Positions 1 to 64,000 of a stretch of DNA of 64,000 bases are shown here, in pieces. The stretch is from an uncultured bacterium (GTDB taxonomy: Bacteria > Patescibacteriota > Minisyncoccia > UBA6257 > 2-01-FULL-56-20). The position numbers and the translations under genes were made by a program. Under the pieces are notes generated by a model. The model was not told where the DNA came from. It was given only the letters and a program-made list of their open reading frames with translations, and made no database searches. Within the stretch, counting starts at the first letter, position 1. Each line of letters starts with the position of its first letter. Location of the stretch: NCBI GenBank assembly GCA_963844965.1, contig CAWJQC010000007.1, forward strand, positions 1 to 64,000, read 5' to 3'.

Positions 1-1160
1 TAAAGGATAGGTTTCTTTAGACAGTGATTCGACGGCTTTTTGCCGTTTTTTTTCGTTAAGCCGCAATCTTCTCGGCAAACACGGACGGCGGCATCTTGAG
101 GGCGGAGTGGATCCGCGTGTGGTTGTACTGCCACAAGGTGCTGTAGATCTCCGCCACGAGCTCGCCGAAGTTCCCGAACCGGTTGGGATCACCGAGGTCA
201 ATCTTGAACTTGTCATAGAACGATTCCTGGTAGCCGTTTTCCCATGGGGTACCGGGCCGCGACCGCGAGATCTGATGCCACAGTCCCCCAGTGTATCGGT
301 GAACGCTCGTGCCTTGTACTCGCTGCCGTTGTCCGAATGGAAGATGACCGGATGCGGATGGTGGAAAAGCGCGTTGGCCAGGGTCTGTATCGTGAGGGGC
401 GATCCTTTCCGCAACGCCACATGGACGCCCATCAATCGTCTCGTGAAAAGATCGAGTATCGTGGACACGTACACTTTCTTGCCGCGATACAGGAACTCCG
501 TGAAATCGGTTGCCCAGACGTGGTTCGCGTACGAGGGCATGATGGCAAGTAAGAGGTTCGGAAAGGCCCGCGATGCCTTTGATTTCCGGTATTTCCTGCC
601 TCGCCTCCGGTACGGCCTTATGCCGAAGATTCGCATGACGCGCTGCGCTCGCGGACGGCTCACGCCCAGAGCTTGTCCCAAGCGCCGGGAACCGTATGCC
701 GGATGGCGCTGCAATTCTTCTTCCATGCGGATCTTGAGCGCCCAATCTTTCTTGTTCTGCCGTGATACGTAGTAGAGCGATGCCCGCGAGACGCCCATGG
801 CCCGCGCCATGGCGGACTTGTTCCGCTTTTCCGTCAATTCTTTTTTGGGCCTGGGAGAGCTTCACGGTGAGCTCGCCCACCACTTCAAACAGCTCCCTGT
901 TCTGCTTCTGGAGACGGCTGAACTCGCCCCAGGAAGGGACGCCCGATGCTCCTGCGCCTAGCCAATTGTAGATGGTGGACTCGTGCAAACCGTGGTCCTT
1001 CGCAGCCTGCGCTACGGGGACTCCTTCTTCCTTCACCCGGCGGAGGATGTCCGCCTTCACTTCCTTCGCAATCCGATGCCCTTTTTTGTTGCTCATGACA
1101 CAATGGTAGTTTGTTTCGACCTTTGTGTCTAAATTATCCTATCCGGGTCAATCTCCGGCA
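1..1160 (-). mobile_element. IS3-family insertion sequence, copy 1 (one end lies at the window edge; degenerate)
   Basis: About 99% identical to the 1155-bp elements at 41399-42553 and 45773-46927. Shares the termini TGTAAAGGATAGG... / ...ATCCTATCCGGGTCA. Ends at 1160. Confidence 0.8.
56..1096 (-). pseudogene. IS3 transposase OrfA-OrfB, fused and internally out of frame (degenerate)
   Basis: Compared with copies 2 and 3 it has T6 instead of T7 at the slippery A7G site (about 841-846) and a second 1-nt deletion near 280. The resulting 346-aa ORF reads the HSDNGSEY/DDE core in the wrong frame and rejoins the OrfB frame only for the last ~75 aa. Confidence 0.6.
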
Positions 1161-1277
1161 TTTTGTTCTTCGGCGTGCCGCTTGAGGAACTCATGTTCGC
1201 CTTCGGTCTTGGTTTCCTTTGGTCGAGCGTGTACGAACATGTCGCATGGCGTAAACTAATAACAAGATAAAAATATC

Positions 1278-3797
1278 ATGGATCACAATCATCACAACAA
1301 TTCAAAAACCGGCGCAAAGTTTTACCAATGTCCCGAATGCGGGTTGCACTATAAAGATGAAAGAATTGCGAAACAATGCGAAACATGGTGCAGGGAACAT
1401 AAGAGCTGCAACCTCGAGATTACGGGCCATGCGGTCGAAAATCAAAAGGATGCAGCGACTCCGAATTGTTCCTGCGGCGAGGAATGTTTGTGCTGCAATG
1501 CAGAAACCCTTGCCGCTACCTGCGGATGCGAAATGGAAGCGAAGCAGTTTGAATACCATATGAGCGAATCATGCTGCCACGGCGATCATGAAGAAAAGAA
1601 AAAAGAAGATAAAAAAATGGCTATGTCTGAAGCAACAAACGAAACTATCTACACCTGTCCGATGCATCCCGAAGTCCGGCAAAACGGGCCGGGCAAATGT
1701 CCCGGCTGCGGTATGGACTTGATTCCTGAAAAGAAAAAAGCGGCGAGGCATGATATGGAATCCATGAGCCATGACATACAGAAGATGAGCCATATGGATC
1801 ACGAGGCAGCGATGACGAGTCCTCAGATGGCGAAACAGATGGAGAAAGACATGCGACGCAGGTTTTGGATCTCGTTCCTACTTTCGATCCCAATCTTCCT
1901 TTACTCGCCAGTAGGCACAGCAGTATTCAAAGTCGCTCTACCAAGCCCTATCCCAATCAACTGGCTTTTATTGATCCTTACGACGCCAATCGTTTTCTGG
2001 ACAGGTTCGATTTTCATAACCGGAACATATTACTCGCTCAAAGCGAAGAAATTAAACATGGCCGTCCTGATTGCGACAGGTGTTTTGGCAGCATATCTCT
2101 TCAGTGTCCTTCTCACGGTTATCGGGAGCACCGACACATTCTATGAAGCGGCGGCGCTCCTCGTAACCTTTGTCCTCTTCGGCCATTGGATGGAAATGAA
2201 ATCACGCCGAGGCACCTCGGAATCTCTGCGGGCGCTATTCGACCTCGTGCCGCCTAAGGCGACCGTTATCCGCGACGGCAAGGAACTTGTTATTCCCAGC
2301 GCTGAGATCGTGCATGACGACATCGTGATGCTCCGTCCCGGTGACAAAGTGCCCGTTGACGGCGTGGTCACGGAAGGCGAAAGCGCAATAGACGAGTCGC
2401 TCGTTACCGGCGAATCCATACCGGTTACGAAAAAAATTGGCGACAAGGTTACGGGCGGATCGGTGAACCAGACCGGAACCCTGAAATTCAAGGCGACGCA
2501 GGTAGGATCAGAAACCGTGCTCGCGCAGATTATTAAACTTGTTGAGACCGCCCAGAATTCTAAAGCGCCGGGCCAGCGGCTCGCAGACCGTGCCGCCGGA
2601 TGGCTCGTCATTCTTGCGGTCGGTTCAGGCATCGCCACGTTCCTCGGCTGGTACTTCGGGGTACGTGCAGGATTTCTTACCGCGCTCACTTTTGCAATCT
2701 CCGCCGTCGTGATCGCATGTCCGGATGCTTTGGGACTCGCAACCCCGACCGCCGTTGCCGTCGGCACCGGCATTGGCGCAAAACACAATATTCTCATCAA
2801 GGATGCGGCGACACTTGAAAATACCTCGAAGCTCAACGCAATCGTGCTCGACAAGACGGGGACGCTGACCGAAGGAAAGCCGAAAGTAACCGACATTGTT
2901 GCCTTAAACGGCTTCGGAGAAGCAGATGTTCTGCGATACGAAGCAAGTGTCGAAAATAGCTCTAACCACCCCATCGCCAAAGCGATCGTCGATGAAGCAA
3001 AACGGCGCAGTATTCCCACCGTAGAAGTTTCCCAATTCGAATCGGTTTCAGGACACGGTCTCAAGGCGACTGTTCTCGGCAAGCGCGTGCTCGCCGGAAA
3101 CGAGCGGCTGATGGCAGCGAACGGGGTGACTGTGGAATCAGCCCGTACAACGCTTGAGAAGCTTGCGCGAGAAGGTAAGACCTTGAGTCTTCTCGCCATC
3201 GACGGGAAAATAGTCGGTATCATCGCTGTCGCCGATACCGTGCGGCCGAACGCGAAAGAGGCGATCCGCAAACTTCAAGAGATGGGCATTGAAGTCGCGA
3301 TGATCACGGGCGACCACAAAATTGTCGCCGAAGCGGTCGGCAAGGAACTTGGCATCAATCGCGTTTTCGCGGAAGTTCTGCCGGAGGAGAAGGCCAGTTA
3401 TGTGAAAAAACTTCAGGAAGAAGGAAAATTCGTCGCGATGGTAGGCGACGGCGTGAATGATGCACCTGCTTTGGCGCAATCTGACATCGGCATCGCAATC
3501 GGGGCAGGTACCGATGTTGCGATTGAGACGGGCAATATCGTCCTTATGAAATCCGACCCGTCCGACATCGTGGCCGCCATTCGTTTGAGTAAGGCCACGG
3601 TTGTGAAAATGAAACAGAACCTCTTTTGGGCTGCGATCTATAATGTGTCTGCAATCCCCGTCGCGGCAGGCGTCTTCGCCGGATGGGGCGTTACGCTCCG
3701 GCCGGAAATCTCGGCTCTTCTCATGTCCGCGTCGTCGATTATCGTTGCTACGAATGCGGTGTTGTTGAAACGAGTGGAAAAGAAATTAACCGCATAA
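1278..3797 (+). CDS. copA: P1B-type heavy-metal (copper-like) translocating ATPase with a Cys/His-rich N-terminus
   Basis: Carries the DKTGTLT phosphorylation motif, the GDGVNDAPAL hinge, a TGES-like actuator and 8 predicted TM segments. The N-terminus has CxxC-rich segments and a CPMHPEV...CPGCGMDL metal-binding motif. The membrane motif is IACPD (CPx-type). Confidence 0.88.
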   Translation: MDHNHHNNSKTGAKFYQCPECGLHYKDERIAKQCETWCREHKSCNLEITGHAVENQKDAATPNCSCGEECLCCNAETLAATCGCEMEAKQFEYHMSESCCHGDHEEKKKEDKKMAMSEATNETIYTCPMHPEVRQNGPGKCPGCGMDLIPEKKKAARHDMESMSHDIQKMSHMDHEAAMTSPQMAKQMEKDMRRRFWISFLLSIPIFLYSPVGTAVFKVALPSPIPINWLLLILTTPIVFWTGSIFITGTYYSLKAKKLNMAVLIATGVLAAYLFSVLLTVIGSTDTFYEAAALLVTFVLFGHWMEMKSRRGTSESLRALFDLVPPKATVIRDGKELVIPSAEIVHDDIVMLRPGDKVPVDGVVTEGESAIDESLVTGESIPVTKKIGDKVTGGSVNQTGTLKFKATQVGSETVLAQIIKLVETAQNSKAPGQRLADRAAGWLVILAVGSGIATFLGWYFGVRAGFLTALTFAISAVVIACPDALGLATPTAVAVGTGIGAKHNILIKDAATLENTSKLNAIVLDKTGTLTEGKPKVTDIVALNGFGEADVLRYEASVENSSNHPIAKAIVDEAKRRSIPTVEVSQFESVSGHGLKATVLGKRVLAGNERLMAANGVTVESARTTLEKLAREGKTLSLLAIDGKIVGIIAVADTVRPNAKEAIRKLQEMGIEVAMITGDHKIVAEAVGKELGINRVFAEVLPEEKASYVKKLQEEGKFVAMVGDGVNDAPALAQSDIGIAIGAGTDVAIETGNIVLMKSDPSDIVAAIRLSKATVVKMKQNLFWAAIYNVSAIPVAAGVFAGWGVTLRPEISALLMSASSIIVATNAVLLKRVEKKLTA

Positions 3798-4146
3798 CTA
3801 TAAAGGTCGGAAGCAATCCAAAAAACAACTATGCTTTCACTTAAACGATACGGATGGCTCTGCGTGCTGGGCATCGAGGTGTTCTATATAATTTGCATGA
3901 TCTACCGCACATTTCTCAACGGACCGATTGCTGATTTGCACGCATCGCTCTTCGAGCTTTTGCCTGGGTTCTCATGGACAGCGGGTGGGATCATCGTCGG
4001 CGCAATTGACTTCTTCGTCTTCGCGTGGATATTCGCGGCGTATATGGTTTGGATGCACAACACGAGCCTGAAGAAGTAGCACGGATTCGTCGCACGTATG
4101 AGTCAGCGATTATAAAATGCCCTCTATCGGGGCATTTTATGTTTCC

Positions 4147-4607
4147 TCACAATTTCTTTTCTTTGAACCATTGCCGGAAGGTCAAATCTTCCCACGCATG
4201 GCCGAACCAAAGAGCGAGAAAGACCAGAACATAGATGATTGCCGCACCGATGTCGGTCGATCCTGCGGTGTAGGGACCGCCAAATCCTTCGGCGGTAGAC
4301 CAGATTACAGACTCATCGCGATGCCGCCCCATGTTGTGATGCGTGAGAAAATTCCGAAGATGAGAGCAAGAGCGACAGCCGTTTCCGCAATCGCGACGAT
4401 AAGGGCAAAGAAGTGCGGATTTACCCCTACGACGTGGATCCAGAGATTGATCCAACTCCTTACAAGCGATGATTGGTTCTCGAGGTTCCCCGAAAGATAG
4501 TTCGTGAAATTAGAGAAGAAATCCGGTTGCCATTTGAAGTAGGCATCAATGCCCCAAATAGCGCCGAAGGCAATCCGTAGCCATGCGAATTTTCGTTGGT
4601 CGCTCAT
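4147..4607 (-). CDS. DoxX-like small membrane protein, apparently split by a 1-nt frameshift near 4305
   Basis: ORFs 4305-4607 and 4147-4455 together read as one ~150-aa hydrophobic protein (WGIDAYFKW ... VIWSTAEGFGG...). The junction is not in a homopolymer. Confidence 0.4.
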
Positions 4608-4621
4608 AACTCAATCCTACC

Positions 4622-5227
4622 TTACTTCATAGATTGCGACATTTCCGACTCCGATGGGATTATCGCGCATACGTCGCGATTTTGTATTCCGATGCTTACT
4701 TTCCGAATCGAAAAGAGGAGCAGGATAATTCCTGCAATGCCGAACTCCGCTCCATGGAGCGGAAGCAACGCAATCGCGCCGGATGCCCCAAAAAAAGACA
4801 GAATTGCAGCGCCGAAATATGATACCGCACGCCGTGCATCCGATACCGAAGATGCCGCTCGCAATGCCACTAAACTCCCCACGACGCCGCTCTTTGGCGC
4901 AGTAGAACGAATTGTTTTCCATTGGTAGGCGAGCATGGCAGCGTCGACGCCGAAAAGCAGCGAAAGGATTGCGATGGCCGCCACGGAGAGCGGCATGACG
5001 CTCGTCCCGACTCCCTCAAACAGCGCCCACAGCAACTGGGCTTTTGCGGAAATTGGGATTGCGGGATTCCCGATGAAGCTTGTGATAAGGCGGAAATTCG
5101 GGAGATACGTGGCGAACGCAAAGAGCATGGTGGCACAAACGGCGGCAAGAAAAACGTACCGCCAATTTGCGAAAACCTCTTGTAACGCAGTTGTGATGCT
5201 ATTTTTTCGCGGCATAGGAAACGACAA
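4622..5227 (-). CDS. hypothetical polytopic membrane protein
   Basis: 201-aa ORF with several hydrophobic helices and no recognisable motif. Confidence 0.45.
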   Translation of the reverse strand: MSFPMPRKNSITTALQEVFANWRYVFLAAVCATMLFAFATYLPNFRLITSFIGNPAIPISAKAQLLWALFEGVGTSVMPLSVAAIAILSLLFGVDAAMLAYQWKTIRSTAPKSGVVGSLVALRAASSVSDARRAVSYFGAAILSFFGASGAIALLPLHGAEFGIAGIILLLFSIRKVSIGIQNRDVCAIIPSESEMSQSMK

Positions 5228-5733
5228 TCTGGTCGTTGTCGTGCATGACAGTGTTCTGGTAGGTGTCCACCTTCGAGCCGCTAACTGTTACGTCAATGGT
5301 ATGGCTTGCGTCAGCCACGCTGTCCAAGATCTGGCTCTGGCTGAACGTCTTGCCCCACACCGCGAAGAAATCGCCGAGCGTGAAGTCGCGTGGTTCGGGC
5401 GACTCGATGTGAATCTTCCCACTTGCGTCATGGGTATGGATCGGATGCATACAGGTCAAACTCATGCCGATACCCGAAGGAATCGGCTGCTCCGCGCCGT
5501 TAATGACGATACTGCAAGTTCGGATGGATGTGGAACTGGGTGAGCGGATCGGTCGTGCAGCTCAGGGCCAGCTCGCGGGTGGTTTGCGTGGAAGCGGAAT
5601 GGTTGCCCCATAGTATCAGTCCCGCAAAGATCACGACGATGCCTCCCGCAATCCACCACCCCGAATGTGATTTTTTGTTATAAGGTTTGCTCCTCATGGT
5701 TGTTATGATCCGCAGATATCCGATGCATCCCAA
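5199..5733 (-). CDS. membrane-anchored His-rich protein (HIHP...HTHD motifs), apparently frameshifted
   Basis: ORF 5500-5733 (N-terminal TM, HIHPNLQ) and ORF 5199-5465 are contiguous in adjacent frames. The reading frame is open upstream of M5465 (..IVINGAEQPIPSGIGMSLTCMHPIHTHD..). Confidence 0.35.
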
Positions 5734-6413
5734 TACCCCGCAACCTGCTGGGAGTTGAACGTACCGTCAACGATCATCCTCTTGGCGATGCCCTCGTTCA
5801 CAAAGTAATGCCAGCACTTGCAGCAGCATGGCTTTTCCTTTGATATCGCATAAGCGTCATCAAAGATTTTTTGTTGGGCAGGAGTGAGGGTCGTCGCCTT
5901 ATCGTAGTCAATCCAGTATTTAGCCATGGCGACCGGCGTATGCATCGGGTCAAGCGGGATGTTCAGCATACTCTTATATGCTTGGAGTTTTACGAGGTTC
6001 GCGTGGTAATCAGCCGTGTCTTTCATGGCGCTGCAGCACTGGCCGCCGAGATAAAGCCCAGTCGTACTCGCAAGTAATCCGCCCGCCCCGCCGCAGCTTC
6101 CTGAATACGAGGGGACATTGGAAAGAAGGTTATCGACGTTCGCGCCGCAGGTGATGATCTGGCTGTCGAGATCGACAAGTTCGGGATCAACCGGCTTGGT
6201 CATGCCCGCGCTTTGCGTCATAAAGTTATTCTTCCCGGCTTCGGTCGGAATTTTCGCGTAGATCGCCGCGTCTGCTTCGAGCAGAGCCCTCTTCGAGCCA
6301 TGCAGCGAAAAGTATGCAATCGCACCTGCGATTACTACCGATCCGACAAGGATCACAAGCGGGAGCGCTCTTTTATTTTTCAGCTGTGATTTTGACCTCA
6401 TAGTCGTGGTCAT
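5703..6413 (-). CDS. Cys-rich secreted/membrane-anchored protein (GGQCCSAM, KPCCCKCWHY motifs)
   Basis: N-terminal TM anchor and unusual CC/CCC clusters. Its stop overlaps the start of the DsbA-like gene at 6413. Confidence 0.5.
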   Translation of the reverse strand: MTTTMRSKSQLKNKRALPLVILVGSVVIAGAIAYFSLHGSKRALLEADAAIYAKIPTEAGKNNFMTQSAGMTKPVDPELVDLDSQIITCGANVDNLLSNVPSYSGSCGGAGGLLASTTGLYLGGQCCSAMKDTADYHANLVKLQAYKSMLNIPLDPMHTPVAMAKYWIDYDKATTLTPAQQKIFDDAYAISKEKPCCCKCWHYFVNEGIAKRMIVDGTFNSQQVAGYWDASDICGS

Positions 6414-7189
6414 TATTTCCCCGTCAACGCCGCATCAATGACCACTTTGAACGCCGAGTAGGGCTGTGCACCCAGCACCTGCTGCCCGTTGATGAACACG
6501 GTCGGAGTTGAGTTCACGCCCGCTGCGCTCGCATCATTCTTCTGTTGTGCTACCAAGCTGGCATATTTATTGCCGTCGATACAGCCCGTGAACTGCGTCA
6601 TGTCGAGGCCGATTTGATTTGCGAGCTTCAAGAACAAGGTGCGGTTGAAGTACCCGTCATCTTCACCGCCGCCCTTTGCATCGTCGGCAACTTTTCCGGC
6701 GTACAAGGCATCGCTGTACGCCCAGCGTTTGTTTTGCTCTTGGGCACACTCGGCAGCTTGCGCCGCTGCCGTCGATTCAGGACCGAGAAAGGCGAAGTTC
6801 CTGAATACCATTTTTACCTTTCCCGTATTCACATAGTCAGTAATGATCTGCGGCTCTGTTTGCGAAAAGAAACGGCCACAGAATGGGCACTGGTAGTCGC
6901 CGTATTCGATGAGAGTTACGGGGGCGTTCTGATTTCCGAGAATGGCATCTCTCGCACCGAGTTGCATAACTTGCGAAGCGGAAACGGATGGTTGTGGAGC
7001 GGCGGTAGGCGAAGTAGTCCCGCCTGTCGTTCCGGCGGAAGTCGGCGCGCCCTTATAGGTTGCGGCAAAAACTACCGCTCCGCCGATTACGATTGCGGCG
7101 ATGAGGATTGAGATGGGAAGAAATTTATCTTTTTGTTTCACCTGCGCTGCGGCTTCCGGTTGATGGAGATGTTCTTGGTGGTGTTCCAT
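6413..7189 (-). CDS. DsbA-family thiol:disulfide oxidoreductase (thioredoxin fold)
   Basis: N-terminal TM, a Thr/Gly/Pro-rich linker, and the CPFC active-site motif in YQCPFCGRFF. Confidence 0.8.
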   Translation of the reverse strand: MEHHQEHLHQPEAAAQVKQKDKFLPISILIAAIVIGGAVVFAATYKGAPTSAGTTGGTTSPTAAPQPSVSASQVMQLGARDAILGNQNAPVTLIEYGDYQCPFCGRFFSQTEPQIITDYVNTGKVKMVFRNFAFLGPESTAAAQAAECAQEQNKRWAYSDALYAGKVADDAKGGGEDDGYFNRTLFLKLANQIGLDMTQFTGCIDGNKYASLVAQQKNDASAAGVNSTPTVFINGQQVLGAQPYSAFKVVIDAALTGK

Positions 7190-7272
7190 GATGTAAGTGA
7201 TACTTGATTTATATAACTAAAACAACAGCGCCGACCCGCGCCGCCTCGACAAGGCCATCGCAAATCAGCGAT

Positions 7273-7650
7273 TCAAAAAATCGGAGAAAGGCTGTAGATT
7301 TTCGGATGCATGATACCCCGACGCATGATTTCCAAGATAGGATTCCAGATTTGCGAGAGTGATTGAGTTCTGCCGCCTGAACCGTGAAATGGGTTTAACT
7401 TGGAGATACCTTTTTGAAAACTGGCGTACCAAACCGCGAATGCCGCGAGCAACGCAACGACCGAGAAAAGAAGCACTTTGCCCGCGGGGGTTTGAGGAAG
7501 AACGCTCAATAAGTTGGTGGAACCGCAACCATGTGTCGCTCCGCTATGCATCGGCATGGAGCCGGATGGCATAAAGCCGCAGGATAAAGAAATCGAAGCT
7601 ATGGCCACGAGACTTATAAAAGCCAGGATTTGAGGTGAATAGGTTCTCAT
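7273..7650 (-). CDS. small membrane protein with a Met/His-rich motif (MPSGSMPMHSGATHGCG)
   Basis: Signal/TM segment followed by an M/H-rich motif that resembles periplasmic Cu-binding sequences. The copper-binding role is inferred from context only. Confidence 0.4.
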   Translation of the reverse strand: MRTYSPQILAFISLVAIASISLSCGFMPSGSMPMHSGATHGCGSTNLLSVLPQTPAGKVLLFSVVALLAAFAVWYASFQKGISKLNPFHGSGGRTQSLSQIWNPILEIMRRGIMHPKIYSLSPIF

Positions 7651-7814
7651 GATCGCAACATTGTCATTTTATCAGGAGGGCGCAATTTTGAAAACAGCGA
7701 TTTTATCTTAGGTTCGAATCCTTGCGCCCCGCGACTTTTCGTCGCCTAATCTGTGTTTCAAAAAGATAGCAAAACCCGAGGCCGGAAGGTCTCTCGAACC
7801 GCTGCACTAACGGG

Positions 7815-7903
7815 CGGAGGCGAGAGGATTCGAACCTCTGCGGGGTTTTTTAGACCCCCACGGTTTAGCAAACCGTTGCCTTAAGCCACTCGGCCACGCC
7901 TCC
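7815..7903 (-). tRNA. tRNA-Ser (anticodon GCT)
   Basis: Reverse complement reads GGAGGCGTGGCCGAGTGG...CGGTTTGCTAAACCG...GGTTCGAATCC...CGCCTCCG. Long variable arm and a 7-bp acceptor stem. Confidence 0.85.
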
Positions 7904-7972
7904 ACGATTTACAAAAATATCATAACCCCAGAGCTTGTTTAAATCAAATTTTTCTGGTAGCATTTACGAACG

Positions 7973-9481
7973 ATGGCAAAAATAGCGAACGAAAAGAGAT
8001 TGTCGCCGCGGCCGCCGATAGTGGTCGTTGTGGGGCACGTTGACCACGGGAAGACGACGCTTTTGGATTATATCCGGAAGAGTAGTTATAACGCCAAAGC
8101 CGCCTCGCCAGCGGCGGGCGAGCCTCGCTCGGTTGCCGAGCGGGAGGCCGGCGGAATCACGCAGGCGGTTGGAGCGTATGAAATTTCGCGCAACGGCAGG
8201 AGGATAACGTTCATAGACACGCCGGGACACGAGGCATTTTCCAAGATGCGTTCACGCGGTGCGGAGATCGCGGACTTGGCGATTTTGGTTATTGCTGCCG
8301 ATGAGGGAGTGAAGCCGCAAACAAAAGAAGCGATTGAGATCTTGAATTCGGCGAAGACGCCGTTTGTCGTCGCGATAAACAAAGTGGATAAAACCGGCGG
8401 AAATGTTGAGAAGGCGGCGAACGACCTTGCGGCCGCGGGCGTGTATCTTGAAGGCCGCGGCGGGCAGGTGAGCTTCCACGGGATTTCCGCGAAAACCGGC
8501 GAGGGAGTGAGCGAACTTCTGGATCTGGTACTCCTTGCCACCGATGTGGAAAATTTGACGTACGATCCGGCGGCGCCCACTTCCGGTTACGTGCTTGAGG
8601 TGCGCCACGATTCGCGCCGCGGTACGGAAGCCACAATGATCGTAAAAGACGGCGTTTTGAGAAAAGGGTCGGAAATTTATACCAAGAGCGCCAAGGGTAA
8701 GGCAAAGATTCTGGAAGATTTTTTGGGCAATGCTGTCACGGAACTTTCGCCGTCGGCGCCGGCCCTCGTGGTCGGTTTTGAAAATCCGCCGCAGGTGGGC
8801 GAGATTTTTTCCACGGATCCGTCCGCGGTCGCCGCTGTTCCGGAGCGTCAGGCGATTGCAGCGAAGAAGCTAGCCGTAGCGGACAAGGAGAAAGCGACGC
8901 TTAATTTGATACTCAAGGCGGCGGACGCCGGTTCGCTTGAGGCATTGTCAGCCGTTATCAAATCGCTTCCCAAGGGAGAGAAGACCATTGATGTTGTTTA
9001 CGAGTCGGTCGGCAACATTACGGACGGCGATGTTAAAAGCGCGATCGCGAACGGTGCCGCGATAATCGGTTTCAAAAATAAGGTTGATAAAGCGGCGAAA
9101 AATCTGGCGCAGGCGCAGGAAGTAAAGATCATAACTTCCGAAATTATTTACGACTCGGTGAAAGCCGTTGAGGAATTTTTGGCCACGCTCGGGAAACCGG
9201 CGGTTTTGGGAGAATTGGAGGTACTCGCGGTTTTTAATCAGGAAAAATTGGCAAAACAGCTTATCGGCGGCCGCGTCGCTTCCGGTGTTATACGGAATAA
9301 AGCGGCCTTTGAAGTCGCGGACACCGCGGGCGGCGGGAAAACGACGGCAATGGGCAGGATTTTGAGCATGCGCGAAAAGAAAAGCGAATTGACACAGGCC
9401 GAGCAGGGTGAGGAAGTGGGATTGTACGTTAATTACGGCTCGCCGATAAAAGTAGGCGACAGGTTGGTTGTGAGGAAATAA
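7973..9481 (+). CDS. infB: translation initiation factor IF-2 (short form)
   Basis: G-domain motifs GHVDHGKTTLLD and DTPGHEAF, plus NKVDK. Domain order matches IF-2. Confidence 0.9.
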   Translation: MAKIANEKRLSPRPPIVVVVGHVDHGKTTLLDYIRKSSYNAKAASPAAGEPRSVAEREAGGITQAVGAYEISRNGRRITFIDTPGHEAFSKMRSRGAEIADLAILVIAADEGVKPQTKEAIEILNSAKTPFVVAINKVDKTGGNVEKAANDLAAAGVYLEGRGGQVSFHGISAKTGEGVSELLDLVLLATDVENLTYDPAAPTSGYVLEVRHDSRRGTEATMIVKDGVLRKGSEIYTKSAKGKAKILEDFLGNAVTELSPSAPALVVGFENPPQVGEIFSTDPSAVAAVPERQAIAAKKLAVADKEKATLNLILKAADAGSLEALSAVIKSLPKGEKTIDVVYESVGNITDGDVKSAIANGAAIIGFKNKVDKAAKNLAQAQEVKIITSEIIYDSVKAVEEFLATLGKPAVLGELEVLAVFNQEKLAKQLIGGRVASGVIRNKAAFEVADTAGGGKTTAMGRILSMREKKSELTQAEQGEEVGLYVNYGSPIKVGDRLVVRK

Positions 9482-9509
9482 GGAAAGTCGCAAGACGCGC
9501 AAAAATAAA

Positions 9510-9839
9510 ATGAATTATCGTCCGCTCCGCGTTCAGAAGCTGATACGCGAGGAATTATCCAAAATCATCATCCGCGAACTGGAGTTCGGCGGCGCGCTTG
9601 CCACCATCACGGAAGTCACCGTTGATAAAAAATTGGAAACAGCGGAGGTCAGCGTAAGCGTCATGCCGGCCGGCGCCGCAGCAAAAGTTCTGAAAACGCT
9701 AACCGCGAACACCCCGCGCCTCCAGCATCTTTTAATGAAGAAGATCAATATCAAACCGATGCCCAGGATTCATTTTGAAATAGATTACGGCTTGGAGAAC
9801 GCCGCGATCGTGGAGAAAAGATTATTGGAAAGCGAGTAG
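9510..9839 (+). CDS. rbfA: ribosome-binding factor A
   Basis: 109 aa with RbfA-like sequence and its position directly downstream of infB. Confidence 0.8.
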   Translation: MNYRPLRVQKLIREELSKIIIRELEFGGALATITEVTVDKKLETAEVSVSVMPAGAAAKVLKTLTANTPRLQHLLMKKINIKPMPRIHFEIDYGLENAAIVEKRLLESE

Positions 9840-9938
9840 CCAGCTCCAACGCTATCGGCGTTTTCGCGTAGCGGCAAGAAAAAACCGCACCCCGGCGTGA
9901 GGTGCGGTTGCGGAATTGTTATCCTCGCGTTCACGGAT

Positions 9939-10250
9939 TCAGTTCCAGACGATAGTGACGTTGTGGTACCCCTGGGCGGCATTGCGGATAGTATCGCGGA
10001 TAATGCATTCTATCTTTCTCATGTCCTTTTCCAGGATCAACTTAGCTCTGCCACTTGATTTTTCTTCTCGCGGTCCGCAGATATTGACGACCCTCAGTGT
10101 TCCGCCTTTGGTTTTGGCCTGGCGAACCGCGGATTCAATTTCCTCTTTTATCTCATGGACCATTTCTTCCGGCACGTAATTCTGTCCGCAGGGGAACGTC
10201 CATGGCTTGAATTTTAGGTGCAATTCACACGAGCCGTTTTTTCCATCCAT
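9939..10250 (-). CDS. hypothetical protein
   Basis: 103-aa ORF with no recognisable motif. Confidence 0.3.
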   Translation of the reverse strand: MDGKNGSCELHLKFKPWTFPCGQNYVPEEMVHEIKEEIESAVRQAKTKGGTLRVVNICGPREEKSSGRAKLILEKDMRKIECIIRDTIRNAAQGYHNVTIVWN

Positions 10251-10411
10251 CGGCGCCTCCCGGAAAAATTGCCGCGTTTTGCGTTTGTTGGCTGGTTAGA
10301 ACATAACATGAATCGGATTTTTTATGCAATGAGACCTGCCTCTTGCTCCATATCTGGAAGCGGCGAGGATTGAAAAAGGATTATCAGTGAGTGATAATTA
10401 TATAAAGCAAA

Positions 10412-10780
10412 GTGATGCGATCAAATAAAGTTGAACAGCTCAAAAAGCCGGAAGTTAACGCGCCAGAATTGCTGTCCGTTATTGATTCACTTAAGTACGA
10501 ATCATACGAAACGTTTTCCTATAACGGCTCGAATTACTTAATCATTCCGTTAGATCAAAATGATATTGAGAGCAACGATGACGAAGCATGGTTTGCGGCA
10601 TCAACCGCAATAAGCGGCTGGGATATATACATCTTAACGTCGCTTCCGGCCGAGGAGCGTAGAAGGAAAATGTTCCACGAGGTTTTGGAGTGTTACCTTA
10701 TCGAACATGGATTAAGTAGGAAAGATGCTCACGATATGTCCCGAATTGAGGAAGAAAAACTTTTCGGACAACGTAAGTAG
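10412..10780 (+). CDS. hypothetical protein
   Basis: 122-aa ORF. Confidence 0.3.
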   Translation: MMRSNKVEQLKKPEVNAPELLSVIDSLKYESYETFSYNGSNYLIIPLDQNDIESNDDEAWFAASTAISGWDIYILTSLPAEERRRKMFHEVLECYLIEHGLSRKDAHDMSRIEEEKLFGQRK

Positions 10781-11523
10781 TCAAAGAGATTCGAGATTGA
10801 AGAAAACGGGCTCAGGGGGTAATATTCTTGTGTGGCTTGGCAAGCCCTGTCTGCGCCGATGCTTCCGCCGACGCTAAAATTTTGGCGGACAAGTCGGCGG
10901 GCAGGCGAGTAGCCCCGCAGAACAGCAAAGCTGTCTACGGGGTAAATAAGGCAGGGGTCTGCCCCGCTGGCAAACGGCGGCGCGGTGGCGAAGAAGTAAA
11001 CGCGGCGGTCTGCAAAACCGCTATGCGAGGGTGCGAATCCCTCCCGCGCCTCAAAGAATCTTAGCTGGAATTTTGGGCAGTGTTTTTTATGAAAATCATT
11101 TGACGGCGGACGGCGCCCACGGTCAATCCACAGTTTTTGCGATTGCTTTTTTATCCCGCGGATTTATTGTTAAGGTAGAATTTTATTTTGATAGTGGGAG
11201 AATTTTTTATGGCTATTCCAGTCAGGGGTAGCGACGGCAGGATTTACTATCCGGTAGAATACGGCAAAGATGGCAAGGTGAATATATTGGGATTGCCGGC
11301 GGGCGAGAATCCGATGGATTACGAAGTAGAAGAAGCGATTGTTGAGTTGCTTGCGATGGGCAGTGGTACACACGTGGCGGTTAAGGCGGATGACGTGAGC
11401 GGTTGCGAAAGACGCGACTGGCACGACAAGGGCGGAATTGCGAAAAATTAGCGGCGGCTTCATTGCGTTGGAGCCGCTTTTTGTTGTAATATTGTTGTGC
11501 GAAGCATTGTTTCGGCATGTATG

Positions 11524-11606
11524 GGGCGAGTGGCGGAATGGCAGACGCGCAGGACTCAAAATCCTGTGATCGCAAGGTCGTGAGGGTTCGACTCCCTCCT
11601 CGCCCA
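11524..11606 (+). tRNA. tRNA-Leu (anticodon CAA)
   Basis: GGGCGAGTGGCGGAATGG...CAGGACTCAAAATCCTG...GGGTTCGACTCCCTCCTCGCCCA. Long variable arm. Confidence 0.85.
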
Positions 11607-11613
11607 CAAAGGC

Positions 11614-12085
11614 TTGTCTTATCCTTTGCCAAAACTTTTTGTTTTTGGTAATTTGAAGTCAGTTAAATTTGAGGAGGCGCGCATGGCTGAGCGAAGGGAA
11701 GAATACATATATCCCCACAGGGAGTATGAATCCGATTGCAAAAGAATCGCGGAGTGGGCGAGGGATAAAGGTTTCAAAAGCATATTTGGCGTGTGCAGGG
11801 GTGGCTGGACCCCGGCTGTCAGATTGTCGCACCTTCTGGGTTTGCCAATAGTCAGGTTTGAAAATAAAATTACTAAAGATACGCTGATCATTGAAGAATC
11901 TTATACATGATGGCAACACGATGCGGCGGCTGCTCCGGAAAATCGGCGGCAGCCATCGAATCGCAGTTCTTTTTTATAAAGAAGGAACTAAGCCAAGGCC
12001 AGATTTCTACGCGCGCAAGTGGACAATGTGGGTGCGTTTTCCGTGGGAAACGGAAGAGTCGTCGCGCTACGACGGCACGATTTAG
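11614..12085 (+). pseudogene. hpt: hypoxanthine/guanine phosphoribosyltransferase, split by a 1-nt frameshift
   Basis: ORF 11614-11910 ends ...DTLIIEESYT. ORF 11891-12085 continues LIHDGNTMRRLL...DFYARKW...FPWE. Joined, they give the PRT-type I motif (LIIEE..DGNTM). The junction is not in a homopolymer. Confidence 0.55.
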
Positions 12086-12347
12086 GTTGATTCGAGCTCC
12101 AAGCCGGGGGCTCGTTTTTTATCAGCAAGCTCCACGGTTGCTTTCCCTTTGTGGGCGAGGTGGGAATCTCACGTCGCGAGTCGCTATACAGCAACTCGCT
12201 CCCTCACAACCCTCGGTTTTGAGTAATTTCCTACACGGGAGGAACCTCATACTTTCCTCCCGACCCCTTCTTTGGTTCGACTCCCACCGCGATAGGATGA
12301 AATTTGTGATATGCGAAACATATCACAAATTTTACTGTGGGCGAGGT

Positions 12348-12433
12348 GGGAGTCGAACCCACATGAGGAGTAACCCTCACAACATTTTAAGTGTTGCGCG
12401 TATACCATTCCGCCACTCGCCCGTCGTGCTTTC
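12348..12433 (-). tRNA. tRNA-Leu (anticodon TAA)
   Basis: Reverse complement reads GGGCGAGTGGCGGAATGGTA...CAACACTTAAAATGTTG...GGGTTCGACTCCCACCTCGCCCA. Confidence 0.85.
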
Positions 12434-12475
12434 GTGATTGATTATGCAATAAATTTGGGCTAAAATCAATTTATA

Positions 12476-13295
12476 ATGGCGCGGGTAATTTCTATCTGCA
12501 ATCAGAAAGGCGGTGTCGGGAAAACCACCACGGCCGTTAACCTCGGCGCATATTTGGCGGCATACGGCAAGAGGACACTTCTTGTTGATTTTGACCCGCA
12601 GGCGAACGCGAGTTCTGCCGTCGGGCACGATTATACGGATACAGGTCCGAGCGTTTATCACGGAATTTTGGGCGAGGCGAAGCCGGATGAAGTCGTGAAA
12701 CCGACCCAACTTTTCAATTTTCACTACATTCCTTCCGCGCAGCATCTGGCCGGAGCGCTGATTGAGCTCGTGAATGTTCCCGAGCGGGAATATTTCTTGC
12801 GGAAATTTTTGAACAACCTGCGGCACAAGTACGACTATATTCTGATTGACCTGCCGCCGTCCCTGAATTTGCTCACCGTGAACGGCCTAGTGGCCTCGGA
12901 CGAGGTCCTGATTCCCATACAGGCGGAATATTATTCGCTGGAGGGGCTGGGGCAGATTCTTGAACACCGTGAATCTCGTGAGAGATAATTTGCGGCATCC
13001 GTTGCGGGTTGCCGGAGGTTTGGTTACAATGTATGACAAGCGCGAACATTTGAGCCGCGAAGTAGCTAAGAATCTCCGCCGCCATTTTCCACACAAGGTT
13101 TTTGAGACAGAAATCCCGCGGAGTGTCGCTCTGGCCGAAGCTCCGAGTTTCGGGAAGCCGATAATTTTGTATCGTCCCGATTCGCCCGGCGCCACGGCCT
13201 ACCGCGCGCTCGCGGAGGAAATTATTTCGCAGGAGAAAGAAATAATATCCGAGCAAGGAACGGTCGCCAGTGAAAATTTCGGAAATCTTGTATGA
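12476..13295 (+). CDS. parA: ParA/Soj partition ATPase, split by a 1-nt insertion near 12960
   Basis: Walker A KGGVGKTT in ORF 12476-12988. The C-terminal half (NLVRDNL...VFETEIPRSVALAEAPSFGKPI) is in the +1 frame, ORF 12960-13295. Confidence 0.75.
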
Positions 13296-13719
13296 GTGTG
13301 ATACTAATATACAAATGCATGCGAATGATACAAATAATACGAATAAGATAATTTATCCCGAATTATCTTATACAATCGTCGGCGCTTGTTTCAGCGTTCA
13401 CAACAATCTTGGCAGGTATGCGCGGGAAAAGCAGTATTGTGACGATTTGGCGAAAAGATTTAAAGAAATTAGACTGCCGTTCAGGAGAGAATTAACAGTT
13501 GGTGGTACGGGGAATATAATAGATTTTTTGGTTGATGATAAAATTATTTTGGAAATCAAGGCTAAGCGGTTGCTTGCTAAAGAAGACTATTTTCAAATCC
13601 AGCGTTACTTGCAGGCGTTGAATATCAAGCTAGGCTTATTGATTAATTTTCGCGACAAGTATTTGAAACCCGCAAGGATAGTAAAAATAGATACCAAGAC
13701 AAAAGAAAGATTTGTATAA
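13270..13719 (+). CDS. GxxExxY-family protein (PD-(D/E)xK-like)
   Basis: HNNLGRYAREKQY...GLLINF architecture typical of the GxxExxY family. Confidence 0.6.
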   Translation: MKISEILYECDTNIQMHANDTNNTNKIIYPELSYTIVGACFSVHNNLGRYAREKQYCDDLAKRFKEIRLPFRRELTVGGTGNIIDFLVDDKIILEIKAKRLLAKEDYFQIQRYLQALNIKLGLLINFRDKYLKPARIVKIDTKTKERFV

Positions 13720-13764
13720 TTCGTATCATTAGTACAATTAGTATATTGGTATCATTACATTATT

Positions 13765-14952
13765 ATGCTTGGCAAAGGACTTGAATCATTAATACCCCCG
13801 CACCAGAGCTCTGACGAGCACGGTATGGGGCAGGCCCCGCAACAGTCGCATGGAAGCGGCGACGGGCAACCCCAGTCGGATTTTCCGAACGATGAGGTGG
13901 TTTTGACGCCGTACGATGAAGCGGCGGCCACTACCCCACCAGTTCCAGTAGATCCGCAGCCGGTAAATCCCGCGCCCGCCTTCGCTCCTGAAGAGCTACG
14001 GCGAGGCGAGCCCGCCTCCACTAGTGAAGAGTTCCGGCAGAGCGAGCCCGCTGAAGGCGACTTCCGTTCAAAAATCAGAATAAATCTCCCCGAAGAAAAA
14101 AGAGGAAGAATAGCCCCATCAAGACCCGAAGAGGATTATGTTTTTCATATTGAAGTTTCCAAAATAAAAGCCAATCCGGCACAACCACGCAGGGATTTCA
14201 ACGAGGCGGGAATCAGGGAATTGGCACTGTCCATACGTGAATTCGGTTTTCTCCAGCCGCTCGTCGTCTCAAAAATAGAAAAAGAAACGGCGACGGGGAT
14301 TGATGTTGAGTATCAGCTCATCGCCGGCGAACGGCGCCTGCTTGCCGCGAAAATGCTAGGCTTGGAGATGGTGCCGGCGATCATCCGCAGGGTGGATTTG
14401 GAACGCGAAAAACTGGAATTGGCGGTGGTGGAAAATATCCAGCGTGAGGATTTGAATCCAATTGAGAAAGCAAGAGCGCTCGCGCGGCTTCAGGACGAAT
14501 TTCGCATGACGCAGCGGGAGATCGCGGCGAAGCTCGGCAAATCGCGGGAAGTCGTGGCGAACAGCGTGCGGCTCCTCGGCTTGCCGACATACGCGCAGGA
14601 GGCGCTCATAAAAGGACAAATTACGGAAAGCCACGGGCGGTTTCTTCTCGCGATTGATGACCAGGCGGCGCAGAAAAAATTGTTTGACGATATGCTGGCG
14701 CGGCATTTGACCATGCGGGAACTCAGAGAGCGCGTGCAGATGTCGAGAAGTAGGGGGCAAGAAGTAAGAAGTAAGGAAAACAGTGCGAACTTGACGCCGG
14801 AAATGAAAATGATGGAAGAGAAGTTGTCGGCAGAACTTGGGACGCCGGTGAAAATAGAAAAAGGAGCGAACACCGGCAAAATCACGATTACGTTTTACTC
14901 GGAGGAGGAATTGGAAAGTATCGTGCGAAAAATCGGAAAAGAAGAAGGTTAG
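13765..14952 (+). CDS. parB: ParB/Spo0J partition protein with a long Pro/Glu-rich N-terminal extension
   Basis: ParB box LIAGERRLLAAKMLGLEMVPAII and an HTH region. Sits downstream of parA. Confidence 0.85.
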   Translation: MLGKGLESLIPPHQSSDEHGMGQAPQQSHGSGDGQPQSDFPNDEVVLTPYDEAAATTPPVPVDPQPVNPAPAFAPEELRRGEPASTSEEFRQSEPAEGDFRSKIRINLPEEKRGRIAPSRPEEDYVFHIEVSKIKANPAQPRRDFNEAGIRELALSIREFGFLQPLVVSKIEKETATGIDVEYQLIAGERRLLAAKMLGLEMVPAIIRRVDLEREKLELAVVENIQREDLNPIEKARALARLQDEFRMTQREIAAKLGKSREVVANSVRLLGLPTYAQEALIKGQITESHGRFLLAIDDQAAQKKLFDDMLARHLTMRELRERVQMSRSRGQEVRSKENSANLTPEMKMMEEKLSAELGTPVKIEKGANTGKITITFYSEEELESIVRKIGKEEG

Positions 14953-15025
14953 GAGTTCGGATACTAGCCCGTAACCACGATATACATTTCGTAGGATAAA
15001 CTTTCAGAGATTACTAAATAAAGAT

Positions 15026-15811
15026 ATGGAACTAGATAATTTTCAAAAAAGTTTATTAAAGCATATAGAAAATTTTCGCAGAGTTTTAGCGACACCTTCT
15101 GGCGACTGGTCAGTTAAGGGTTTTATTGATATTGCAAAAAACATTTATACAATTTCAGTAGATACCAAAGTAGTATCTAAAATTATTGAATTGATGATGT
15201 TTCCTGTATTACAGAAATTCGCAAAGGAAAACAATTTTGAAATGACTTTTTGTGCAGAACAAAATCATTATCCAGATGTTACTTTTATAACAAAAGATAA
15301 GCGAAAAATTGCCCTCGATCTTAAAAGTACCTATCGAAAAAATCATGATGTAGTTTCGGGATTTACACTTGGAGCGTTTACTGGTTATTTCCGTTTTCGC
15401 GATTCAAATAAAAATATCACCTTTCCCTACAAAGAATATGATAAGCACTATATTCTCGGCATTATTTATACCCAACAGGGAGAATTGATTGACGAAAATA
15501 AAGTTTATATGATTGATGATTTAGAAGATATTTTATCGGTCGTCAAAGATTTTGATTTTCTTGTTCAAGAAAAATATAAAATCGCTAAAGATAGGCCGGG
15601 TAGCGGAAATACAAAAAATATCGGCTCTTGTGTGAAAATTAACGAGCTTAAAGAAGGCAGGGGGCCGTTTTCAAAACTCGGAGTTAAAATATTTGACGAT
15701 TTCTGGATGAATTATATGACCTTGGAAATGGCACGAAACGCAAAATTAAAGCGGCCGCCATACTCTAATCTCAAAGAGTATTTGAAATATCGCAACATAA
15801 AGAATATTTAA
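15026..15811 (+). CDS. type II restriction endonuclease, EcoRV-like
   Basis: Recalled similarity to R.EcoRV: SVDTKVVSKIIEL.., QNHYPDVTF (EcoRV QNHYPDFTL), RKIALDLKSTY (EcoRV KKIAIDIKTTY, D/K catalytic residues), GSGNTKNIGS. Confidence 0.7.
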   Translation: MELDNFQKSLLKHIENFRRVLATPSGDWSVKGFIDIAKNIYTISVDTKVVSKIIELMMFPVLQKFAKENNFEMTFCAEQNHYPDVTFITKDKRKIALDLKSTYRKNHDVVSGFTLGAFTGYFRFRDSNKNITFPYKEYDKHYILGIIYTQQGELIDENKVYMIDDLEDILSVVKDFDFLVQEKYKIAKDRPGSGNTKNIGSCVKINELKEGRGPFSKLGVKIFDDFWMNYMTLEMARNAKLKRPPYSNLKEYLKYRNIKNI

Positions 15812-15813
15812 CC

Positions 15814-16896
15814 ATGCAAATCGTGAAGCAACAGCAATCCCAATTATTCAACGAAATGCCAACGAAAAATGCTGGCGTTTTGCCATCTACTCGTTATCAG
15901 GGGAGTAAATATAAAATTCTCAAATGGATTGATTACTGCACAAAAGACTTAGATTTTGATTCAGTCCTCGATGCCTTTGGCGGAACTGGTTGTGTCGGCT
16001 ATATGTATAAGAAAAATGGTAAGCAAGTTTTTTATAACGACTCCTTAAAATTCAATCATTACGTTGGGCTTGCTTTAATAGAAAATAAAAATACTACCTT
16101 GAACGATAATGATTTGGATTTAATCTTAAAGAAAAATCCGAAAGTAAAATATCCTTCTTTTATCTACGACACGTTTCACGATATTTATTTCACCGACGAG
16201 GAGAATAAGTGGCTTGATGTGGTCGTAACAAATATTAGAAACATTAAAGATAAATATAAAAGGGCCTTGGCGTATTATGCTTTATTTCAATCCTGCATAA
16301 TTAAGCGGCCATACAATTTATTTCATAGGAAAAATCTATATATAAGAACAGCAGAGGTAGAAAGGAGTTTCGGCAACAAAAAAACATGGGATACTCCGTT
16401 TGAGAATCATTTTCTCAAGTTTGTTGAGGAAGCAAACAGTGCCGTGTTTGATAATGGCAAAAAAAATCAAGCAGTCCATTCAGATATTTTCGGCCTAACC
16501 ATTCCGAAAATTGACCTTGTTTATATTGATACGCCATATATTTCTGAAAAAGGTGTGGGCGTAAATTATTTTGATTTCTATCATTTTTTGGAGGGCATTG
16601 TTTTTTATGATGAATGGCCGAAACTGATTGATGAAAATTCAAAACATAAAAAAATAAAGAACGGAAAAAATGAATGGTGTAATAATGGTGAGATACACGG
16701 TGCTTTTGAGCGACTGTTCGATAAATTCAAAAAATCAATTTTGGTCGTTTCCTATCGTGATGATGGAATTCCGACAATCTTGGAACTGGTAAATATGCTC
16801 AAAAATCATAAGAAGTCCGTTGAAATAAAAAAAATAGATTATAAATACGTTTTAAGTAGTGGCAACTCTAAAGAGGTTTTGATTATAGCGAAATAA
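15814..16896 (+). CDS. Dam-family (D12 class) N6-adenine DNA methyltransferase, cognate to the EcoRV-like endonuclease
   Basis: Motif I DAFGGTGCVG and motif IV DTPY (DPPY-like). Starts 3 nt after the endonuclease stop. Low GC content. Confidence 0.8.
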   Translation: MQIVKQQQSQLFNEMPTKNAGVLPSTRYQGSKYKILKWIDYCTKDLDFDSVLDAFGGTGCVGYMYKKNGKQVFYNDSLKFNHYVGLALIENKNTTLNDNDLDLILKKNPKVKYPSFIYDTFHDIYFTDEENKWLDVVVTNIRNIKDKYKRALAYYALFQSCIIKRPYNLFHRKNLYIRTAEVERSFGNKKTWDTPFENHFLKFVEEANSAVFDNGKKNQAVHSDIFGLTIPKIDLVYIDTPYISEKGVGVNYFDFYHFLEGIVFYDEWPKLIDENSKHKKIKNGKNEWCNNGEIHGAFERLFDKFKKSILVVSYRDDGIPTILELVNMLKNHKKSVEIKKIDYKYVLSSGNSKEVLIIAK

Positions 16897-16914
16897 ATTA
16901 GTATTATTACACTT

Positions 16915-17175
16915 ATGCAGTGTTATATTATTTCATTTCAAACATCCCTCTCTGATAAAACGGGACTAGAGAGTGCCATAAAATCTTATGGCACGTGGGC
17001 AAAAATCACACCAAATACTTGGGCGGTGGTTTCTGATAGGCCCGCAAAAGATATTAGGGATCATATTCTTTCAAATTTGGCACAGGGAGATCGTCTTATG
17101 GTTGTTCGTTCGGGGACGGAGGCTGCGTGGAGCAACGCCATCGCTAGTAACGATTGGCTAAAAAAGAATTTGTAA
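16915..17175 (+). CDS. hypothetical protein
   Basis: 86-aa ORF inside the AT-rich island. Confidence 0.3.
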   Translation: MQCYIISFQTSLSDKTGLESAIKSYGTWAKITPNTWAVVSDRPAKDIRDHILSNLAQGDRLMVVRSGTEAAWSNAIASNDWLKKNL

Positions 17176-17588
17176 TTATGCCAAACGAGAACGAACAAAT
17201 TTCAGGGGGAGTAAAGATCAATCGAGCAAAACTTGGTTCAATTTCTCTGTATGATGTCACGGAAGACGAACTAGGCTTGTTAGAGCGCGGATCGCCAGCT
17301 TCAACTTACCTTAATTTCGCGATCGGACTTCTATCAATCGGAATTTCTTTTTTCATTAGTATTTTTTCAACCAAAATCGAAGATATAAAGGTTTATGCAG
17401 TATTTTGGGTTATTGCGCTTGTAACTACAATTGGCGGGATTGTACTTTTCGTAGTGTGGCGTCAAGCGAATAAATCAGCCGAAAATGTGATACAGAGGAT
17501 AAAGAACAGAATGAGTCCTGCTACACCTAGTTCTAATACCGCTCCGGTTGCTGGGCAAGAATCAAGTTCCCGGGCAGAAAATAATTAA
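17154..17588 (+). CDS. hypothetical membrane protein
   Basis: 144 aa with 2 TM helices. Confidence 0.35.
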   Translation: MAKKEFVIMPNENEQISGGVKINRAKLGSISLYDVTEDELGLLERGSPASTYLNFAIGLLSIGISFFISIFSTKIEDIKVYAVFWVIALVTTIGGIVLFVVWRQANKSAENVIQRIKNRMSPATPSSNTAPVAGQESSSRAENN

Positions 17589-17727
17589 TCGCCGCTAAAA
17601 ATTCTGTCCGGCCGAGCGAGGGCGCGGCGGAAGGGGGATGTAGGGGAATTCCGCCGCATCCGAGCGTCAGAAATCAGCGTCAGGATTTTCGCGAAAAAAA
17701 ATTCGGATTTTGTTTGGGATAGACAGC

Positions 17728-17808
17728 TTATGTCAATTTGTAGCTAATTTCCCTTACTCCTCTGATTTGTCTCAATTTGAAAATCAGTTTCTCTATTTTT
17801 TGCTTGCC
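17728..17808 (-). repeat. relA 3'-end repeat, copy 1 (encodes ..KQKIEKLIFKLRQIRGVREISYKLT*)
   Basis: An 81-nt paralog of the relA C-terminal codons plus stop. It differs from the true gene end mostly at synonymous sites. Confidence 0.8.
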
Positions 17809-18040
17809 CGGTAGTAGTTCTGCGATATTATTCACCCCAATTCGGAGCAGTTTCTCGTTGCCAACTTTGGTAGAATAATAAGTTGACCAAGCCCTCGGAG
17901 CTTAATCGTGGACAATCCGAATTGCAATCGCAGAATCACTACTGGGCTTATCGGTTGCGGCGATTTTAGTGCGGTTGACGGGCTTTTAACGGCAGTTTAG
18001 TATTATAAAAGCGTGTTATTTGGTGTGGATGGGGAGGTGA

Positions 18041-18277
18041 ATGATGTGCCAGGCCGACAGCGAAAAGACCGAACAAGAGCAAACAAAGATAGCGGAAAGA
18101 AAAGCTCTGGGATATTTGCGGGAGCACCCCGGTGCCGTGAGGCGGGATTTCTTGGTGGAATATCTCAGATTTGAGGGCGTGCCGGACCTCGTGGCGCGAG
18201 CCGCACTGAGGAATCTTGTCGACGAGAGGAAGGTTCTGTCAACGGAAAGCGGTCTGGAAATAAAATTGTCGCAGTAG
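18041..18277 (+). CDS. hypothetical protein
   Basis: 78-aa ORF between repeat copies 1 and 2. Confidence 0.3.
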   Translation: MMCQADSEKTEQEQTKIAERKALGYLREHPGAVRRDFLVEYLRFEGVPDLVARAALRNLVDERKVLSTESGLEIKLSQ

Positions 18278-18442
18278 GGGCTGGAAATCAGCCCCGTTTT
18301 TGTTTTCGTGGATGATGTGGAACTTGTCTTATATCGTACAATCGTTCAATATAAGACAGATTCGTTAAATCGCCTTGCAGCTTGTCCCAATCACGCCTTT
18401 CGCCCGCTTCAGTTTCAGAATTGACCTACCGACCGCCGGTTT

Positions 18443-18742
18443 TCAATAAGGCGAGGGGTTGGATTGGACGAGCGCGAAGTAACTCGCGGCATCATCACAA
18501 TCATTTTCTTGCATTTCCTCTATTATCATATTGAGCACCCCCCCATCTTCAATTGACAATATGTGTTCTGACGCGCCTTGATTATGCTTATTAATATGGG
18601 CTTCATGAACAAATTGCAGTGGTTCATCCGGTGCGATGCGGACATAATTAAAACCCGCTTTCTTAAAAAGTTCGATGGCTTCTTTCGCCTCGGTTCTGTG
18701 ATGTTCGCCTTCGTCAGCGGGTAATGATTCGTGGTTAATCAT
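18443..18742 (-). CDS. hypothetical protein
   Basis: 99-aa ORF. Confidence 0.3.
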   Translation of the reverse strand: MINHESLPADEGEHHRTEAKEAIELFKKAGFNYVRIAPDEPLQFVHEAHINKHNQGASEHILSIEDGGVLNMIIEEMQENDCDDAASYFALVQSNPSPY

Positions 18743-18949
18743 ATAAAGAAGCGACTTCGTAAATTCACCTTATATTTTACATTTTATCTGTCGTTGTCAA
18801 TAGCGCGATGGTTTAGAGTTTTTGCGTGAATTACCATACCAAACAAGAGTTTGGCTTAGATGGATTATGTGTCGCTCCTCGTTTGATATTGGGATGAGCC
18901 TTGCCGAACGGTGATGTCTGGAAGCTTTGACGGGATGTAGCGGTTATTT

Positions 18950-19028
18950 ATCATCAAATCAATTTGTAGCTAATTTCTCTTACTCCTTTTATTTGTTTCA
19001 ATTTGAAAATCAGTTTTTCTATTTTCTG
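18950..19028 (-). repeat. relA 3'-end repeat, copy 2 (encodes KQKIEKLIFKLKQIKGVREISYKLI*, identical peptide)
   Basis: Encodes the same 25-aa peptide and stop as relA, with several synonymous nucleotide differences. Confidence 0.8.
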
Positions 19029-19105
19029 CTTGTCTGCGACGCACTTGACCTTATCTGATTCATATATTATTATGTCAGTTAGCAAAATTCACTTGGAGGG
19101 CTTGG

Positions 19106-19717
19106 GTGATAAGCAGATTCCTGTTGCTTTCGCATCAGATTCTCGTATTGGGTTGCGTTTCCGCCGTCGGAAGCATTGCGTACGTAATTTCTAACTGGTG
19201 GACGGCAAGGAAATATGAGGACCGAGGCGTGCCTGGCCGGTATTTTGCCGTCTATTTTTTTACGGCGGTGATTACCGTGCCCGCCACCGAAGAGTTGATT
19301 TGTAGACTACCGTTGCCTATTGCATTCAGCGGTATTTCTGCCGGAGCTTGGGCGGGCATCGTGTTGACGGGCATTGTGTTCGGGCTAGTTCATTACCCCA
19401 AGGGTTTTAGAAAAGACAGAGAAGATGCAGTTTCAATAGGTGGAAACGCCAAATTAACTGATTGGTTCTCAAAACCGATCATGGGAAATAAGTGGCTGCC
19501 ACCGAAATCGTTCGTTCTCAGGGCTTTCTTGGGAGTAATGTGCGGCTATTGCGCCATTAGACTCCAGTCCCTGTACGCGGCATTTGCCGTCCACGCGTTA
19601 TGGAATTCAGTAATGTGGGTCCCGTTGGCGGCGCTGATCTGTTCTTATATGCTGCGCATCAAGGTGAAGGAGTATTTCAGGCATCGGCGTTCTAGAAATT
19701 TTGAGCTGCAACACTAA
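19106..19717 (+). CDS. CPBP-family (CAAX/Abi) intramembrane metalloprotease
   Basis: Motifs ATEELICRLPL (EExxxR), GLVHYPKG and AVHALWNS (HxxxN). Confidence 0.7.
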   Translation: MISRFLLLSHQILVLGCVSAVGSIAYVISNWWTARKYEDRGVPGRYFAVYFFTAVITVPATEELICRLPLPIAFSGISAGAWAGIVLTGIVFGLVHYPKGFRKDREDAVSIGGNAKLTDWFSKPIMGNKWLPPKSFVLRAFLGVMCGYCAIRLQSLYAAFAVHALWNSVMWVPLAALICSYMLRIKVKEYFRHRRSRNFELQH

Positions 19718-19734
19718 GTTGCGGCTCTTATTTT

Positions 19735-19813
19735 TTATATCAGCTTATAACTAATCTCCCTCACTCCTTTAATTTGTTTCAATTTGAAAATCAGCTTTTC
19801 TATTTTTTGCTTG
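19735..19813 (-). repeat. relA 3'-end repeat, copy 3 (the actual gene end)
   Basis: Last 25 codons plus stop of the relA ORF. Gene-proximal member of the three-copy repeat family. Confidence 0.8.
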
Positions 19814-21453
19814 TTAACAATTACGCATTCAATCTTGCTCACGGAAAAACGGCCGCCGGCGATATTTTGCGTGTTGAAGTCGCTGATGTTTACATGAGAA
19901 CGCGCTATTGTCGTGGAGAAATCTTTTATGAGGCCGACGCGGTCGTCGGCAACGATGCGGAGTTCGGTCCTTGTCGGCAATCTTGAGCGCTTTCCCAGGA
20001 TGTTCTTCGCTCTGAGCGACGCCCTGATGTGTTCGCGGGCCATTGAGGTTTTGACGAACTTCAGCCAGTCCTCCGACGGCTTTTTGTTTTTTTGCGTCAT
20101 GATTTGCACCAGGTCGCCGGACTTGAGTTTGTGGTTTAACGGAACGAGCTGGTTGTTTACCTTTGCGCCGGCGCAGGAGTTGCCGATTTCGCTGTGAATT
20201 TGGTAGGCGAAATCTACCGGCGTGGCGTCCGCCGGCAGATCAATGACATCGCCTCTCGGCGTGATTACGAAGATGCGCTTTTTGAAAAAGTCAACTTTCA
20301 TCGCCCGCAGAAATTCTTCTGGGTCTTCGGCGCGTTTTTCCTCGCTGCGGTTCGTGATGGCGGCGGAGAGCCAGTTCTTCAGCTGTTCCACCCATCTCAG
20401 TTCCTCGGAGAGGTGTTTTTGCGGTATTTTTTCGCCGCGCCTTGATTGTTCGTAGAGCCAGTGGGCGGCGATGCCGTTTTCGTTCTCCTCATGCATCTCT
20501 TTCGTGCGGATCTGGAACTCAATTATTTTTTCCTCCGGCCCGATGACGGTCGTGTGCAAACTCCTGTAGCCGTTCGGCTTCGGCATGGCGATATAGTCCT
20601 TGATGCGTCCGGGGAGAGGTGGCCAGGCGTGGTGGATAGCGCCGAGGGCGGCGTAGCATTCCGAAACGTTGCTCACGATGATACGCATGGCGACGAGATC
20701 GTAGACGTTCTCTATTTCCATATCGCGCTCCAAAAGCTTGTGATATAAGCTCGCGTAGCGTTTCGCCCTGAAATCAATGGAGATGGGCGTGAGATTGTTT
20801 TCTTTGAGTATCGCCTCCACCGCCGGTTTTATCTTTTTCAGGTACTCCAGCCGTTTTTCGTATTTTTCCTCAACGGTCTTGTGCAGCCACTCCGATTCGC
20901 GCGGATGAATATAGGGAAAAGCGAGGTCGCGAAGTTCGCCCGACAGGTTCTGCATGCCGAGGCGATAGGCGAGCGGCGCATAGATCTCGTCCGTTTCAAG
21001 CGCGATTCTCTTTTGTTTGATGGGCGGCAGGGCGGCGAGCGTTTTCATGTTGTGTAGCCGGTCGGCAAGTTTTATGAAAACGACCCTCAGGTCCTTGCTC
21101 AGCGCGAGTATCATTTTGCGGAGGTTTTCTATTTTGCTTTCCACGCCGCGGTATTTAATAAGGCCGAGTTTCGTGACTCCATCAACGAGGAAAGCGATGT
21201 CCGGGCCGAACTCGCGCCGCACGTCGTCAATGGTTATGCCCGTGTCCTCAACCGTGTCGTGCAGGAGTCCCGCGGCTATCGTGGTTTCGTCAAGATGCCA
21301 CTGGTTCAGGGTTTCGGCGGTGGCCAAGGGATGCGTGAGATACAGCTCGCCACTCTCGCGCTTTTGCTTCGCATGCGCTTTTTCGGCAAATTTATACGCT
21401 TTGGCTATCACGCCGTCGGGATAGGTTTTTATTATCTCCTTGATTGTCATCAT
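19735..21453 (-). CDS. relA: bifunctional (p)ppGpp synthetase/hydrolase, RelA/SpoT family
   Basis: HD domain (HDTVEDT), a nucleotidyltransferase RelA/SpoT domain, then TGS and C-terminal ACT-like regions. 572 aa. Confidence 0.9.
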   Translation of the reverse strand: MMTIKEIIKTYPDGVIAKAYKFAEKAHAKQKRESGELYLTHPLATAETLNQWHLDETTIAAGLLHDTVEDTGITIDDVRREFGPDIAFLVDGVTKLGLIKYRGVESKIENLRKMILALSKDLRVVFIKLADRLHNMKTLAALPPIKQKRIALETDEIYAPLAYRLGMQNLSGELRDLAFPYIHPRESEWLHKTVEEKYEKRLEYLKKIKPAVEAILKENNLTPISIDFRAKRYASLYHKLLERDMEIENVYDLVAMRIIVSNVSECYAALGAIHHAWPPLPGRIKDYIAMPKPNGYRSLHTTVIGPEEKIIEFQIRTKEMHEENENGIAAHWLYEQSRRGEKIPQKHLSEELRWVEQLKNWLSAAITNRSEEKRAEDPEEFLRAMKVDFFKKRIFVITPRGDVIDLPADATPVDFAYQIHSEIGNSCAGAKVNNQLVPLNHKLKSGDLVQIMTQKNKKPSEDWLKFVKTSMAREHIRASLRAKNILGKRSRLPTRTELRIVADDRVGLIKDFSTTIARSHVNISDFNTQNIAGGRFSVSKIECVIVNKQKIEKLIFKLKQIKGVREISYKLI

Positions 21454-21500
21454 AGCTTATGATAGCCTACTTGCAGCTTTTATAAAACTTAAGGGGGCGG

Positions 21501-22565
21501 ATGATGGCAAACCATTTCTTGCGTGAGACGCTGGGATCCATAGGCGCGGTGCTGCCGGATTTCAGGCACGTAAGAGTTGACTGGGAAAGACTGAATTTTG
21601 TCGCGGAGGAGAACGCGCTTATGGATTACGATTTGCCGTGCTGGGATTTTTCCGGATGCTATCCGCAGTCCGACGAAGCGGCCCTCTCGCATTTTTTCTG
21701 GGGGAACGTGATAAATTTCTGTTTTGATCACTCGCGGGGCAACGGGGACGGCGAACTACTTAAGTTCAAAGTTCGCAACTGTGACGGAAAAATTATATCC
21801 GGTTCTTTCGGGATGCAATCCTGCTTTTACAGGACCTACAAAGAGTTGCCGATTACGACGGAAGATTTGAAAGCGCGGATTGGCACGTTTTCCAAGTTTG
21901 AGGAAATGTTCCGGGGAGTGGATTCTTCAATGCCGCTTCTCAGTCAACGCTGGGAAATGCTCAATGAAGCTATCGTGGTACTTGAAAATAGGTTCGGCGG
22001 GCAAGTGCAGAACTTACTTGAAGAAGGGTGCTACAGGGCTTTTGGCGAAGGCGGGGGGACGCAGCCGGGCATGGTGGAGTTGCTGGTTGATTACTTTCCT
22101 AACGCTTTTGGAGACGATAAGTTTATAGATTACAAGGGATGTTTTAATCCGCCCGGAAAAGCATTTTACTTTTACAAACGGGCACAGCTTTTTGTGATGA
22201 TGTATCATGGGCGCGCCCTGAGATCAGGCGGAAAACTTAAGTCCATTGATGGTATTGAAGAGATCGGTCCGCTCGTAGATTATATCATTCCCAAACGATA
22301 CGTCGCGGACAGCGTGCTTGTGTACGGCGACGAGCTTCGCGAGAAAATTGAAAGAGCATTGCCGATTGAAAGACACAGTAGGGAAGTGCTTGAAATTCGG
22401 CTCGGAACATACCTGGCCTTTTGGAAAGAGCTTGAGATAATAAATAAGATAAGAGCGATGGGCTGCATCGAGCCGATTCATGTCGGGCATCTTGACTATC
22501 GCAGATTCAGCCGCAGCGATGGCGGTAAATTTAAGCACTATTTTTGTCCTTGCACCGATTGCTGA
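21501..22565 (+). CDS. conserved hypothetical protein (possibly DUF2419/queuosine-salvage-like; tentative)
   Basis: 354 aa with a WGNVINFCF motif and a C-terminal HYFCPCTDC. The family assignment is from memory and is weak. Confidence 0.4.
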   Translation: MMANHFLRETLGSIGAVLPDFRHVRVDWERLNFVAEENALMDYDLPCWDFSGCYPQSDEAALSHFFWGNVINFCFDHSRGNGDGELLKFKVRNCDGKIISGSFGMQSCFYRTYKELPITTEDLKARIGTFSKFEEMFRGVDSSMPLLSQRWEMLNEAIVVLENRFGGQVQNLLEEGCYRAFGEGGGTQPGMVELLVDYFPNAFGDDKFIDYKGCFNPPGKAFYFYKRAQLFVMMYHGRALRSGGKLKSIDGIEEIGPLVDYIIPKRYVADSVLVYGDELREKIERALPIERHSREVLEIRLGTYLAFWKELEIINKIRAMGCIEPIHVGHLDYRRFSRSDGGKFKHYFCPCTDC

Positions 22566-22669
22566 TTTTATTGGGCAGGGCGCTTCTTCGGAGGCGCTTT
22601 TTTGTTTTGTAAGCGCAAGATGCAAAAATCAGAATGTAGAATTGGTACAATTTTGTTATACTTTTAAAT

Positions 22670-22969
22670 ATGAATAAATACCAAAAAGAAGTGGACGAGT
22701 GGTTCAAAAAAGAAGGGTGGCAGTATTGGGAACCGCTAGCCATAACAGCCCGTTTATTTGAAGAAGGAGGCGAATTTGCCCGTCTTATCAATCACATCTA
22801 TGGCTCCAAGAAAAAGAAACCCGATGAGCGAAAGCAGGATATAGAGGAAGAGATCGGAGATATAATTTATACTCTTATTTGCTTTGCGAATGAGAACGGG
22901 ATAGATCTTGATGTCGCAATCCGCAAAAGTTTGGATAAGGTTGTAAAAAGAGACAAAGATCGATATTAA
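22670..22969 (+). CDS. MazG-like nucleotide pyrophosphohydrolase
   Basis: EEGGEFARL ... EEIGDIIYTL motif pair of the all-alpha NTP pyrophosphatases. Confidence 0.65.
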   Translation: MNKYQKEVDEWFKKEGWQYWEPLAITARLFEEGGEFARLINHIYGSKKKKPDERKQDIEEEIGDIIYTLICFANENGIDLDVAIRKSLDKVVKRDKDRY

Positions 22970-25257
22970 TCCGATTTCACTTTAGATTTTGCCGCGCGCG
23001 GTTTACTTTTTTTCTCATTATCGTTTTTCTTCTCTTCTCCCTTAGCCTTCCACGCTTCAAATAATGCCGCGAGTTCGGCTTCGCTCTCCGGTTTTTTGTT
23101 GGCGATGAAAGTGCACTCCGGATAGCGCGTGCAGGCGTAGAACGGCCGGCCGCGTCCACGCGATTTTTTCTCCACAATGTCGCCGATTTTGCAGTTGGGG
23201 CACTTGAAACCGGTTTTGTTCCAGATTTTCATTACGCCTTTGCAATTCGGGTAGTCGCTGCAGCCGAGGAAGAAGCCGAAGCGGCCGCGCCGCACGGTCA
23301 TCGGTTTTCCGCAGATCGGGCAACACTCGTCTTTCGTTTTTTCCTCAAGCTCCCTGATCTTCGCCGCCTCCTCGGGCATTGGGAGTGTTACCTTGCTTTC
23401 CGGGTCGGGGCAGGCAAGGAATTTTCCGTTCCTGCCGAACTTTATGAGCATCGGTTTGCCGCAGTGCGGGCAGGGAGTTTCGGAAATCTCAACCTGTTTT
23501 TCCACGGCTTTTTCTTTTTCTTCCAGATTTTTTTTGAAAGGGACGTAAAATTCGCGGATGACGGGAACCCATTTGGTCTTTCCTTCGGCGATCTCGTCCA
23601 GCTCTTCTTCCACGTGCGCCGTAAATTTGATGTCCACGATTTCCGGGAAATGTTCCACGAGCAGATCGTTTACGAGCGTGCCGATTTCCGTCGGGTGGTA
23701 TTTTTTTTCTATCTTTTCCACATAGCCGCGTTCCTGTATGGTTGAAAGAGTCGGCGCGTACGTTGATGGGCGGCCGATGCCGTCGGCTTCAAGCGCCTTT
23801 ATGAGCGTGGCGTCCGTGTAGCGCGGCGGCGGTTCGGTGAAATGTTGCAGCGGCAGGAGTTCTTTGAGCGTCAGTTTCTCGCCGATTTCTAGCGGCGGAA
23901 GCGTATTTTCTTCCTCCCCGTTTTCATCGCCTTTTTCCGTGTAAATTTTCATAAAGCCGTCAAATTTCACGCTGACTCCTCTTGCGCGGAAAAGATATTT
24001 GCCGTCGCGCTTGTCCGCCATAGCTTTCTCGTCCGCCGAAGTTTTAACGAAGGCGGAAGCGGCGGTGGAGGCGCCGATTGTCGCGCGCGTTTCTTCAAGA
24101 AGCGCGGCCTGCATCTGAGAAGCAAGCGTGCGTTTATAGATGAGGTCGTAAAGTTTCGTCTGACCACGGTCGCGGAGACCGATGGCATCCGGTGTTTTTC
24201 CGAAATCGGTTGGTCTTACGGCTTCGTGCGCTTCTTGCGCGCCCTTGGATTTATTCGTATAAACACGTGGCGCGGCGAGGGCGTAGTTCACTCCGAAGCG
24301 CTCCGTGATTACGGCGCGTGCCTGGGCTAAGGCGGAGGTCGCGAGATTCAGGCTGTCCGTTCTCATATAAGTTATAAAACCCTCTTCGTAAAGTTTTTGG
24401 GCGATGACCATCGTTTGTTTTGCCGAAAAACCGAAACGCCGCGCCGCTTCCTGCTGCAGGGTTGAGGTCGTGAAGGGAGGAGCGGGGACGCGTGTCATTT
24501 CTCTGGTTTCAACGCCGTAAACCGCGTAATCCGCGCCTTTAAGTCCGGAAATTATTTTTTGCGCTTCCGTTTCGCTCGCCACGTCCATTTTTCCGAGATT
24601 CTTTCCGTCAACGAAATAAAGCGTTGCGCGAAACGGCTTTGGCACTTTGCGTTTTACTCCGCTTTTCATGAAATCCGCTTCAATCGTCCAGTATTCTTCT
24701 TTCTTGAAATTTTGGATTTCGCGTTCGCGCTCAACGACCAGGCGCATGGCCACGCTTTGCACGCGCCCAGCGGATAGGCCATAGCGTATTTTTCTCCAGA
24801 GAAACGGCGAGAGTTCGTATCCCACAAGCCGGTCCAAAACCCGCCGCGCCTGCTGGGCGTCAACGAGGTTTATGTCAATATCGCGCGGACTCGCGAGCGC
24901 GTCTTTTATGGCGGGTTTGGTGATCTCATGGAATGCTATCCGTTCGTATTTCTTTTCCTTCCCAAGTTCAAGCGCCTGGACAAGGTGCCAAGCGATAGCT
25001 TCTCCTTCGCGGTCTTCGTCTGTCGCGAGAATAACCATTTCGGCTTTTGCCACGTTTTTCTTGAGCGTTTCGACCACCCCGTGTGCCTTTTTAGGTATCA
25101 CATATGTCGGCTTGAAATCGTGTTTTACGTCAATGCCCAGTTTGCTTTTCGGAAGGTCGCGGAGGTGACCATAAGAGGACTCAACGAGATATTCTCTGCC
25201 GAGGAACTTTGAGATAGTCTTTGCCTTAGTTGGAGATTCTACTATTACAAGGTTCAT
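22966..25257 (-). CDS. topA: DNA topoisomerase I
   Basis: N-terminal Toprim (LVIVESPTKAKTI), the topoisomerase IA core, and C-terminal zinc-ribbon repeats (C..C..C..C). Confidence 0.95.
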   Translation of the reverse strand: MNLVIVESPTKAKTISKFLGREYLVESSYGHLRDLPKSKLGIDVKHDFKPTYVIPKKAHGVVETLKKNVAKAEMVILATDEDREGEAIAWHLVQALELGKEKKYERIAFHEITKPAIKDALASPRDIDINLVDAQQARRVLDRLVGYELSPFLWRKIRYGLSAGRVQSVAMRLVVEREREIQNFKKEEYWTIEADFMKSGVKRKVPKPFRATLYFVDGKNLGKMDVASETEAQKIISGLKGADYAVYGVETREMTRVPAPPFTTSTLQQEAARRFGFSAKQTMVIAQKLYEEGFITYMRTDSLNLATSALAQARAVITERFGVNYALAAPRVYTNKSKGAQEAHEAVRPTDFGKTPDAIGLRDRGQTKLYDLIYKRTLASQMQAALLEETRATIGASTAASAFVKTSADEKAMADKRDGKYLFRARGVSVKFDGFMKIYTEKGDENGEEENTLPPLEIGEKLTLKELLPLQHFTEPPPRYTDATLIKALEADGIGRPSTYAPTLSTIQERGYVEKIEKKYHPTEIGTLVNDLLVEHFPEIVDIKFTAHVEEELDEIAEGKTKWVPVIREFYVPFKKNLEEKEKAVEKQVEISETPCPHCGKPMLIKFGRNGKFLACPDPESKVTLPMPEEAAKIRELEEKTKDECCPICGKPMTVRRGRFGFFLGCSDYPNCKGVMKIWNKTGFKCPNCKIGDIVEKKSRGRGRPFYACTRYPECTFIANKKPESEAELAALFEAWKAKGEEKKNDNEKKSKPRAAKSKVKSD

Positions 25258-25402
25258 TTTGGTGGTTATTGTTTTTGTCCCGATTTTTTCAAAATTTTCA
25301 ATTTTGTAAAAAATCGTGGATCCTCGATAAATCTATCCCGACAAAGTCGCGGATGATTTATCGGGACTTTGGTTGGTGATTCAACGATGACGAGGTTCAT
25401 TG

Positions 25403-26434
25403 TTATAAAGTATAACATCCATCGCCGGTTTCTTTTACGATGTTCTTAATTATAAGATATGTGAGCGCGCGGTTCGCCTCCGAGACGGATAGATTAGTCG
25501 TTCCCAGTATTTTGTCAATACCGGCAGGTTTTGAAAATTTTTTAAGCGCTTCGTAAATTTTTTGTTCCTCCGGAGTTTCGAAATCTTTTATCAAAATGCT
25601 TTCCGCACCGGTTTCGATATTGAAAGCCTCCAAAATATCTTCGGCCTTGGTGACGAGTTCGGCGCCACTTCTTATGAGACGATTTGAGCCGATGTAGTTT
25701 GGGTGGGAAATCGGTCCCGGCACCACGAAAACCTGGCGGTTTTGGTCCAGCGCGTGATGGGCGGTCACGAGCGCGCCGGAATTTTCCGGCGCCTCCACCA
25801 CCAGTACGCCCTCGGCGAGGCCGCTTACGATCCGGTTGCGTTCAAGAAATCTGTATGGGAGCGGCCGCGTATCTGGAGGATATTCGGAAATGATCGCGCC
25901 GCCCGCCGACAATATTTTTCTGGCCAGCCGCTCGTTCGTGCGCGGGTAAACGTGATTTAGGCCGTTACCCAAGACGGCGACGGTTTTGCCTTTTGCCTCA
26001 AGGCATCCCTCGTGCGCGGCGGCGTCGATCCCGAGAGCCAGGCCGCTTATTATGGAAAATCCGCGCTTGGCAAGTTCGGCAGCGAATTTCCTGGCCAATT
26101 CTCTACCCTCAATCGTCGCTTTTCTCGTGCCGACAATCGCGATGGTTCTCGCGTCTTTCGGCGGCATAGTTCCGAGGATGTACAGACCGAATGGCGGCTG
26201 GGGGATTTCTTTAAGAAGCGGGGGATAGCCCGGCGAGTCGCGGAGCGTTAACTTTATGTCAGCCTTTTCCATTATTTCCCACTCTTTTGCGGGATTCGGC
26301 GCCACTTTTCCCGCCACGGCCGATTCTCGCCAGGCGGTTTCCCAATCGGGAAATTTATTTTTTAGCGCCTCAAGTTTTTTGTAGTCGCTTTCAAGCGCGA
26401 TGTTAACCGCGTTGTAGAATAATTCTTCCTGCAT
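25403..26434 (-). CDS. dprA: DNA processing protein DprA/Smf
   Basis: Rossmann-like GTRKAT...ISGLALGIDAAAH motif region. Confidence 0.85.
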   Translation of the reverse strand: MQEELFYNAVNIALESDYKKLEALKNKFPDWETAWRESAVAGKVAPNPAKEWEIMEKADIKLTLRDSPGYPPLLKEIPQPPFGLYILGTMPPKDARTIAIVGTRKATIEGRELARKFAAELAKRGFSIISGLALGIDAAAHEGCLEAKGKTVAVLGNGLNHVYPRTNERLARKILSAGGAIISEYPPDTRPLPYRFLERNRIVSGLAEGVLVVEAPENSGALVTAHHALDQNRQVFVVPGPISHPNYIGSNRLIRSGAELVTKAEDILEAFNIETGAESILIKDFETPEEQKIYEALKKFSKPAGIDKILGTTNLSVSEANRALTYLIIKNIVKETGDGCYTL

Positions 26435-26811
26435 CCCAGTAGAGGAATTTCGAATATTAATTTAGTAGTTCCGACTGTGTCATAATATTGTCGCGAAACA
26501 TTGATTGTGTTGATAATTTTTGCTAGTTAGGGAAACTCTTGTTCGAAATTCCCTGCCTGCCGGCAGGTTCTACTGGGCATAGTTTAGTTTAGAATAATAT
26601 ACGCAATCGGTGGCAAGTCAATTACTGTTATCGGTGGAATTTTTGAAAAGAAAAAAGCGGCCGTTGTTTGGATCGCGACCGCTCACCGCTTTTGGCCGGA
26701 TTGTCCAGCTACTCGCTGAATTTTTTCAGCGCTTCTTCTTCTGTCTTGCAGGAATCAAACATAGTAGCACCAAGGAGATTCAGTATCCGAAGTTTTTCGC
26801 ACACATGCCCG

Positions 26812-27072
26812 TCAGGGCAGGCGAGCTCTTAATTTCCCGCCGTTTTCCTTGATAGACATAAGAACCGAAATAAGCATGCCAATACCGCCGGAATCAACAC
26901 CAGTCAAATCTTTGAAGTTAAGTAGTAAATTTCTGCAATTCTCGGCCAAGAGGTCCGTGACAACTTCTCTTAAAGCTCTCGTGGCGTCGCCTGTAAAGCC
27001 TGCAAATAAGTTTCCTTGGCAGTCGATGACTGTAACATCGCCAACAACCTTGCGGACGTTTATCCTAAACAT
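26812..27072 (-). CDS. STAS-domain protein (anti-sigma-factor antagonist-like)
   Basis: 86 aa with SpoIIAA-like ..VIDCQG...LTGVDSGGIGML. Confidence 0.45.
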   Translation of the reverse strand: MFRINVRKVVGDVTVIDCQGNLFAGFTGDATRALREVVTDLLAENCRNLLLNFKDLTGVDSGGIGMLISVLMSIKENGGKLRARLP

Positions 27073-27152
27073 GATTCCTCCTTCCTCCAGTGGTTTCGGC
27101 TTTCAACTACACCGATGCCATTGTAAACGCTCTGTCAATTTTTGTCAATTAG

Positions 27153-27710
27153 TTGGGGTTTTGTTACAATAAAATTACGATGCTCAACCGCTTCAGGAGA
27201 GGATTAATCGTAAGCGCAATAATCATTGTCGGTTCGTTTTTGATTTCTGGAGTGGTACTTTACTTAATGGCCGGCGATTTGCGGTTTCAAGTTCAGAAGA
27301 TCGGGGAGGCACAGGCGGCGATATTGAACAGCCGCATTGTTCTTGATTCACTCTCGGCGCTGAAAGAAGATCTTGCCCAAGCCTCGGATTACAGCCAGGC
27401 TATGGATAAAATTTTAGTGCCGCAGGACCAGCTGTTGGATTTCGGGAAATGGCTTGACCAACTGGCTCGCGCGTACCAAATCCAATTAAACTTCTCTTTT
27501 GGCGGCGAACCGGTATCTCCGCAGGCGGGCTCACCCGGTTATTATAATTTCTCGTTGGAACTCAACGGCGACCTGAACAATATTATGGATTTTGTGAAAG
27601 ACGTGGAGTATAGATCGCCGCGGTTTTTAACGGTTTTTGATAGTCTTGATTTGAGCAATAAAGACGGCAGTTACGAGGTCTCGGCGAATGGACGGGTTTT
27701 CTTCAAATAG
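27153..27710 (+). CDS. hypothetical membrane-anchored protein
   Basis: 185 aa with an N-terminal TM. Confidence 0.35.
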   Translation: MGFCYNKITMLNRFRRGLIVSAIIIVGSFLISGVVLYLMAGDLRFQVQKIGEAQAAILNSRIVLDSLSALKEDLAQASDYSQAMDKILVPQDQLLDFGKWLDQLARAYQIQLNFSFGGEPVSPQAGSPGYYNFSLELNGDLNNIMDFVKDVEYRSPRFLTVFDSLDLSNKDGSYEVSANGRVFFK

Positions 27711-28110
27711 AGGTCGGCCGTGATATATTAAGATTTTACGATAAAGTTACCGGCATGCGAAAATTTTTTAATAAACATCCAGAATTTACGCTTGCAGTTA
27801 TAGCTGCGGTATTTTTGATAATCATGGCCGCGTCCTACGTTTGGGGCGTCACGACGATTGTCACCAACGTGAGCAAGGCGACCAGTGTCGGAGAGGAAAA
27901 GATTCCGCAGGCTGGATTTGATATCCAAGGAGCCGCCGGTCTGGACTTAAAGGGGCTTATTCGTTAAAATCGGCTTTTGCGGGCATCTTAGCTTGCCCCG
28001 CCAAATTTTTGAAAGCGCCTTTAGGGCCGACGCTTGCGAGTCGGCCTCCCGACACCGACCAATGTCGGTCGTCGGGACTCAGTGGTAAGAATATTTTACA
28101 ACCAATTAAT

Positions 28111-28182
28111 GCGTCCTTAGCTCAGTGGCAGAGCGCTTGCATGACACGCAAGAGGTCGCAGGTTCAATCCCTGCAGGACGCA
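28111..28182 (+). tRNA. tRNA-Val (anticodon GAC)
   Basis: GCGTCCTTAGCTCAGTGGCAGAGCG CTTGC ATGACAC GCAAG ..GCAGGTTCAATCCCTGCAGGACGCA. Confidence 0.85.
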
Positions 28183-28329
28183 CACAGCAGTGACAGGTGT
28201 TTCACGACCGCGTCAGCCGACTCTTTCGCGCGACCGCGAGAGCCGACCCAGTTGGACGGAATCATCTTCACATACAAAATACCGTCGCAGAATTGCGGCG
28301 GTATTTTGTATTTCGGCTTCGCCTTTTCG

Positions 28330-29673
28330 CTATGCCGTTTCCTTCGGCATCAAGCTGATCACTCTATTCTTGAGCATCAGTCGGCTCTTGAGGTTCGACA
28401 ACAATTCCCGTTTTTCCGTGATCGTTCCTTCGGTCAGGATATATATCGCATAGGACTTAGCATCGAACGTCTCCGGCTCGGCGTTCTGCTCCCGGCTCTT
28501 GCCCAAGGCAATCCTTCGGAACTTGTTGTACCGCGTGATCTCGTCCTTGAATTTCTGCTTGATGCCAAGCTCGTTCATATCTAAGGTGTCCAGCATGGCA
28601 ATGATCTGTTCGATGATTTCCTCCTCCTTGATGTATCCACACTGGCAATTCACGTCACGTTTCTTTGTGCAGCCGTAATAAACGTATCGATGGGTATTGC
28701 CGTTTTTCTGGTATTTCCACTTCTCGGACGCAGTGATTCCTGACCCACACAAGCCGCAGGTTATCAATTTCGTGAAGGCGAATTCCTTGTCGTTTTTGAC
28801 CTCGCTCCGCTTCAGCTGCTCGCGCGCCCGGTCAAAGAGTTCTTTCGTGATAATTGGCGTATGCTGCCCCGTATACCAGTTTCCCGACCCCTCCGGGAAT
28901 TCAAAGACGCCGTAGTAGAAGGTTTTCTGCAGGATGATAAAGATGTTGGATAACGAGAGGTACTTCCCGTTCGTCGTCTTGAATTTTAGATCATTCTTGA
29001 GCCACAGGTAGAGACGCCGTCCCGACCACTGATCATTCGCCACCTTCTCAAACATCTGGCGGATGACGGGAGCTCGAACTGGATCCACGATCACCTCGCA
29101 GGGCTTGTCCTTGCGCTTTTCGTTCAGGTATCCCGTCGGCGCGATGGATGGCCGCAATCCCTGCTCGCAACGTGTTCGCAACCCTCGCTTCACGTTTTCC
29201 GATTTGTTGTCGTTCTCAAGTTTCGCTGTCGAACACAGAATCATCAGCATAAACTTCTCGCTTGGGTTGTTCGTAAATTTCTGACTGAAGGTTCTGATTT
29301 CGATTAAGAGTTTCTGGTCCATGAGATCGACGAGCGAACCGAGATCACCAGCATTGCGGCTAAGACGGTCCGGTGCCCACGTAAGGATGCCGTTGAATTT
29401 GCCATCTTTGATATCTTTGAGGAGACTATTGAATACCTCACGCTGGCCGACGGCTTTCGCGGAGTGCGATTCCTTCCTTATCTCCACGATCTCAAGTCCG
29501 TCGCGCTCGGCGACCCGGGTCATCTCCTTGATTTGCGAATCAATACTCAGGACTTGTTGCTCCTCAGATTCCGTTGATTTTCTTGCGTATAAACAGTATG
29601 CGACCTTTATGGGAAGCGGTTGATTGGTTGAGGTCGCCGCTCCCACCGACCCCTTGATTAGGTTTGTCATCAA
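28330..29673 (-). CDS. large serine recombinase (integrase)
   Basis: N-terminal resolvase catalytic domain (YARKSTESEEQ..S.), a recombinase domain and a zinc ribbon (CGLCG...C.C). Lies about 150 nt from tRNA-Val. Confidence 0.85.
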   Translation of the reverse strand: MMTNLIKGSVGAATSTNQPLPIKVAYCLYARKSTESEEQQVLSIDSQIKEMTRVAERDGLEIVEIRKESHSAKAVGQREVFNSLLKDIKDGKFNGILTWAPDRLSRNAGDLGSLVDLMDQKLLIEIRTFSQKFTNNPSEKFMLMILCSTAKLENDNKSENVKRGLRTRCEQGLRPSIAPTGYLNEKRKDKPCEVIVDPVRAPVIRQMFEKVANDQWSGRRLYLWLKNDLKFKTTNGKYLSLSNIFIILQKTFYYGVFEFPEGSGNWYTGQHTPIITKELFDRAREQLKRSEVKNDKEFAFTKLITCGLCGSGITASEKWKYQKNGNTHRYVYYGCTKKRDVNCQCGYIKEEEIIEQIIAMLDTLDMNELGIKQKFKDEITRYNKFRRIALGKSREQNAEPETFDAKSYAIYILTEGTITEKRELLSNLKSRLMLKNRVISLMPKETA

Positions 29674-29831
29674 GACAAGAGATGATGCGAACCCACGAGG
29701 GCGTCCAGGATGGTCGAGTTGATAACTGATGGGTCGCTACAAGGCTATGAAGGAGCGAGGAAGGCAAGTTGATTGATTTAGCGAGATGCTGAATGCCATA
29801 TTCGGAGAGAAAAAACTGCTGGAGTTTACAA

Positions 29832-30308
29832 TTATTTTTTTGGAAAAAGTCCAGCCATTATAACCACAATCACAAGGGCTGGAGAAATTATCTTCAGGCC
29901 CCAAATCGATATCAGAAAAACAGTAAGAGAGGACAGGCCCGGATTTCCCGCCCCAACCGCGTTTAAAAACGCCATCACGAGAACAAACAAAAAGAAAATG
30001 GTGAATGTCAGTATGTTAATTAACGCGTAAAATAATTGCGAGATTTTGTTTTTAAATAAATCGAAGAAAATATATGCCAATAAATAAGTAATAACAGTCC
30101 ACGAGGTACCGAGAACCATTTTGTCCGCCTCAGACCTGTTATAGATATTAGAAAAATTATATATTAGGCCGACAAAAAATATAGAAATTACGACCAAAAA
30201 CTGTAGCCTATTTCCAATCTCTAAAAGACCAGCTCTATTTGGCGCCCTCGTCGCAAGCTTTCTAATTTTACGCCACAGATTTTTATTCATGGTTTCGGCC
30301 CAAGCCAT
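29832..30308 (-). CDS. hypothetical polytopic membrane protein (AT-rich)
   Basis: 158 aa with 4 TM helices in a low-GC segment. Confidence 0.4.
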   Translation of the reverse strand: MAWAETMNKNLWRKIRKLATRAPNRAGLLEIGNRLQFLVVISIFFVGLIYNFSNIYNRSEADKMVLGTSWTVITYLLAYIFFDLFKNKISQLFYALINILTFTIFFLFVLVMAFLNAVGAGNPGLSSLTVFLISIWGLKIISPALVIVVIMAGLFPKK

Positions 30309-30544
30309 GTTAAATAATTACGCCCAAATTTTACTCCGCTGGCAATAAAAAACAAGGCCGCTGCGGTCGGCGGCAGTTGGCTTATTTTTCCCACGGCACC
30401 GGCCTTTGTAGGATGTGCATTGGTTTGAAATCCGTCATCGCGGACTATTACATAACAGTGCCATCTGTGCGGCCCCCTTCAGAATTATCGATTTTATGCT
30501 ATTATAACGATAACAACTGAATATGCCTAAACCTCGCCACCGGC

Positions 30545-30670
30545 GGGGCATGGCACGAAAACCGGTCGGGGATAGAGAGCCCATCGTTTGGGAGCACCCT
30601 GACCGGTCGCATGCCGAAAGGTATGTGGGTGGCGCAAGCCATCGCCCAGCGGTGGGCTTTGTGGTTTCGC
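30545..30670 (+). ncRNA. unclassified structured RNA-like element, copy A (paralog of 40685-40807)
   Basis: About 70% identical to copy B. GAAA and GCAA tetraloop hairpins show compensatory changes between copies (catgcc/ggtatg vs tatctc/ggggtg; tggc/gcca vs tccc/ggga). Ends in GGGCTTT. The strand is assumed. Confidence 0.4.
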
Positions 30671-30701
30671 TACTGGCATAAAAATAAAACCGGTCAGGGT
30701 T

Positions 30702-32175
30702 ATGCCTAATAAACTATATTTTGGAGACAATTTAGATATTCTCCGAAACAAAATCGCCGATAGCTCGGTTGATTTAATTTATCTAGACCCGCCATTTCAG
30801 AGTGGCAAAAACTACAATCAAATTTTTCGTCCCGAAGAAGGCGAAATTCAAGGCGCAACCGCACAGATTCAAGCATTTGAAGACACATGGCAGTGGGGCC
30901 CCGAAGCAGAGAAAAACTACAACGGACTTATTGTGGGCGAAATCAATAAAGAGAAACCAAGTCAGAAACTGATTGACCTCATCAAGGCGATGCGTAGCTA
31001 TCTTGGCGAAGTGCCAATGATGGCATATCTCTCTATGATGGCTCCGAGGTTGCTCGAGATGCGTCGCGCACTAAAGAATACCGGCAGCATCTATTTGCAT
31101 TGCGACCCGACGGCAAGCCACTACCTCAAACTCCTTATGGACGCTATCTTCGGCCCAGAGCATTTTAGAAACGAAATCATCTGGCGCATCGGTTGGGTGT
31201 CCGGCTACAAGAACTCAGAAGCTAGGCTGGATTCGAAATCACGACACGCTCCTCTACTACACGAAATCAGACGAGTTTACGTTCAACAAGGAATATATAC
31301 CCTACCCGCCGGATTATGTCAGACGTGACGGCAAGAAACCCGAAGGGAAAGGCATCCCGATTGAGGATACGTGGAACTGCAATTCAGCCGATGTTCTCAA
31401 CTCCATCATGATCATGAGTTTTTCCACCGAGAAGGTGGGCTACCCGACTCAAAAACCAGAAAAACTTTTAGAGAGAATTGTTAAGGCGAGCTCAAATAAG
31501 GGTGACGTCGTTTTGGATCCATTCTGCGGCTGCGGCACTACAGTCGCCGTCGCTCAAAAACTCGGGCGGCAATGGGTCGGGATAGACATAACGTACCTTG
31601 CCATTGATGTTATAGCAAAGCGATTAGAAAAAAGTGGGTACAAAAAGGGCGATGACTTTGAAATCGATGGCGAACCGAAGGATGTTTATTCCGCAGAAAA
31701 GTTGGCCCAGCAAAAACCATTTCAATTCCAATTCTGGTGCATTGCCAAGATCAATGCGACACAATCAGCAATGAAATCGGGCGATCAGGGTATAGACGGC
31801 ATCATCAATTTTGTTGACTTCACAAAAAAGGACAAGGCGGGTAAGGGCATAGTCCAGGTTAAGGGAACCCAAACAGTTAATCCGTCAATGGTGCGCGATC
31901 TTAAGGGCACAATTAAAAGCCAGGAGGCAGATTTCGGCATTCTTATAACGCTTAAACCACCCACGCACGGCATGATCACGGAGGCGGGAAAAGAGGGTTA
32001 TTATGAATACACCTACGTACCAAATACTCCGCCGCAGAAGATACCGAGGATTCAGTTCTTGACTGCCGAAGATCTGTTCAAAGATCCATTGCCCATCAAG
32101 CTTCCTCCAGCCGTCATTTCGCCCTTCAAGAAGCCCGCTATCGAAGCCATAAAAGAAGAAAGGGGCCTGTTCTAG
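30702..32175 (+). CDS. N6/N4 DNA methyltransferase fused to a C-terminal Mrr-cat-like nuclease domain, split by a frameshift near 31210
   Basis: DPPF motif ([11 protein letters not shown]) in ORF 30702-31328. The +1 frame continues ...[19 protein letters not shown]... into ORF 31408-32175, which carries [23 protein letters not shown]. The C-terminus resembles an Mrr catalytic domain: [10 protein letters not shown]...IVQVKG...DFGILITL. Confidence 0.75.
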
Positions 32176-32264
32176 GTTTTGAAAATCAAACCCCAACCGA
32201 AACGAGAATTTAAATATAAAAAATACCGAATACCAATATTCCAACAGCTCAACTCCCAAAGTCC

Positions 32265-33137
32265 CTATTCACGAGAGAAAACAACCTGAGGGCGGAACCC
32301 CAAGTCGTCGTCCCGTGCGGCAGGGCCATCCCAGTACACGTCGGAGAGGCCACCGTAGCCTGAGCTGCCGCCATCGAGGCGCCTCGCGCCCTTCTGGTAA
32401 GAATCTTCAAACCATTCCCAGGTATTGGTATCGCCCCACTCGGGGTGATAGGCGTTGCCGATGAAGTTCCATTCAATGGCTCGCGGCAGGCGGAGACACT
32501 CTTCGGGCACGTCCATTGCCTCCGCTATGGCTTTTTTCACTTCCGGCTTGTTCAGCTCGTCCCAGGAGATGTTGAAGCGGGAGCCTTTCGTCTCAAAGTC
32601 CGTAATAATCTTCTTTTTCCTCAAGTCCTCCAAGACGGGTCTGAGAACGTCGTCCTTATATATTTGCTTGCCGCTCTCGTACTTCGGCTTCCCGCGGGTG
32701 TCGACGAGAATCCAGGAGGCGGGGAGCTTCAGGGCGTCCTTCGGCAAATCGTCCTTTTTAACATCGGCATAAAATTCAATTCCCCAACCATCGGCATATT
32801 TTTTGCCCGGCTTCTTTTTCCAACCAGGCAAATCGCGCTCTTCTGTTAGTTCTTCATCGGGCAAGTAATGGAGCTCGAAGCCCATTTCCTTCCACTTCTC
32901 GTATCGTTCGGGTGTGATTTCTTCCGGCAGCGGTGGAACCTCAACGTCGTAGCCGAAGAATTCCCTGAGTTTCTCGGTTTCCTGTTCCATTAGTTCCCTG
33001 AACTCTGCCGAGGATTCGGGCGCTTTCCTTTTCTCCTTCTCCGCCTCGCCCAATGCTTTTTCCACCTTCTTCTGGACGGTGGTTTTGTACTGGTCGGGGT
33101 TATACTCTTCGTAGATTTTGTAACCGGGGAAGGGCAT
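32265..33137 (-). CDS. DGR target protein 3 (C-terminal C-type-lectin/FGE-like variable domain)
   Basis: Paralog of 36921-37799 and 37889-38737. C-terminus reads WEWFEDSYQKGARRLDGG...GFRPQVVFSRE and contains VR3. Confidence 0.8.
   Translation of the reverse strand: MPFPGYKIYEEYNPDQYKTTVQKKVEKALGEAEKEKRKAPESSAEFRELMEQETEKLREFFGYDVEVPPLPEEITPERYEKWKEMGFELHYLPDEELTEERDLPGWKKKPGKKYADGWGIEFYADVKKDDLPKDALKLPASWILVDTRGKPKYESGKQIYKDDVLRPVLEDLRKKKIITDFETKGSRFNISWDELNKPEVKKAIAEAMDVPEECLRLPRAIEWNFIGNAYHPEWGDTNTWEWFEDSYQKGARRLDGGSSGYGGLSDVYWDGPAARDDDLGFRPQVVFSRE
32285..32390 (-). repeat. DGR variable repeat VR3
   Basis: 106-nt match to the TR at 36576-36681 with 10 mismatches, all at TR adenines (coding sense). 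Confidence 0.85.
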
Positions 33138-33142
33138 GGGGG

Positions 33143-35164
33143 TTATAAGTCTTTAGTATATTGAAGAATAACTTTTTGAACGGCCCGCGGCAATTTATTG
33201 ATGTCTTCAATGACTTCCGCGTCGGGCTTGTAGGTTTCTTTCACAGCGGCCCCAGATTCCGTCATCCCGAGTCCCAAAACAATCACTCCTTTCTCGCGAA
33301 GGGCTTTGAGATTTTTTTGAACAAGCTCCGCGTTTTCGCTTTCGCCGTCCGAGAGCACCACGATTACCTTGCGCCTTATCTTTTCTCGAATCTGTCGCTC
33401 GTCTTCTGGCGTCAACGATTTCAATACCTCATCAAGCGATAGATAATCCGGCGTTCCGCCGCCCGCGTTGTGCATTTTCTTCCAAATTGCGATGCGGTCT
33501 TTTTCCGATAGGTCTGGCGAGAGTTTTTTGAGTTCAGCGTCCCCGAAGTCGCCGAACGCTCTCGTTTCGGTTCTCACGCCCAAGCCAACCGGCGTACCGC
33601 TTTCGTACTCGGCCTCCTCAATTTCTTTTTGGAAATCCGCAAGCGATTCCAAGAAGAGAAGCTTGCTCTTCCGGTCCATTTCCAATTTTGATCCCTCGTT
33701 CATGGAACCGGACAGGTCGTTGATCAGGGTCATGTCAAGCGCACCGTATCCTTCCTCCTCCCGTTCTTTGCGCTCGACTTCTCGGAATGCCCTCGGCTCG
33801 CCGCCGCTTTTTGATTCAATGTACGCTTCCGCGATCGCGCCACCTTCTATTTCCTCTCCTTCCCTCTGAAGTTGTGGCCGCACTTTCCAGCGCCGCCGCA
33901 ATCTCCTTGTCACCACTTGTTTGAACACTTCTCGGAGTTCGGCGATGAGCGGTGCGATTTCTTTATATTCATTCCGATAGCCAATTATGTCCTCAGGGCT
34001 TACATTATGCTCTTTGGCCCACTGTTCAAGGATGCTTTGATCAAGCGACGGCATTCCGCCCCGTTCTTTCACGATCGTCTCCATTGTTTTCATGATTTTC
34101 TCCTCGTCTTTCGCGGATAACGGCTCGGGGTGCACATCTTCGTAAGTTTTATATTGCTTCTTGAAATTTTTTTCCGCTTCTTTTCGCGCCGCGCTCTCGC
34201 TCCCCTTATCTTTTTTCTTGTCTTTCTCTTTCCCGCCCTCTTCCTCTTTGCCCTTGCCGGCCTCGGCTTCTTTTTTCTTTTTGAATTTGTCCCACCATTT
34301 TTTATCCTGCTTTTGCTCGCCTTGTCCCCCCTGCCCTTCTTGAGGTTGGCCTTCTCCGGCCTCTTCCTGCCCCTTCCCTTTTTTACCCTTACCTTTCTGC
34401 GTTTCTTTCTCCAGGTCCTTGCGATAGAGCTCCATATAAACCGGCTCGACAACCTGGCGCATAAGCCTGAAGCGATCGCGCGGCTCTATCGTAGGAGTGG
34501 TTACGAGATCCAAAATATCCGTCTTGTCGCCGCCGAAGCTTCTGAGCTTATCGAGCGCTTCTTGGGCTTCGGGACCCACCATAACCTTTTCATCGGGGAC
34601 CATCATCTGACGTATAAAGCCGTAGACGAACTGGACGTGGGCCGCCAGTTCTTGTTCTTGCCCGGTCTTCGGGTCTTCCAGGCGTCGGTAGTCCGTCGCC
34701 GGAAACATTTTCTCTTTATATAAAGTTCGGCGCGTCTCCTCCAAAAATGGTAGTTCGGCGACGATACGCCGATTACCAAGCACATCTTCAAAAATATTAT
34801 GAAGGATGTGGAGCTGCGGTTTTTGCTGGCTGTATCGCTTCGCTTCTTTGAGTATGAACTCGGGGTCTCTCAAGAGCTCGCCGTAATGAGCCATAAGTTC
34901 GTGGGTTGTCGCAAAAAGGGTTTCTTTGAGATTGTAGCCGCGCTCGATAAAAAAGTTAGGATCGTAAATTAGCCGACGGTTTTCAAAATCGAACGCCCAG
35001 CCGTTATTGCCCCTATCAAGCGTGATATCGCCGCGCATGCCGTACGCGCCGAGAATCTCGCCCTCTCTATCGAAAAACGCTTCAATTTCGGATGGCGGCG
35101 CCTCCTTTTTCTCAGCGAGGACGGTATTCTCCTCTGGCGGTTTTTCTGGCGAGAATTTAGTCAC
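33143..35164 (-). CDS. vWA-domain protein with a highly charged Lys/Glu/Gly-rich central region
   Basis: C-terminal von Willebrand A domain with the MIDAS motif DLSGSM. Confidence 0.75.
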   Translation of the reverse strand: MTKFSPEKPPEENTVLAEKKEAPPSEIEAFFDREGEILGAYGMRGDITLDRGNNGWAFDFENRRLIYDPNFFIERGYNLKETLFATTHELMAHYGELLRDPEFILKEAKRYSQQKPQLHILHNIFEDVLGNRRIVAELPFLEETRRTLYKEKMFPATDYRRLEDPKTGQEQELAAHVQFVYGFIRQMMVPDEKVMVGPEAQEALDKLRSFGGDKTDILDLVTTPTIEPRDRFRLMRQVVEPVYMELYRKDLEKETQKGKGKKGKGQEEAGEGQPQEGQGGQGEQKQDKKWWDKFKKKKEAEAGKGKEEEGGKEKDKKKDKGSESAARKEAEKNFKKQYKTYEDVHPEPLSAKDEEKIMKTMETIVKERGGMPSLDQSILEQWAKEHNVSPEDIIGYRNEYKEIAPLIAELREVFKQVVTRRLRRRWKVRPQLQREGEEIEGGAIAEAYIESKSGGEPRAFREVERKEREEEGYGALDMTLINDLSGSMNEGSKLEMDRKSKLLFLESLADFQKEIEEAEYESGTPVGLGVRTETRAFGDFGDAELKKLSPDLSEKDRIAIWKKMHNAGGGTPDYLSLDEVLKSLTPEDERQIREKIRRKVIVVLSDGESENAELVQKNLKALREKGVIVLGLGMTESGAAVKETYKPDAEVIEDINKLPRAVQKVILQYTKDL

Positions 35165-35201
35165 GTTGTTTTGTTTATTATACCGCTTATACGCAAAAAA
35201 A

Positions 35202-36278
35202 TCAAATGATTTTCTTTATCATTTCCAGCCGCACCCCGCGAGACCGAGAATGCTTCACGAGCCCCAAATACGAGATGAAAGAATCTTTATTGAAACCGTT
35301 ATCCAATTTTTGGAGCATTCTCCGTTTTGTTTTTGTGCGCAAAATGCGGTGATGCGGAAAACAAACAAATCCGAGAAAATCTACGCCCTGATGATATTTT
35401 CTTATGGAAACTTTTTTGGGGTGCAGCTCGAGTTTGAGGTTTGCGTTAAGAAAATCGCTGATTTTTTCGATGTAGCTCGACAGAAGTTCCTTGTCCCTGT
35501 CCAAAATCACGAAATCATCGCAATAGCGCATATAATATTTTGCCCGCAAGATCGTTTTTACGAATTGATCGAGCTCATTCATGTAGATATTCGCGAAGAG
35601 TTGGCTCGTAAGGTTGCCGAGCGGCAACCCCTTGCCAGCTTCTTTGCTGAAACTGTCGATAATTATTTGGAAAAGGCTGAGGGCGCGCGGATCTTGTATT
35701 CGCCGCGCAAGAAGATTCTTCAATATCCCGTGGTCAATGGAGTTGAAAAAACTTTTGATGTCGCACTTCAGGGCCCAAACTGTTTTCGTGTTGTTTTTGG
35801 ATAATTTCCAGCCAAATTTGTGCAAGCGCTCGAGCGCGGCGTGAGCCCCCTTCTCGTCCCGGCAAGCGTAAGAATCAAAAATGAAGCGCAGATCGAATAT
35901 CGGCTCGATCACCCTGACGATCGCGTGATGTAAAACCCGGTCGCGAACCGGTGCTTTGTGGATGTGTCTTTTCTTCGGATCGAACACAAAAAACGATTTA
36001 TACGCGCCATGTTGATATTTTCCGTCCTTTAGCGTATAATGCAGGCAGAAAAGGTTATCTTCAAGATTGCGGGAAAATTCCATCACTTCCAGCTTCCGCG
36101 ATTTACCTCGTAAAAACTCATACCATGCAAACAACAAATTATTAGATGAAATAATGTTTTCATACACAACATGACTATCCAAACCGTCCCCGATAGAATG
36201 TTGGACCTCCCTATTTTCCATAAAACATACGATTTTATTATTGTATTTTCCAATTACGTCGTTAAGTTTCCCAAACAC
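35202..36278 (-). CDS. diversity-generating retroelement reverse transcriptase
   Basis: RT motifs including YMRYCDDFVIL (YxDD). The DGR hallmark LPLGNLTSQLFANIYM ([ILV]GxxxSQ) replaces the QGxxxSP of group II and retron RTs. 358 aa with no maturase or endonuclease domains. Confidence 0.88.
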   Translation of the reverse strand: MFGKLNDVIGKYNNKIVCFMENREVQHSIGDGLDSHVVYENIISSNNLLFAWYEFLRGKSRKLEVMEFSRNLEDNLFCLHYTLKDGKYQHGAYKSFFVFDPKKRHIHKAPVRDRVLHHAIVRVIEPIFDLRFIFDSYACRDEKGAHAALERLHKFGWKLSKNNTKTVWALKCDIKSFFNSIDHGILKNLLARRIQDPRALSLFQIIIDSFSKEAGKGLPLGNLTSQLFANIYMNELDQFVKTILRAKYYMRYCDDFVILDRDKELLSSYIEKISDFLNANLKLELHPKKVSIRKYHQGVDFLGFVCFPHHRILRTKTKRRMLQKLDNGFNKDSFISYLGLVKHSRSRGVRLEMIKKII

Positions 36279-36551
36279 GATCGCTTCACTCTCGGCGCGA
36301 GGATAGAAAACACCGCCGTCGAACTCTTAATGCTTATCATGCGGGCGAATTACGGGCAAGCCGTAGCGCGCGTCGGTTTTTTAAACGAAGGAAGTATCCT
36401 GCTCGATATGCTCAAGGTATTCGTGCGGCTCGCGAAGGATAAGAAAGCTATACACCCGAATCAGTATTTAATGCTCGAGGAACGGTTGCAGGAAATAGGC
36501 CGCATGCTCGGCGGTTGGATAAAGTCCTCAAGTGCAAAAAGACCCGTGTGA
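36171..36551 (+). CDS. avd: Avd-like four-helix-bundle protein (DGR accessory variability determinant family)
   Basis: FPKHDRFTLGARIENTAVELLMLIMRAN and LEERLQEIGRMLGGWI match the four-helix-bundle/Avd family. Lies opposite to the RT. A probable later start at M36198. Followed by a hairpin terminator at 36536-36566. Confidence 0.65.
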   Translation: MTIQTVPDRMLDLPIFHKTYDFIIVFSNYVVKFPKHDRFTLGARIENTAVELLMLIMRANYGQAVARVGFLNEGSILLDMLKVFVRLAKDKKAIHPNQYLMLEERLQEIGRMLGGWIKSSSAKRPV

Positions 36552-36575
36552 GCGGGTCTTTTTGTGAGATACGAT

Positions 36576-36681
36576 CTGAGGGCGGAACCCCAAGTTGTCG
36601 TTCCGTTCGGCAGGGTCATCCCAGTTCACGTTGGAGAGGCCACCGTTGTCTGAGTTGCCGCCATCGAGGCGCCTCGTGCCC
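36576..36681 (-). repeat. DGR template repeat (TR)
   Basis: 106 nt. Coding-sense translation is Asn/AAC-rich (..GNSDNGGLSNVNWDDPAERNDNLGFRPQ). It is the invariant partner of VR1-3, and every VR difference maps to a TR adenine. Confidence 0.88.
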
Positions 36682-36920
36682 GGTCCCAAGCCCATCTGTG
36701 TCCCAAACCATCCAAGGCAGCGGCAATTCGCAGAAAGCGTCTTGCCTGTATAAATATGGAGCGGTATTCCTTTGTTTAAAGGAAATCCGCATAAGTTTGG
36801 AGCACGTCGTTTCTCTCGTTTGTTGGGCGAACCGACGATCCGTAGATCCGGCTACATTAGCCCGCATAAAAAATTTACACCGAAATGCCCAAAGGAGCAA
36901 CAGCCCAATCCCCAAAGTTC

Positions 36921-37799
36921 CTACTCACGAGAGAAAACAACCTGAGGGCGGAACCCCAAGTCGTCGTTCCGTCCGGCAGGGCCATCCCAGTCCACGTGGG
37001 AGAGGCCACCGCGGCCTGAGTGGCCGCCATCGAGGCGCCTCGCGCCCTTTTGGTAAGAGTCCTCGAACCATTCCCAGGTATTCGTCTCACCCCACTTGGG
37101 ATAATAAAGATTTCCCATATAGTTCCATTCAATAGCTCTTGGAAGTCTCAGGGATTCGGGCGGAACGTCGAGTGCCTCCGCGATGGCTTTTTTCACTTCC
37201 GGCTTGTTCAGCTCGTCCCAGGAGATATTATAGCGAGAGTTCTTGACTTTGAAATCCGTGATTATCTTTTTCTTTCTCAAATCCTCAAGTGTCTCTGCCA
37301 GTATGTCTTCGGCATATTTTTGTTTGCCGTCTTGATAGTTGGGCTTTTCGCGGCTGTCCACGAGAATCCACGAGGCAGGTAGTTTGAGGGTGTCTTTCGG
37401 AAGATTGCCGTTCTTTACCTCGTCAAAAAACTCGATACCCCAACTCTTATCCGGAGTGTATCGCGTGCCCGGCTTCTTTTTCCAACCAGGCAAATCGCGC
37501 TCTTCTGTTAGCTCTTCATCGGGCAAGTAATGAAGTTCAAGCCCCATTTCTTTCCACTTTTCGTATCGTTCTGGTGTGATTTCTTCCGGCAGCAGTGGAA
37601 CCTCAACGTCGTAGCCGAAGAATTCCCTGAGTTTCTCGGTTTCCTGCTCCATTAGTTCCCTGAACTCTGCCGAGGATTCGGGTGCTTTCCTTTTCTCCTT
37701 CTCCGCCTCGCCCAATGCTTTTTCCACCTTCTTTTGAACGGTGGTTTTGTACTGGTCGGGGTTATACTCTTCGTAGATTTTGTAACCGGGGAAGGGCAT
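36921..37799 (-). CDS. DGR target protein 1
   Basis: 292 aa, paralog of targets 2 and 3. VR1 lies at its 3' end. Confidence 0.8.
   Translation of the reverse strand: MPFPGYKIYEEYNPDQYKTTVQKKVEKALGEAEKEKRKAPESSAEFRELMEQETEKLREFFGYDVEVPLLPEEITPERYEKWKEMGLELHYLPDEELTEERDLPGWKKKPGTRYTPDKSWGIEFFDEVKNGNLPKDTLKLPASWILVDSREKPNYQDGKQKYAEDILAETLEDLRKKKIITDFKVKNSRYNISWDELNKPEVKKAIAEALDVPPESLRLPRAIEWNYMGNLYYPKWGETNTWEWFEDSYQKGARRLDGGHSGRGGLSHVDWDGPAGRNDDLGFRPQVVFSRE
36942..37047 (-). repeat. DGR variable repeat VR1
   Basis: 10 mismatches to the TR, all at TR adenines. Confidence 0.85.
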
Positions 37800-37888
37800 G
37801 GTGTCAAATGAATGGTCTTATTTGTTTATTGTTATAAAATTTTTTTTGAAAGCCTACCAAAGAAACAAGAGAACAATTGTCAAAGTTC

Positions 37889-38737
37889 CTACTCACGAGA
37901 GAAAACAACCTGAGGGCGGAACCCCAAGCTGCCGAGCCGCTCGGCAGGGTCATCCCAGTCCACGTGGGAGAGGCCACCGAGGCCTGAGCCGCCGCCATCG
38001 AGGCGCCTCGCGCCCTTTTGGTAAGAATCTTCAAACCATTCCCAGGTATTGGTATCGCCCCACTCGGGGTGATAGGCGTTGCCGATAACGTTCCATTCAA
38101 TCGCTCGCGGCAGGCGGAGACACTCTTCGGGCACGTCCATTGCCTCCGCTATGGCCTTTTTGACTTCGGGCTTATTCAGTTCGTCCCAGGAGATGTTGAA
38201 GCGGGAGCCTTTCGTCTCAAAGTCCGTAATAATCTTCTTTTTCCTCAAGTCCTCTAAGACGGGTCTGAGGACGTCGTCCTTATATATTTGCTTGCCGCTC
38301 TCGTACTTCGGCTTCCCGCGGGTGTCGACGAGAATCCAGGCGTCGGGGAGCTTAGCAGCATCGGCAGGGATTTCGTTCGCCTCTAAGCGGCCATAAAACC
38401 AATCTCCAGGTTTCTTTTTCCACCCCGGGAAAGCGGCATCCTTCCTCATCTCTTCCGGGGGAAGGTAGTGCAATTCAAAACCCATCTCTTTCCATTTTTC
38501 ATAACGCTCGGGGGTAACTTCATCGGGTAAGGGCGGGACTTCAACCTCATGACCGAAGAAAGTGCTGAGAGATTCTGTCTCGCGATCTACCAGTTCCCGG
38601 AATTCCGCTGATTCCGGCGTCATTCTCCCTTTCTCCTTCTCCGCCTCGCCCAGTGCTTTTTCCACCTTCTTCTGGACGGTGGTTTTGTACTGGTCGGGGT
38701 TGTACTCTTCATAGATTTTGTAGCCGGGGAAGGGCAT
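37889..38737 (-). CDS. DGR target protein 2
   Basis: 282 aa paralog. The N-terminal 200 aa are ~80% identical to targets 1 and 3. Confidence 0.8.
   Translation of the reverse strand: MPFPGYKIYEEYNPDQYKTTVQKKVEKALGEAEKEKGRMTPESAEFRELVDRETESLSTFFGHEVEVPPLPDEVTPERYEKWKEMGFELHYLPPEEMRKDAAFPGWKKKPGDWFYGRLEANEIPADAAKLPDAWILVDTRGKPKYESGKQIYKDDVLRPVLEDLRKKKIITDFETKGSRFNISWDELNKPEVKKAIAEAMDVPEECLRLPRAIEWNVIGNAYHPEWGDTNTWEWFEDSYQKGARRLDGGGSGLGGLSHVDWDDPAERLGSLGFRPQVVFSRE
37900..38005 (-). repeat. DGR variable repeat VR2
   Basis: 13 mismatches to the TR, all at TR adenines. Confidence 0.85.
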
Positions 38738-38742
38738 CGGAA

Positions 38743-40419
38743 TTATTCTTTACCTTGCCACGCACGTAGGGTCTTCGCCGCGAGTCCAGGCACCTTGAAA
38801 TCTTCCGGCTTGGTGTCTTTGAAGAATTTATTCGCCATAAAGACGCGGATCATGTTTTCCCTGTCTTTGCTCGCGCGTCCGCTGATTTCCGCCTTATGGA
38901 AGAACTCGCGGAGAACCACGTTTCCGAGCGGATCTTTGAAGCCGCCGGCCTTCCACGCCTTCATAATTTCAATCTGGTCCTTCAAGGTGATGACGAGTTC
39001 TCGAAACGCAAGGCGGTCGCTCTTTGACAAGCTTTCTTCCGCGCCCTCCCGCACCGAGAGCGTGAAATCTTCCTGAATTTTGCGGCAGGCGGCGGCAAAG
39101 CGCTTCAGCTCATCAACTTTTTGCCCTGCTTCCGCTTCGCTCCATTGAATGTTGCCGTGGCGGTCGGCGAGAACGGCGGTCAAAATCTGCAACGTTTCCG
39201 GAGCGATATACTGCCCTTCTTTATTTTTCTTGCCGAGGTCCAAGTAATGTATTTCCCGCGCCCCTGCGCCTCCGATGAAGCGGCGAAGGGTCGCGACGTC
39301 CAGCTCATAGCGCTGCTTATATCGTTCTGATTTCAAGTTTGCCGTTGCCATAATCGGCGCGCGGATCGGAATTTCTTCCCCGGTCACCGGATGCTTCCAT
39401 GCGTCGCCGACGCGTTTCTGAAGAAGATCGTGCAAGATCCCCGCGAATTCGTGGGGCATAAGGTTGACTTCGTCCAAGATCACCGGGCGTCCTTCTTTTT
39501 GCGCCTTTACGAATTCGGAATAGTCAAAAACCGTCTCGCCCCCTTTGAGCCCTCGGCTCCCTATGATTTGTGATTCTTTGATTTGTTCTTGAATGGGGAT
39601 TAGGGCTGGGTCTCTCCTTAAGTATCTTTCGGAAATATATTTTGCAAGCTGCGACTTTCCGGAACCGGTTTCGCCCTGGAAAAGAACCGGCGCACCCTGC
39701 ATCAAATCCGGAAGTATGGCTCGGATCAATTCCGTACGCGATTCCGTTTCGGCGAAGCTGTAACGTTCGAGGTCGCGCTGCATGCGTCTGATTCCTCGCC
39801 GCTCCAACATATCAATCGTTTCGGGGTCCAATTCAAACTTCTGTAATCTTTCTTGAAGCTCAATCTTCCGAGCCGCCATGTTCGCCAATTTCTTGCGTTC
39901 AATCGGACCGGGCGCTCGCCCCACTTTCTCGAAAAGCATCTGGAGCTTTTCTTCGGCAGAAGTTATTGCGCCAAGTTCTTTCTCCGCATGTTCGTATTCT
40001 AACGCTTTTGCGAGCGTCTGTTTTTGTCTTTCAAATTTTTCTTTGTAAGCACGCAGCACTTCTGGATTGCTTGCTAATTCTTTTATACGAGCGTCGTATT
40101 CGTGAAGCGTGGTTTCCTGAAATTCCGCTAATTCTGGATCGAGCGAAAGAGCCTCAAGATGTGCGGCCATTTCTTTTTCGCCTTTGGCTTTGAGATCGGC
40201 GAGTTCCGTTTTGCTTTTCACGCCCCAGGCCTCATTCACATGTTTTGCGACCTCCGCGCGAGAAGCCGAAAACTCGGCGAGTTCGCTGACTCGCGATTCT
40301 AATTCTTCAGGCGACAGGGTTTTTTCTTTTTTCCCGGATTTTTGCGCGCCCTCCTTCTCAAGAACGATTTCGGGGGTAGTTTTTACCTCGGGAACATGTG
40401 GTATTTTTTCTGGGGACAT
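38743..40419 (-). CDS. MoxR-like AAA+ ATPase with a long N-terminal coiled-coil region
   Basis: Walker A GETGSGKSQLA, Walker B VILDEVN and a sensor region. It sits immediately upstream of DGR target 2 on the same strand. Confidence 0.75.
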   Translation of the reverse strand: MSPEKIPHVPEVKTTPEIVLEKEGAQKSGKKEKTLSPEELESRVSELAEFSASRAEVAKHVNEAWGVKSKTELADLKAKGEKEMAAHLEALSLDPELAEFQETTLHEYDARIKELASNPEVLRAYKEKFERQKQTLAKALEYEHAEKELGAITSAEEKLQMLFEKVGRAPGPIERKKLANMAARKIELQERLQKFELDPETIDMLERRGIRRMQRDLERYSFAETESRTELIRAILPDLMQGAPVLFQGETGSGKSQLAKYISERYLRRDPALIPIQEQIKESQIIGSRGLKGGETVFDYSEFVKAQKEGRPVILDEVNLMPHEFAGILHDLLQKRVGDAWKHPVTGEEIPIRAPIMATANLKSERYKQRYELDVATLRRFIGGAGAREIHYLDLGKKNKEGQYIAPETLQILTAVLADRHGNIQWSEAEAGQKVDELKRFAAACRKIQEDFTLSVREGAEESLSKSDRLAFRELVITLKDQIEIMKAWKAGGFKDPLGNVVLREFFHKAEISGRASKDRENMIRVFMANKFFKDTKPEDFKVPGLAAKTLRAWQGKE

Positions 40420-40684
40420 ATTATTGCAATTATAGTAGCAAGGCCTTTATTTCTCAAGACTTTCGATTGTTTCCATGATACCATAATAATATAACTGCGT
40501 CAAGTCGCGCGTTTTCGTTCCCGAACGACCCCTGCTCTATCCTCAAAAACCTTGTCAGGGTCTAACTACGAAGGCCCCTTCGCAAGTCCTCTGATCTAAG
40601 TTAGGGTGGATGCAAAGGTCGAAAAATCGTATAATCTCATTAACAACTGAATAACCTCAAAGGCAGAGCCGTAACCCTCGCGAA

Positions 40685-40807
40685 AAATCGTGCGGCATGG
40701 CTCGAAATCCGTCCTCGGTAGAAAGCTCCTAGTCAGAGCACCGGGGACGGTCATATCTCGAAAGGGGTGTGGGTCCCGCAAGGGATCGCTGGCTGGGAGC
40801 TTTTTAT
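40685..40807 (+). ncRNA. unclassified structured RNA-like element, copy B (paralog of 30545-30670)
   Basis: Same hairpin architecture as copy A with covarying stems. Ends GGGAGCTTTTTATTT, which looks like a terminator. Confidence 0.4.
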
Positions 40808-40860
40808 TTCGGTCGATCTCTCGCTGGCACATTAGTAAATAATTAACAAAAAATAAAAAT

Positions 40861-41421
40861 ATGGAAGAGCAAACAAAGAAATGCAGGGAGTGCAAGTCGG
40901 ACATTCCGGCTGGCGCCAAGCGATGTCCCAGCTGCCGAGCGGATCAAAGGAACTGGTTGATGCGCCATAAAGCCTTAACTGTCGTGGTGATATTTATAGC
41001 GCTCATTATCATAGCCATGGTTGCTGGTAGTAATAGCAATAACCCTAAACAGGTCGGCAATAACAGCCAGCCAGTCCCATCATCCCAAGAGCAGACGTTC
41101 AAGGTCGGCGATCACGTCCAGATGGGAAGCGATATCATAACGGTGAACAGCGCGGAGTTTTCGAGCGGTACAGAATTCGCAAAGCCAGCCGCTGGGAACA
41201 CCTGGTTAGACGTCAATCTGACGATACAAAACACGGACAACGCCCAGCAGTATATAACGACCATGGGACAGATGTTTGTTAAGGATTCCGACGGCAACAG
41301 TTACAACGTTTCGCCCACGGACAAAGAATTACAAAATCCATCGCTTGGCATGGACGGCCCGATTCTTGCCAACAGCAAAAAGACCGCTTGGGTAGGGTTT
41401 GTAAAGGATAGGTTTCTTTAG
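40861..41421 (+). CDS. zinc-ribbon/TM/DUF4352-like protein; its last 6 codons lie inside an IS3 terminus
   Basis: N-terminal CxxC...CxxC, one TM, then a beta-rich extracellular domain. The C-terminal ..VKDRFL* is encoded by the IS3 end TGTAAAGGATAGGTTTCTTTAG. Confidence 0.55.
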   Translation: MEEQTKKCRECKSDIPAGAKRCPSCRADQRNWLMRHKALTVVVIFIALIIIAMVAGSNSNNPKQVGNNSQPVPSSQEQTFKVGDHVQMGSDIITVNSAEFSSGTEFAKPAAGNTWLDVNLTIQNTDNAQQYITTMGQMFVKDSDGNSYNVSPTDKELQNPSLGMDGPILANSKKTAWVGFVKDRFL

Positions 41422-41456
41422 ACAGTGATTCGACGGCTTTTTGCCGTTTTTTTTCG

Positions 41457-42239
41457 TTAAGCCGCAATCTTCTCGGCAAACACGGACGGCGGCATCTTGA
41501 GGGCGGAGTGGATCCGCGTGTGGTTGTACTGCCACAAGGTGCTGTAGATCTCCGCCACGAGCTCGCCGAAGGTCCCGAACCGGTTGGGATCACCGAGGTC
41601 AATCTTGAACTTGTCATAGAACGATTCCTGGTAGCCGTTTTCCCATGGGGCACCGGGCCGCGACCGCGAGATCGTGATGCCACAGTCCCCCAGTGTATCG
41701 GTGAACGCTCGTGCCTTGTACTCGCTGCCGTTGTCCGAATGGAAGATGACCGGATGCGGATGGTGGAAAAGCGCGTTGGCCAGGGTCTGTATCGTGAGGG
41801 GCGATCCTTTCCGCAACGCCACATGGACGCCCATCAATCGTCTCGTGAAAAGATCGAGTATCGTGGACACGTACACTTTCTTGCCGCGATACAGGAACTC
41901 CGTGAAATCGGTTGCCCAGACGTGGTTCGCGTACGAGGGCATGATGGCAAGTAAGAGGTTCGGAAAGGCCCGCGATGCCTTTGATTTCCGGTATTTCCTG
42001 CCTCGCCTCCGGTACGGCCTTATGCCGAAGATTCGCATGACGCGCTGCGCTCGCGGACGGCTCACGCCCAGAGCTTGTCCCAAGCGCCGGGAACCGTATG
42101 CCGGATGGCGCTGCAATTCTTCTTCCATGCGGATCTTGAGCGCCCAATCTTTCTTGTCCTGCCGTGATACGTAGTAGAGCGATGCCCGCGAGACGCCCAT
42201 GGCCCGCGCCATGGCGGACTTGTTCCGCTTTTCCGTCAA
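41457..42239 (-). CDS. IS3 transposase OrfB (DDE integrase core)
   Basis: HSDNGSEY and PWENGYQESF motifs. 260 aa. Confidence 0.9.
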   Translation of the reverse strand: MTEKRNKSAMARAMGVSRASLYYVSRQDKKDWALKIRMEEELQRHPAYGSRRLGQALGVSRPRAQRVMRIFGIRPYRRRGRKYRKSKASRAFPNLLLAIMPSYANHVWATDFTEFLYRGKKVYVSTILDLFTRRLMGVHVALRKGSPLTIQTLANALFHHPHPVIFHSDNGSEYKARAFTDTLGDCGITISRSRPGAPWENGYQESFYDKFKIDLGDPNRFGTFGELVAEIYSTLWQYNHTRIHSALKMPPSVFAEKIAA

Positions 42240-42499
42240 TTCTTTTTTTGGGCCTGGGAGAGCTTCACGGTGAGCTCGCCCACCACTTCAAACAGCTCCC
42301 TGTTCTGCTTCTGGAGACGGCTGAACTCGCCCCAGGAAGGGACGCCCGATGCTCCTGCGCCTAGCCAATTGTAGATGGTGGACTCGTGCAAACCGTGGTC
42401 CTTCGCAGCCTGCGCTACGGGGACTCCTTCTTCCTTCACCCGGCGGAGGATGTCCGCCTTCACTTCCTTCGCAATCCGATGCCCTTTTTTGTTGCTCAT
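42236..42499 (-). CDS. IS3 transposase OrfA (HTH)
   Basis: 87 aa. Overlaps orfB at AAAAAAAG, the -1 frameshift site. Confidence 0.9.
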   Translation of the reverse strand: MSNKKGHRIAKEVKADILRRVKEEGVPVAQAAKDHGLHESTIYNWLGAGASGVPSWGEFSRLQKQNRELFEVVGELTVKLSQAQKKN

Positions 42500-42531
42500 G
42501 ACACAATGGTAGTTTGTTTCGACCTTTGTGT

Positions 42532-43794
42532 CTAAATTATCCTATCCGGGTCAATGGTTAAGTCGCAGAATGCCGGTTCCAATTCGACCGTATAGACCCG
42601 GCGCTTAAGTTGTTCACCTGCAATCAGCGTGCTGCCGCTGCCGCAAAAGCTGTCCAAGATAATGTCTCCCGGACGGCTGCACCTGCGGATCGCTTTTTCA
42701 TGGAGCGCTGGCGGCTTGGACGTAGCGTGCTGATATTCGTTGCCCGCGAGTCGCTTCACGAGCCAGATGTCAAGCAAATCCAGGATGTCGTCAATGAGCC
42801 TGTTGCCCGTGGAGAGTTCCTTGTTCTGGATCTCGTTGAGCGACTGGAGGCCCTTCGCGAGATACGGCTTGCCGCGGACGCCGTAGACGGCGGGTTCATA
42901 GCACTTCGAGAAAGCGACCTCGGGAGTGGGGTTCTGGCCGTTTTTAATCCAGAGGCAGACGCGCTTGTTTTCAAGGCCGAGTTCCGCGTAGAGTGTCTGC
43001 AGGAGCCAGATATAACGCTGGTCGCACCAATAAAAGACATGCATATCGTCTTTCGCGACGGCGAGGGCGTTTACGAGGCTCTTCCGGAGAAACTCTTTGT
43101 ACTCGTCGTCAGTCCGCGTGTCGTTGACGCTACCGCCGTAGTTGGCATGTCCGCCGACGCCCTTCGCATAATCCACGCCGCCCTTCAGGTTATAGACCGG
43201 ATCGGAATAAATGACGGATGCCTTCTCGCCGCCAAAAAGCTTTTTGAGGACGGCGGGGTCTGTTGAATCGCCGCAAGCTAATTTATGAGGGCCTAGCGAG
43301 AATATGTCGCCGAGCTTTGTTTTCGGTTTTTTGATCTTGGCGAGCTCGCGTTCGACATTGAACTCATCGTCCTGAACTTCCGCGATGTCGTCCCAGAGGT
43401 GCGACAGCTCTTCGTCTTTAAATCCGATTTCAAGCAATAGCTCGGTGTCGAAGGTGCGTAATAGCTCGTATGACCAGTCTCCGCGCACGGCATTTGAGGT
43501 GAGCAAGTATTGCTCAAACTCGTGTTTCGTCAATTTCCGGTTCGGCACGCGCACTTCTATTTCTTCGCTCCCTCGGCCAAGGAGCTGAAGGGCCTTCAAC
43601 CTTTGATGACCAGCTATGATCGTGCCGTCCGTGTCGATCGCGGGAAGTTCTACGACGTTGAATTTCGTCAGGCTCTTCTTAAGGGCCTCGAGCTGAGCCT
43701 CGCCGATGGTGCGGGGATTTTTGGAAAACGGGACGAGTGAGTTAATCGCTCTCTTCTCCGTGTGCCAGATTAGCGATATGTGTTTTCTAGCCAT
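42532..43794 (-). CDS. ParB-like nuclease domain fused to an N6/N4 DNA methyltransferase
   Basis: N-terminal ParB/Srx-like (..AGHQRLKAL..), then DPVYNLKG (DPPY-like) and FCGSGSTLIAGEQL. The last ~7 codons (..DPDRII*) are encoded by the IS3 terminus. Confidence 0.8.
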   Translation of the reverse strand: MARKHISLIWHTEKRAINSLVPFSKNPRTIGEAQLEALKKSLTKFNVVELPAIDTDGTIIAGHQRLKALQLLGRGSEEIEVRVPNRKLTKHEFEQYLLTSNAVRGDWSYELLRTFDTELLLEIGFKDEELSHLWDDIAEVQDDEFNVERELAKIKKPKTKLGDIFSLGPHKLACGDSTDPAVLKKLFGGEKASVIYSDPVYNLKGGVDYAKGVGGHANYGGSVNDTRTDDEYKEFLRKSLVNALAVAKDDMHVFYWCDQRYIWLLQTLYAELGLENKRVCLWIKNGQNPTPEVAFSKCYEPAVYGVRGKPYLAKGLQSLNEIQNKELSTGNRLIDDILDLLDIWLVKRLAGNEYQHATSKPPALHEKAIRRCSRPGDIILDSFCGSGSTLIAGEQLKRRVYTVELEPAFCDLTIDPDRII

Positions 43795-44054
43795 TGTTGA
43801 TAATTTTTAATTTGTTCGACGACATAACGACTGCATTCCCACCCGACCGATTTTTCCTCTGACCATTCACGAAGGGTTGACAACGTGACATCAGTCGAGA
43901 TCGCAAACGCTTTTATCTGCTCCGGCGTCGCGTCGCGTACGGCGGCCCGCCAGTGGATGAATGCCGAGCGTCGCGCCAGTTCGTCGTATTTTCCGCGCCG
44001 GATGACGATCGGTTCCCGTGCCGTCGGCACTTTTTCGGGGCTTAGATATTGCAT
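43770..44054 (-). CDS. hypothetical protein
   Basis: 94-aa ORF in the IS-flanked cargo. Confidence 0.35.
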   Translation of the reverse strand: MQYLSPEKVPTAREPIVIRRGKYDELARRSAFIHWRAAVRDATPEQIKAFAISTDVTLSTLREWSEEKSVGWECSRYVVEQIKNYQQWLENTYR

Positions 44055-44168
44055 ATAAATGTAAATTTATTTTTCGACTCTTTGCCTCATGAAAAATTTG
44101 AGGCATGACCGTTCGGTCATACCTCTATCGAAGCACAAGCTCCTGTGGATATTCGGGAAAAAAGTAGA

Positions 44169-45098
44169 CTACTCTTTCCCGAAGCGCTTATCCCTCAATT
44201 CCTGCAGCAACCGGGCCGCCTCGGCGATTCGCTTGCCATCAGGCTTCCCTTTGATAAGTTTTTGCTCTATGGCGGTCTTGGCGAGTTCGTCGAGGGTGGT
44301 GTGGTAATACGCGCCGCGCTCGTTATTCTCGGCGTGATCCCAATGGTCGCGGTCTCCCATGACCCACTGCTCAATGGTCAATTTGTTATCGATGTCTTTA
44401 ATGGGATTAAACTTAGCGAGGCGGCGCTTGCCCCAGTAGGTGAGATAGCGTTTAAGTTCCTCGAAGTCTTCGTCGGTAAGTTGAGCATATACGTTTACGG
44501 GCACATACCGCATATCTTTCGATCGCGCGCCCGGCGGCCATGCGCCACCCTGAAAACTGCTCATGGGGGCGTTAATACTCCCGTTCAAAATATATTGCTG
44601 AATAAACCAGCCGAAGTGTTCCGGCGCGTTGAATCGTGCCGCGATATAGCGTGGCATTTCATGGAGATAATAGCTTGGGTTTTTGAAGTTCAGCATCTTC
44701 CGGCGTAGTTTCGCAGCATCGAAATCTTTCTGCGCTTTTTCTCGGTCTTGTGCAGTGGCGTTTTTGTCTCGCGATAACTCATAACAGACCTTCCGGCACT
44801 TCTCGATTTCGGCGTTTGCGTCGCGCTCGCTTTTCTGGAATTCGAGGGAATCCAAGACTGCTTCGGAGCGTTCCAGAAGGCAGTCGCCCCATCCAACGTG
44901 TCGCTTGTCATTTTTATCAGTGGGGATATCGAGAAATTCCCGCGCTTCCGCGACGAACTCTTGGAACGGCTTGTGGGAAATGAGCAGCTTCATCATGTCG
45001 AGATTCTTCCTGTGGGATGGAAATTTGCCGTTCAGCCATCCCGTCGCCATTCTCTTGGCCGGAGACTTTTTCTTTGTTTTACGTTTCGCTTTGGGCAT
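44169..45098 (-). CDS. hypothetical protein (basic N-terminus)
   Basis: 309-aa ORF in the cargo with no recognisable motif. Confidence 0.45.
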   Translation of the reverse strand: MPKAKRKTKKKSPAKRMATGWLNGKFPSHRKNLDMMKLLISHKPFQEFVAEAREFLDIPTDKNDKRHVGWGDCLLERSEAVLDSLEFQKSERDANAEIEKCRKVCYELSRDKNATAQDREKAQKDFDAAKLRRKMLNFKNPSYYLHEMPRYIAARFNAPEHFGWFIQQYILNGSINAPMSSFQGGAWPPGARSKDMRYVPVNVYAQLTDEDFEELKRYLTYWGKRRLAKFNPIKDIDNKLTIEQWVMGDRDHWDHAENNERGAYYHTTLDELAKTAIEQKLIKGKPDGKRIAEAARLLQELRDKRFGKE

Positions 45099-45147
45099 TG
45101 TAAGCTAATGGTAATTCCCTAGTTTTGGAAAAGCAATTTACCTCATT

Positions 45148-45795
45148 ATGGATAAAGAAAAGCAAGAACAAGAAATTGAAGAGACTGCGTCGACAAATCA
45201 ATCCAAGAAGCCACGCAAATTAAAAGCGCGTTTACTGCGCCTTTATTACCTCGCCGTTTGGAACAGTACCCTCCGCAAAGATCGCTGCGTACAGTGGTTT
45301 CGGCGATATGCGCACGCCCTACGCGAAATTTTTATCTTAATAGTCACGATCGTTGCGGCTTGGTCTATCACGCAATTCATCGACATTTCTTCAATTTCGA
45401 CGAATAACTTGGCGAGTTGTTTTGTCGCGGTTGGTGCGATGATCGGTGGCGTCATAGCCATCGTGTTTTCGCTCTCGATTTTTGCCCAGCAAAGCAGCGC
45501 CGATCTTTATTCATCCCAGTATTTCGAGGTGTATGCCCACGATTGGAAAGAGAAGATGACGTATTCGTTAATTGTGCTCATAACGATTGCGTTCTTCGTC
45601 GGCGGAATCATTTTTTACGGCAACGCGAACTTGGCCACGGTCTATAAGTATGTCGGTGTGTATGCATCGCTGATCTTAATAGGAACCGTCTTCATTTTGG
45701 TCGATTGGCAGTACCGAAACGTAACGTCGAAGGCTAATCCCATTAAAGCGCTCAACTTTCTCGAAAGGCAATCTGACCCGGATAGGATAATTTAG
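45148..45795 (+). CDS. hypothetical membrane protein; its C-terminal ..DPDRII* is encoded by the IS3 terminus
   Basis: 215 aa with 4 TM helices. The stop lies 22 nt inside IS3 copy 3. Confidence 0.45.
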   Translation: MDKEKQEQEIEETASTNQSKKPRKLKARLLRLYYLAVWNSTLRKDRCVQWFRRYAHALREIFILIVTIVAAWSITQFIDISSISTNNLASCFVAVGAMIGGVIAIVFSLSIFAQQSSADLYSSQYFEVYAHDWKEKMTYSLIVLITIAFFVGGIIFYGNANLATVYKYVGVYASLILIGTVFILVDWQYRNVTSKANPIKALNFLERQSDPDRII

Positions 45796-45827
45796 ACACA
45801 AAGGTCGAAACAAACTACCATTGTGTC

Positions 45828-46091
45828 ATGAGCAACAAAAAAGGGCATCGGATTGCGAAGGAAGTGAAGGCGGACATCCTCCGCCGGGTGAAGGAAGAAG
45901 GAGTCCCCGTAGCGCAGGCTGCGAAGGACCACGGTTTGCACGAGTCCACCATCTACAATTGGCTAGGCGCAGGAGCATCGGGCGTCCCTTCCTGGGGCGA
46001 GTTCAGCCGTCTCCAGAAGCAGAACAGGGAGCTGTTTGAAGTGGTGGGCGAGCTCACCGTGAAGCTCTCCCAGGCCCAAAAAAAGAATTGA
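45828..46091 (+). CDS. IS3 transposase OrfA
   Basis: Identical to the orfA at 42236-42499. Confidence 0.9.
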   Translation: MSNKKGHRIAKEVKADILRRVKEEGVPVAQAAKDHGLHESTIYNWLGAGASGVPSWGEFSRLQKQNRELFEVVGELTVKLSQAQKKN

Positions 46092-46870
46092 CGGAAAAGC
46101 GGAACAAGTCCGCCATGGCGCGGGCCATGGGCGTCTCGCGGGCATCGCTCTACTACGTATCACGGCAGGACAAGAAAGATTGGGCGCTCAAGATCCGCAT
46201 GGAAGAAGAATTGCAGCGCCATCCGGCATACGGTTCCCGGCGCTTGGGACAAGCTCTGGGCGTGAGCCGTCCGCGAGCGCAGCGCGTCATGCGAATCTTC
46301 GGCATAAGGCCGTACCGGAGGCGAGGCAGGAAATACCGGAAATCAAAGGCATCGCGGGCCTTTCCGAACCTCTTACTTGCCATCATGCCCTCGTACGCGA
46401 ACCACGTCTGGGCAACCGATTTCACGGAGTTCCTGTATCGCGGCAAGAAAGTGTACGTGTCCACGATACTCGATCTTTTCACGAGACGATTGATGGGCGT
46501 CCATGTGGCGTTGCGGAAAGGATCGCCCCTCACGATACAGACCCTGGCCAACGCGCTTTTCCACCATCCGCATCCGGTCATCTTCCATTCGGACAACGGC
46601 AGCGAGTACAAGGCACGAGCGTTCACCGATACACTGGGGGACTGTGGCATCACGATCTCGCGGTCGCGGCCCGGTGCCCCATGGGAAAACGGCTACCAGG
46701 AATCGTTCTATGACAAGTTCAAGATTGACCTCGGTGATCCCAACCGGTTCGGGACCTTCGGCGAGCTCGTGGCGGAGATCTACAGCACCTTGTGGCAGTA
46801 CAACCACACGCGGATCCACTCCGCCCTCAAGATGCCGCCGTCCGTGTTTGCCGAGAAGATTGCGGCTTAA
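46088..46870 (+). CDS. IS3 transposase OrfB
   Basis: Identical to the orfB at 41457-42239. Confidence 0.9.
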   Translation: MTEKRNKSAMARAMGVSRASLYYVSRQDKKDWALKIRMEEELQRHPAYGSRRLGQALGVSRPRAQRVMRIFGIRPYRRRGRKYRKSKASRAFPNLLLAIMPSYANHVWATDFTEFLYRGKKVYVSTILDLFTRRLMGVHVALRKGSPLTIQTLANALFHHPHPVIFHSDNGSEYKARAFTDTLGDCGITISRSRPGAPWENGYQESFYDKFKIDLGDPNRFGTFGELVAEIYSTLWQYNHTRIHSALKMPPSVFAEKIAA

Positions 46871-46929
46871 CGAAAAAAAACGGCAAAAAGCCGTCGAATC
46901 ACTGTCTAAAGAAACCTATCCTTTACAGG

Positions 46930-47675
46930 GCACGGAATATGGCGAAGGCGGTCATCTTGTCATCCCGACGCTTTCATCGCGGCCGCACCATCATCCACGC
47001 GAACTCGACCGAGCGGTCATTGGCCGCATCCTTGCACTTCGCAGCGAACGGGACCAATGCGCGGAGATCGTCCATCACCGGCTAGAAGAGGAAAAGATTG
47101 CCGTTAGCCTTTCGTCCGTGAAGCGTACACTCAAACGCCACGGTATCACGCGATATTCAAAATGGAAGAAGTGGCACCAGTATCTTCCGCGTCCCATGCC
47201 CACAAAGCCAGGCATATTGGTTGAGATCGATTCAATGCAAGAAGGTATTGCCATGGACCACCTCCATGCGTACGCCTTGATCGACGTATGTTCCCGTTGG
47301 GCGTGGGCATGGCCAGCCGCCCAGGTCTCAAGCCGCTTAAGCGCACGGTTCGTCCAGCAAGCGCAAGCGGCAGCTCCGTTTCCTTTCGTCACAATCCAAT
47401 CCGACCGTGGCGGGGAGTTTTCAAAATGGTTTACCAAGGTCATCGAGCATCAGGGATTTTCACATCGCCACTCGCGCGTACGGACGCCAACAGATAACAG
47501 CCATGTGGAACGGTTCATCCAAACGCTTCAGCGGGACTGTTTACGACGTATCCCTAACACTCTTGCCGCGTGGCGCAAGGAGATTCCCGATTTTCTTCAC
47601 TACTACAATACCGAACGGCCGCACATGGGACTTGATATGAAAACGCCCGTCGAGTGGTTAGAAGCTATTGATTAG
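46930..47675 (+). CDS. IS481-like DDE transposase (integrase core); the N-terminus is apparently truncated by the adjacent IS3 insertion
   Basis: HTH-like LSSVKRTLKRHGI, then a DDE core (..IQSDRGGEF.., ..NTERPHMGL..). No start codon lies between the IS3 end (46927) and the HTH. The ORF track fuses it to an antisense IS3 frame (ORF 46503-47675). Confidence 0.6.
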
Positions 47676-47691
47676 AAAGCATCACCGCGGG

Positions 47692-48129
47692 CTAAAGCCC
47701 GCGGCTTGTGTTCGGCTCCTGTTCCCACTGGTTTCTGATATATTCTCTCATCGCTTTTTCGTTTTGACGGCCAACGGTTTCGGCAAAGTAACCATCCTGC
47801 CACAAGCTGTCTCCCCAGAGGAATTCTTCCAGCTCGGGAAATTCTTTTCTGACAGCCCTGGACGTACCGCCTTTGAGATAAAACACCGCTTTGGCAACCG
47901 TCAGGGTAGCAGGAATTTGAAGCAATAGATGGACATGGTCGGGCATTATCTGCGCTTCATGGATGAACCATTTATTCATCTTGGCGGCTTGAAAGAACAA
48001 TGTCTTGAGTCGCCCGACCATGTCCCCTCGCAGTATCGAGCGGCGGTACTTTGGGCAGAAAACAACGTGGTACAAACATCGCGTATAGCTGTGGTTGCTT
48101 GGCCAGAATCCAGAGGGCATTATCTTCAT
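47692..48129 (-). CDS. tnpA: IS200/IS605-family transposase TnpA (HUH Y1)
   Basis: YHVVFCPKYRR, HUH motif DHVHLLL and catalytic Y in ..GYFAETVG. 145 aa. Confidence 0.85.
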   Translation of the reverse strand: MKIMPSGFWPSNHSYTRCLYHVVFCPKYRRSILRGDMVGRLKTLFFQAAKMNKWFIHEAQIMPDHVHLLLQIPATLTVAKAVFYLKGGTSRAVRKEFPELEEFLWGDSLWQDGYFAETVGRQNEKAMREYIRNQWEQEPNTSRGL

Positions 48130-48581
48130 TATCGCACCGGCAGAAACCAGTGGGAACAGGCAAATAAGCCCTCCGCCCCTCGCTTCGCTCGGGGCTACGG
48201 GGTCGCCTTATCCTCGGCCTAAAGGCCGGGGCTTGCGGCGGAGCGGGTCAAATGAGAAACCTCCCACATGCCTCTTTTTTGCCCCAAATGCCCCAAATGA
48301 TCACCGACCGCGGTGCTTCAGGAGCTGGCAAAGCATCTCAAAATGCTTTATATTTCCGTCATAGCCCCGCGACCAGGGTGCTTCGGAAAGGAGTGGAAGG
48401 GTAATCATCAAAATCCCTCAATAACCTTGTGAAACCTCGCTAGGAATACACCCTTAAAAGTTCGACACCGCACGGGGGGCAGGCAGGCCTCCAAGGCGCA
48501 CACCATCGTGGCTCTTGCTTCTGGCTCTGCGGGGGTTTAAGCTATTCGTAGTCCTATTTTTATTTTTACACGGAGACATGA

Positions 48582-49235
48582 TTGCTGAAAGATCCAAGGA
48601 TTCTGAGGCCGGCTCCTCCGAGCGTTTTGATTTGGGACATTGGCGGAGTGCTTATAAGGTATAGAAATCTTTGGGAAGATGGTGAGTTTGTGGGCAACTG
48701 TGCCTGCGGAGTTGCCGAGATAGAGAGGTTCTTTACCAGCTACCCATTTTTTCTCTGCGAGGAGAGTAAAATAAGCGACGCGGAATTATTCGGATTGGTC
48801 AAAGAACAACTTGGGTACAAGTTCGATCTTGGAAAGTTCGCTGTTGATTTCTGCGAATGCTGCCGTTTTGAGTTGGACAGGGAAGTATTCAAACTTTTCT
48901 TGTATATAAAGGTGAAATATGCCGACGTGACGACGCTGTGGGCGCTGAGTAACGTGAATAAAATCCATTATGATTACTTTCGGAAGCTATATCCCGGGCT
49001 CTATGCTAATTTTTCCGAACTTTTTCTGTCTTTCGAAATGGGAGCGAGAAAGCCAGATTTGGCAATCTATGAGAGAATGTGCGGGATGGGCGGAGTTAGT
49101 TATTCCGACTGCCTGCTTATTGATGATAACCCGGAAAACGGCGTTGCGCCGAAGCAACTCGGCATGGGGTTCGTACATTTTGAAAATTCTAGACGGTTGA
49201 GGTTGGCGCTTGCGGTTCGCGGCATCGTGATTTAA
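48582..49235 (+). CDS. HAD-superfamily hydrolase
   Basis: Motif I WDIGGVL and motif IV LIDDNPENG. Confidence 0.55.
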   Translation: MLKDPRILRPAPPSVLIWDIGGVLIRYRNLWEDGEFVGNCACGVAEIERFFTSYPFFLCEESKISDAELFGLVKEQLGYKFDLGKFAVDFCECCRFELDREVFKLFLYIKVKYADVTTLWALSNVNKIHYDYFRKLYPGLYANFSELFLSFEMGARKPDLAIYERMCGMGGVSYSDCLLIDDNPENGVAPKQLGMGFVHFENSRRLRLALAVRGIVI

Positions 49236-49554
49236 TCCCCCCCAGTCGTTCTTCGGCGGGGGATTTTGATTTTTATCATTGCTTTGGTATTATTTGATTT
49301 GTGCGGAACGCCGATTCTGCCTTCGTTCTGAATTTTTGGGTGTGTAGTTCAGTGGCACCCCGTAGCAAAATTTGGGCACATAGTTCAGCTTGCCCCGCCA
49401 AATTTTACCAGTTAGTAAAATTTGGCGGGGTGAAGTAGAACGTCCCGATATTTGCAAAATTTTCAATTTTGCTAAAATATCGAGGATCCGCGATTTTGCT
49501 TTTCTGTCGCACCGAAAGCAAAATCGGGACTGTCCTGACCCCGCACCAAATTAT

Positions 49555-49626
49555 GCGCGTGTAGCTCAGTGGTAGAGCACAGTCCTGATAAGACTGGGGT
49601 CGATGGTTCAATTCCATCCACGCGCA
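49555..49626 (+). tRNA. tRNA-Ile (anticodon GAT)
   Basis: GCGCGTGTAGCTCAGTGGTAGAGCA CAGTC CTGATAA GACTG ..GGTTCAATTCCATCCACGCGCA. Confidence 0.85.
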
Positions 49627-49649
49627 CATCATAATTGGTGCGGGGCAAG

Positions 49650-49717
49650 TAAGACAGACCTGCCTGCCGGCAGGCAGGGGTCGAAGGTTCGATTCCTTCT
49701 GTGCCCACCAAAAACAT
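49650..49717 (+). pseudogene. tRNA-like 3' half with a genomically encoded CCA (pseudo-tRNA fragment)
   Basis: ..GGGGTCGAAGGTTCGATTCCTTCTGTGCCCACCA has a T-arm and acceptor 3' strand. The matching acceptor 5' strand GGGCACA occurs about 340 nt upstream at 49374. No canonical anticodon arm is present. Confidence 0.3.
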
Positions 49718-49728
49718 AATTACAGCTC

Positions 49729-50472
49729 ATGTCGGAACCCGAAATTATCTATCAAGACGAGAATTTTCTGGCGGTCAACAAGCCGGCAGGCCTGCTGGTT
49801 CACAAGGCGCGAATTACCAATTACCAATTACCAATTACCAATGAGCCCACCTTGGTTGATTGGCTGCTTAAGAAATATCCTGAGATAAAAAACGTAGGCG
49901 ATGACCCCGAGACGCGACCAGGGATTGTTCATCGGCTGGATAAGGATACTTCCGGCGTGATGCTCGTGGCGAAAAACCAAAAATATTTTGAGTATCTGAA
50001 GTCGCTTTTCCAGAGACATGAAGTTAAAAAAACCTACCTGGCGGTGGTGGCGGGAGAATTGCGGCCGAGAGCGGGGGTTATAAGCAAGCCGATTGGCATT
50101 AAAAGCGGGACGACGAAACACAGCGTTCACTCCAAAAAGTTTTTAAAGGATGCGGTCACGGAGTATGGGGTCGTAAAATCGCTGAAATTGGATAGCGGTC
50201 GCGGTGAGGAGCGGGGATTTTCTCTGGTGGAAGTATGGCCCAAGACCGGCAGGACGCACCAAATCCGAGTGCATTTCGCGAGCATCGGGCACCCGGTCGT
50301 CGGCGACTTGCTCTATGGTCCCAAAAAGCAGCCAGAGTGGGCAACTCGTCTCATGCTTCACGCGCTATCTTTGGAATTTGCCGCGGCCGAAGGCAAGGTG
50401 TTGAAGATAGAGGCGGAGCCACCCGAAGAGTTCACTAAGTTTGCTGAAGTTGCGAGGTTGAAGGGCGGATAA
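49729..50472 (+). CDS. rluA: RluA-family pseudouridine synthase
   Basis: Catalytic HRLDKDTSGVML motif. Contains an (AATTACC)x4 heptamer repeat at 49813-49842. Confidence 0.85.
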   Translation: MSEPEIIYQDENFLAVNKPAGLLVHKARITNYQLPITNEPTLVDWLLKKYPEIKNVGDDPETRPGIVHRLDKDTSGVMLVAKNQKYFEYLKSLFQRHEVKKTYLAVVAGELRPRAGVISKPIGIKSGTTKHSVHSKKFLKDAVTEYGVVKSLKLDSGRGEERGFSLVEVWPKTGRTHQIRVHFASIGHPVVGDLLYGPKKQPEWATRLMLHALSLEFAAAEGKVLKIEAEPPEEFTKFAEVARLKGG

Positions 50473-50566
50473 GAGTTCTGAGCTGGGCTCTGTTTGCGAC
50501 CCGGAAAAAGAGGCGGTCTGTGCATAACTCCCGCCGCCGGATTTGATATAATTAAATTCTAAGACA

Positions 50567-52177
50567 ATGTCTGATACGCCCGGTTTCATAGGGGGAGCTA
50601 TGCGCAAGGGTCTTCTTGTTGCCCTATTGGCCTTCATTGTGCTCGCCGGTCTGACCATCTCGATCGGCTTGTATTATTATCGATTTATAAATCAGCAGCT
50701 TACTTTGAGCGTTTACAATCACCGGCTGGTTGTCGCGAGCCTGACCGCATCCGGAATCAAGTTGAAATTGGACCATCTTGAGGGGATCGCGATATCTTTC
50801 GCGGCGCAGGACGACATGCGCGCAGAAATTATTGGCGGCAGATGGGAAGACGCCATGGCTAAGGCCGAGGACCTCTCCAACAGCCCAGATTTTTATGATT
50901 ACTACATAGACAGAACCTTATTGGTGGACGCCTCGGGAGCCATAAGAGCTGCCTATCCGCTCCTTAGCGGAACCATGGGTTTGCCCAAGTCAAATTTTAA
51001 GGAGTGGAGCGTTCCCCTTGAGAACGGGCAGGCCGCGTATGTTTCCGATGTCTATGAAAGGTCCGTCTCCCCGCGGATTAATGTCGTTGACGTCGTCGCG
51101 CCGGTTGCGGCGCACTCCGTTATTTACGGCTTCGTCGTTCTGCAGGTGCCCATCAATGAATTTTCCGATTTCGGCCAGGATACCGACATCAGCTCCAACG
51201 GTTTTGCCTACATAGTTGACAGGAAGGGTCAGATTGTATATCACCCGAAATATTCTTCCGTCGGTCCCATTGTTGACTATTCGGAGGTGCCGGCTGTGCA
51301 AAAATTGCTCAGCGGCGAAACCGGAATCGGAATTTTATCCAATCCGATTGAGAGAACGGAGAGAGTGTCGGCTTACGAATTGGTGCCGACATACGGGTGG
51401 GGCGTTGTGTCCGTGGAGCCGACCGCGGACGCGTTTGAGGCGCGGAATAGCATTTTGCACCAGATTTTGCTGGCCATTTCGGTTTTATGCGCATCAGAGC
51501 TTTTCCTGGCGATTTTCATTTTTTGGCTGGTTACGAGGTCCGAGAGAAGCAAACCGAACGCGGGATACGCGAGACAATTTCCGAAGACGCCGCCGAGGGC
51601 CAGCGGAGGGTTCACGCTGATAGAACTTTTGGTCGTTATCGCCATTATCGCCGTTTTGTCCATAGTCGTCATCCTGACCCTTAATCCGACGGAACTTCTG
51701 CGCCAGGCGAGGGATTCCGACAGGATTTCGGATCTCTCCATAATAAAGAGCGCCATTTCTATTTATTTGGTAGACCTGCGCAATCCGATTATCGCTTCCT
51801 CTACGGAATACTGCTACGAATCGGTCTTGGCAGCGAACGTCACCACTACCTACAGCACTTGGTTTCCCTCAATCCCACTCGGCAATGCGACTACTTCTCC
51901 GCAAGCTACCTACAGAAATATTGACGGCACGGGCTGGATTCATGTGAACTTTACCCAAATCAGCGCCGGCACGCCCTTCGGCCAGCTTCCGATCGACCCC
52001 TTGAATAACGCACAGTATATGTATATGTATGTAGGCAGTTCCACGCAGTCCACATTCAAACTCGCTACGGATATGGAAAGTTCAAAGTACGGCAATGGCG
52101 GAGCAGCGGACGTTGAGTCAAAAGACGGCGGCACTGACCCGAATAAATACGAAGCCGGAAGCAATCTCAATTTGTAG
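50567..52177 (+). CDS. in-frame fusion: TM/Cache-like periplasmic domain/TM followed by a type IV pilin (prepilin motif GFTLIELLVVIAIIAV)
   Basis: Residues 1 to about 330 are 2 TM helices flanking a Cache-like domain. Residues from about 345 are a pilin paralogous to 52349-52954 and 53262-53888, with no intervening stop or start codon. Confidence 0.55.
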   Translation: MSDTPGFIGGAMRKGLLVALLAFIVLAGLTISIGLYYYRFINQQLTLSVYNHRLVVASLTASGIKLKLDHLEGIAISFAAQDDMRAEIIGGRWEDAMAKAEDLSNSPDFYDYYIDRTLLVDASGAIRAAYPLLSGTMGLPKSNFKEWSVPLENGQAAYVSDVYERSVSPRINVVDVVAPVAAHSVIYGFVVLQVPINEFSDFGQDTDISSNGFAYIVDRKGQIVYHPKYSSVGPIVDYSEVPAVQKLLSGETGIGILSNPIERTERVSAYELVPTYGWGVVSVEPTADAFEARNSILHQILLAISVLCASELFLAIFIFWLVTRSERSKPNAGYARQFPKTPPRASGGFTLIELLVVIAIIAVLSIVVILTLNPTELLRQARDSDRISDLSIIKSAISIYLVDLRNPIIASSTEYCYESVLAANVTTTYSTWFPSIPLGNATTSPQATYRNIDGTGWIHVNFTQISAGTPFGQLPIDPLNNAQYMYMYVGSSTQSTFKLATDMESSKYGNGGAADVESKDGGTDPNKYEAGSNLNL

Positions 52178-52348
52178 ATATATTTGCAAATGTGTCTTCG
52201 CGCGCTACTTCCCGCACCTCCTCAGGACGGGTTTTCGGTTATCCACAGAGGCGGTTATGAAGACGTGAGCGGTTTGTTACAATTAAGATTGTTGGTATTA
52301 GCAAAACGAAAAAGGTCGATTTGACGCGATGTTTAGTGTGAAATAAAC

Positions 52349-52954
52349 ATGTCAAAGAAAACCAATAAAGGTTTTACGCTCGTTGAGCTTCTGGTTGTTA
52401 TCGCCATTATCGCCGTAATGTCCATAGTCGTCATTTTGACCCTTAACCCGGCGGAACTTCTGCGCCAGTCAAGGGATTCCAACAGAATTTCGGATATGGC
52501 GACGCTTAAGAGCGCGATGTCGCTCTACCTCGCGGATGTGAACGCGCCGTACCTCGGGACAAGTACCTGGTGTTATCAGGATGTAAGCGCGGCAAACGCC
52601 GCTACCGCGGGCACGAGCTCGAATTCCTGCAATGCTACGTTCGGTAATAATCCCGCCACAAATGCCGTGAGCAATGTGGCTTCTCCGAGGAATGTGGACG
52701 GCACGGGCTGGATTCCGGTTAATTTCTCCAAAATCAGCTCCGGCGCTCCGTTCGGCCAGCTTCCGATTGACCCCCTGGACAATGATGCGTTGCACCTGTA
52801 TCTCTACAAGACATCGAGCACGCTTCTCACTTTCCACATTGCAGTAAAGATGGAAAGCGCGAAGTACAGCTATCCTTCAGCCACCAATATTGAGGGTACC
52901 GATGGCGGCACCTCGCTTACCGAGTATGAAGTTGGAAATAATTTGAGCTTGTAA
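52349..52954 (+). CDS. type IV pilin
   Basis: Class III signal MSKKTNKG|FTLVELLVVIAIIAV. Conserved upstream motif GGTCGATTTGACGCGAT. Confidence 0.85.
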   Translation: MSKKTNKGFTLVELLVVIAIIAVMSIVVILTLNPAELLRQSRDSNRISDMATLKSAMSLYLADVNAPYLGTSTWCYQDVSAANAATAGTSSNSCNATFGNNPATNAVSNVASPRNVDGTGWIPVNFSKISSGAPFGQLPIDPLDNDALHLYLYKTSSTLLTFHIAVKMESAKYSYPSATNIEGTDGGTSLTEYEVGNNLSL

Positions 52955-53261
52955 CGTCTGCGGACGGCAAGCCAGTCCGATTCTTGGCTTAAGAACGTGA
53001 GCGCTCCGACCAAAGTCGGAGCGCTCACGTTTCTGCGTTGCCAGAACATCGTTCCGACCGCGGAAATATGCGGCGGCTCGGTTTCTGAGGCCGGCTCCAT
53101 CTTTGCTTTCGTTGATTTGCGCGAGCGGTATGGCCATAAATTGGGCTTTTGGGTTATCCACAGAGCATTCTGCGGATAAGGGGGAGATTTGCTATAATGT
53201 ATTTGTTGGTATTAACCAAACAAGAAAGGTCGATTTGACGCGATATTCACACAAAACGAAT

Positions 53262-53888
53262 ATGTCAAAGAAAACCAGCAAAGGTTTTACACTTATTGAA
53301 CTTTTGGTCGTTATTGCCATTATCGCCGTCTTGTCCATAGTCGTCATCTTGACCCTTAACCCCGCGGAACTCCTGCGTCAGGCGAGGGATTCCAACAGAA
53401 TTTCGGATATGTCCGTGGCGAAGAGCGCGATTTCGCTCTACCTCGCGGACGTGAGCTCGAATATCTCTATCGGGAGCACAACACCGTTCGTATACTGCTA
53501 TGAGGATGTTTCTGCGGCAAATGCGACCACTAATGGCACTACTTCGGCGAGTTGCAAAAGTGGTGTGGCAGGCGCAGAAACGTTTGCGAGCGACATAAGC
53601 TCCTCTAGCAACGCGGTTACTCCCAGAAACGTTGACGGCACGGGCTGGATTCCGGTTAACTTCACTAAAATCAGCTCCGGCGCGCCAATCGGTCAGCTTC
53701 CGGTTGACCCGTTAGATAATGACGGCATGCACATGTACCTCTACAGAACGAGTTCAACCCTCGTTTTCAAGATGGCGACAAAGATGGAAAGCTCTAAGTA
53801 CAGCAAGGGCGGCGCAGGTGACGTTGAGTCAACCGATGGCGGCACTAATACTGGCATGTATGAATCGGGAACCAATTTGAGTTTGTAG
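53262..53888 (+). CDS. type IV pilin
   Basis: MSKKTSKG|FTLIELLVVIAIIAV. Same upstream motif as the 52349 pilin. The ORF-track start at 53103 is probably an upstream extension. Confidence 0.85.
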   Translation: MSKKTSKGFTLIELLVVIAIIAVLSIVVILTLNPAELLRQARDSNRISDMSVAKSAISLYLADVSSNISIGSTTPFVYCYEDVSAANATTNGTTSASCKSGVAGAETFASDISSSSNAVTPRNVDGTGWIPVNFTKISSGAPIGQLPVDPLDNDGMHMYLYRTSSTLVFKMATKMESSKYSKGGAGDVESTDGGTNTGMYESGTNLSL

Positions 53889-54127
53889 TATGTAGGCGTG
53901 TGAAAGTTTGTCCCGGCGGTTTGTCCCACAAGGGGAGCGCTCCGACTTTGGTCGGAGCGCTCCTTTGTGTTTTTGGCCGTGAAGCCGTATTTTGTTATGA
54001 TTAAGGAGTAATCGCCGATGATGCGAATCCTGGCCCATTTTCACCAAACCTCCAGCGAGGTAAACAGATAATACCGACGAGGATTCGCATTATTGAATGA
54101 AAATTCGCGTTATTAGCGAACACTCTT

Positions 54128-55843
54128 ATGAGGACGCCCTTGCCGCCGCTACAACTTAAAAAGGCGCTTATGGCCGATAACCTGATCACGGCCGAGAGAT
54201 TTGACGAACTTCTCGGGGAAGCCGAGAGGAAAGACCAGAACATACTTGATGTTCTTGTTTCCGAGAAGATCGCGAGCTACGGGTTTTTGGGCGATATGGT
54301 GGCGAAGATCTTGGGAGTTGAACGTGTGGATTTCGCGGCGAAATCCACTGACAGGCAAACCGTGCAGATGCTTCCGGAAGACGTCGCGCGGCAGCGGCAG
54401 GTGATAGTCTTTGACCGCGAGCCGAACGGGACACTGGACGTAGCCATGACAGATCCTTCCGACCTGGAAACCATAGAATTTCTGACCCAGCGCTTTAAGG
54501 TGGAAATCAGGCCGTTTCTCGCCACGGCGGACGATTTGAACCGCGGCTTCGCGGTGTACGGCTATGAACTCGGCCAGGATTTCAAAAAATTGATTGAGGA
54601 AAATATCAAGGCCTCGCTTACGAGCCGCGCCGGAACAATAGAGGAAGCGGCGTCTCAATTGCCGATTGTCGGCATCGTGGACAACATCTTGTCCTACGCG
54701 ATGGCTTCCAGGGCGTCGGATATCCACATTGAAATATTTGAAGAGGCGACCCTCATCCGCTACAGGATTGACGGGATTTTATACGAGATCATGAGCATCG
54801 CCAAGGCGGTGCATCCGGCCATTGTCGCGAGAATTAAACTCCTCTCCGGCCTCAAAATTGACGAGCACGTGAAACCGCAGGACGGCCGTTTCCGCCACCA
54901 GATTGTCGGCGATATCATTGACGTCAGGGTTTCGGTGATGCCGACCTACTTCGGAGAGAAGGTGGAAATGAGATTATTGGAAGCCGCGCAGAAGCCGCTT
55001 TCGTTGGAAGAACTGGGGATCGAGCGGGAAACCGCGAAGATCATTTCTGACAATCTCGGCAACACTTTCGGAATGATACTTTCGTGCGGGCCGACCGGTT
55101 CGGGAAAAACGACCACGCTGTACGCTGTGATGAACATAATCAACAAGCCGCAGATTAACGTCGTGACGATTGAAGATCCGATTGAATATAACATGCGCTA
55201 TGTGAATCAGACGCAGATCAATCCGCAGGCGGGAATAACTTTTGCCTCCGGTCTCAGAGCGATACTCCGCCAGGACCCGAACGTTATCATGGTCGGCGAG
55301 ATCAGGGATTCGGAAACCGCGGAAATAGCCGTGCAAGCCGCGATCACAGGCCACCTTTTGTTGTCGTCTTTGCACACCAACGACGCGCTTACTGCCATCC
55401 CGCGCCTCTTTGACCTGAAGGTGCAGCCGTTTCTTGTATCTTCCGTCCTGAATTTGATAATTGCCCAGCGGCTGGTTAGAAGAATTTGCCAAAGTTGCGT
55501 GTGCTCCTATGACGCCGGTCCGGAGGTGGGTCGGATTATCGCCGAGCAGTTCAAAGAGTCCGGCATCTCCAAAGAGGTCATAAGAGTTCCCAAAACGTTG
55601 TATAGGGGCAAAGGTTGTGCCGCTTGCGGCATGACAGGATACAAGGGACGGCTGGGAATTTTTGAGATATTCGCCGTTGATGATAAAATTAGGAAGATTA
55701 TGAATGATTCAGACTTTGACTTTGACAAGCTCCGCGCGGCGGCGCGCGAGCGCGGCATGAGAACGATTTTTGAGGACGGTCTCGACAAAGCGGAATTGGC
55801 CATTACGACCCTGGAAGAGGTGTTGAGGGTGGTGCAGGAATAG
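54128..55843 (+). CDS. pilB: type IV pilus assembly ATPase PilB (GspE family)
   Basis: N-terminal T2SSE_N domain, Walker A GPTGSGKTTTLYA and a CxxC...CxxC tetracysteine. Confidence 0.9.
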   Translation: MRTPLPPLQLKKALMADNLITAERFDELLGEAERKDQNILDVLVSEKIASYGFLGDMVAKILGVERVDFAAKSTDRQTVQMLPEDVARQRQVIVFDREPNGTLDVAMTDPSDLETIEFLTQRFKVEIRPFLATADDLNRGFAVYGYELGQDFKKLIEENIKASLTSRAGTIEEAASQLPIVGIVDNILSYAMASRASDIHIEIFEEATLIRYRIDGILYEIMSIAKAVHPAIVARIKLLSGLKIDEHVKPQDGRFRHQIVGDIIDVRVSVMPTYFGEKVEMRLLEAAQKPLSLEELGIERETAKIISDNLGNTFGMILSCGPTGSGKTTTLYAVMNIINKPQINVVTIEDPIEYNMRYVNQTQINPQAGITFASGLRAILRQDPNVIMVGEIRDSETAEIAVQAAITGHLLLSSLHTNDALTAIPRLFDLKVQPFLVSSVLNLIIAQRLVRRICQSCVCSYDAGPEVGRIIAEQFKESGISKEVIRVPKTLYRGKGCAACGMTGYKGRLGIFEIFAVDDKIRKIMNDSDFDFDKLRAAARERGMRTIFEDGLDKAELAITTLEEVLRVVQE

Positions 55844-55980
55844 TTCCGGTAATTTCTAAATCCTAATATCTAATTTCTAAATAAATCCCAATTTTACAAT
55901 GGACAATATCAAAACTTTTTGAATTTTGGATTTGGAACGTTGAACATTGTTTAGAAATTAGATATTAGAAATTTTAAAAC

Positions 55981-57190
55981 ATGCTCTATCGTTACGTCGC
56001 GGCGGATAAGGGGGGCAGGGTTCACGAGTCGCAATTGGATGCCGACAACTTGAATCAGGTTCTCCAGTACTTGGCCGGGCACGAACTCCAACCAATCTCG
56101 GTTAAGCCCCTCGGAGAAGCGCATGCGACCGCGTGGCACTTTTTTGGCAAGAAGATTTCCACGACGGACAAGGTTTTTTTAACTAAATACTTGGCCCTGA
56201 TGCTGCGGGTGGGGACCGATTTGCTGTCGGCCATTAATATTCTGATCCAGGACTTTGATAAGCCGGCGGTGAGAAATTTTCTTCTGGAAGTAAGGGATAA
56301 TCTGACCCGCGGCCGCCAGTTTTACACCGCGTTTGAGGCGCACGAAGACGTTTTTTCCCCGGCTCTCGTCAATATGATAAGGGCGGCGGAGGCTTCCGGG
56401 AATCTCCAGCAGACCATGGAGGATTTGAGCGTCAGTTTGGGTCGTGACGCCGAGCTCGGTGGGCGTATAAAGTCGGCGCTTATCTATCCGATAATCCTGC
56501 TTTCACTTTCTTCCGTGATCATAGTTTTTTATGGTGACCTACGCGCTGCCCAAGGTTGCCAAGGTTTTCACGGATAGTGGCATAAAACCGCCGATTTTTT
56601 CGCGAATTGTGTTTACGGTCGGCCTCTTTGTGGGAGATCATATAATTGTGATTTGCATTTTGCTTGTAGGCACGATAGTGGGCGTCATTTACGCTTATCT
56701 CAAAACCGTTATCGGGAGGCGCGTGATTAATCGCGTGCTTTTCGGTTTGCCCCTCATTAAGAAGATTTACAGCGAACTCGCGATTCAGCGGCTTGCCTCC
56801 ACGATGGGTTCGCTTATGAAGGCCGGCCTGCCGATTACAGAAAGCATTAAAGTCGCCGCAAGGACTGTCGGCCTTGACGAATACCGCTTTCAGCTGGAGC
56901 GCGTTGCCGATGGAATCACCAAGGGGCTTACACTTGGGGAGGCGTTCAAACGCGAGGTTGTTTTTCCCAAGACGGTGGTCAATTTGATTGCCATATCGGA
57001 GAAAGCCGGTCACCTTGAAGAAGTTTTGGCGACGCTCGCGGATTTTTACGCGTCTAGCGTTGATAACGGGATAAAGGCCATTGTGTCCCTGCTCGAGCCG
57101 GTTCTCTTGCTGACCATGGCCCTGTTTGTGGGAATATTAGCGGTTGCGATTATCGTGCCGATTTATCAGCTGACAAGCAACATCAGTTAA
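55981..57190 (+). CDS. pilC: type IV pilus platform protein PilC (GspF family), split by a T6 homopolymer frameshift at about 56530
   Basis: Two GspF repeats, ORFs 55981-56577 and 56531-57190. Removing one T restores ..IIVFMVTYALPKVAKVF. Confidence 0.8.
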
Positions 57191-57354
57191 TTTGAAACGA
57201 AATTCACTTCAAATATCCGGATAAGACATGTATTTTGACGCGCTTAGGCCGAAAACATCACAGAGAAAGTTTGTTCCCGCATCGGGGCGGGGATTCACCC
57301 CCACGCCAGAAACGGGAAGTTTTGGGTATCCAATGTCCGCGGCCCGTCTCCCGT

Positions 57355-57819
57355 TCGGTGCGGGGGTTCACGATGATAGAGGCAATCGTTTGCATCGGTA
57401 TATTGGCAGTTATCGGGACGGCTACTATTCTTTCGCTTTTATCCAGGCGTAGCCAGACCGATCTCACCACTACGGCTCAGAAAATCGCGGCGCTGCTCCG
57501 TGAGGCGCAGAGTCGTTCGGCCGCCGTGGAAGGAGGCGTGGCTTGGGGCGTGTATTTCGCGAATCCGACGACCACGCAGCCGTTCTACGCCATCTTCAGC
57601 AATGTTTATGGGACGTCCACCGTGAAGGGTTTGTACCTGCTGCCCAATACGGTAAGTTTTTCCGCAGCAACGGTCACGTCCGGTTCTTCGACGCAAATTA
57701 TTTTCGGAAACGTTTCGGGCCTTCCCGCCGCTTCATTCAGTGTCGGCATATTTGTCACGTCTAATCCAAATCAGTCGTCAACCATAAGTGTCGCTACCTC
57801 GGGGTTGGTGAATTATTGA
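57355..57819 (+). CDS. minor pilin/pseudopilin (GTG start, MRG|FTMIEAIV)
   Basis: Prepilin cleavage motif and N-terminal hydrophobic helix. The ATG-initiated ORF at 57235 would give an implausible 45-aa leader. Confidence 0.6.
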   Translation, partial: SVRGFTMIEAIVCIGILAVIGTATILSLLSRRSQTDLTTTAQKIAALLREAQSRSAAVEGGVAWGVYFANPTTTQPFYAIFSNVYGTSTVKGLYLLPNTVSFSAATVTSGSSTQIIFGNVSGLPAASFSVGIFVTSNPNQSSTISVATSGLVNY

Positions 57820-57893
57820 AGGCGCGAAAGTCACAATCTCAGCAGGAGAACGCGGCTCCGATTTTTGGACCGACTTGATGTTATAATAAAAGC

Positions 57894-58550
57894 GTGGGGA
57901 ATTTTCTGCTTTCCATTTTCCGCCCTCTGCTATTTGCGAAGCGGGGGCAGTCATTGATTGAGATTCTGGTTGCCGCCTCTGTCGGCGCTGTTTTGATCAT
58001 GGCAGCCGCTTCTCTGATTGCTCCGGCATTGAGAATTAATACCGAAACAATTCAGGAACAGACGGCTGCCGCGCTGGCCAAGGGGCTTTTGGACAATGTG
58101 AGCGTTTGGGCGGACGGCAACTGGCACAATATTGCCAACCTTTCCACAAGTTCCGCGTATCATTATTATCTGAACGCTTCGGGCTCGCCATTTTCGTCTT
58201 CCGCCGGTGATGACAGCATCGTGGTGGCTACAACGACATATAAAAGGTTTTTTTATGTTGACGATGTTTGCCGCGACGGCGGCGGGAATATCGCCTCACC
58301 GCCATGCAGCGGCCCGCCCTATTACGATCCTTCCACGAAGAAGATCACCGTCGGCTACAGCTGGCCGAATGCCACGACGGCCACCATATCGGCCTATCTC
58401 ACGAGGAACTCCGATATGGTCTTTATGCAAACCGATTGGTCCGGCGGGCCTAACCAGGCGGGGCCGATTACAAACGCCAACTCACAGTTCGCTTCTTCAA
58501 CCCCGAATATTAATTATGCCTCGAGTGGGGCCATATATTTAAATCTGTAG
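57894..58550 (+). CDS. minor pilin (prepilin-type N-terminus KRG|QSLIEILVAA)
   Basis: Class III signal-like N-terminus. 218 aa. Confidence 0.6.
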   Translation: MGNFLLSIFRPLLFAKRGQSLIEILVAASVGAVLIMAAASLIAPALRINTETIQEQTAAALAKGLLDNVSVWADGNWHNIANLSTSSAYHYYLNASGSPFSSSAGDDSIVVATTTYKRFFYVDDVCRDGGGNIASPPCSGPPYYDPSTKKITVGYSWPNATTATISAYLTRNSDMVFMQTDWSGGPNQAGPITNANSQFASSTPNINYASSGAIYLNL

Positions 58551-58583
58551 CCGGACCAGTCCTTCGCTTCAGGCCGCAATCCA

Positions 58584-59510
58584 ATGCTCAAAGATCTTAT
58601 GAGATTATTTAAAAACATTTCCGGCGCGGCGATTGGTTTCGCTTTCGTCTGCATCGTTTTATACTTAACGACGCTCACGGTTTCGGCTAGTCCGAATATC
58701 AGCTCCACGTATCCAAATTACTGGGGATGGAACGATGTGATGGGGTGGATAGATTTTTACGACACCAAGACCATCAATATTGGTTCAAATCAGACAACCA
58801 CGGGCTATGCCGGTTCTTCCGCCGGTTATATTTCTCTTGATTGCGCGACTACGTACAGCGGAAATATTTGCGGCACGAGCAACTACGGTGTTTACAATCC
58901 CGGCAACGGCAATCTCACCGGCTGGGGCTGGAACAATACTTACGGCTGGATAAGTTTTGATTGCCACAATAACGGCGGCTGCGGCAGCGGGCCAAGTTCG
59001 TCAACTTATCAGGTTGAAATCAATCCGGCTACCGGCGATTTCGGCGGCACCAATACCGTGGATTTTGCCTGGAACGATATTGTTGGCTGGATAAGTTTTA
59101 ACTGTTCCGATTATGGCGGTTGCGGAACCTCGATTTTTAAGGTGAATACAACGTGGCAGTCCACCTCTACCAGTGGCTATCTTGACTCCACTACCTACGA
59201 CACCGGAGTCGCCGGCGGTGCGGAATTGAACTCCATTGTCTGGCAGGGACCGTCGCTGCCGGCGGGGACGGCAGTGAGATTTCAAATTGCGGCGAGCAGC
59301 ACTCCGAACGGACCGTGGAATTTTATCGGTCCCGACGGAACCGGAAATGGTTACTATGTGGGTTTGGGGGCGCCTGGCTCATCCATCCAACTTGACTACG
59401 TTTTACACAATAACCAGCGATATTTCCGTTACCGCGTGATTTTGGTGTCGGACCAGACGCAAAAATTGACCCCGACCGTAAACAGCATCAGTGTCAATTG
59501 GAGCCCATGA
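58584..59510 (+). CDS. secreted Trp/Gly-rich repeat protein in the pilus cluster (possible tip/adhesin component)
   Basis: Signal/TM segment, then repeats WNDVMGWIDF / WNNTYGWISFDC / WNDIVGWISFNC. Confidence 0.45.
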   Translation: MLKDLMRLFKNISGAAIGFAFVCIVLYLTTLTVSASPNISSTYPNYWGWNDVMGWIDFYDTKTINIGSNQTTTGYAGSSAGYISLDCATTYSGNICGTSNYGVYNPGNGNLTGWGWNNTYGWISFDCHNNGGCGSGPSSSTYQVEINPATGDFGGTNTVDFAWNDIVGWISFNCSDYGGCGTSIFKVNTTWQSTSTSGYLDSTTYDTGVAGGAELNSIVWQGPSLPAGTAVRFQIAASSTPNGPWNFIGPDGTGNGYYVGLGAPGSSIQLDYVLHNNQRYFRYRVILVSDQTQKLTPTVNSISVNWSP

Positions 59511-59592
59511 AATTAATAAACAGTAGGTAGTAGGTGGTAAGTAGTAATTGGCGAATAAAAAACCGCGAATGCGTTATAATTAGATAACGAAC

Positions 59593-60024
59593 ATGGCCCT
59601 ACTACCTACTACTTACTACCCGCTACCTACCCATAGGGGGCAGGCGGCCCTGGCCCTGGTTCTTATAATCGGCGGGACAATAGTGACCGTCTCCTTAACT
59701 CTCGCGATCCTCACCACCTCCTTCGTCAATTCCGCTTACGGCTTCAGTGTTTCCGAGAGGGCAGAGGCGGTTGCTTCATCCGGAGCGGCGGATGCACTTG
59801 TGCGGCTTTTGCGCAATAAAGATTTCTCGTCTCCCGGTGGTTATTCGGTTAACGTTGGCAGCGACTCGGCTTGGGTAACCGTGAGCAACGGTTCGCCGAT
59901 TGCCGGTGAAGTTACTATAATCTCAAAAGCTACGGCTTCCACGCGCCAACGGACAACTACCGTTATCGCAGCCAGAAGTTCTACGAGCAGCCTTATAACC
60001 GTAGTTTCTAGGATACAGTCCTGA
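59593..60024 (+). CDS. minor pilin-like protein (RG|QAALALVLIIGG)
   Basis: Prepilin-like N-terminus. 143 aa. Confidence 0.5.
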   Translation: MALLPTTYYPLPTHRGQAALALVLIIGGTIVTVSLTLAILTTSFVNSAYGFSVSERAEAVASSGAADALVRLLRNKDFSSPGGYSVNVGSDSAWVTVSNGSPIAGEVTIISKATASTRQRTTTVIAARSSTSSLITVVSRIQS

Positions 60025-60040
60025 AGATTAATTTGAAGAC

Positions 60041-61554
60041 ATGGCAATAAATTTTAAATATTACGCAGGAAAAATATTGTCCGCTCTGAGGATTAAGACC
60101 TTCGTGGGCGGCTTGGAGGTTTCCGATTCGGTGATGCGCTTCGCGTATTTTGACGGAAGGACGTGGCGTTTGGCTGGCGTGCGCCTCGAACCGGGCATAA
60201 TCGATGGCGGCAAGATAAAAAACCGCGACGGTTTCATTTCGGCCCTGCAGGCGCTCAAGTCCCAGATTTTCAGCGGTCACGATTTAAAAAGAGGGCCAGC
60301 GTCATTGTTTCTTTGAGTTCCATCGGCATTTACAGCCAGGTATTCAGCTTGCCGATTATAGAGGGGGAAAATCTGGAGAAGGCCATCCAACTTAATGTTC
60401 AGATGGTTTCTCCGATTGAGGCCTCGCAGGCTTACTCCGGTTGGCAGAAGGTCGGCGAGGATAAGGCCTCTTTGCGCCTTGAAATTTTGAGCGCTTTCGT
60501 GGACAAATCGGTGATTGACGAACTTAATCAGGCGCTTTTTGACGGCGGCTTTGTCGCCGCAGCGGTTGATTCGCGGGCGTTGTCTCTCGCTCGTCTTTTC
60601 CGGGAGGAAGGGATTGGTTTTGACGAGAACAAGTCCTACGTGCTTCTGAGCATTGACAGTTCCGGCATGGATTTTTTGATAATCAGGCGTAGCCAACTTT
60701 ATTTTGAATATTTTAGCCCCTGGCGCGAGGCCGCGGACGAGAAAGGCGAAATACAAATCTCTTCATTCAATGCCGCAATCACACGCAATCTTCACCGCGT
60801 TATGAATTTTTACAGTCAGCACTGGCCGGAACCCCTGGAGGGCGTTATACTTTCCGCGACCGCGCTGGTTGACGAGACGAAGAAGGTCGTTGCCGAAAAT
60901 TTCTCGCTCCCGGTGAGGGAATTGCGGCTAAGCATGGACCAATCAATAGGTCCGGAATGGTTCGTCGCCCTGGGGTGTGGACTGCGGGGTGTGAAGCCGA
61001 GGGGCGCCGATAAAGAAGTGAGTTTGCTGGGGATCGGCGCCGCAGAGGAGTTTTATCGCGAACAGCTGATTGGATTCATGAGTTTTTGGCGCTTGCTTGT
61101 GCCACTCGTGCTCGGTTTACTTGTTGTATCGTTTTTCTTGTCGGATTTATTCCTGATTCAGACGCGTCATTCTCTCGAGGCGCGAGCGCTGCCCACTTTT
61201 TCAGGCGAGCAAACAAAAGAGTATTCTACGCTCGCGGCGCAAGCCGATGACTTCAACCGCTCAGTTAAGCTGATTGAGAGTGTCCAGAGTTCACTTTTTT
61301 CGGATGGTAAGCTTTGGGATAAAATTTCTGGAATTATGGCTACCGCCGGGGTAAAACCAGACCACCTTTCTTTCCAGGGCATTAATTCGCCGGTTGCTTT
61401 GAGCGGTACCGCCAAATCAGAGGATCAGGTTATGGCCTTCAAATCCGCATTGGCGAACGATCCAGAATTCGGCGGGGTTAATTTGCCGATTTCAAACATT
61501 GAAACCAACCCCGAAGGAGTTTCTTTTTCCCTTACCTTTAACATAAATCACTAA
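60041..61554 (+). CDS. pilM: PilM actin-like protein fused to a PilN-like TM/coiled-coil C-terminus, split by an A5 homopolymer frameshift at about 60285
   Basis: ORFs 60041-60316 and 60163-61554. Adding one A gives ..HDLKKRASVIVSL... A C-terminal TM (FWRLLVPLVLGLLVV) is followed by a PilN-like region. Confidence 0.7.
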
Positions 61555-61571
61555 AGGACGGTTCGGGCTGT

Positions 61572-62181
61572 TCAGCTGCCGGCGAGACCGATATCTTCGG
61601 CAGCTTTTTTGACAGCCCGAGCCAGCAGTTCGGAGTTCTCCTTCCCGATTTTCTTTAAGACGAATTCCCCAGCCTTTTTTCTTGTTCCTAGTCCAACACC
61701 ATCCAGATGCTCCACTCTTATGCCAATACGCAAGCGCCACAGTTTTTTTGTGCCCAGACGGCTGATTATGGATTCAACTCCTTTGTGGCCGGCCGAGCCG
61801 CGGTTCCAGGACAACTTCGTGCGGCCGATCTCGAGAATCGCTGTCGTCGTGTATGACAAGGATTTCTTCGGGTCGGAGGTTGAAATAGTGGAGCGCCTTC
61901 TCTGCCACCGCACCGGATTCGTTCATAAAGGTCAAGGACTTGATCCAGACGAGCCTTTTCCCCCTGCAATATTCAAAGGACCTTCCGACTCTTTTCGTGG
62001 CAGCTGCTTCTTTGGTGTGATTCCGGCGCAGCCAATCAACAGCGCTGATACCGACATTGTGATAGGTGTTTTCGTATTCGGCCGCGGCATTTCCGAGTCC
62101 GATTATGGCTTTGATAGACGAGGCATCCCATTGTTTTTCACCCTCGGAGCTCGGAGCTTGATTCGATCCTTTTTTAGTCAT
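61572..62181 (-). CDS. pth: peptidyl-tRNA hydrolase, split by a 1-nt frameshift
   Basis: N-terminal IIGLGNAAAEYENTYHNVG..VIHDDSD in ORF 61774-62181. C-terminal ..GSAGHKGVESIISRLGTKKLWRLRIGI.. in ORF 61572-61913. Confidence 0.75.
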
Positions 62182-62227
62182 ATAATGTAGTATAACGCTG
62201 CGGGGAAAAAATTAGAAATTTTTTATA

Positions 62228-62779
62228 TTGATGCGCCAATTTTTCGCTTCGGTTTTGGAGGTTTTCGAGGTCGCCCTCGTTGCCGTGGGCGCCGTCTTTG
62301 TGATCCGAAGCTTTTTGGTCCAGCCGTTTCTTGTAAGCGGCTCAAGCATGGTCCCGAATTTCAAGAACGGCGATTATCTTCTCGTGGACGAGCTGACCTA
62401 TCGCTTTCGTCCGCCGGAGCGCGGCGAAGTGATCGTTTTCCGGTACCCGAACGATCCGTCAACATACTTTATCAAACGCATCGTCGGCCTTCCGGGTGAG
62501 CGAATTGTGATTAAAGACGACAAAATTATGGTTTATAACCAAACGACCACTGGCGGTTTCGTTTTGACGGAAGATTATCTGCCCAAGTCGATTTACACGA
62601 ACGGCGATGAAGAATTCAAATTAAAAGATGATCAGTATCTGACGCTGGGGGATAATCGTTCGCTCAGTTTTGATTCGCGAAGCTGGGGACCTCTTCCCAA
62701 GAACGATATTGTTGGCCTTGTGCGCTTGCGGCTTTGGCCCCTACCGGATTTCCAGGCGTTCGCGGCGCCGCAATACTAA
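62228..62779 (+). CDS. lepB: signal peptidase I
   Basis: GSSMVPNF (catalytic Ser), KRIVGLPGE, GDNRSLSFDSRSWG. Confidence 0.85.
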   Translation: MMRQFFASVLEVFEVALVAVGAVFVIRSFLVQPFLVSGSSMVPNFKNGDYLLVDELTYRFRPPERGEVIVFRYPNDPSTYFIKRIVGLPGERIVIKDDKIMVYNQTTTGGFVLTEDYLPKSIYTNGDEEFKLKDDQYLTLGDNRSLSFDSRSWGPLPKNDIVGLVRLRLWPLPDFQAFAAPQY

Positions 62780-62890
62780 ATTAAACTTACGAAAATACGA
62801 AAATATACGAAAATATGAAAGGAAACGAGGATTCATTTTTTTCGTACGTTCGTACAATTTCGTACTTTCGTAAGGGTGAGCAGAAGCGAA

Positions 62891-64000
62891 CATGAAAAAC
62901 AAATCCAAAAACAAGGAAACGCCGAAGATGTTCCAAGCGCCGAAGGGGATGCATGATGTTTTGCCCCACGACCAGCCGTACTGGGAGAGAATTGAATCTG
63001 TCGTGAAAGATGCGGCGCGGTACTTTAATTTCCAGAGGATTGAGCCGCCGATTTTGGAGGATGCCGATTTGTTTAAGAAGACCACTGGCGAGGACAGCGA
63101 CATTGTTCAGAAAGAAATGTATACCCTAAGGACAAAAGGCGGCGATTTGCTGGCGCTACGGCCGGAATATACGCCGTCAATCTGCCGCGCCTATTTGGAA
63201 CACGGACTCTCGCGCCTTGGTCAGCCACAGAAGCTTTTCCATTTCGGCCCGGTTTTTCGCCATGACCGCCCGCAGCTCGGCCGGTTCCGGCAGTTCACCC
63301 AATTTGGCTTTGAGATTCTTGGCGGTCCGAACGATCCGATTTACGACGCGCAAGTGATTTTGATTTACAACACCATCCTTGAGGATTTGAAAATAAAAAA
63401 TACATTATTGAAAATAAATTCAATAGGGTGCAAGGTTTGCCGGCCCCTCTATAAGAAACAGTTGCAGAACTATTACAAAAATCACGAGAAAGAATTGTGC
63501 GCTGATTGTGCGAGGCGCCTGAAAACTAACCCATTGCGCCTTCTTGATTGTAAAAACGAGAACTGCGAGAAATTGAAGAGTAAGGCGCCGAATTTCCTGG
63601 ACAAACTGTGCGCCACCTGCGGCAAACACTTCAGAGAGGTGTTGGAATATTTGGATGAGCTTAACATTCCATACACTCTTGATAACCAGCTCGTTAGGGG
63701 GCTTGATTACTACAGCCGGACGGTTTTTGAAATTTACGCGGACGGCGTCGGCAGCGATGTCGGCGCTTTGCCTGCTGGCGGACGCTACGATTATCTGATG
63801 GAATTTTTGGGCGGGCGCCTCACGTTCGCGGTGGGAGCCGCTTGCGGCGTTGAACGATTGATCGCCGTTATGAAGCTGCGCGAGATTGGTTTGCAGCCGA
63901 AGATTATGAAACGGATTTTTCTGGCGCACGCCGGGGACTTGGCAAAACGAAAGGCGCTAAAGTTGATGAAAACTTTGGAATCAGAGGGGATTCCGGTGGT
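62891..64000 (+). CDS. hisS: histidyl-tRNA synthetase (3' partial, runs off the window) with a Cys-rich insertion
   Basis: HisRS motifs ..GMHDVLP.., ..LRPEYTPSICRAY.., ..GGRYDYL... Insertion CKVCRP..CADCARR..C..C..CATC. Confidence 0.85.

Follow-up and report, generated by a model that had tools for sequence, protein, structure and literature searches.

Insertion sequences of the IS3 family, such as IS911, IS3, IS600, IS150 and IS2, carry an HTH-encoding orfA and, overlapping it in the -1 frame, an orfB for a DDE transposase with an rve domain, together with an A_AAA_AAG heptamer, 5'-TG...CA-3' ends and imperfect inverted repeats. The family is further characterised by duplications of 3-5 bp at the target site, a transposase made by programmed -1 frameshifting, and copy-out-paste-in transposition with a circular intermediate in which IRR is joined to IRL. 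IS elements can also bound the scars of deletions and rearrangements, as is known for IS481 in Bordetella pertussis, IS407A in Burkholderia mallei, IS100 in Yersinia pestis and IS1 in Shigella. In composites of the Tn5/Tn10 type, an identical IS pair encloses a few kilobases of unrelated genes and its inner junctions cut genes. The documented IS3-family case is the IS2-like megacircle of Burkholderia thailandensis, which involves directly oriented copies, forms a circle with a single IS and inserts beside a resident IS (PMC6350997). Its authors noted that composites containing IS2 had not been reported before (PMC6350997).

Here we have analysed a 64,000-nt stretch of bacterial DNA (the window) in which two identical copies of an IS3-family element bracket a few kilobases. 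This geometry and the cutting of genes at the inner junctions are shared with the Tn5/Tn10-type and B. thailandensis composites; unlike the Tn5/Tn10-type composites, however, the unit has no target-site duplication (TSD), is not seen elsewhere and has non-contiguous outer flanks. With the scars of IS-expanded genomes the locus shares identical, TSD-less copies that join unrelated truncated genes, the nesting of IS within IS and the erosion of prophage or island DNA, but the host differs in being a small-genome CPR-type bacterium.

The IS3-family element and its copies

The window contains at least three copies of the element within 64 kb:

1-1150, minus strand: copy C of the IS, its IRR end cut 2 nt in by the start of the window
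41400-42553, minus strand: copy A of the IS (length 1154 bp; IRR end 41400, IRL end 42553; orfA 42236-42499, orfB 41457-42239)
45774-46927, plus strand: copy B of the IS (length 1154 bp; orfA 45828-46091; orfB 46088-46870, overlapping orfA in the -1 frame)

Copies A and B are 100% identical and inverted, with 3220 nt between arms of 1154 nt each. The sequence-only reading had recognised two identical inverted IS3 copies, and the complementarity of the arms (100% between 41400-42553 and 45774-46927) confirms this. Its 1155-bp limits (41399-42553 and 45773-46927) located the copies correctly but overran each by a single base at one end; position 41399 does not pair with 46928, nor 45773 with 42554.

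The termini of copy B are TGACCCGGATAGGATAATTTAGACA (IRL) and TGTAAAGGATAGGTTTCTTTAGACA (IRR, reverse complement). The ends read 5'-TG...CA-3' and form imperfect inverted repeats of approximately 26 bp, with matches at 18 of their first 26 positions, clustered at the tip (TG, GGATAGG, TTTAGACA). These ends coincide with those of 17 full-length relatives at 74-78% nucleotide identity, and relatives at this level come mostly from Patescibacteria/CPR MAGs. Copy B has the slippery sequence A_AAA_AAG at 46079-46085, from which a frameshifted OrfAB of 347 aa is predicted. Its OrfA matches Pfam HTH_Tnp_1, and OrfB, with DDE residues D111, D169 and E205, matches rve and rve_3. Against the NCBIfam IS3 equivalog NF033516 (transpos_IS3), OrfB scores 189.8 bits (cut-off 160), the runner-up model being IS481 at 86 bits, under that model's cut-off.

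Because orfA (HTH) and orfB (rve) lie in the -1 relationship, with the A_AAA_AAG heptamer, TG..CA ends and the D111/D169/E205 triad, we assign the element on its sequence to the IS3 family; the NCBIfam score and the 3-bp TSD of one relative are further points of likeness. It is unlike the listed family members in being short (1154 bp), in the divergence of OrfB (at most ~33% identity to the best listed matches among plasmid-borne IS3-family transposases) and in that nearly all copies examined lack a TSD. Searching the literature for IS3 elements of Patescibacteria yielded nothing relevant.

Copy C carries two 1-nt deletions, one of them a reduction of A7 to A6 at the slippery site, and three substitutions. 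Its 346-aa ORF (56-1096) was considered as a natural in-frame OrfAB fusion and rejected: NCBIfam and Pfam models match it solely at residues ~10-79 and 275-335, the frame being scrambled between the two deletions. This third copy (1-1150), the IS481-like junction at 46928 and the quarter-gene nature of a 'membrane protein' (both described below) did not feature in the sequence-only reading.

Junction genes, cargo and the surrounding island

The genes abutting copies A and B, those between them and the next gene outwards are:

40861-41421, plus strand: truncated DUF4352 gene; junction J1, IRR end of copy A
42532-43794, minus strand: truncated ParB-like/N6_N4 DNA methyltransferase gene; junction J2, IRL end of copy A
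43770-44054, minus strand: hypothetical 94-aa cargo gene
44169-45098, minus strand: hypothetical 309-aa cargo gene
45148-45795, plus strand: 'membrane protein' ORF; junction J3, IRL end of copy B
46928-47675, plus strand: IS481-like transposase gene without its 5' end; junction J4, abutting the IRR end of copy B
47692-48129, minus strand: IS200/IS605-family Y1 transposase gene, directly adjoining the IS481-like fragment

At J1, the DUF4352 ORF is native to position 41399 (residue 180) and ends ..WVGF followed by six IS-encoded codons, VKDRFL, and a stop. It covers Pfam profile positions 1-100 of 122 and has lost 29 native codons; in its homologues, among them P0123 (209 aa, 84% identity) and P0124, the sequence goes on as EVKQGAKGLQFEYQASMFGGKTAVIDLGM. 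Homology of the related locus L099 to this region ends at 41400. Locus L073 was rejected as an empty site for J1, since its 84% identity extends over just 162 nt and it looks like a chimeric short contig; its sole use is that homology ends at the junction.

The methyltransferase at J2 is native down to 42554 (residue 414), beyond which its tail, DPDRII and a stop, is IS-encoded. Aligned against 11 homologues that are 420-434 aa long, it lacks the tail xRYExLTxxKAKK, which indicates a 3' loss of approximately 9-20 codons. Residues 194-413 correspond to positions 3-219 of the 221 in the Pfam N6_N4_Mtase profile, and PHROGs place a ParB-like domain at residues 11-146 together with matches to the phage methyltransferase phrog_498 and to phrog_620.

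The 'membrane protein' ORF at J3 is native to 45773 (residue ~208), followed by the same IS-encoded DPDRII tail, and corresponds to the first quarter of a gene whose product belongs to a family of ~760-830 aa. An exhaustive HMMER search found 137 relatives, the closest full-length ones having 813-832 aa, and the alignments reach query residue 208 at homologue positions ~190-225. The remaining ~600 aa were not found within the window. The possibility that this 215-aa ORF is the N-terminus of a 1162-aa gene at the same position in locus L072 was dismissed, as the two have no similarity. At J4, the IS481-like gene (Pfam rve, rve_3 and partial HTH_32) spans positions 37-282 of 284 in NCBIfam transpos_IS481, and at least 36 N-terminal profile positions are lost. 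The missing pieces of the flanking genes were found neither across the same IS nor elsewhere in the window.

Within 22 nt of either IS end, each of the three frames meets a stop codon. An ORF that enters the element can thus gain no more than six IS-encoded residues, which accounts for the IS-encoded C-terminal tails. The same entry offset occurs in the three window ORFs that run into the IS and in L002b, and other relatives use all three offsets, so that no reading-frame preference is seen. The sequence-only reading had noticed three ORFs ending inside the IS termini (..VKDRFL once, ..DPDRII twice), which holds, and had proposed that the element either trimmed these genes or inserts preferentially in gene 3' ends. 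Comparison with homologues, whose C-termini continue differently and lack the IS-encoded residues, bears out the trimming. Judged from the alignments, the truncation is very unequal in extent, and a 3'-end preference is not supported: the membrane-protein gene is cut after 208 of ~800 residues (~25%), and at J4 it is the 5' end that has been removed.

Neither the 94-aa nor the 309-aa cargo protein has a Pfam or PHROG match. A methyltransferase with 84% identity lies in an IS-free, prophage-like region of L072. There, a 98-aa gene upstream of the methyltransferase is syntenic with the 94-aa gene (tblastx, 43848-43973 against L072 7823-7948, 45% identity), and likeness to the 309-aa gene does not go beyond the sequence upstream of it and its ~10 opening codons. 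After the methyltransferase, L072 has a second methyltransferase and a terminase-like gene, and recombinases also occur in the locus. The IS junction is precisely where synteny between the window and L072 breaks off. The cargo, a remnant made up of gene fragments, has no evident selectable function.

On the outer side of copy B, the Y1 transposase gene (Pfam Y1_Tnp, 9e-39; NCBIfam transpos_IS200, 130.8 bits, cut-off 55) brings to three the IS types nested there, counting copy B and the IS481-like gene. Further features of the surrounding island include:

28111-28183: tRNA-Val
28330-29673: large serine recombinase, adjoining tRNA-Val

With this recombinase next to tRNA-Val, a DGR, the phage-type ParB-methyltransferase and other IS elements, the region that houses copies A and B reads as a degraded integrated element resembling a prophage remnant. 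Phage structural genes or att sites were not identified within the window.

Target-site duplications and the history of the junctions

In the orientation of the IS, copy A lies between CAT and AAC and copy B between ATC and GGG; on its outer sides, the IS-cargo-IS unit is bordered by GTT and GGG. Comparison of these flanks bears out an earlier remark that clean TSDs are lacking: there is none at copy A, at copy B or around the whole unit. Across the IS group, a TSD is present in only one of 19 full-length copies, and the other 18 show no TSD signal above a mismatched-pair null. OY970216.1, deposited as a complete chromosome of 804,691 bp, contributes eight fully identical copies to the 19, seven of which lack a TSD. 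A clean insertion is seen in locus L002, where the copy at 3767-4925 lies between ATG and ATG, a 3-bp TSD, and the joined flanks restore a LamG C-terminus ..DGYFNGLIDDVRIYNRALSAAEVSAIYNAQK followed by a stop. Because this insertion has a 3-bp TSD, the missing TSDs in the window point to a secondary event. An IS-1371 bp-IS pair in L002 lies between copies of ATGAG, which we considered as a 5-bp TSD of composite transposition and rejected as a chance match, because the joined ORF fuses the LamG gene to the 3' part of an ABC-transporter gene and the ABC-transporter restoration is only apparent.

Neither copy A nor copy B is a simple insertion; each joins two unrelated truncated genes. The junctions in the window are probably scars of rearrangement, bounded by IS copies, within an integrated element that has degraded. 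A compact, divergent IS3-family element, typical of Patescibacteria/CPR genomes, would have multiplied in the genome and inserted independently at four sites: the DUF4352 gene, the 3' end of the methyltransferase gene, the gene for the ~800-aa membrane protein and the IS481-like element. Copies in direct orientation would afterwards have recombined on two occasions. On each, the intervening DNA would have been deleted and a single hybrid IS left behind, its flanks mismatched and lacking a TSD; the 3.2-kb 'cargo' would be what the two deletions left standing between them. The same outcome would be expected of a transposase-mediated event aimed at the end of an IS already in place. The orientation of the gene fragments at each copy would fit a single deletion between direct copies, and as regards the order of events and the mechanism of deletion, we infer that four insertions and two recombinations are the most economical history. 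As a counterpoint, partner junctions with the deleted pieces or scars were not found within the window. An inversion between copies A and B was also considered and rejected, the swapped flanks (CAT, AAC, ATC, GGG, GAT) restoring no gene and no TSD pair, as was intramolecular replicative inversion, for which the predicted complementary TSDs are absent.

The sequence-only reading had described a composite-transposon-like unit. Its geometry stands, as two copies of the same IS do surround a cargo, but composite transposition is not supported. A true composite transposon, in which the inverted copies moved the 3.2-kb segment as a 5.5-kb unit through their outer IRR ends, would be suggested by two intact identical copies with intact ends that bracket cargo with truncated genes at the inner junctions, and IS2-like members of the IS3 family can mobilise DNA between two copies (PMC6350997). 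That case, however, involves direct copies and a one-IS circle, whereas both outer ends are IRR here. Furthermore, there is no outer TSD (GTT versus GGG) although the IS group makes 3-bp TSDs, and the outer flanks, the 5' part of the DUF4352 gene and the 3' part of an IS481-like gene, are unrelated and form no single interrupted target. In protein-level look-ups, the junction proteins P0001, P0121 and P0122 were singleton clusters confined to one contig of 331,718 bp and the unit was not seen in another genomic context; exact-protein look-ups of OrfA, OrfB, the methyltransferase and P0001 gave no match, and no IS is present in L072, the locus with the nearest methyltransferase. We consider a composite origin very unlikely.

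The frequency of TSD-less copies (18 of 19) is too high to be comfortably explained by later recombination alone, and leaves room for an intrinsic mechanism or for assembly chimeras. Assembly artefacts at some or all junctions, whether by joining the flanks of different copies or by collapsing the DNA between direct copies, would agree with a window that starts 2 nt inside the indel-bearing copy, as expected of a contig end broken at a repeat, with the many metagenome contigs of relatives that end inside the IS and with mismatched flanks in most relatives on short contigs. Yet the same lack of TSDs affects seven of the eight copies in OY970216.1, the assembly of two internal identical 1154-bp repeats on a 331-kb contig suggests spanning reads, and flipping the 3.2-kb segment would, on reasoning, restore no gene; we regard artefacts as an improbable source of the junctions. 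The IS clade may instead, by its own mechanism, leave no regular TSD on insertion or lose neighbouring DNA, in which case the truncated flanks would be the primary product. There is a similarly small chance that a CPR-specific IS3 clade transposes mostly without TSDs, joining non-contiguous DNA, and that the junction pairs in the window arose directly in this way; its circle might, for example, recombine with IR-like sequences or at one end of a copy already present. Insertion targeted at IS ends, as described for IS911, counts in favour of this explanation. The IS2-like megacircle, which goes in next to a resident IS (PMC6350997), does so as well. The 18 copies without a TSD signal point the same way, in particular the identical copies of OY970216.1, which imply a recent burst, and so do the copies in L079 and L010, flanked by unrelated truncated genes, and in L005, which abuts a fragment of another copy. 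Against it, one clean, ORF-restoring insertion with a 3-bp TSD exists (L002), and the TSD-less count may be inflated by short-read chimeras. Intrinsic TSD-less insertion is, on this balance, an unlikely origin for the window junctions.

Meaning for Patescibacteria genomes

The finding overall is ordinary and goes little beyond annotation. It defines a compact IS3-family element (1154 bp, with exact ends and a frameshift site) found commonly in Patescibacteria MAGs, whose assemblies it breaks. Three annotated 'genes' are revealed to be IS-truncated chimeras, one of them a quarter of a gene. Read as rearrangement scars, the IS-bounded junctions in the degraded island illustrate the erosion of mobile DNA in a small genome. 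Of specialist interest is that TSDs are almost entirely missing from the 19 copies, which include eight identical ones in one closed genome. If an intrinsic TSD-less route were true, each event would delete or rearrange host DNA, and the element would be a direct driver of gene loss in minimal genomes.

The insertion sequence and its copies

A repeat search recovered a single long inverted repeat, with arms of 1154 nt that are 100% complementary (41400-42553 and 45774-46927) across a spacer of 3220 nt, and a script comparison found the two copies identical. The identical inverted IS3-family pair described in the sequence-only reading is thus borne out; each copy, as delimited there, carried one extra base at one end, and a third copy was absent from it.

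Copies of the insertion sequence (IS) in the window
41400-42553, minus strand, copy A
45774-46927, plus strand, copy B
1-1150, minus strand, copy C; the window starts 2 nt inside its right (IRR) end

Copy C departs from A and B by shortening of the slippery run (A7 to A6), another 1-nt deletion and three substitutions. Because transposase models match its 346-aa ORF only at the two ends, this ORF is frame-scrambled and not a functional fusion. That the window starts within an error-bearing IS copy suggests a contig broken at the repeat. Next to copy C are the final 39 codons of a membrane protein with a lycopene-cyclase domain (1151-1270; Pfam Lycopene_cyc positions 62-91 of 92), and the gene for a copper/heavy-metal P-type ATPase (1278-3797) has copy C 127 nt upstream of it.

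The element encodes OrfA (87 aa; Pfam HTH_Tnp_1) and OrfB (260 aa; Pfam rve and rve_3), the latter scoring 189.8 bits against a cut-off of 160 with the NCBIfam IS3-family equivalog and carrying the DDE residues WATD(111), HSD(169) and E(205). orfB lies in the -1 frame and overlaps orfA at CCC AAA AAA AGA; a heptamer of the classical A_AAA_AAG type occupies 46079-46085 in copy B, and a -1 slip is predicted to yield an OrfAB of 347 aa. Its termini, 5'-TG...CA-3', form imperfect inverted repeats some 26 bp long, and G+C content is 57% versus about 50% in the surroundings. The element is a typical but compact IS3-family IS. It is divergent, plasmid-borne IS3 transposases reaching at most about 33% identity among the best matches listed. 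Full-length relatives with the same ends share 74-78% nucleotide identity and come mostly from Patescibacteria-type MAGs, with one record labelled Acidobacteriaceae and seven metagenome contigs. The 804,691-bp chromosome OY970216.1 (loci L002-L008) holds eight 100%-identical 1159-bp copies of a related IS, which shares 75% nucleotide identity with the element described here. TG..CA ends of a similar kind recur in a wider clade (about 50% amino-acid identity) that extends over many Patescibacteria lineages.

Genes truncated at the IS ends

The ORF list and boundary sequences confirm the earlier observation that three ORFs terminate inside the IS.

ORFs ending inside the IS (slash, junction)
40861-41421, plus strand, DUF4352 gene, ends AWVGF/VKDRFL-stop
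42532-43794, minus strand, ParB-like/N6_N4 methyltransferase gene, ends CDLTI/DPDRII-stop
45148-45795, plus strand, membrane-protein gene, ends LERQS/DPDRII-stop, the junction falling within the serine codon

Stops occur in all three frames within 22 nt of either IS end (left end, IRL: an immediate stop, TRIG-stop, DPDRII-stop; IRR: CKG-stop, an immediate stop, VKDRFL-stop), so that an interrupted ORF gains at most six IS-encoded residues. A LamG gene beside a relative of the IS shows the same effect, ending GLI/VMDRFL-stop. It shares its reading offset with the three window ORFs, which we treat as chance because other relatives use all three offsets.

Homologues of the DUF4352 and methyltransferase genes read on past the IS junction, as a check of their C-termini revealed. 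The DUF4352 gene covers positions 1-100 of 122 in its Pfam profile, and homologues of 209 aa (84% identity) and 204 aa (68% identity) have 29 residues more past the junction. In the methyltransferase, which has a ParB-like domain at residues 11-146 (PHROGs), the catalytic domain is complete to Pfam profile position 219 of 221, and 11 homologues (420-434 aa) extend about 9-20 residues with xRYExLTxxKAKK. For the membrane protein, a word-based search returned no match except the protein itself; an exhaustive HMMER search gave 137 relatives. The closest full-length relatives (813-832 aa) align with it up to its last native residue, which falls at their positions of about 190-225; the ORF is therefore the initial quarter of a gene with some 800 codons. 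On the right side of copy B, an IS481-like transposase gene lacks at least 36 N-terminal profile positions and is directly followed by an IS200/IS605 transposase gene. None of the missing gene segments was found in the 64-kb window.

The surrounding island

An island extends around the IS pair, from tRNA-Val and a large serine recombinase as far as an IS nest shortly before tRNA-Ile; it also contains an AAA_5 protein, a VWA protein and a diversity-generating retroelement (DGR).

Island features
28111-28183, tRNA-Val
28330-29673, minus strand, large serine recombinase, after tRNA-Val
30702-31328 and 31408-32175, N6_N4 methyltransferase split over two ORFs, the second with an Mrr_cat nuclease domain
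32231-38737, DGR
35202-36278, minus strand, DGR reverse transcriptase
36171-36551, plus strand, Avd-like ORF
36571-36681, DGR template repeat
32281-32391, 36937-37047 and 37905-38015, DGR variable repeats

The stretch 28111-32175 may represent one border of an integrated element and contain an R-M fusion gene that has been disrupted. The DGR combines a single template repeat with three variable repeats, each at the 3' end of one of three paralogous genes (290, 292 and 282 aa), the mismatches falling at template adenines in 11 of 12, 11 of 12 and 14 of 15 cases. In a database locus with a full-length DUF4352 gene (L099), that gene is followed after 48 nt by a convergent DGR reverse transcriptase and bAvd. 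The window's reverse transcriptase and bAvd lie 5 kb left of DUF4352, which shows once more that what now lies across copy A was not next to DUF4352 ancestrally.

The IS nest (46928-48160) brings together three IS types: the IS3-like copy B, the 5'-truncated IS481-like gene and an IS200/IS605 Y1 gene. A perfect 20-nt inverted repeat (47718-47737/48141-48160) overlaps the 3' end of the Y1 coding sequence with one arm and sequence upstream of the gene's start with the other. A 36-nt sequence recurs 24 kb away in direct orientation with 89% identity (25277-25312/49442-49477), its second copy just upstream of tRNA-Ile; it might be a promoter or regulatory motif common to both sites, or represent att-like borders of the island. 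Further repeats are three of about 200-300 nt in 51579-53745, across three tandem paralogous genes (about 52349-53888), and three of 97 nt (74-80% identity) in 17711-19814.

Origin of the junctions

The earlier reading saw a composite-transposon-like unit without clean target-site duplications (TSDs). Its observation stands and its interpretation is supported in part only: the structural resemblance holds, and every test of mobility as a unit failed. Flank comparison bore out the missing TSDs, none being found around copy A (CAT and AAC in IS orientation), copy B (ATC and GGG) or the whole unit, whose outer flanks (GTT and GGG) belong to two different truncated genes. The chimeric junction proteins form singleton clusters from one 331,718-bp contig. 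The nearest methyltransferase, 84% identical, comes from a prophage-like locus that has no IS (L072); a terminase-like gene, another methyltransferase and large serine recombinases are present there too. The methyltransferase, the 94-aa gene and the region holding the promoter of the 309-aa gene are syntenic between the window and L072, and this synteny breaks off precisely at the IS junction. Composites built from IS3-family elements are rare; one in B. thailandensis, the IS2-like megacircle, uses direct copies and inserts beside a resident IS (PMC6350997). True composite transposition has the least support of the readings considered. Reasoning from ORFs and flanks, neither a replicative inversion nor an inversion between copies A and B would bring back any gene or TSD.

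The orientations of the flanking genes are compatible with an inferred history in which two directly oriented IS copies recombined, with deletion, to give copy A, and another two to give copy B. Copy A would derive from insertions in the DUF4352 3' region and the methyltransferase 3' end, and copy B from one insertion in the IS481-like element and one in the gene for the membrane protein. After each recombination a hybrid IS with mismatched flanks would have remained; the intervening DNA lost in this way may include the phage-like genes downstream of the methyltransferase in L072. An assembly chimera is a rival reading of these joins. Another rival is an intrinsic, end-targeted mode of transposition that makes no TSD: across 19 full-length copies there was no TSD signal over a null of mismatched flank pairs, and seven of the eight identical OY970216.1 copies lack a TSD. 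The eighth has one. At L002:3767-4925 a clean insertion has ATG on both sides, and its flanks, joined minus 3 bp, give the canonical LamG C-terminus DGYFNGLIDDVRIYNRALSAAEVSAIYNAQK and stop. This group is thus capable of producing the 3-bp duplication expected of IS3 elements; that copies A and B lack it points towards secondary events.

L002 holds two directly oriented IS copies 1371 bp apart. Flanks of the same kind as in the window occur in relatives: an IS separates the 5' part of a Dam-like methyltransferase from a 5'-truncated rve transposase (L079), flanks a tyrosine recombinase without its C-terminus (L010) or adjoins a fragment of another IS copy (L005). A solitary 84-nt fragment of the IRL end is present in two metagenome contigs (L096:2068-2151 and L078:1370-1453; 94% identity); it stops within orfA and gives way to unrelated DNA, and is thus a further IS-bounded deletion scar.

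The near-universal absence of TSDs in this IS group is the sole remaining curiosity. The element itself is a divergent IS3-family IS of a CPR-type (Patescibacteria-type) genome, and where copies A and B now lie, a degraded integrated element bears the scars of rearrangement.

Follow-up and report, generated by a model that had tools for sequence, protein, structure and literature searches.

The defining feature of type IV pilins is a class III signal peptide at the N terminus, and to our knowledge the leaders of prepilins reach a few tens of residues at most. Cache domains are among the commonest sensor domains of bacteria and are normally read out through a cytoplasmic transmitter. In the ultrasmall, host-dependent bacteria of the CPR, pili are thought to be central to finding and holding the host. 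[quoted passage not shown] The peptidase PilD is widespread in the CPR (PMC6744442). Direct contact between a sensor and a pilin has been described for PilS of Pseudomonas aeruginosa and PleC of Caulobacter, in which the TM region of the sensor touches the α1N segment of unassembled pilins in the membrane (PMC6058289, PMC7196804). Modular type IV pilins, such as PilB with its vWA module and PilC with its lectin module from Streptococcus sanguinis, combine a pilin module with a recognizable functional domain of a kind also known from other proteins, and the survey of these proteins took only an N-terminal pilin motif with extra modules downstream (PMC8179133).

In a window of 64,000 nucleotides from an uncultured bacterium, which is the whole stretch of DNA analyzed here, one open reading frame (50567..52177, + strand; ATG start, 536 amino acids plus stop) carries a Cache-2TM module and a prepilin in a single frame. 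In our preferred reading, to which we assign a probability of roughly 60%, this open reading frame is a member of a small family of modules of the Paceibacteria type (CPR), in which a transmitter-less TM1-dCache-TM2 sensor is paired with a dedicated pilin, either fused or split, and in which the fused form is cleaved and the Cache part acts on the pilin depending on ligand. Compared with the dCache_1 histidine kinases and chemoreceptors (DctB, PctA, Mlp24, and the HK1S-Z family), the module lacks HAMP, PAS, HisKA, HATPase, MCP, and GGDEF domains, and TM2 is followed only by a tail of ~10 amino acids in the split form or by a loop into the pilin in the fused form. PilS and PleC are kinases that monitor the pool of pilins and pass a signal to the cytoplasm, whereas the Cache-2TM part has no kinase and a single dedicated pilin partner. 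The Cache-pilin fusion shares with the modular pilins the union of a pilin module and a domain of more general use, but their extra module is C-terminal and carried into the filament, whereas the order is reversed here, with the Cache domain N-terminal to the cleavage site. Unlike the module of a modular pilin, the Cache part is anchored by two TM helices of its own, cannot enter the polymerized pilin, and also exists as a separate gene. The fused protein resembles the long-leader prepilins (type IVb, and PilE1/2 of S. sanguinis; PMC10191384) in having a hydrophilic, basic, predicted cytoplasmic leader that ends in Gly and precedes an α1N segment with Glu5; in contrast to these, the "leader" in the window amounts to 347 residues and includes two TM helices and a folded extracytoplasmic domain. 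Full-text literature searches returned no description of a Cache-pilin fusion or of an internal prepilin signal. Both parts are thus of known kinds; what appears to be undescribed is how they are arranged and that a sensor without a transmitter is invariably paired with a pilin.

Architecture of the fused open reading frame

The open reading frame contains three membrane segments by hydropathy, at residues 15–33, ~300–318, and 349–372, and all features given below lie on the + strand. Arg-13 and Lys-14 stand in the short cytoplasmic tail ahead of TM1, which covers residues ~15–37 (50609..50677; hydropathy core 15–33) and lies in a helix of residues 10–80 in the AF2 model. The extracytoplasmic double-Cache domain (dCache_1) occupies residues ~38–297 (50678..51457) and is followed by TM2 at residues ~298–321 (51458..51529), which was placed by hydropathy and segment identity and contains a T6 run at 51519–51524. 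The linker VTRSERSKPNAGYARQFPKTPPRASGG, residues 322–348 (51530..51610), was delimited by charge count and by its low pLDDT of ~54; it is basic, with 6 Lys/Arg versus 1 Asp/Glu, and ends in Gly-348 at position −1. The predicted cut site of the prepilin peptidase lies between 51610 and 51611 (G348|F349). From there the pilin α1N segment FTLIELLVVIAIIAVLSIVVILTL runs from Phe-349 to ~Leu-372 with a Glu at +5 (51611..51682), as assigned by N_methyl, TIGR02532, and alignment, and α1C together with the globular head makes up residues 373–536 (51683..52174), as assigned by the pilin alignment and tree and the AF2 model. The pilin part reads G|FTLIELLVVIAIIA and is a complete type IV pilin behind a 26-amino acid loop. 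The position of the class III motif, at residue 348 after TM1, dCache, TM2, and this loop, is atypical for a type IV pilin.

Profile searches support both halves. The Pfam family dCache_1 (PF02743) matches residues 111–283 with an E-value of 5.9e-11 and 42.8 bits, just below the 45-bit gathering cut-off; N_methyl (PF07963) matches residues 344–368 with 29.7 bits against a cut-off of 21.2, and the NCBIfam model TIGR02532 matches the same residues with 24.2 bits against a cut-off of 16.3. The domain search found no HisKA/HATPase_c transmitter after TM2, either in the open reading frame or in homologues that consist of the Cache part only. The AF2 model, calculated with an alignment of 70 rows, has a mean pLDDT of 88.6 and a pTM of 0.74, with values of ~97 for the Cache part, ~54 for the loop, and ~90 for the pilin head; an earlier run with 13 sequences had given a pLDDT below 50 for the pilin half. 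The Cache part has the dCache fold, and the double PAS-like fold, long N-terminal helix, and two flanking TM helices that characterize dCache_1 are all present. The pilin part is predicted to adopt a lollipop fold, with a 53-residue α1 helix (351–371, 374–403) followed by a β head. By the positive-inside rule the linker would be cytoplasmic, and the Cache domain and the pilin head would therefore both face outward. The layout proposed in the first-pass annotation, namely TM1, a Cache-like domain, TM2, a basic linker, and a canonical prepilin, was thus recovered in all its elements by Pfam, NCBIfam, and hydropathy.

Fused homologues and conservation of the processing motif

The homologue search covered 5.8 billion protein clusters and returned 12 further full-length fused proteins (512–530 amino acids, 39–48% identical at 93–98% coverage) and two partial ones, all with dCache_1 and N_methyl, from JGI, ENA, NCBI, and Logan assemblies. 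Including the window open reading frame there are 15 fused proteins (13 full-length, two partial), to which profile searches added no further fused member; of P0007, there are independent assemblies from several samples. The labels found in databases are [quoted passage not shown] "general secretion pathway protein G," and "cache domain-containing protein." The Cache-pilin family is rare and restricted to bacteria that have not been cultivated. Modular pilins are common in the CPR, and many pilin-LamG proteins were among the matches of the homologue search.

The processing motif is strictly kept, with Gly at −1, Phe at +1, and Glu at +5 in 15/15 fused proteins (the window open reading frame and its 14 homologues). 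The linkers of these proteins are 8–27 amino acids long and net basic in all except P0014. Among the 13 full-length fused proteins the mean pairwise identity is 0.84 for residues 348–372 (Gly-1 and α1N), 0.70 for α1C, 0.55 for the pilin head, 0.39 for the Cache domain, 0.31 for TM1, 0.24 for TM2, and 0.16 for the linker. Residues of the Cache part that are invariant across the family include Asp-115, Arg-116, Trp-147, Asp-218, and Trp-278. The identity of 0.84 for residues 348–372, compared with the far lower values for TM1, TM2, and the linker, indicates that the third membrane segment is constrained as the N terminus of a pilin and not as a mere anchor.

This pattern bears on the alternative that the fusion is real but stays uncleaved, giving a three-helix receptor with two extracytoplasmic domains in which the pilin part is a permanent anchor or docking element, for example at the pilus base, and never enters a filament. 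Several observations are compatible with such a receptor: the AF2 model folds as a single chain (pTM 0.74), TM2 is tethered 8–27 residues before the cut site and might hinder access of the peptidase, and the literature holds no precedent that we could find for a prepilin peptidase acting at an internal site behind a 347-amino acid leader with two TM helices. However, a mere anchor would need no invariant Gly-1, Phe+1, and Glu+5, and α1N retains 84% identity while TM1 and TM2 drift to 24–31%, which together with the split loci described below makes an uncleaved receptor unlikely.

Some of the fused homologues have an in-frame ATG 10–11 codons 5′ of Gly-1; none is present in the window open reading frame or in P0006, and in P0003 the only start before Gly-1 is a TTG inside TM2. 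Such an ATG may be left over from the split state or may serve as an internal start, from which the pilin alone could also be produced.

Split loci and the relation of the two states

Approximately 25 clusters consist of the Cache part only, with 310–340 amino acids and an end a few residues after TM2. Eight split loci were inspected, seven of them from the Cache side (P0011, P0015, P0093, P0099, P0019, P0091, and P0239) and one from the pilin side, and in 8/8 a pilin gene of 193–207 amino acids, or 193–205 in the seven entered from the Cache side, lies at −23 to +20 nucleotides after the Cache-only gene. The Cache-only genes encode 325–340 amino acids where complete, one being cut by a contig end, and the pilins of the split loci have their own ATG and a leader of 4–12 amino acids. 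In the locus reached from the pilin side, the C terminus of a Cache-2TM gene lies directly upstream of P0092, the free partner-type pilin with the best score, and the two overlap by 8 nucleotides. A junction-specific DNA pattern matched 50 loci in metagenome contigs, 8 of which were true (6 split, 2 fused), and the others were rejected as chance matches 5′ of unrelated pilins. When genome contigs were scanned with the Cache alignment, no CPR loci were among the matches listed, which were distant, sensor kinase-like loci of Binatia and Proteobacteria. The remaining neighbors of the split and fused modules are unrelated housekeeping genes that are not conserved, and the conserved unit is therefore the Cache-pilin pair rather than a pilus operon.

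Neighbor-joining trees of the Cache part and of the partner-pilin part (single trees, without support values) are broadly congruent, with fused and split members interleaved. The clearest comparison of the two states is provided by a pair of syntenic orthologues, L072 (P0004), which is fused and has 521 amino acids, and L067 (P0091), in which a gene for 334 amino acids and a pilin gene for 195 amino acids overlap by ATGA. The two loci share AI-2E_transport and DUF4382 genes upstream and DUF5670, bPH_2, and DUF4430 genes downstream, and are 82% identical in their Cache halves and 81% in their pilin halves. The fused junction of L072 reads ...KIKFKKQKISGQRRG|FTLIE, the split junction of L067 reads ...KIKFKKPDISK* overlapping MKKG|FTLIE, and the difference between them comes down to a length change of 1 nucleotide and a few substitutions. 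Sequence comparison thus indicates that the fused and split forms are two interchangeable states of one conserved gene pair. Programmed frameshifting in the split forms was considered and rejected, as these have ordinary stops, pilins with their own ATG and leaders of 4–12 amino acids, and frame offsets of +1 or +2 depending on the lineage.

That both halves are equally conserved whether fused or split is the main argument for equivalent products of the two states. It also weighs against the uncleaved receptor, since an ordinary free prepilin arises in the split state and the pilin keeps 81% identity across the fused/split orthologue pair, an indication that both states end in identical products. 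The first-pass annotation had counted orthologues with a stop or start codon between the two parts as evidence against the fusion; orthologues that have both were found, yet the fusion stands as one of two states.

Integrity of the junction in the window

The in-frame fusion of sensor and pilin is confirmed as an observation. Whether it is real or reflects a stop or start codon lost through an indel in an error-prone assembly was left undecided by the first-pass annotation. The doubt about the assembly is plausible, as the PilC, PilM/N-like, and Pth-like genes of the window are each split, the first at a T6 run and the second near an A6 run, and the junction therefore deserves suspicion. In an artefact of this kind, the two parts would truly be separate, as in the closest relative P0011, and the frames would have been merged by an indel error. 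Besides the broken genes, it would agree with the split state of P0011, the sister of the window protein in the Cache part, with the T6 run at 51519–51524 inside TM2, and with the 90% cluster of the window protein having a single member; an exact-protein look-up of the window open reading frame found no contig on record and no independent assembly of the junction.

However, the pilin would gain no start codon from a +1 or −1 correction of the T6 run: the 45 codons ahead of Gly-348 contain no ATG, GTG, or TTG, in agreement with the missing start codon that had been pointed out for this pilin. The linker (51530–51610) contains no homopolymer longer than 3, whereas the frameshifts of this assembly sit at T6/A6 runs. 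Read in frame, the linker is basic, falls into the length class of the 14 other fused proteins, and has a PK[TS] motif that is also present in P0002 and P0003. The fused state is moreover genuine in other loci. An assembly accident is hence unlikely, and a merger of parts that are separate as in P0011 is in our estimate quite improbable. A real fusion, which recurs in other divergent and independent assemblies with the cleavage motif kept, is strongly favored over a lost stop or start.

Proposed processing and output

The nearest relatives of the Cache part outside the pilin-linked set are proteins of 570–1200 amino acids in which TM-dCache_1-TM is followed by PAS/GAF, HisKA, and HATPase_c. 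Because these closest other relatives are sensor kinases, the pilin-linked Cache proteins, whose cytoplasmic remainder is a tail of only ~10–25 residues, resemble a sensor kinase input module from which the transmitter has been lost. Sensor and pilin probably work together, to judge from their constant pairing, and as there is no cytoplasmic output domain, the Cache-2TM part would act on the partner pilin.

According to the mechanism that we favor, the protein would insert with the Cache domain and the pilin head outside and the basic loop between TM2 and the pilin in the cytoplasm, where prepilin peptidase would cut after Gly-348. The Gly|Phe bond would then lie in a loop close to the membrane surface, like that of an ordinary prepilin. 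The cut would leave the Cache-2TM protein with a short tail at its C terminus and release a mature pilin whose Phe-1 is free, products that match those of the split genes. The Cache-2TM protein would then influence its partner pilin within or outside the membrane, by way of contacts between TM2 and α1N and/or between the Cache domain and the pilin head, and an external ligand would cause it to hold the pilin or to release it for incorporation into the pilus. Cleavage of the fused form at G348|F349 is on balance the expected outcome, because entry into a filament needs a free N-terminal helix, the processing motif is strictly kept, and the fused and split states are equivalent. By the logic of gene fusion, the short loop between TM2 and α1N points to physical contact of the Cache-2TM protein and the pilin in the membrane. 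A different output is conceivable but doubtful, in which a ligand-induced shift of TM2 would govern whether the peptidase gains access to the neighboring loop in the fused form, or whether the pilin leaves a TM2-α1N complex in the split form, so that transduction would take one step with the pilin as its output.

A class III signal behind a leader of 330–350 residues with two membrane helices would widen the substrate range of prepilin peptidase. The pilin being the only conserved partner of this Cache domain points to a link between chemosensing and pilus assembly at the level of the membrane. If the one-step reading were true, the regulator-poor CPR would respond to a chemical cue, such as one from a host, by a direct and post-translational change in the priming or composition of their pili. 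In that case the fused protein would also be the first natural example of a class III signal peptide at an internal position, and prepilin peptidase would have a polytopic polyprotein as its substrate. The fused/split orthologue pairs offer a ready-made natural experiment.

The pilin head and the neighboring pilus genes

Two free paralogues of the fused pilin are encoded downstream on the + strand, each with its own ATG and an 8-amino acid leader: p2 (52349..52954, 201 amino acids) with the leader MSKKTNKG and p3 (53262..53888, 208 amino acids) with the leader MSKKTSKG. The 17-mer GGTCGATTTGACGCGAT has exactly two copies in the window, at 52314–52330 before p2 and at 53228–53244 before p3, so that the upstream motif is indeed absent from the fused pilin, as had been stated. 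The pilin part of the window protein is 61–64% identical to p2 and p3 at the amino acid level overall, 48–57% in the head, and 64–69% at the nucleotide level. The description of the fused pilin as a paralogue of the two downstream pilins holds at this identity; it overlooked a separate clade of partner pilins, for which the head of the window pilin is atypical.

In the other modules the partner-pilin clade is marked by the motifs NLASS..GY..CY.S, KCG.F, YYYAYAA, and DGGDN. The head of the window pilin groups with p2 and p3 outside this clade, with 57% identity to p3 versus 49% to the partner pilin of the Cache sister, carries the motifs DGGT and FK.A..MES of the p2/p3 type, and lacks the second Cys of a conserved pair. 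A recent gene conversion or an assembly chimera with p2/p3 was rejected on account of the nucleotide identity of only 64–69% and a longest exact run of 21 nucleotides. An old cassette exchange within the conserved 5′ region of the pilin gene may reasonably explain the atypical head, and the window copy could accordingly be a secondary hybrid. In the extreme case, an ancestral Cache-pilin gene would have recombined with a neighboring cassette of the major-pilin type and would now be decaying and non-functional. The head identities, the p2/p3-type motifs with the lost Cys, and the position of the window as the only inspected locus that adjoins tandem pilin genes and pilus machinery genes would fit such a hybrid. 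On the other hand, the frame of 536 codons is intact, the nucleotide divergence from p2/p3 with no exact run longer than 21 nucleotides implies that any exchange was ancient and that the gene has been kept open since, and the neighbor-joining placement depends on modest differences in identity; a non-functional hybrid thus seems very unlikely.

A motif scan of the window open reading frames recognized no PilD-like prepilin peptidase. A hairpin at 53931–53966 is listed with p3, and further downstream on the + strand lie genes for a PilB-type ATPase (54128–55843) and a PilC-type platform protein (55981–57190), the latter broken at its T6 run.

Pilin part of the fusion and variation among homologous loci

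Within the fused ORF, the pilin half (51611-52174) carries a head of the type found in the neighbouring free pilins and not that of the usual Cache-partner clade, and the second cysteine of the conserved pair is absent from it. An old cassette exchange at this half is possible. Among the homologous fused genes, some (loci L031 and L044) retain an in-frame ATG 10-11 codons ahead of Gly-1, the residue preceding the predicted prepilin peptidase cut. This ATG lies ~30-33 nt 5' of the GFTLIE motif, in the sequences MISAKRRRRRSG and MATASTPRREG. Either it is left over from the split state, or it may act as an internal start codon from which the pilin would be made on its own. In one lineage in which the Cache and pilin genes are split, the pair is directly preceded by a kinase of the PAS-HisKA-HATPase type together with a response regulator (L005 7757-9526, L006 719-2488); no such kinase and response regulator were found upstream of the pair at the remaining loci. 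Two proteins of the Cache-pilin family look like damaged members: the pilin half of P0020 (402 aa, on a 69.8-kb contig) appears out of frame beyond ~40 residues, and P0018 (424 aa) is missing the N-terminal third of its Cache part.

Genomic surroundings

The 17-mer GGTCGATTTGACGCGAT, which contains the -35-like hexamer TTGACG, has only two exact copies in the window (52314-52330 and 53228-53244), one ~20 nt 5' of each free-pilin ATG. GC-rich hairpins follow the first (~52998-53030) and second (~53931-53966) free pilin genes, and the two genes look like separate, strongly expressed transcription units. Further along, the PilC-type gene (55981-57190) is present as two ORFs, with the break at a T6 run (~56525-56530), the PilM/N-like gene (60041-61554) is split near an A6 run (~60213-60218), and the Pth-like gene (61572-62181, minus strand) is also split; these splits are homopolymer indel errors or pseudogenes. 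Mobile elements lie immediately 5' of the pilus region. The window holds three copies of an IS-like ORF starting with LTEKRNKSAMARAMGVSRASLYYVSRQ (1-837 and 41457-42239, minus strand; 46088-46870, plus strand) and an IS200-like Y1 transposase (47692-48129, minus strand; 132.8 bits). Three further ORFs of ~285 aa each (32265-33137, 36921-37799 and 37889-38737, minus strand) are paralogous to one another and share the N-terminus MPFPGYKIYEEYNPDQYKTTVQKKVEKALGEAEKEK.
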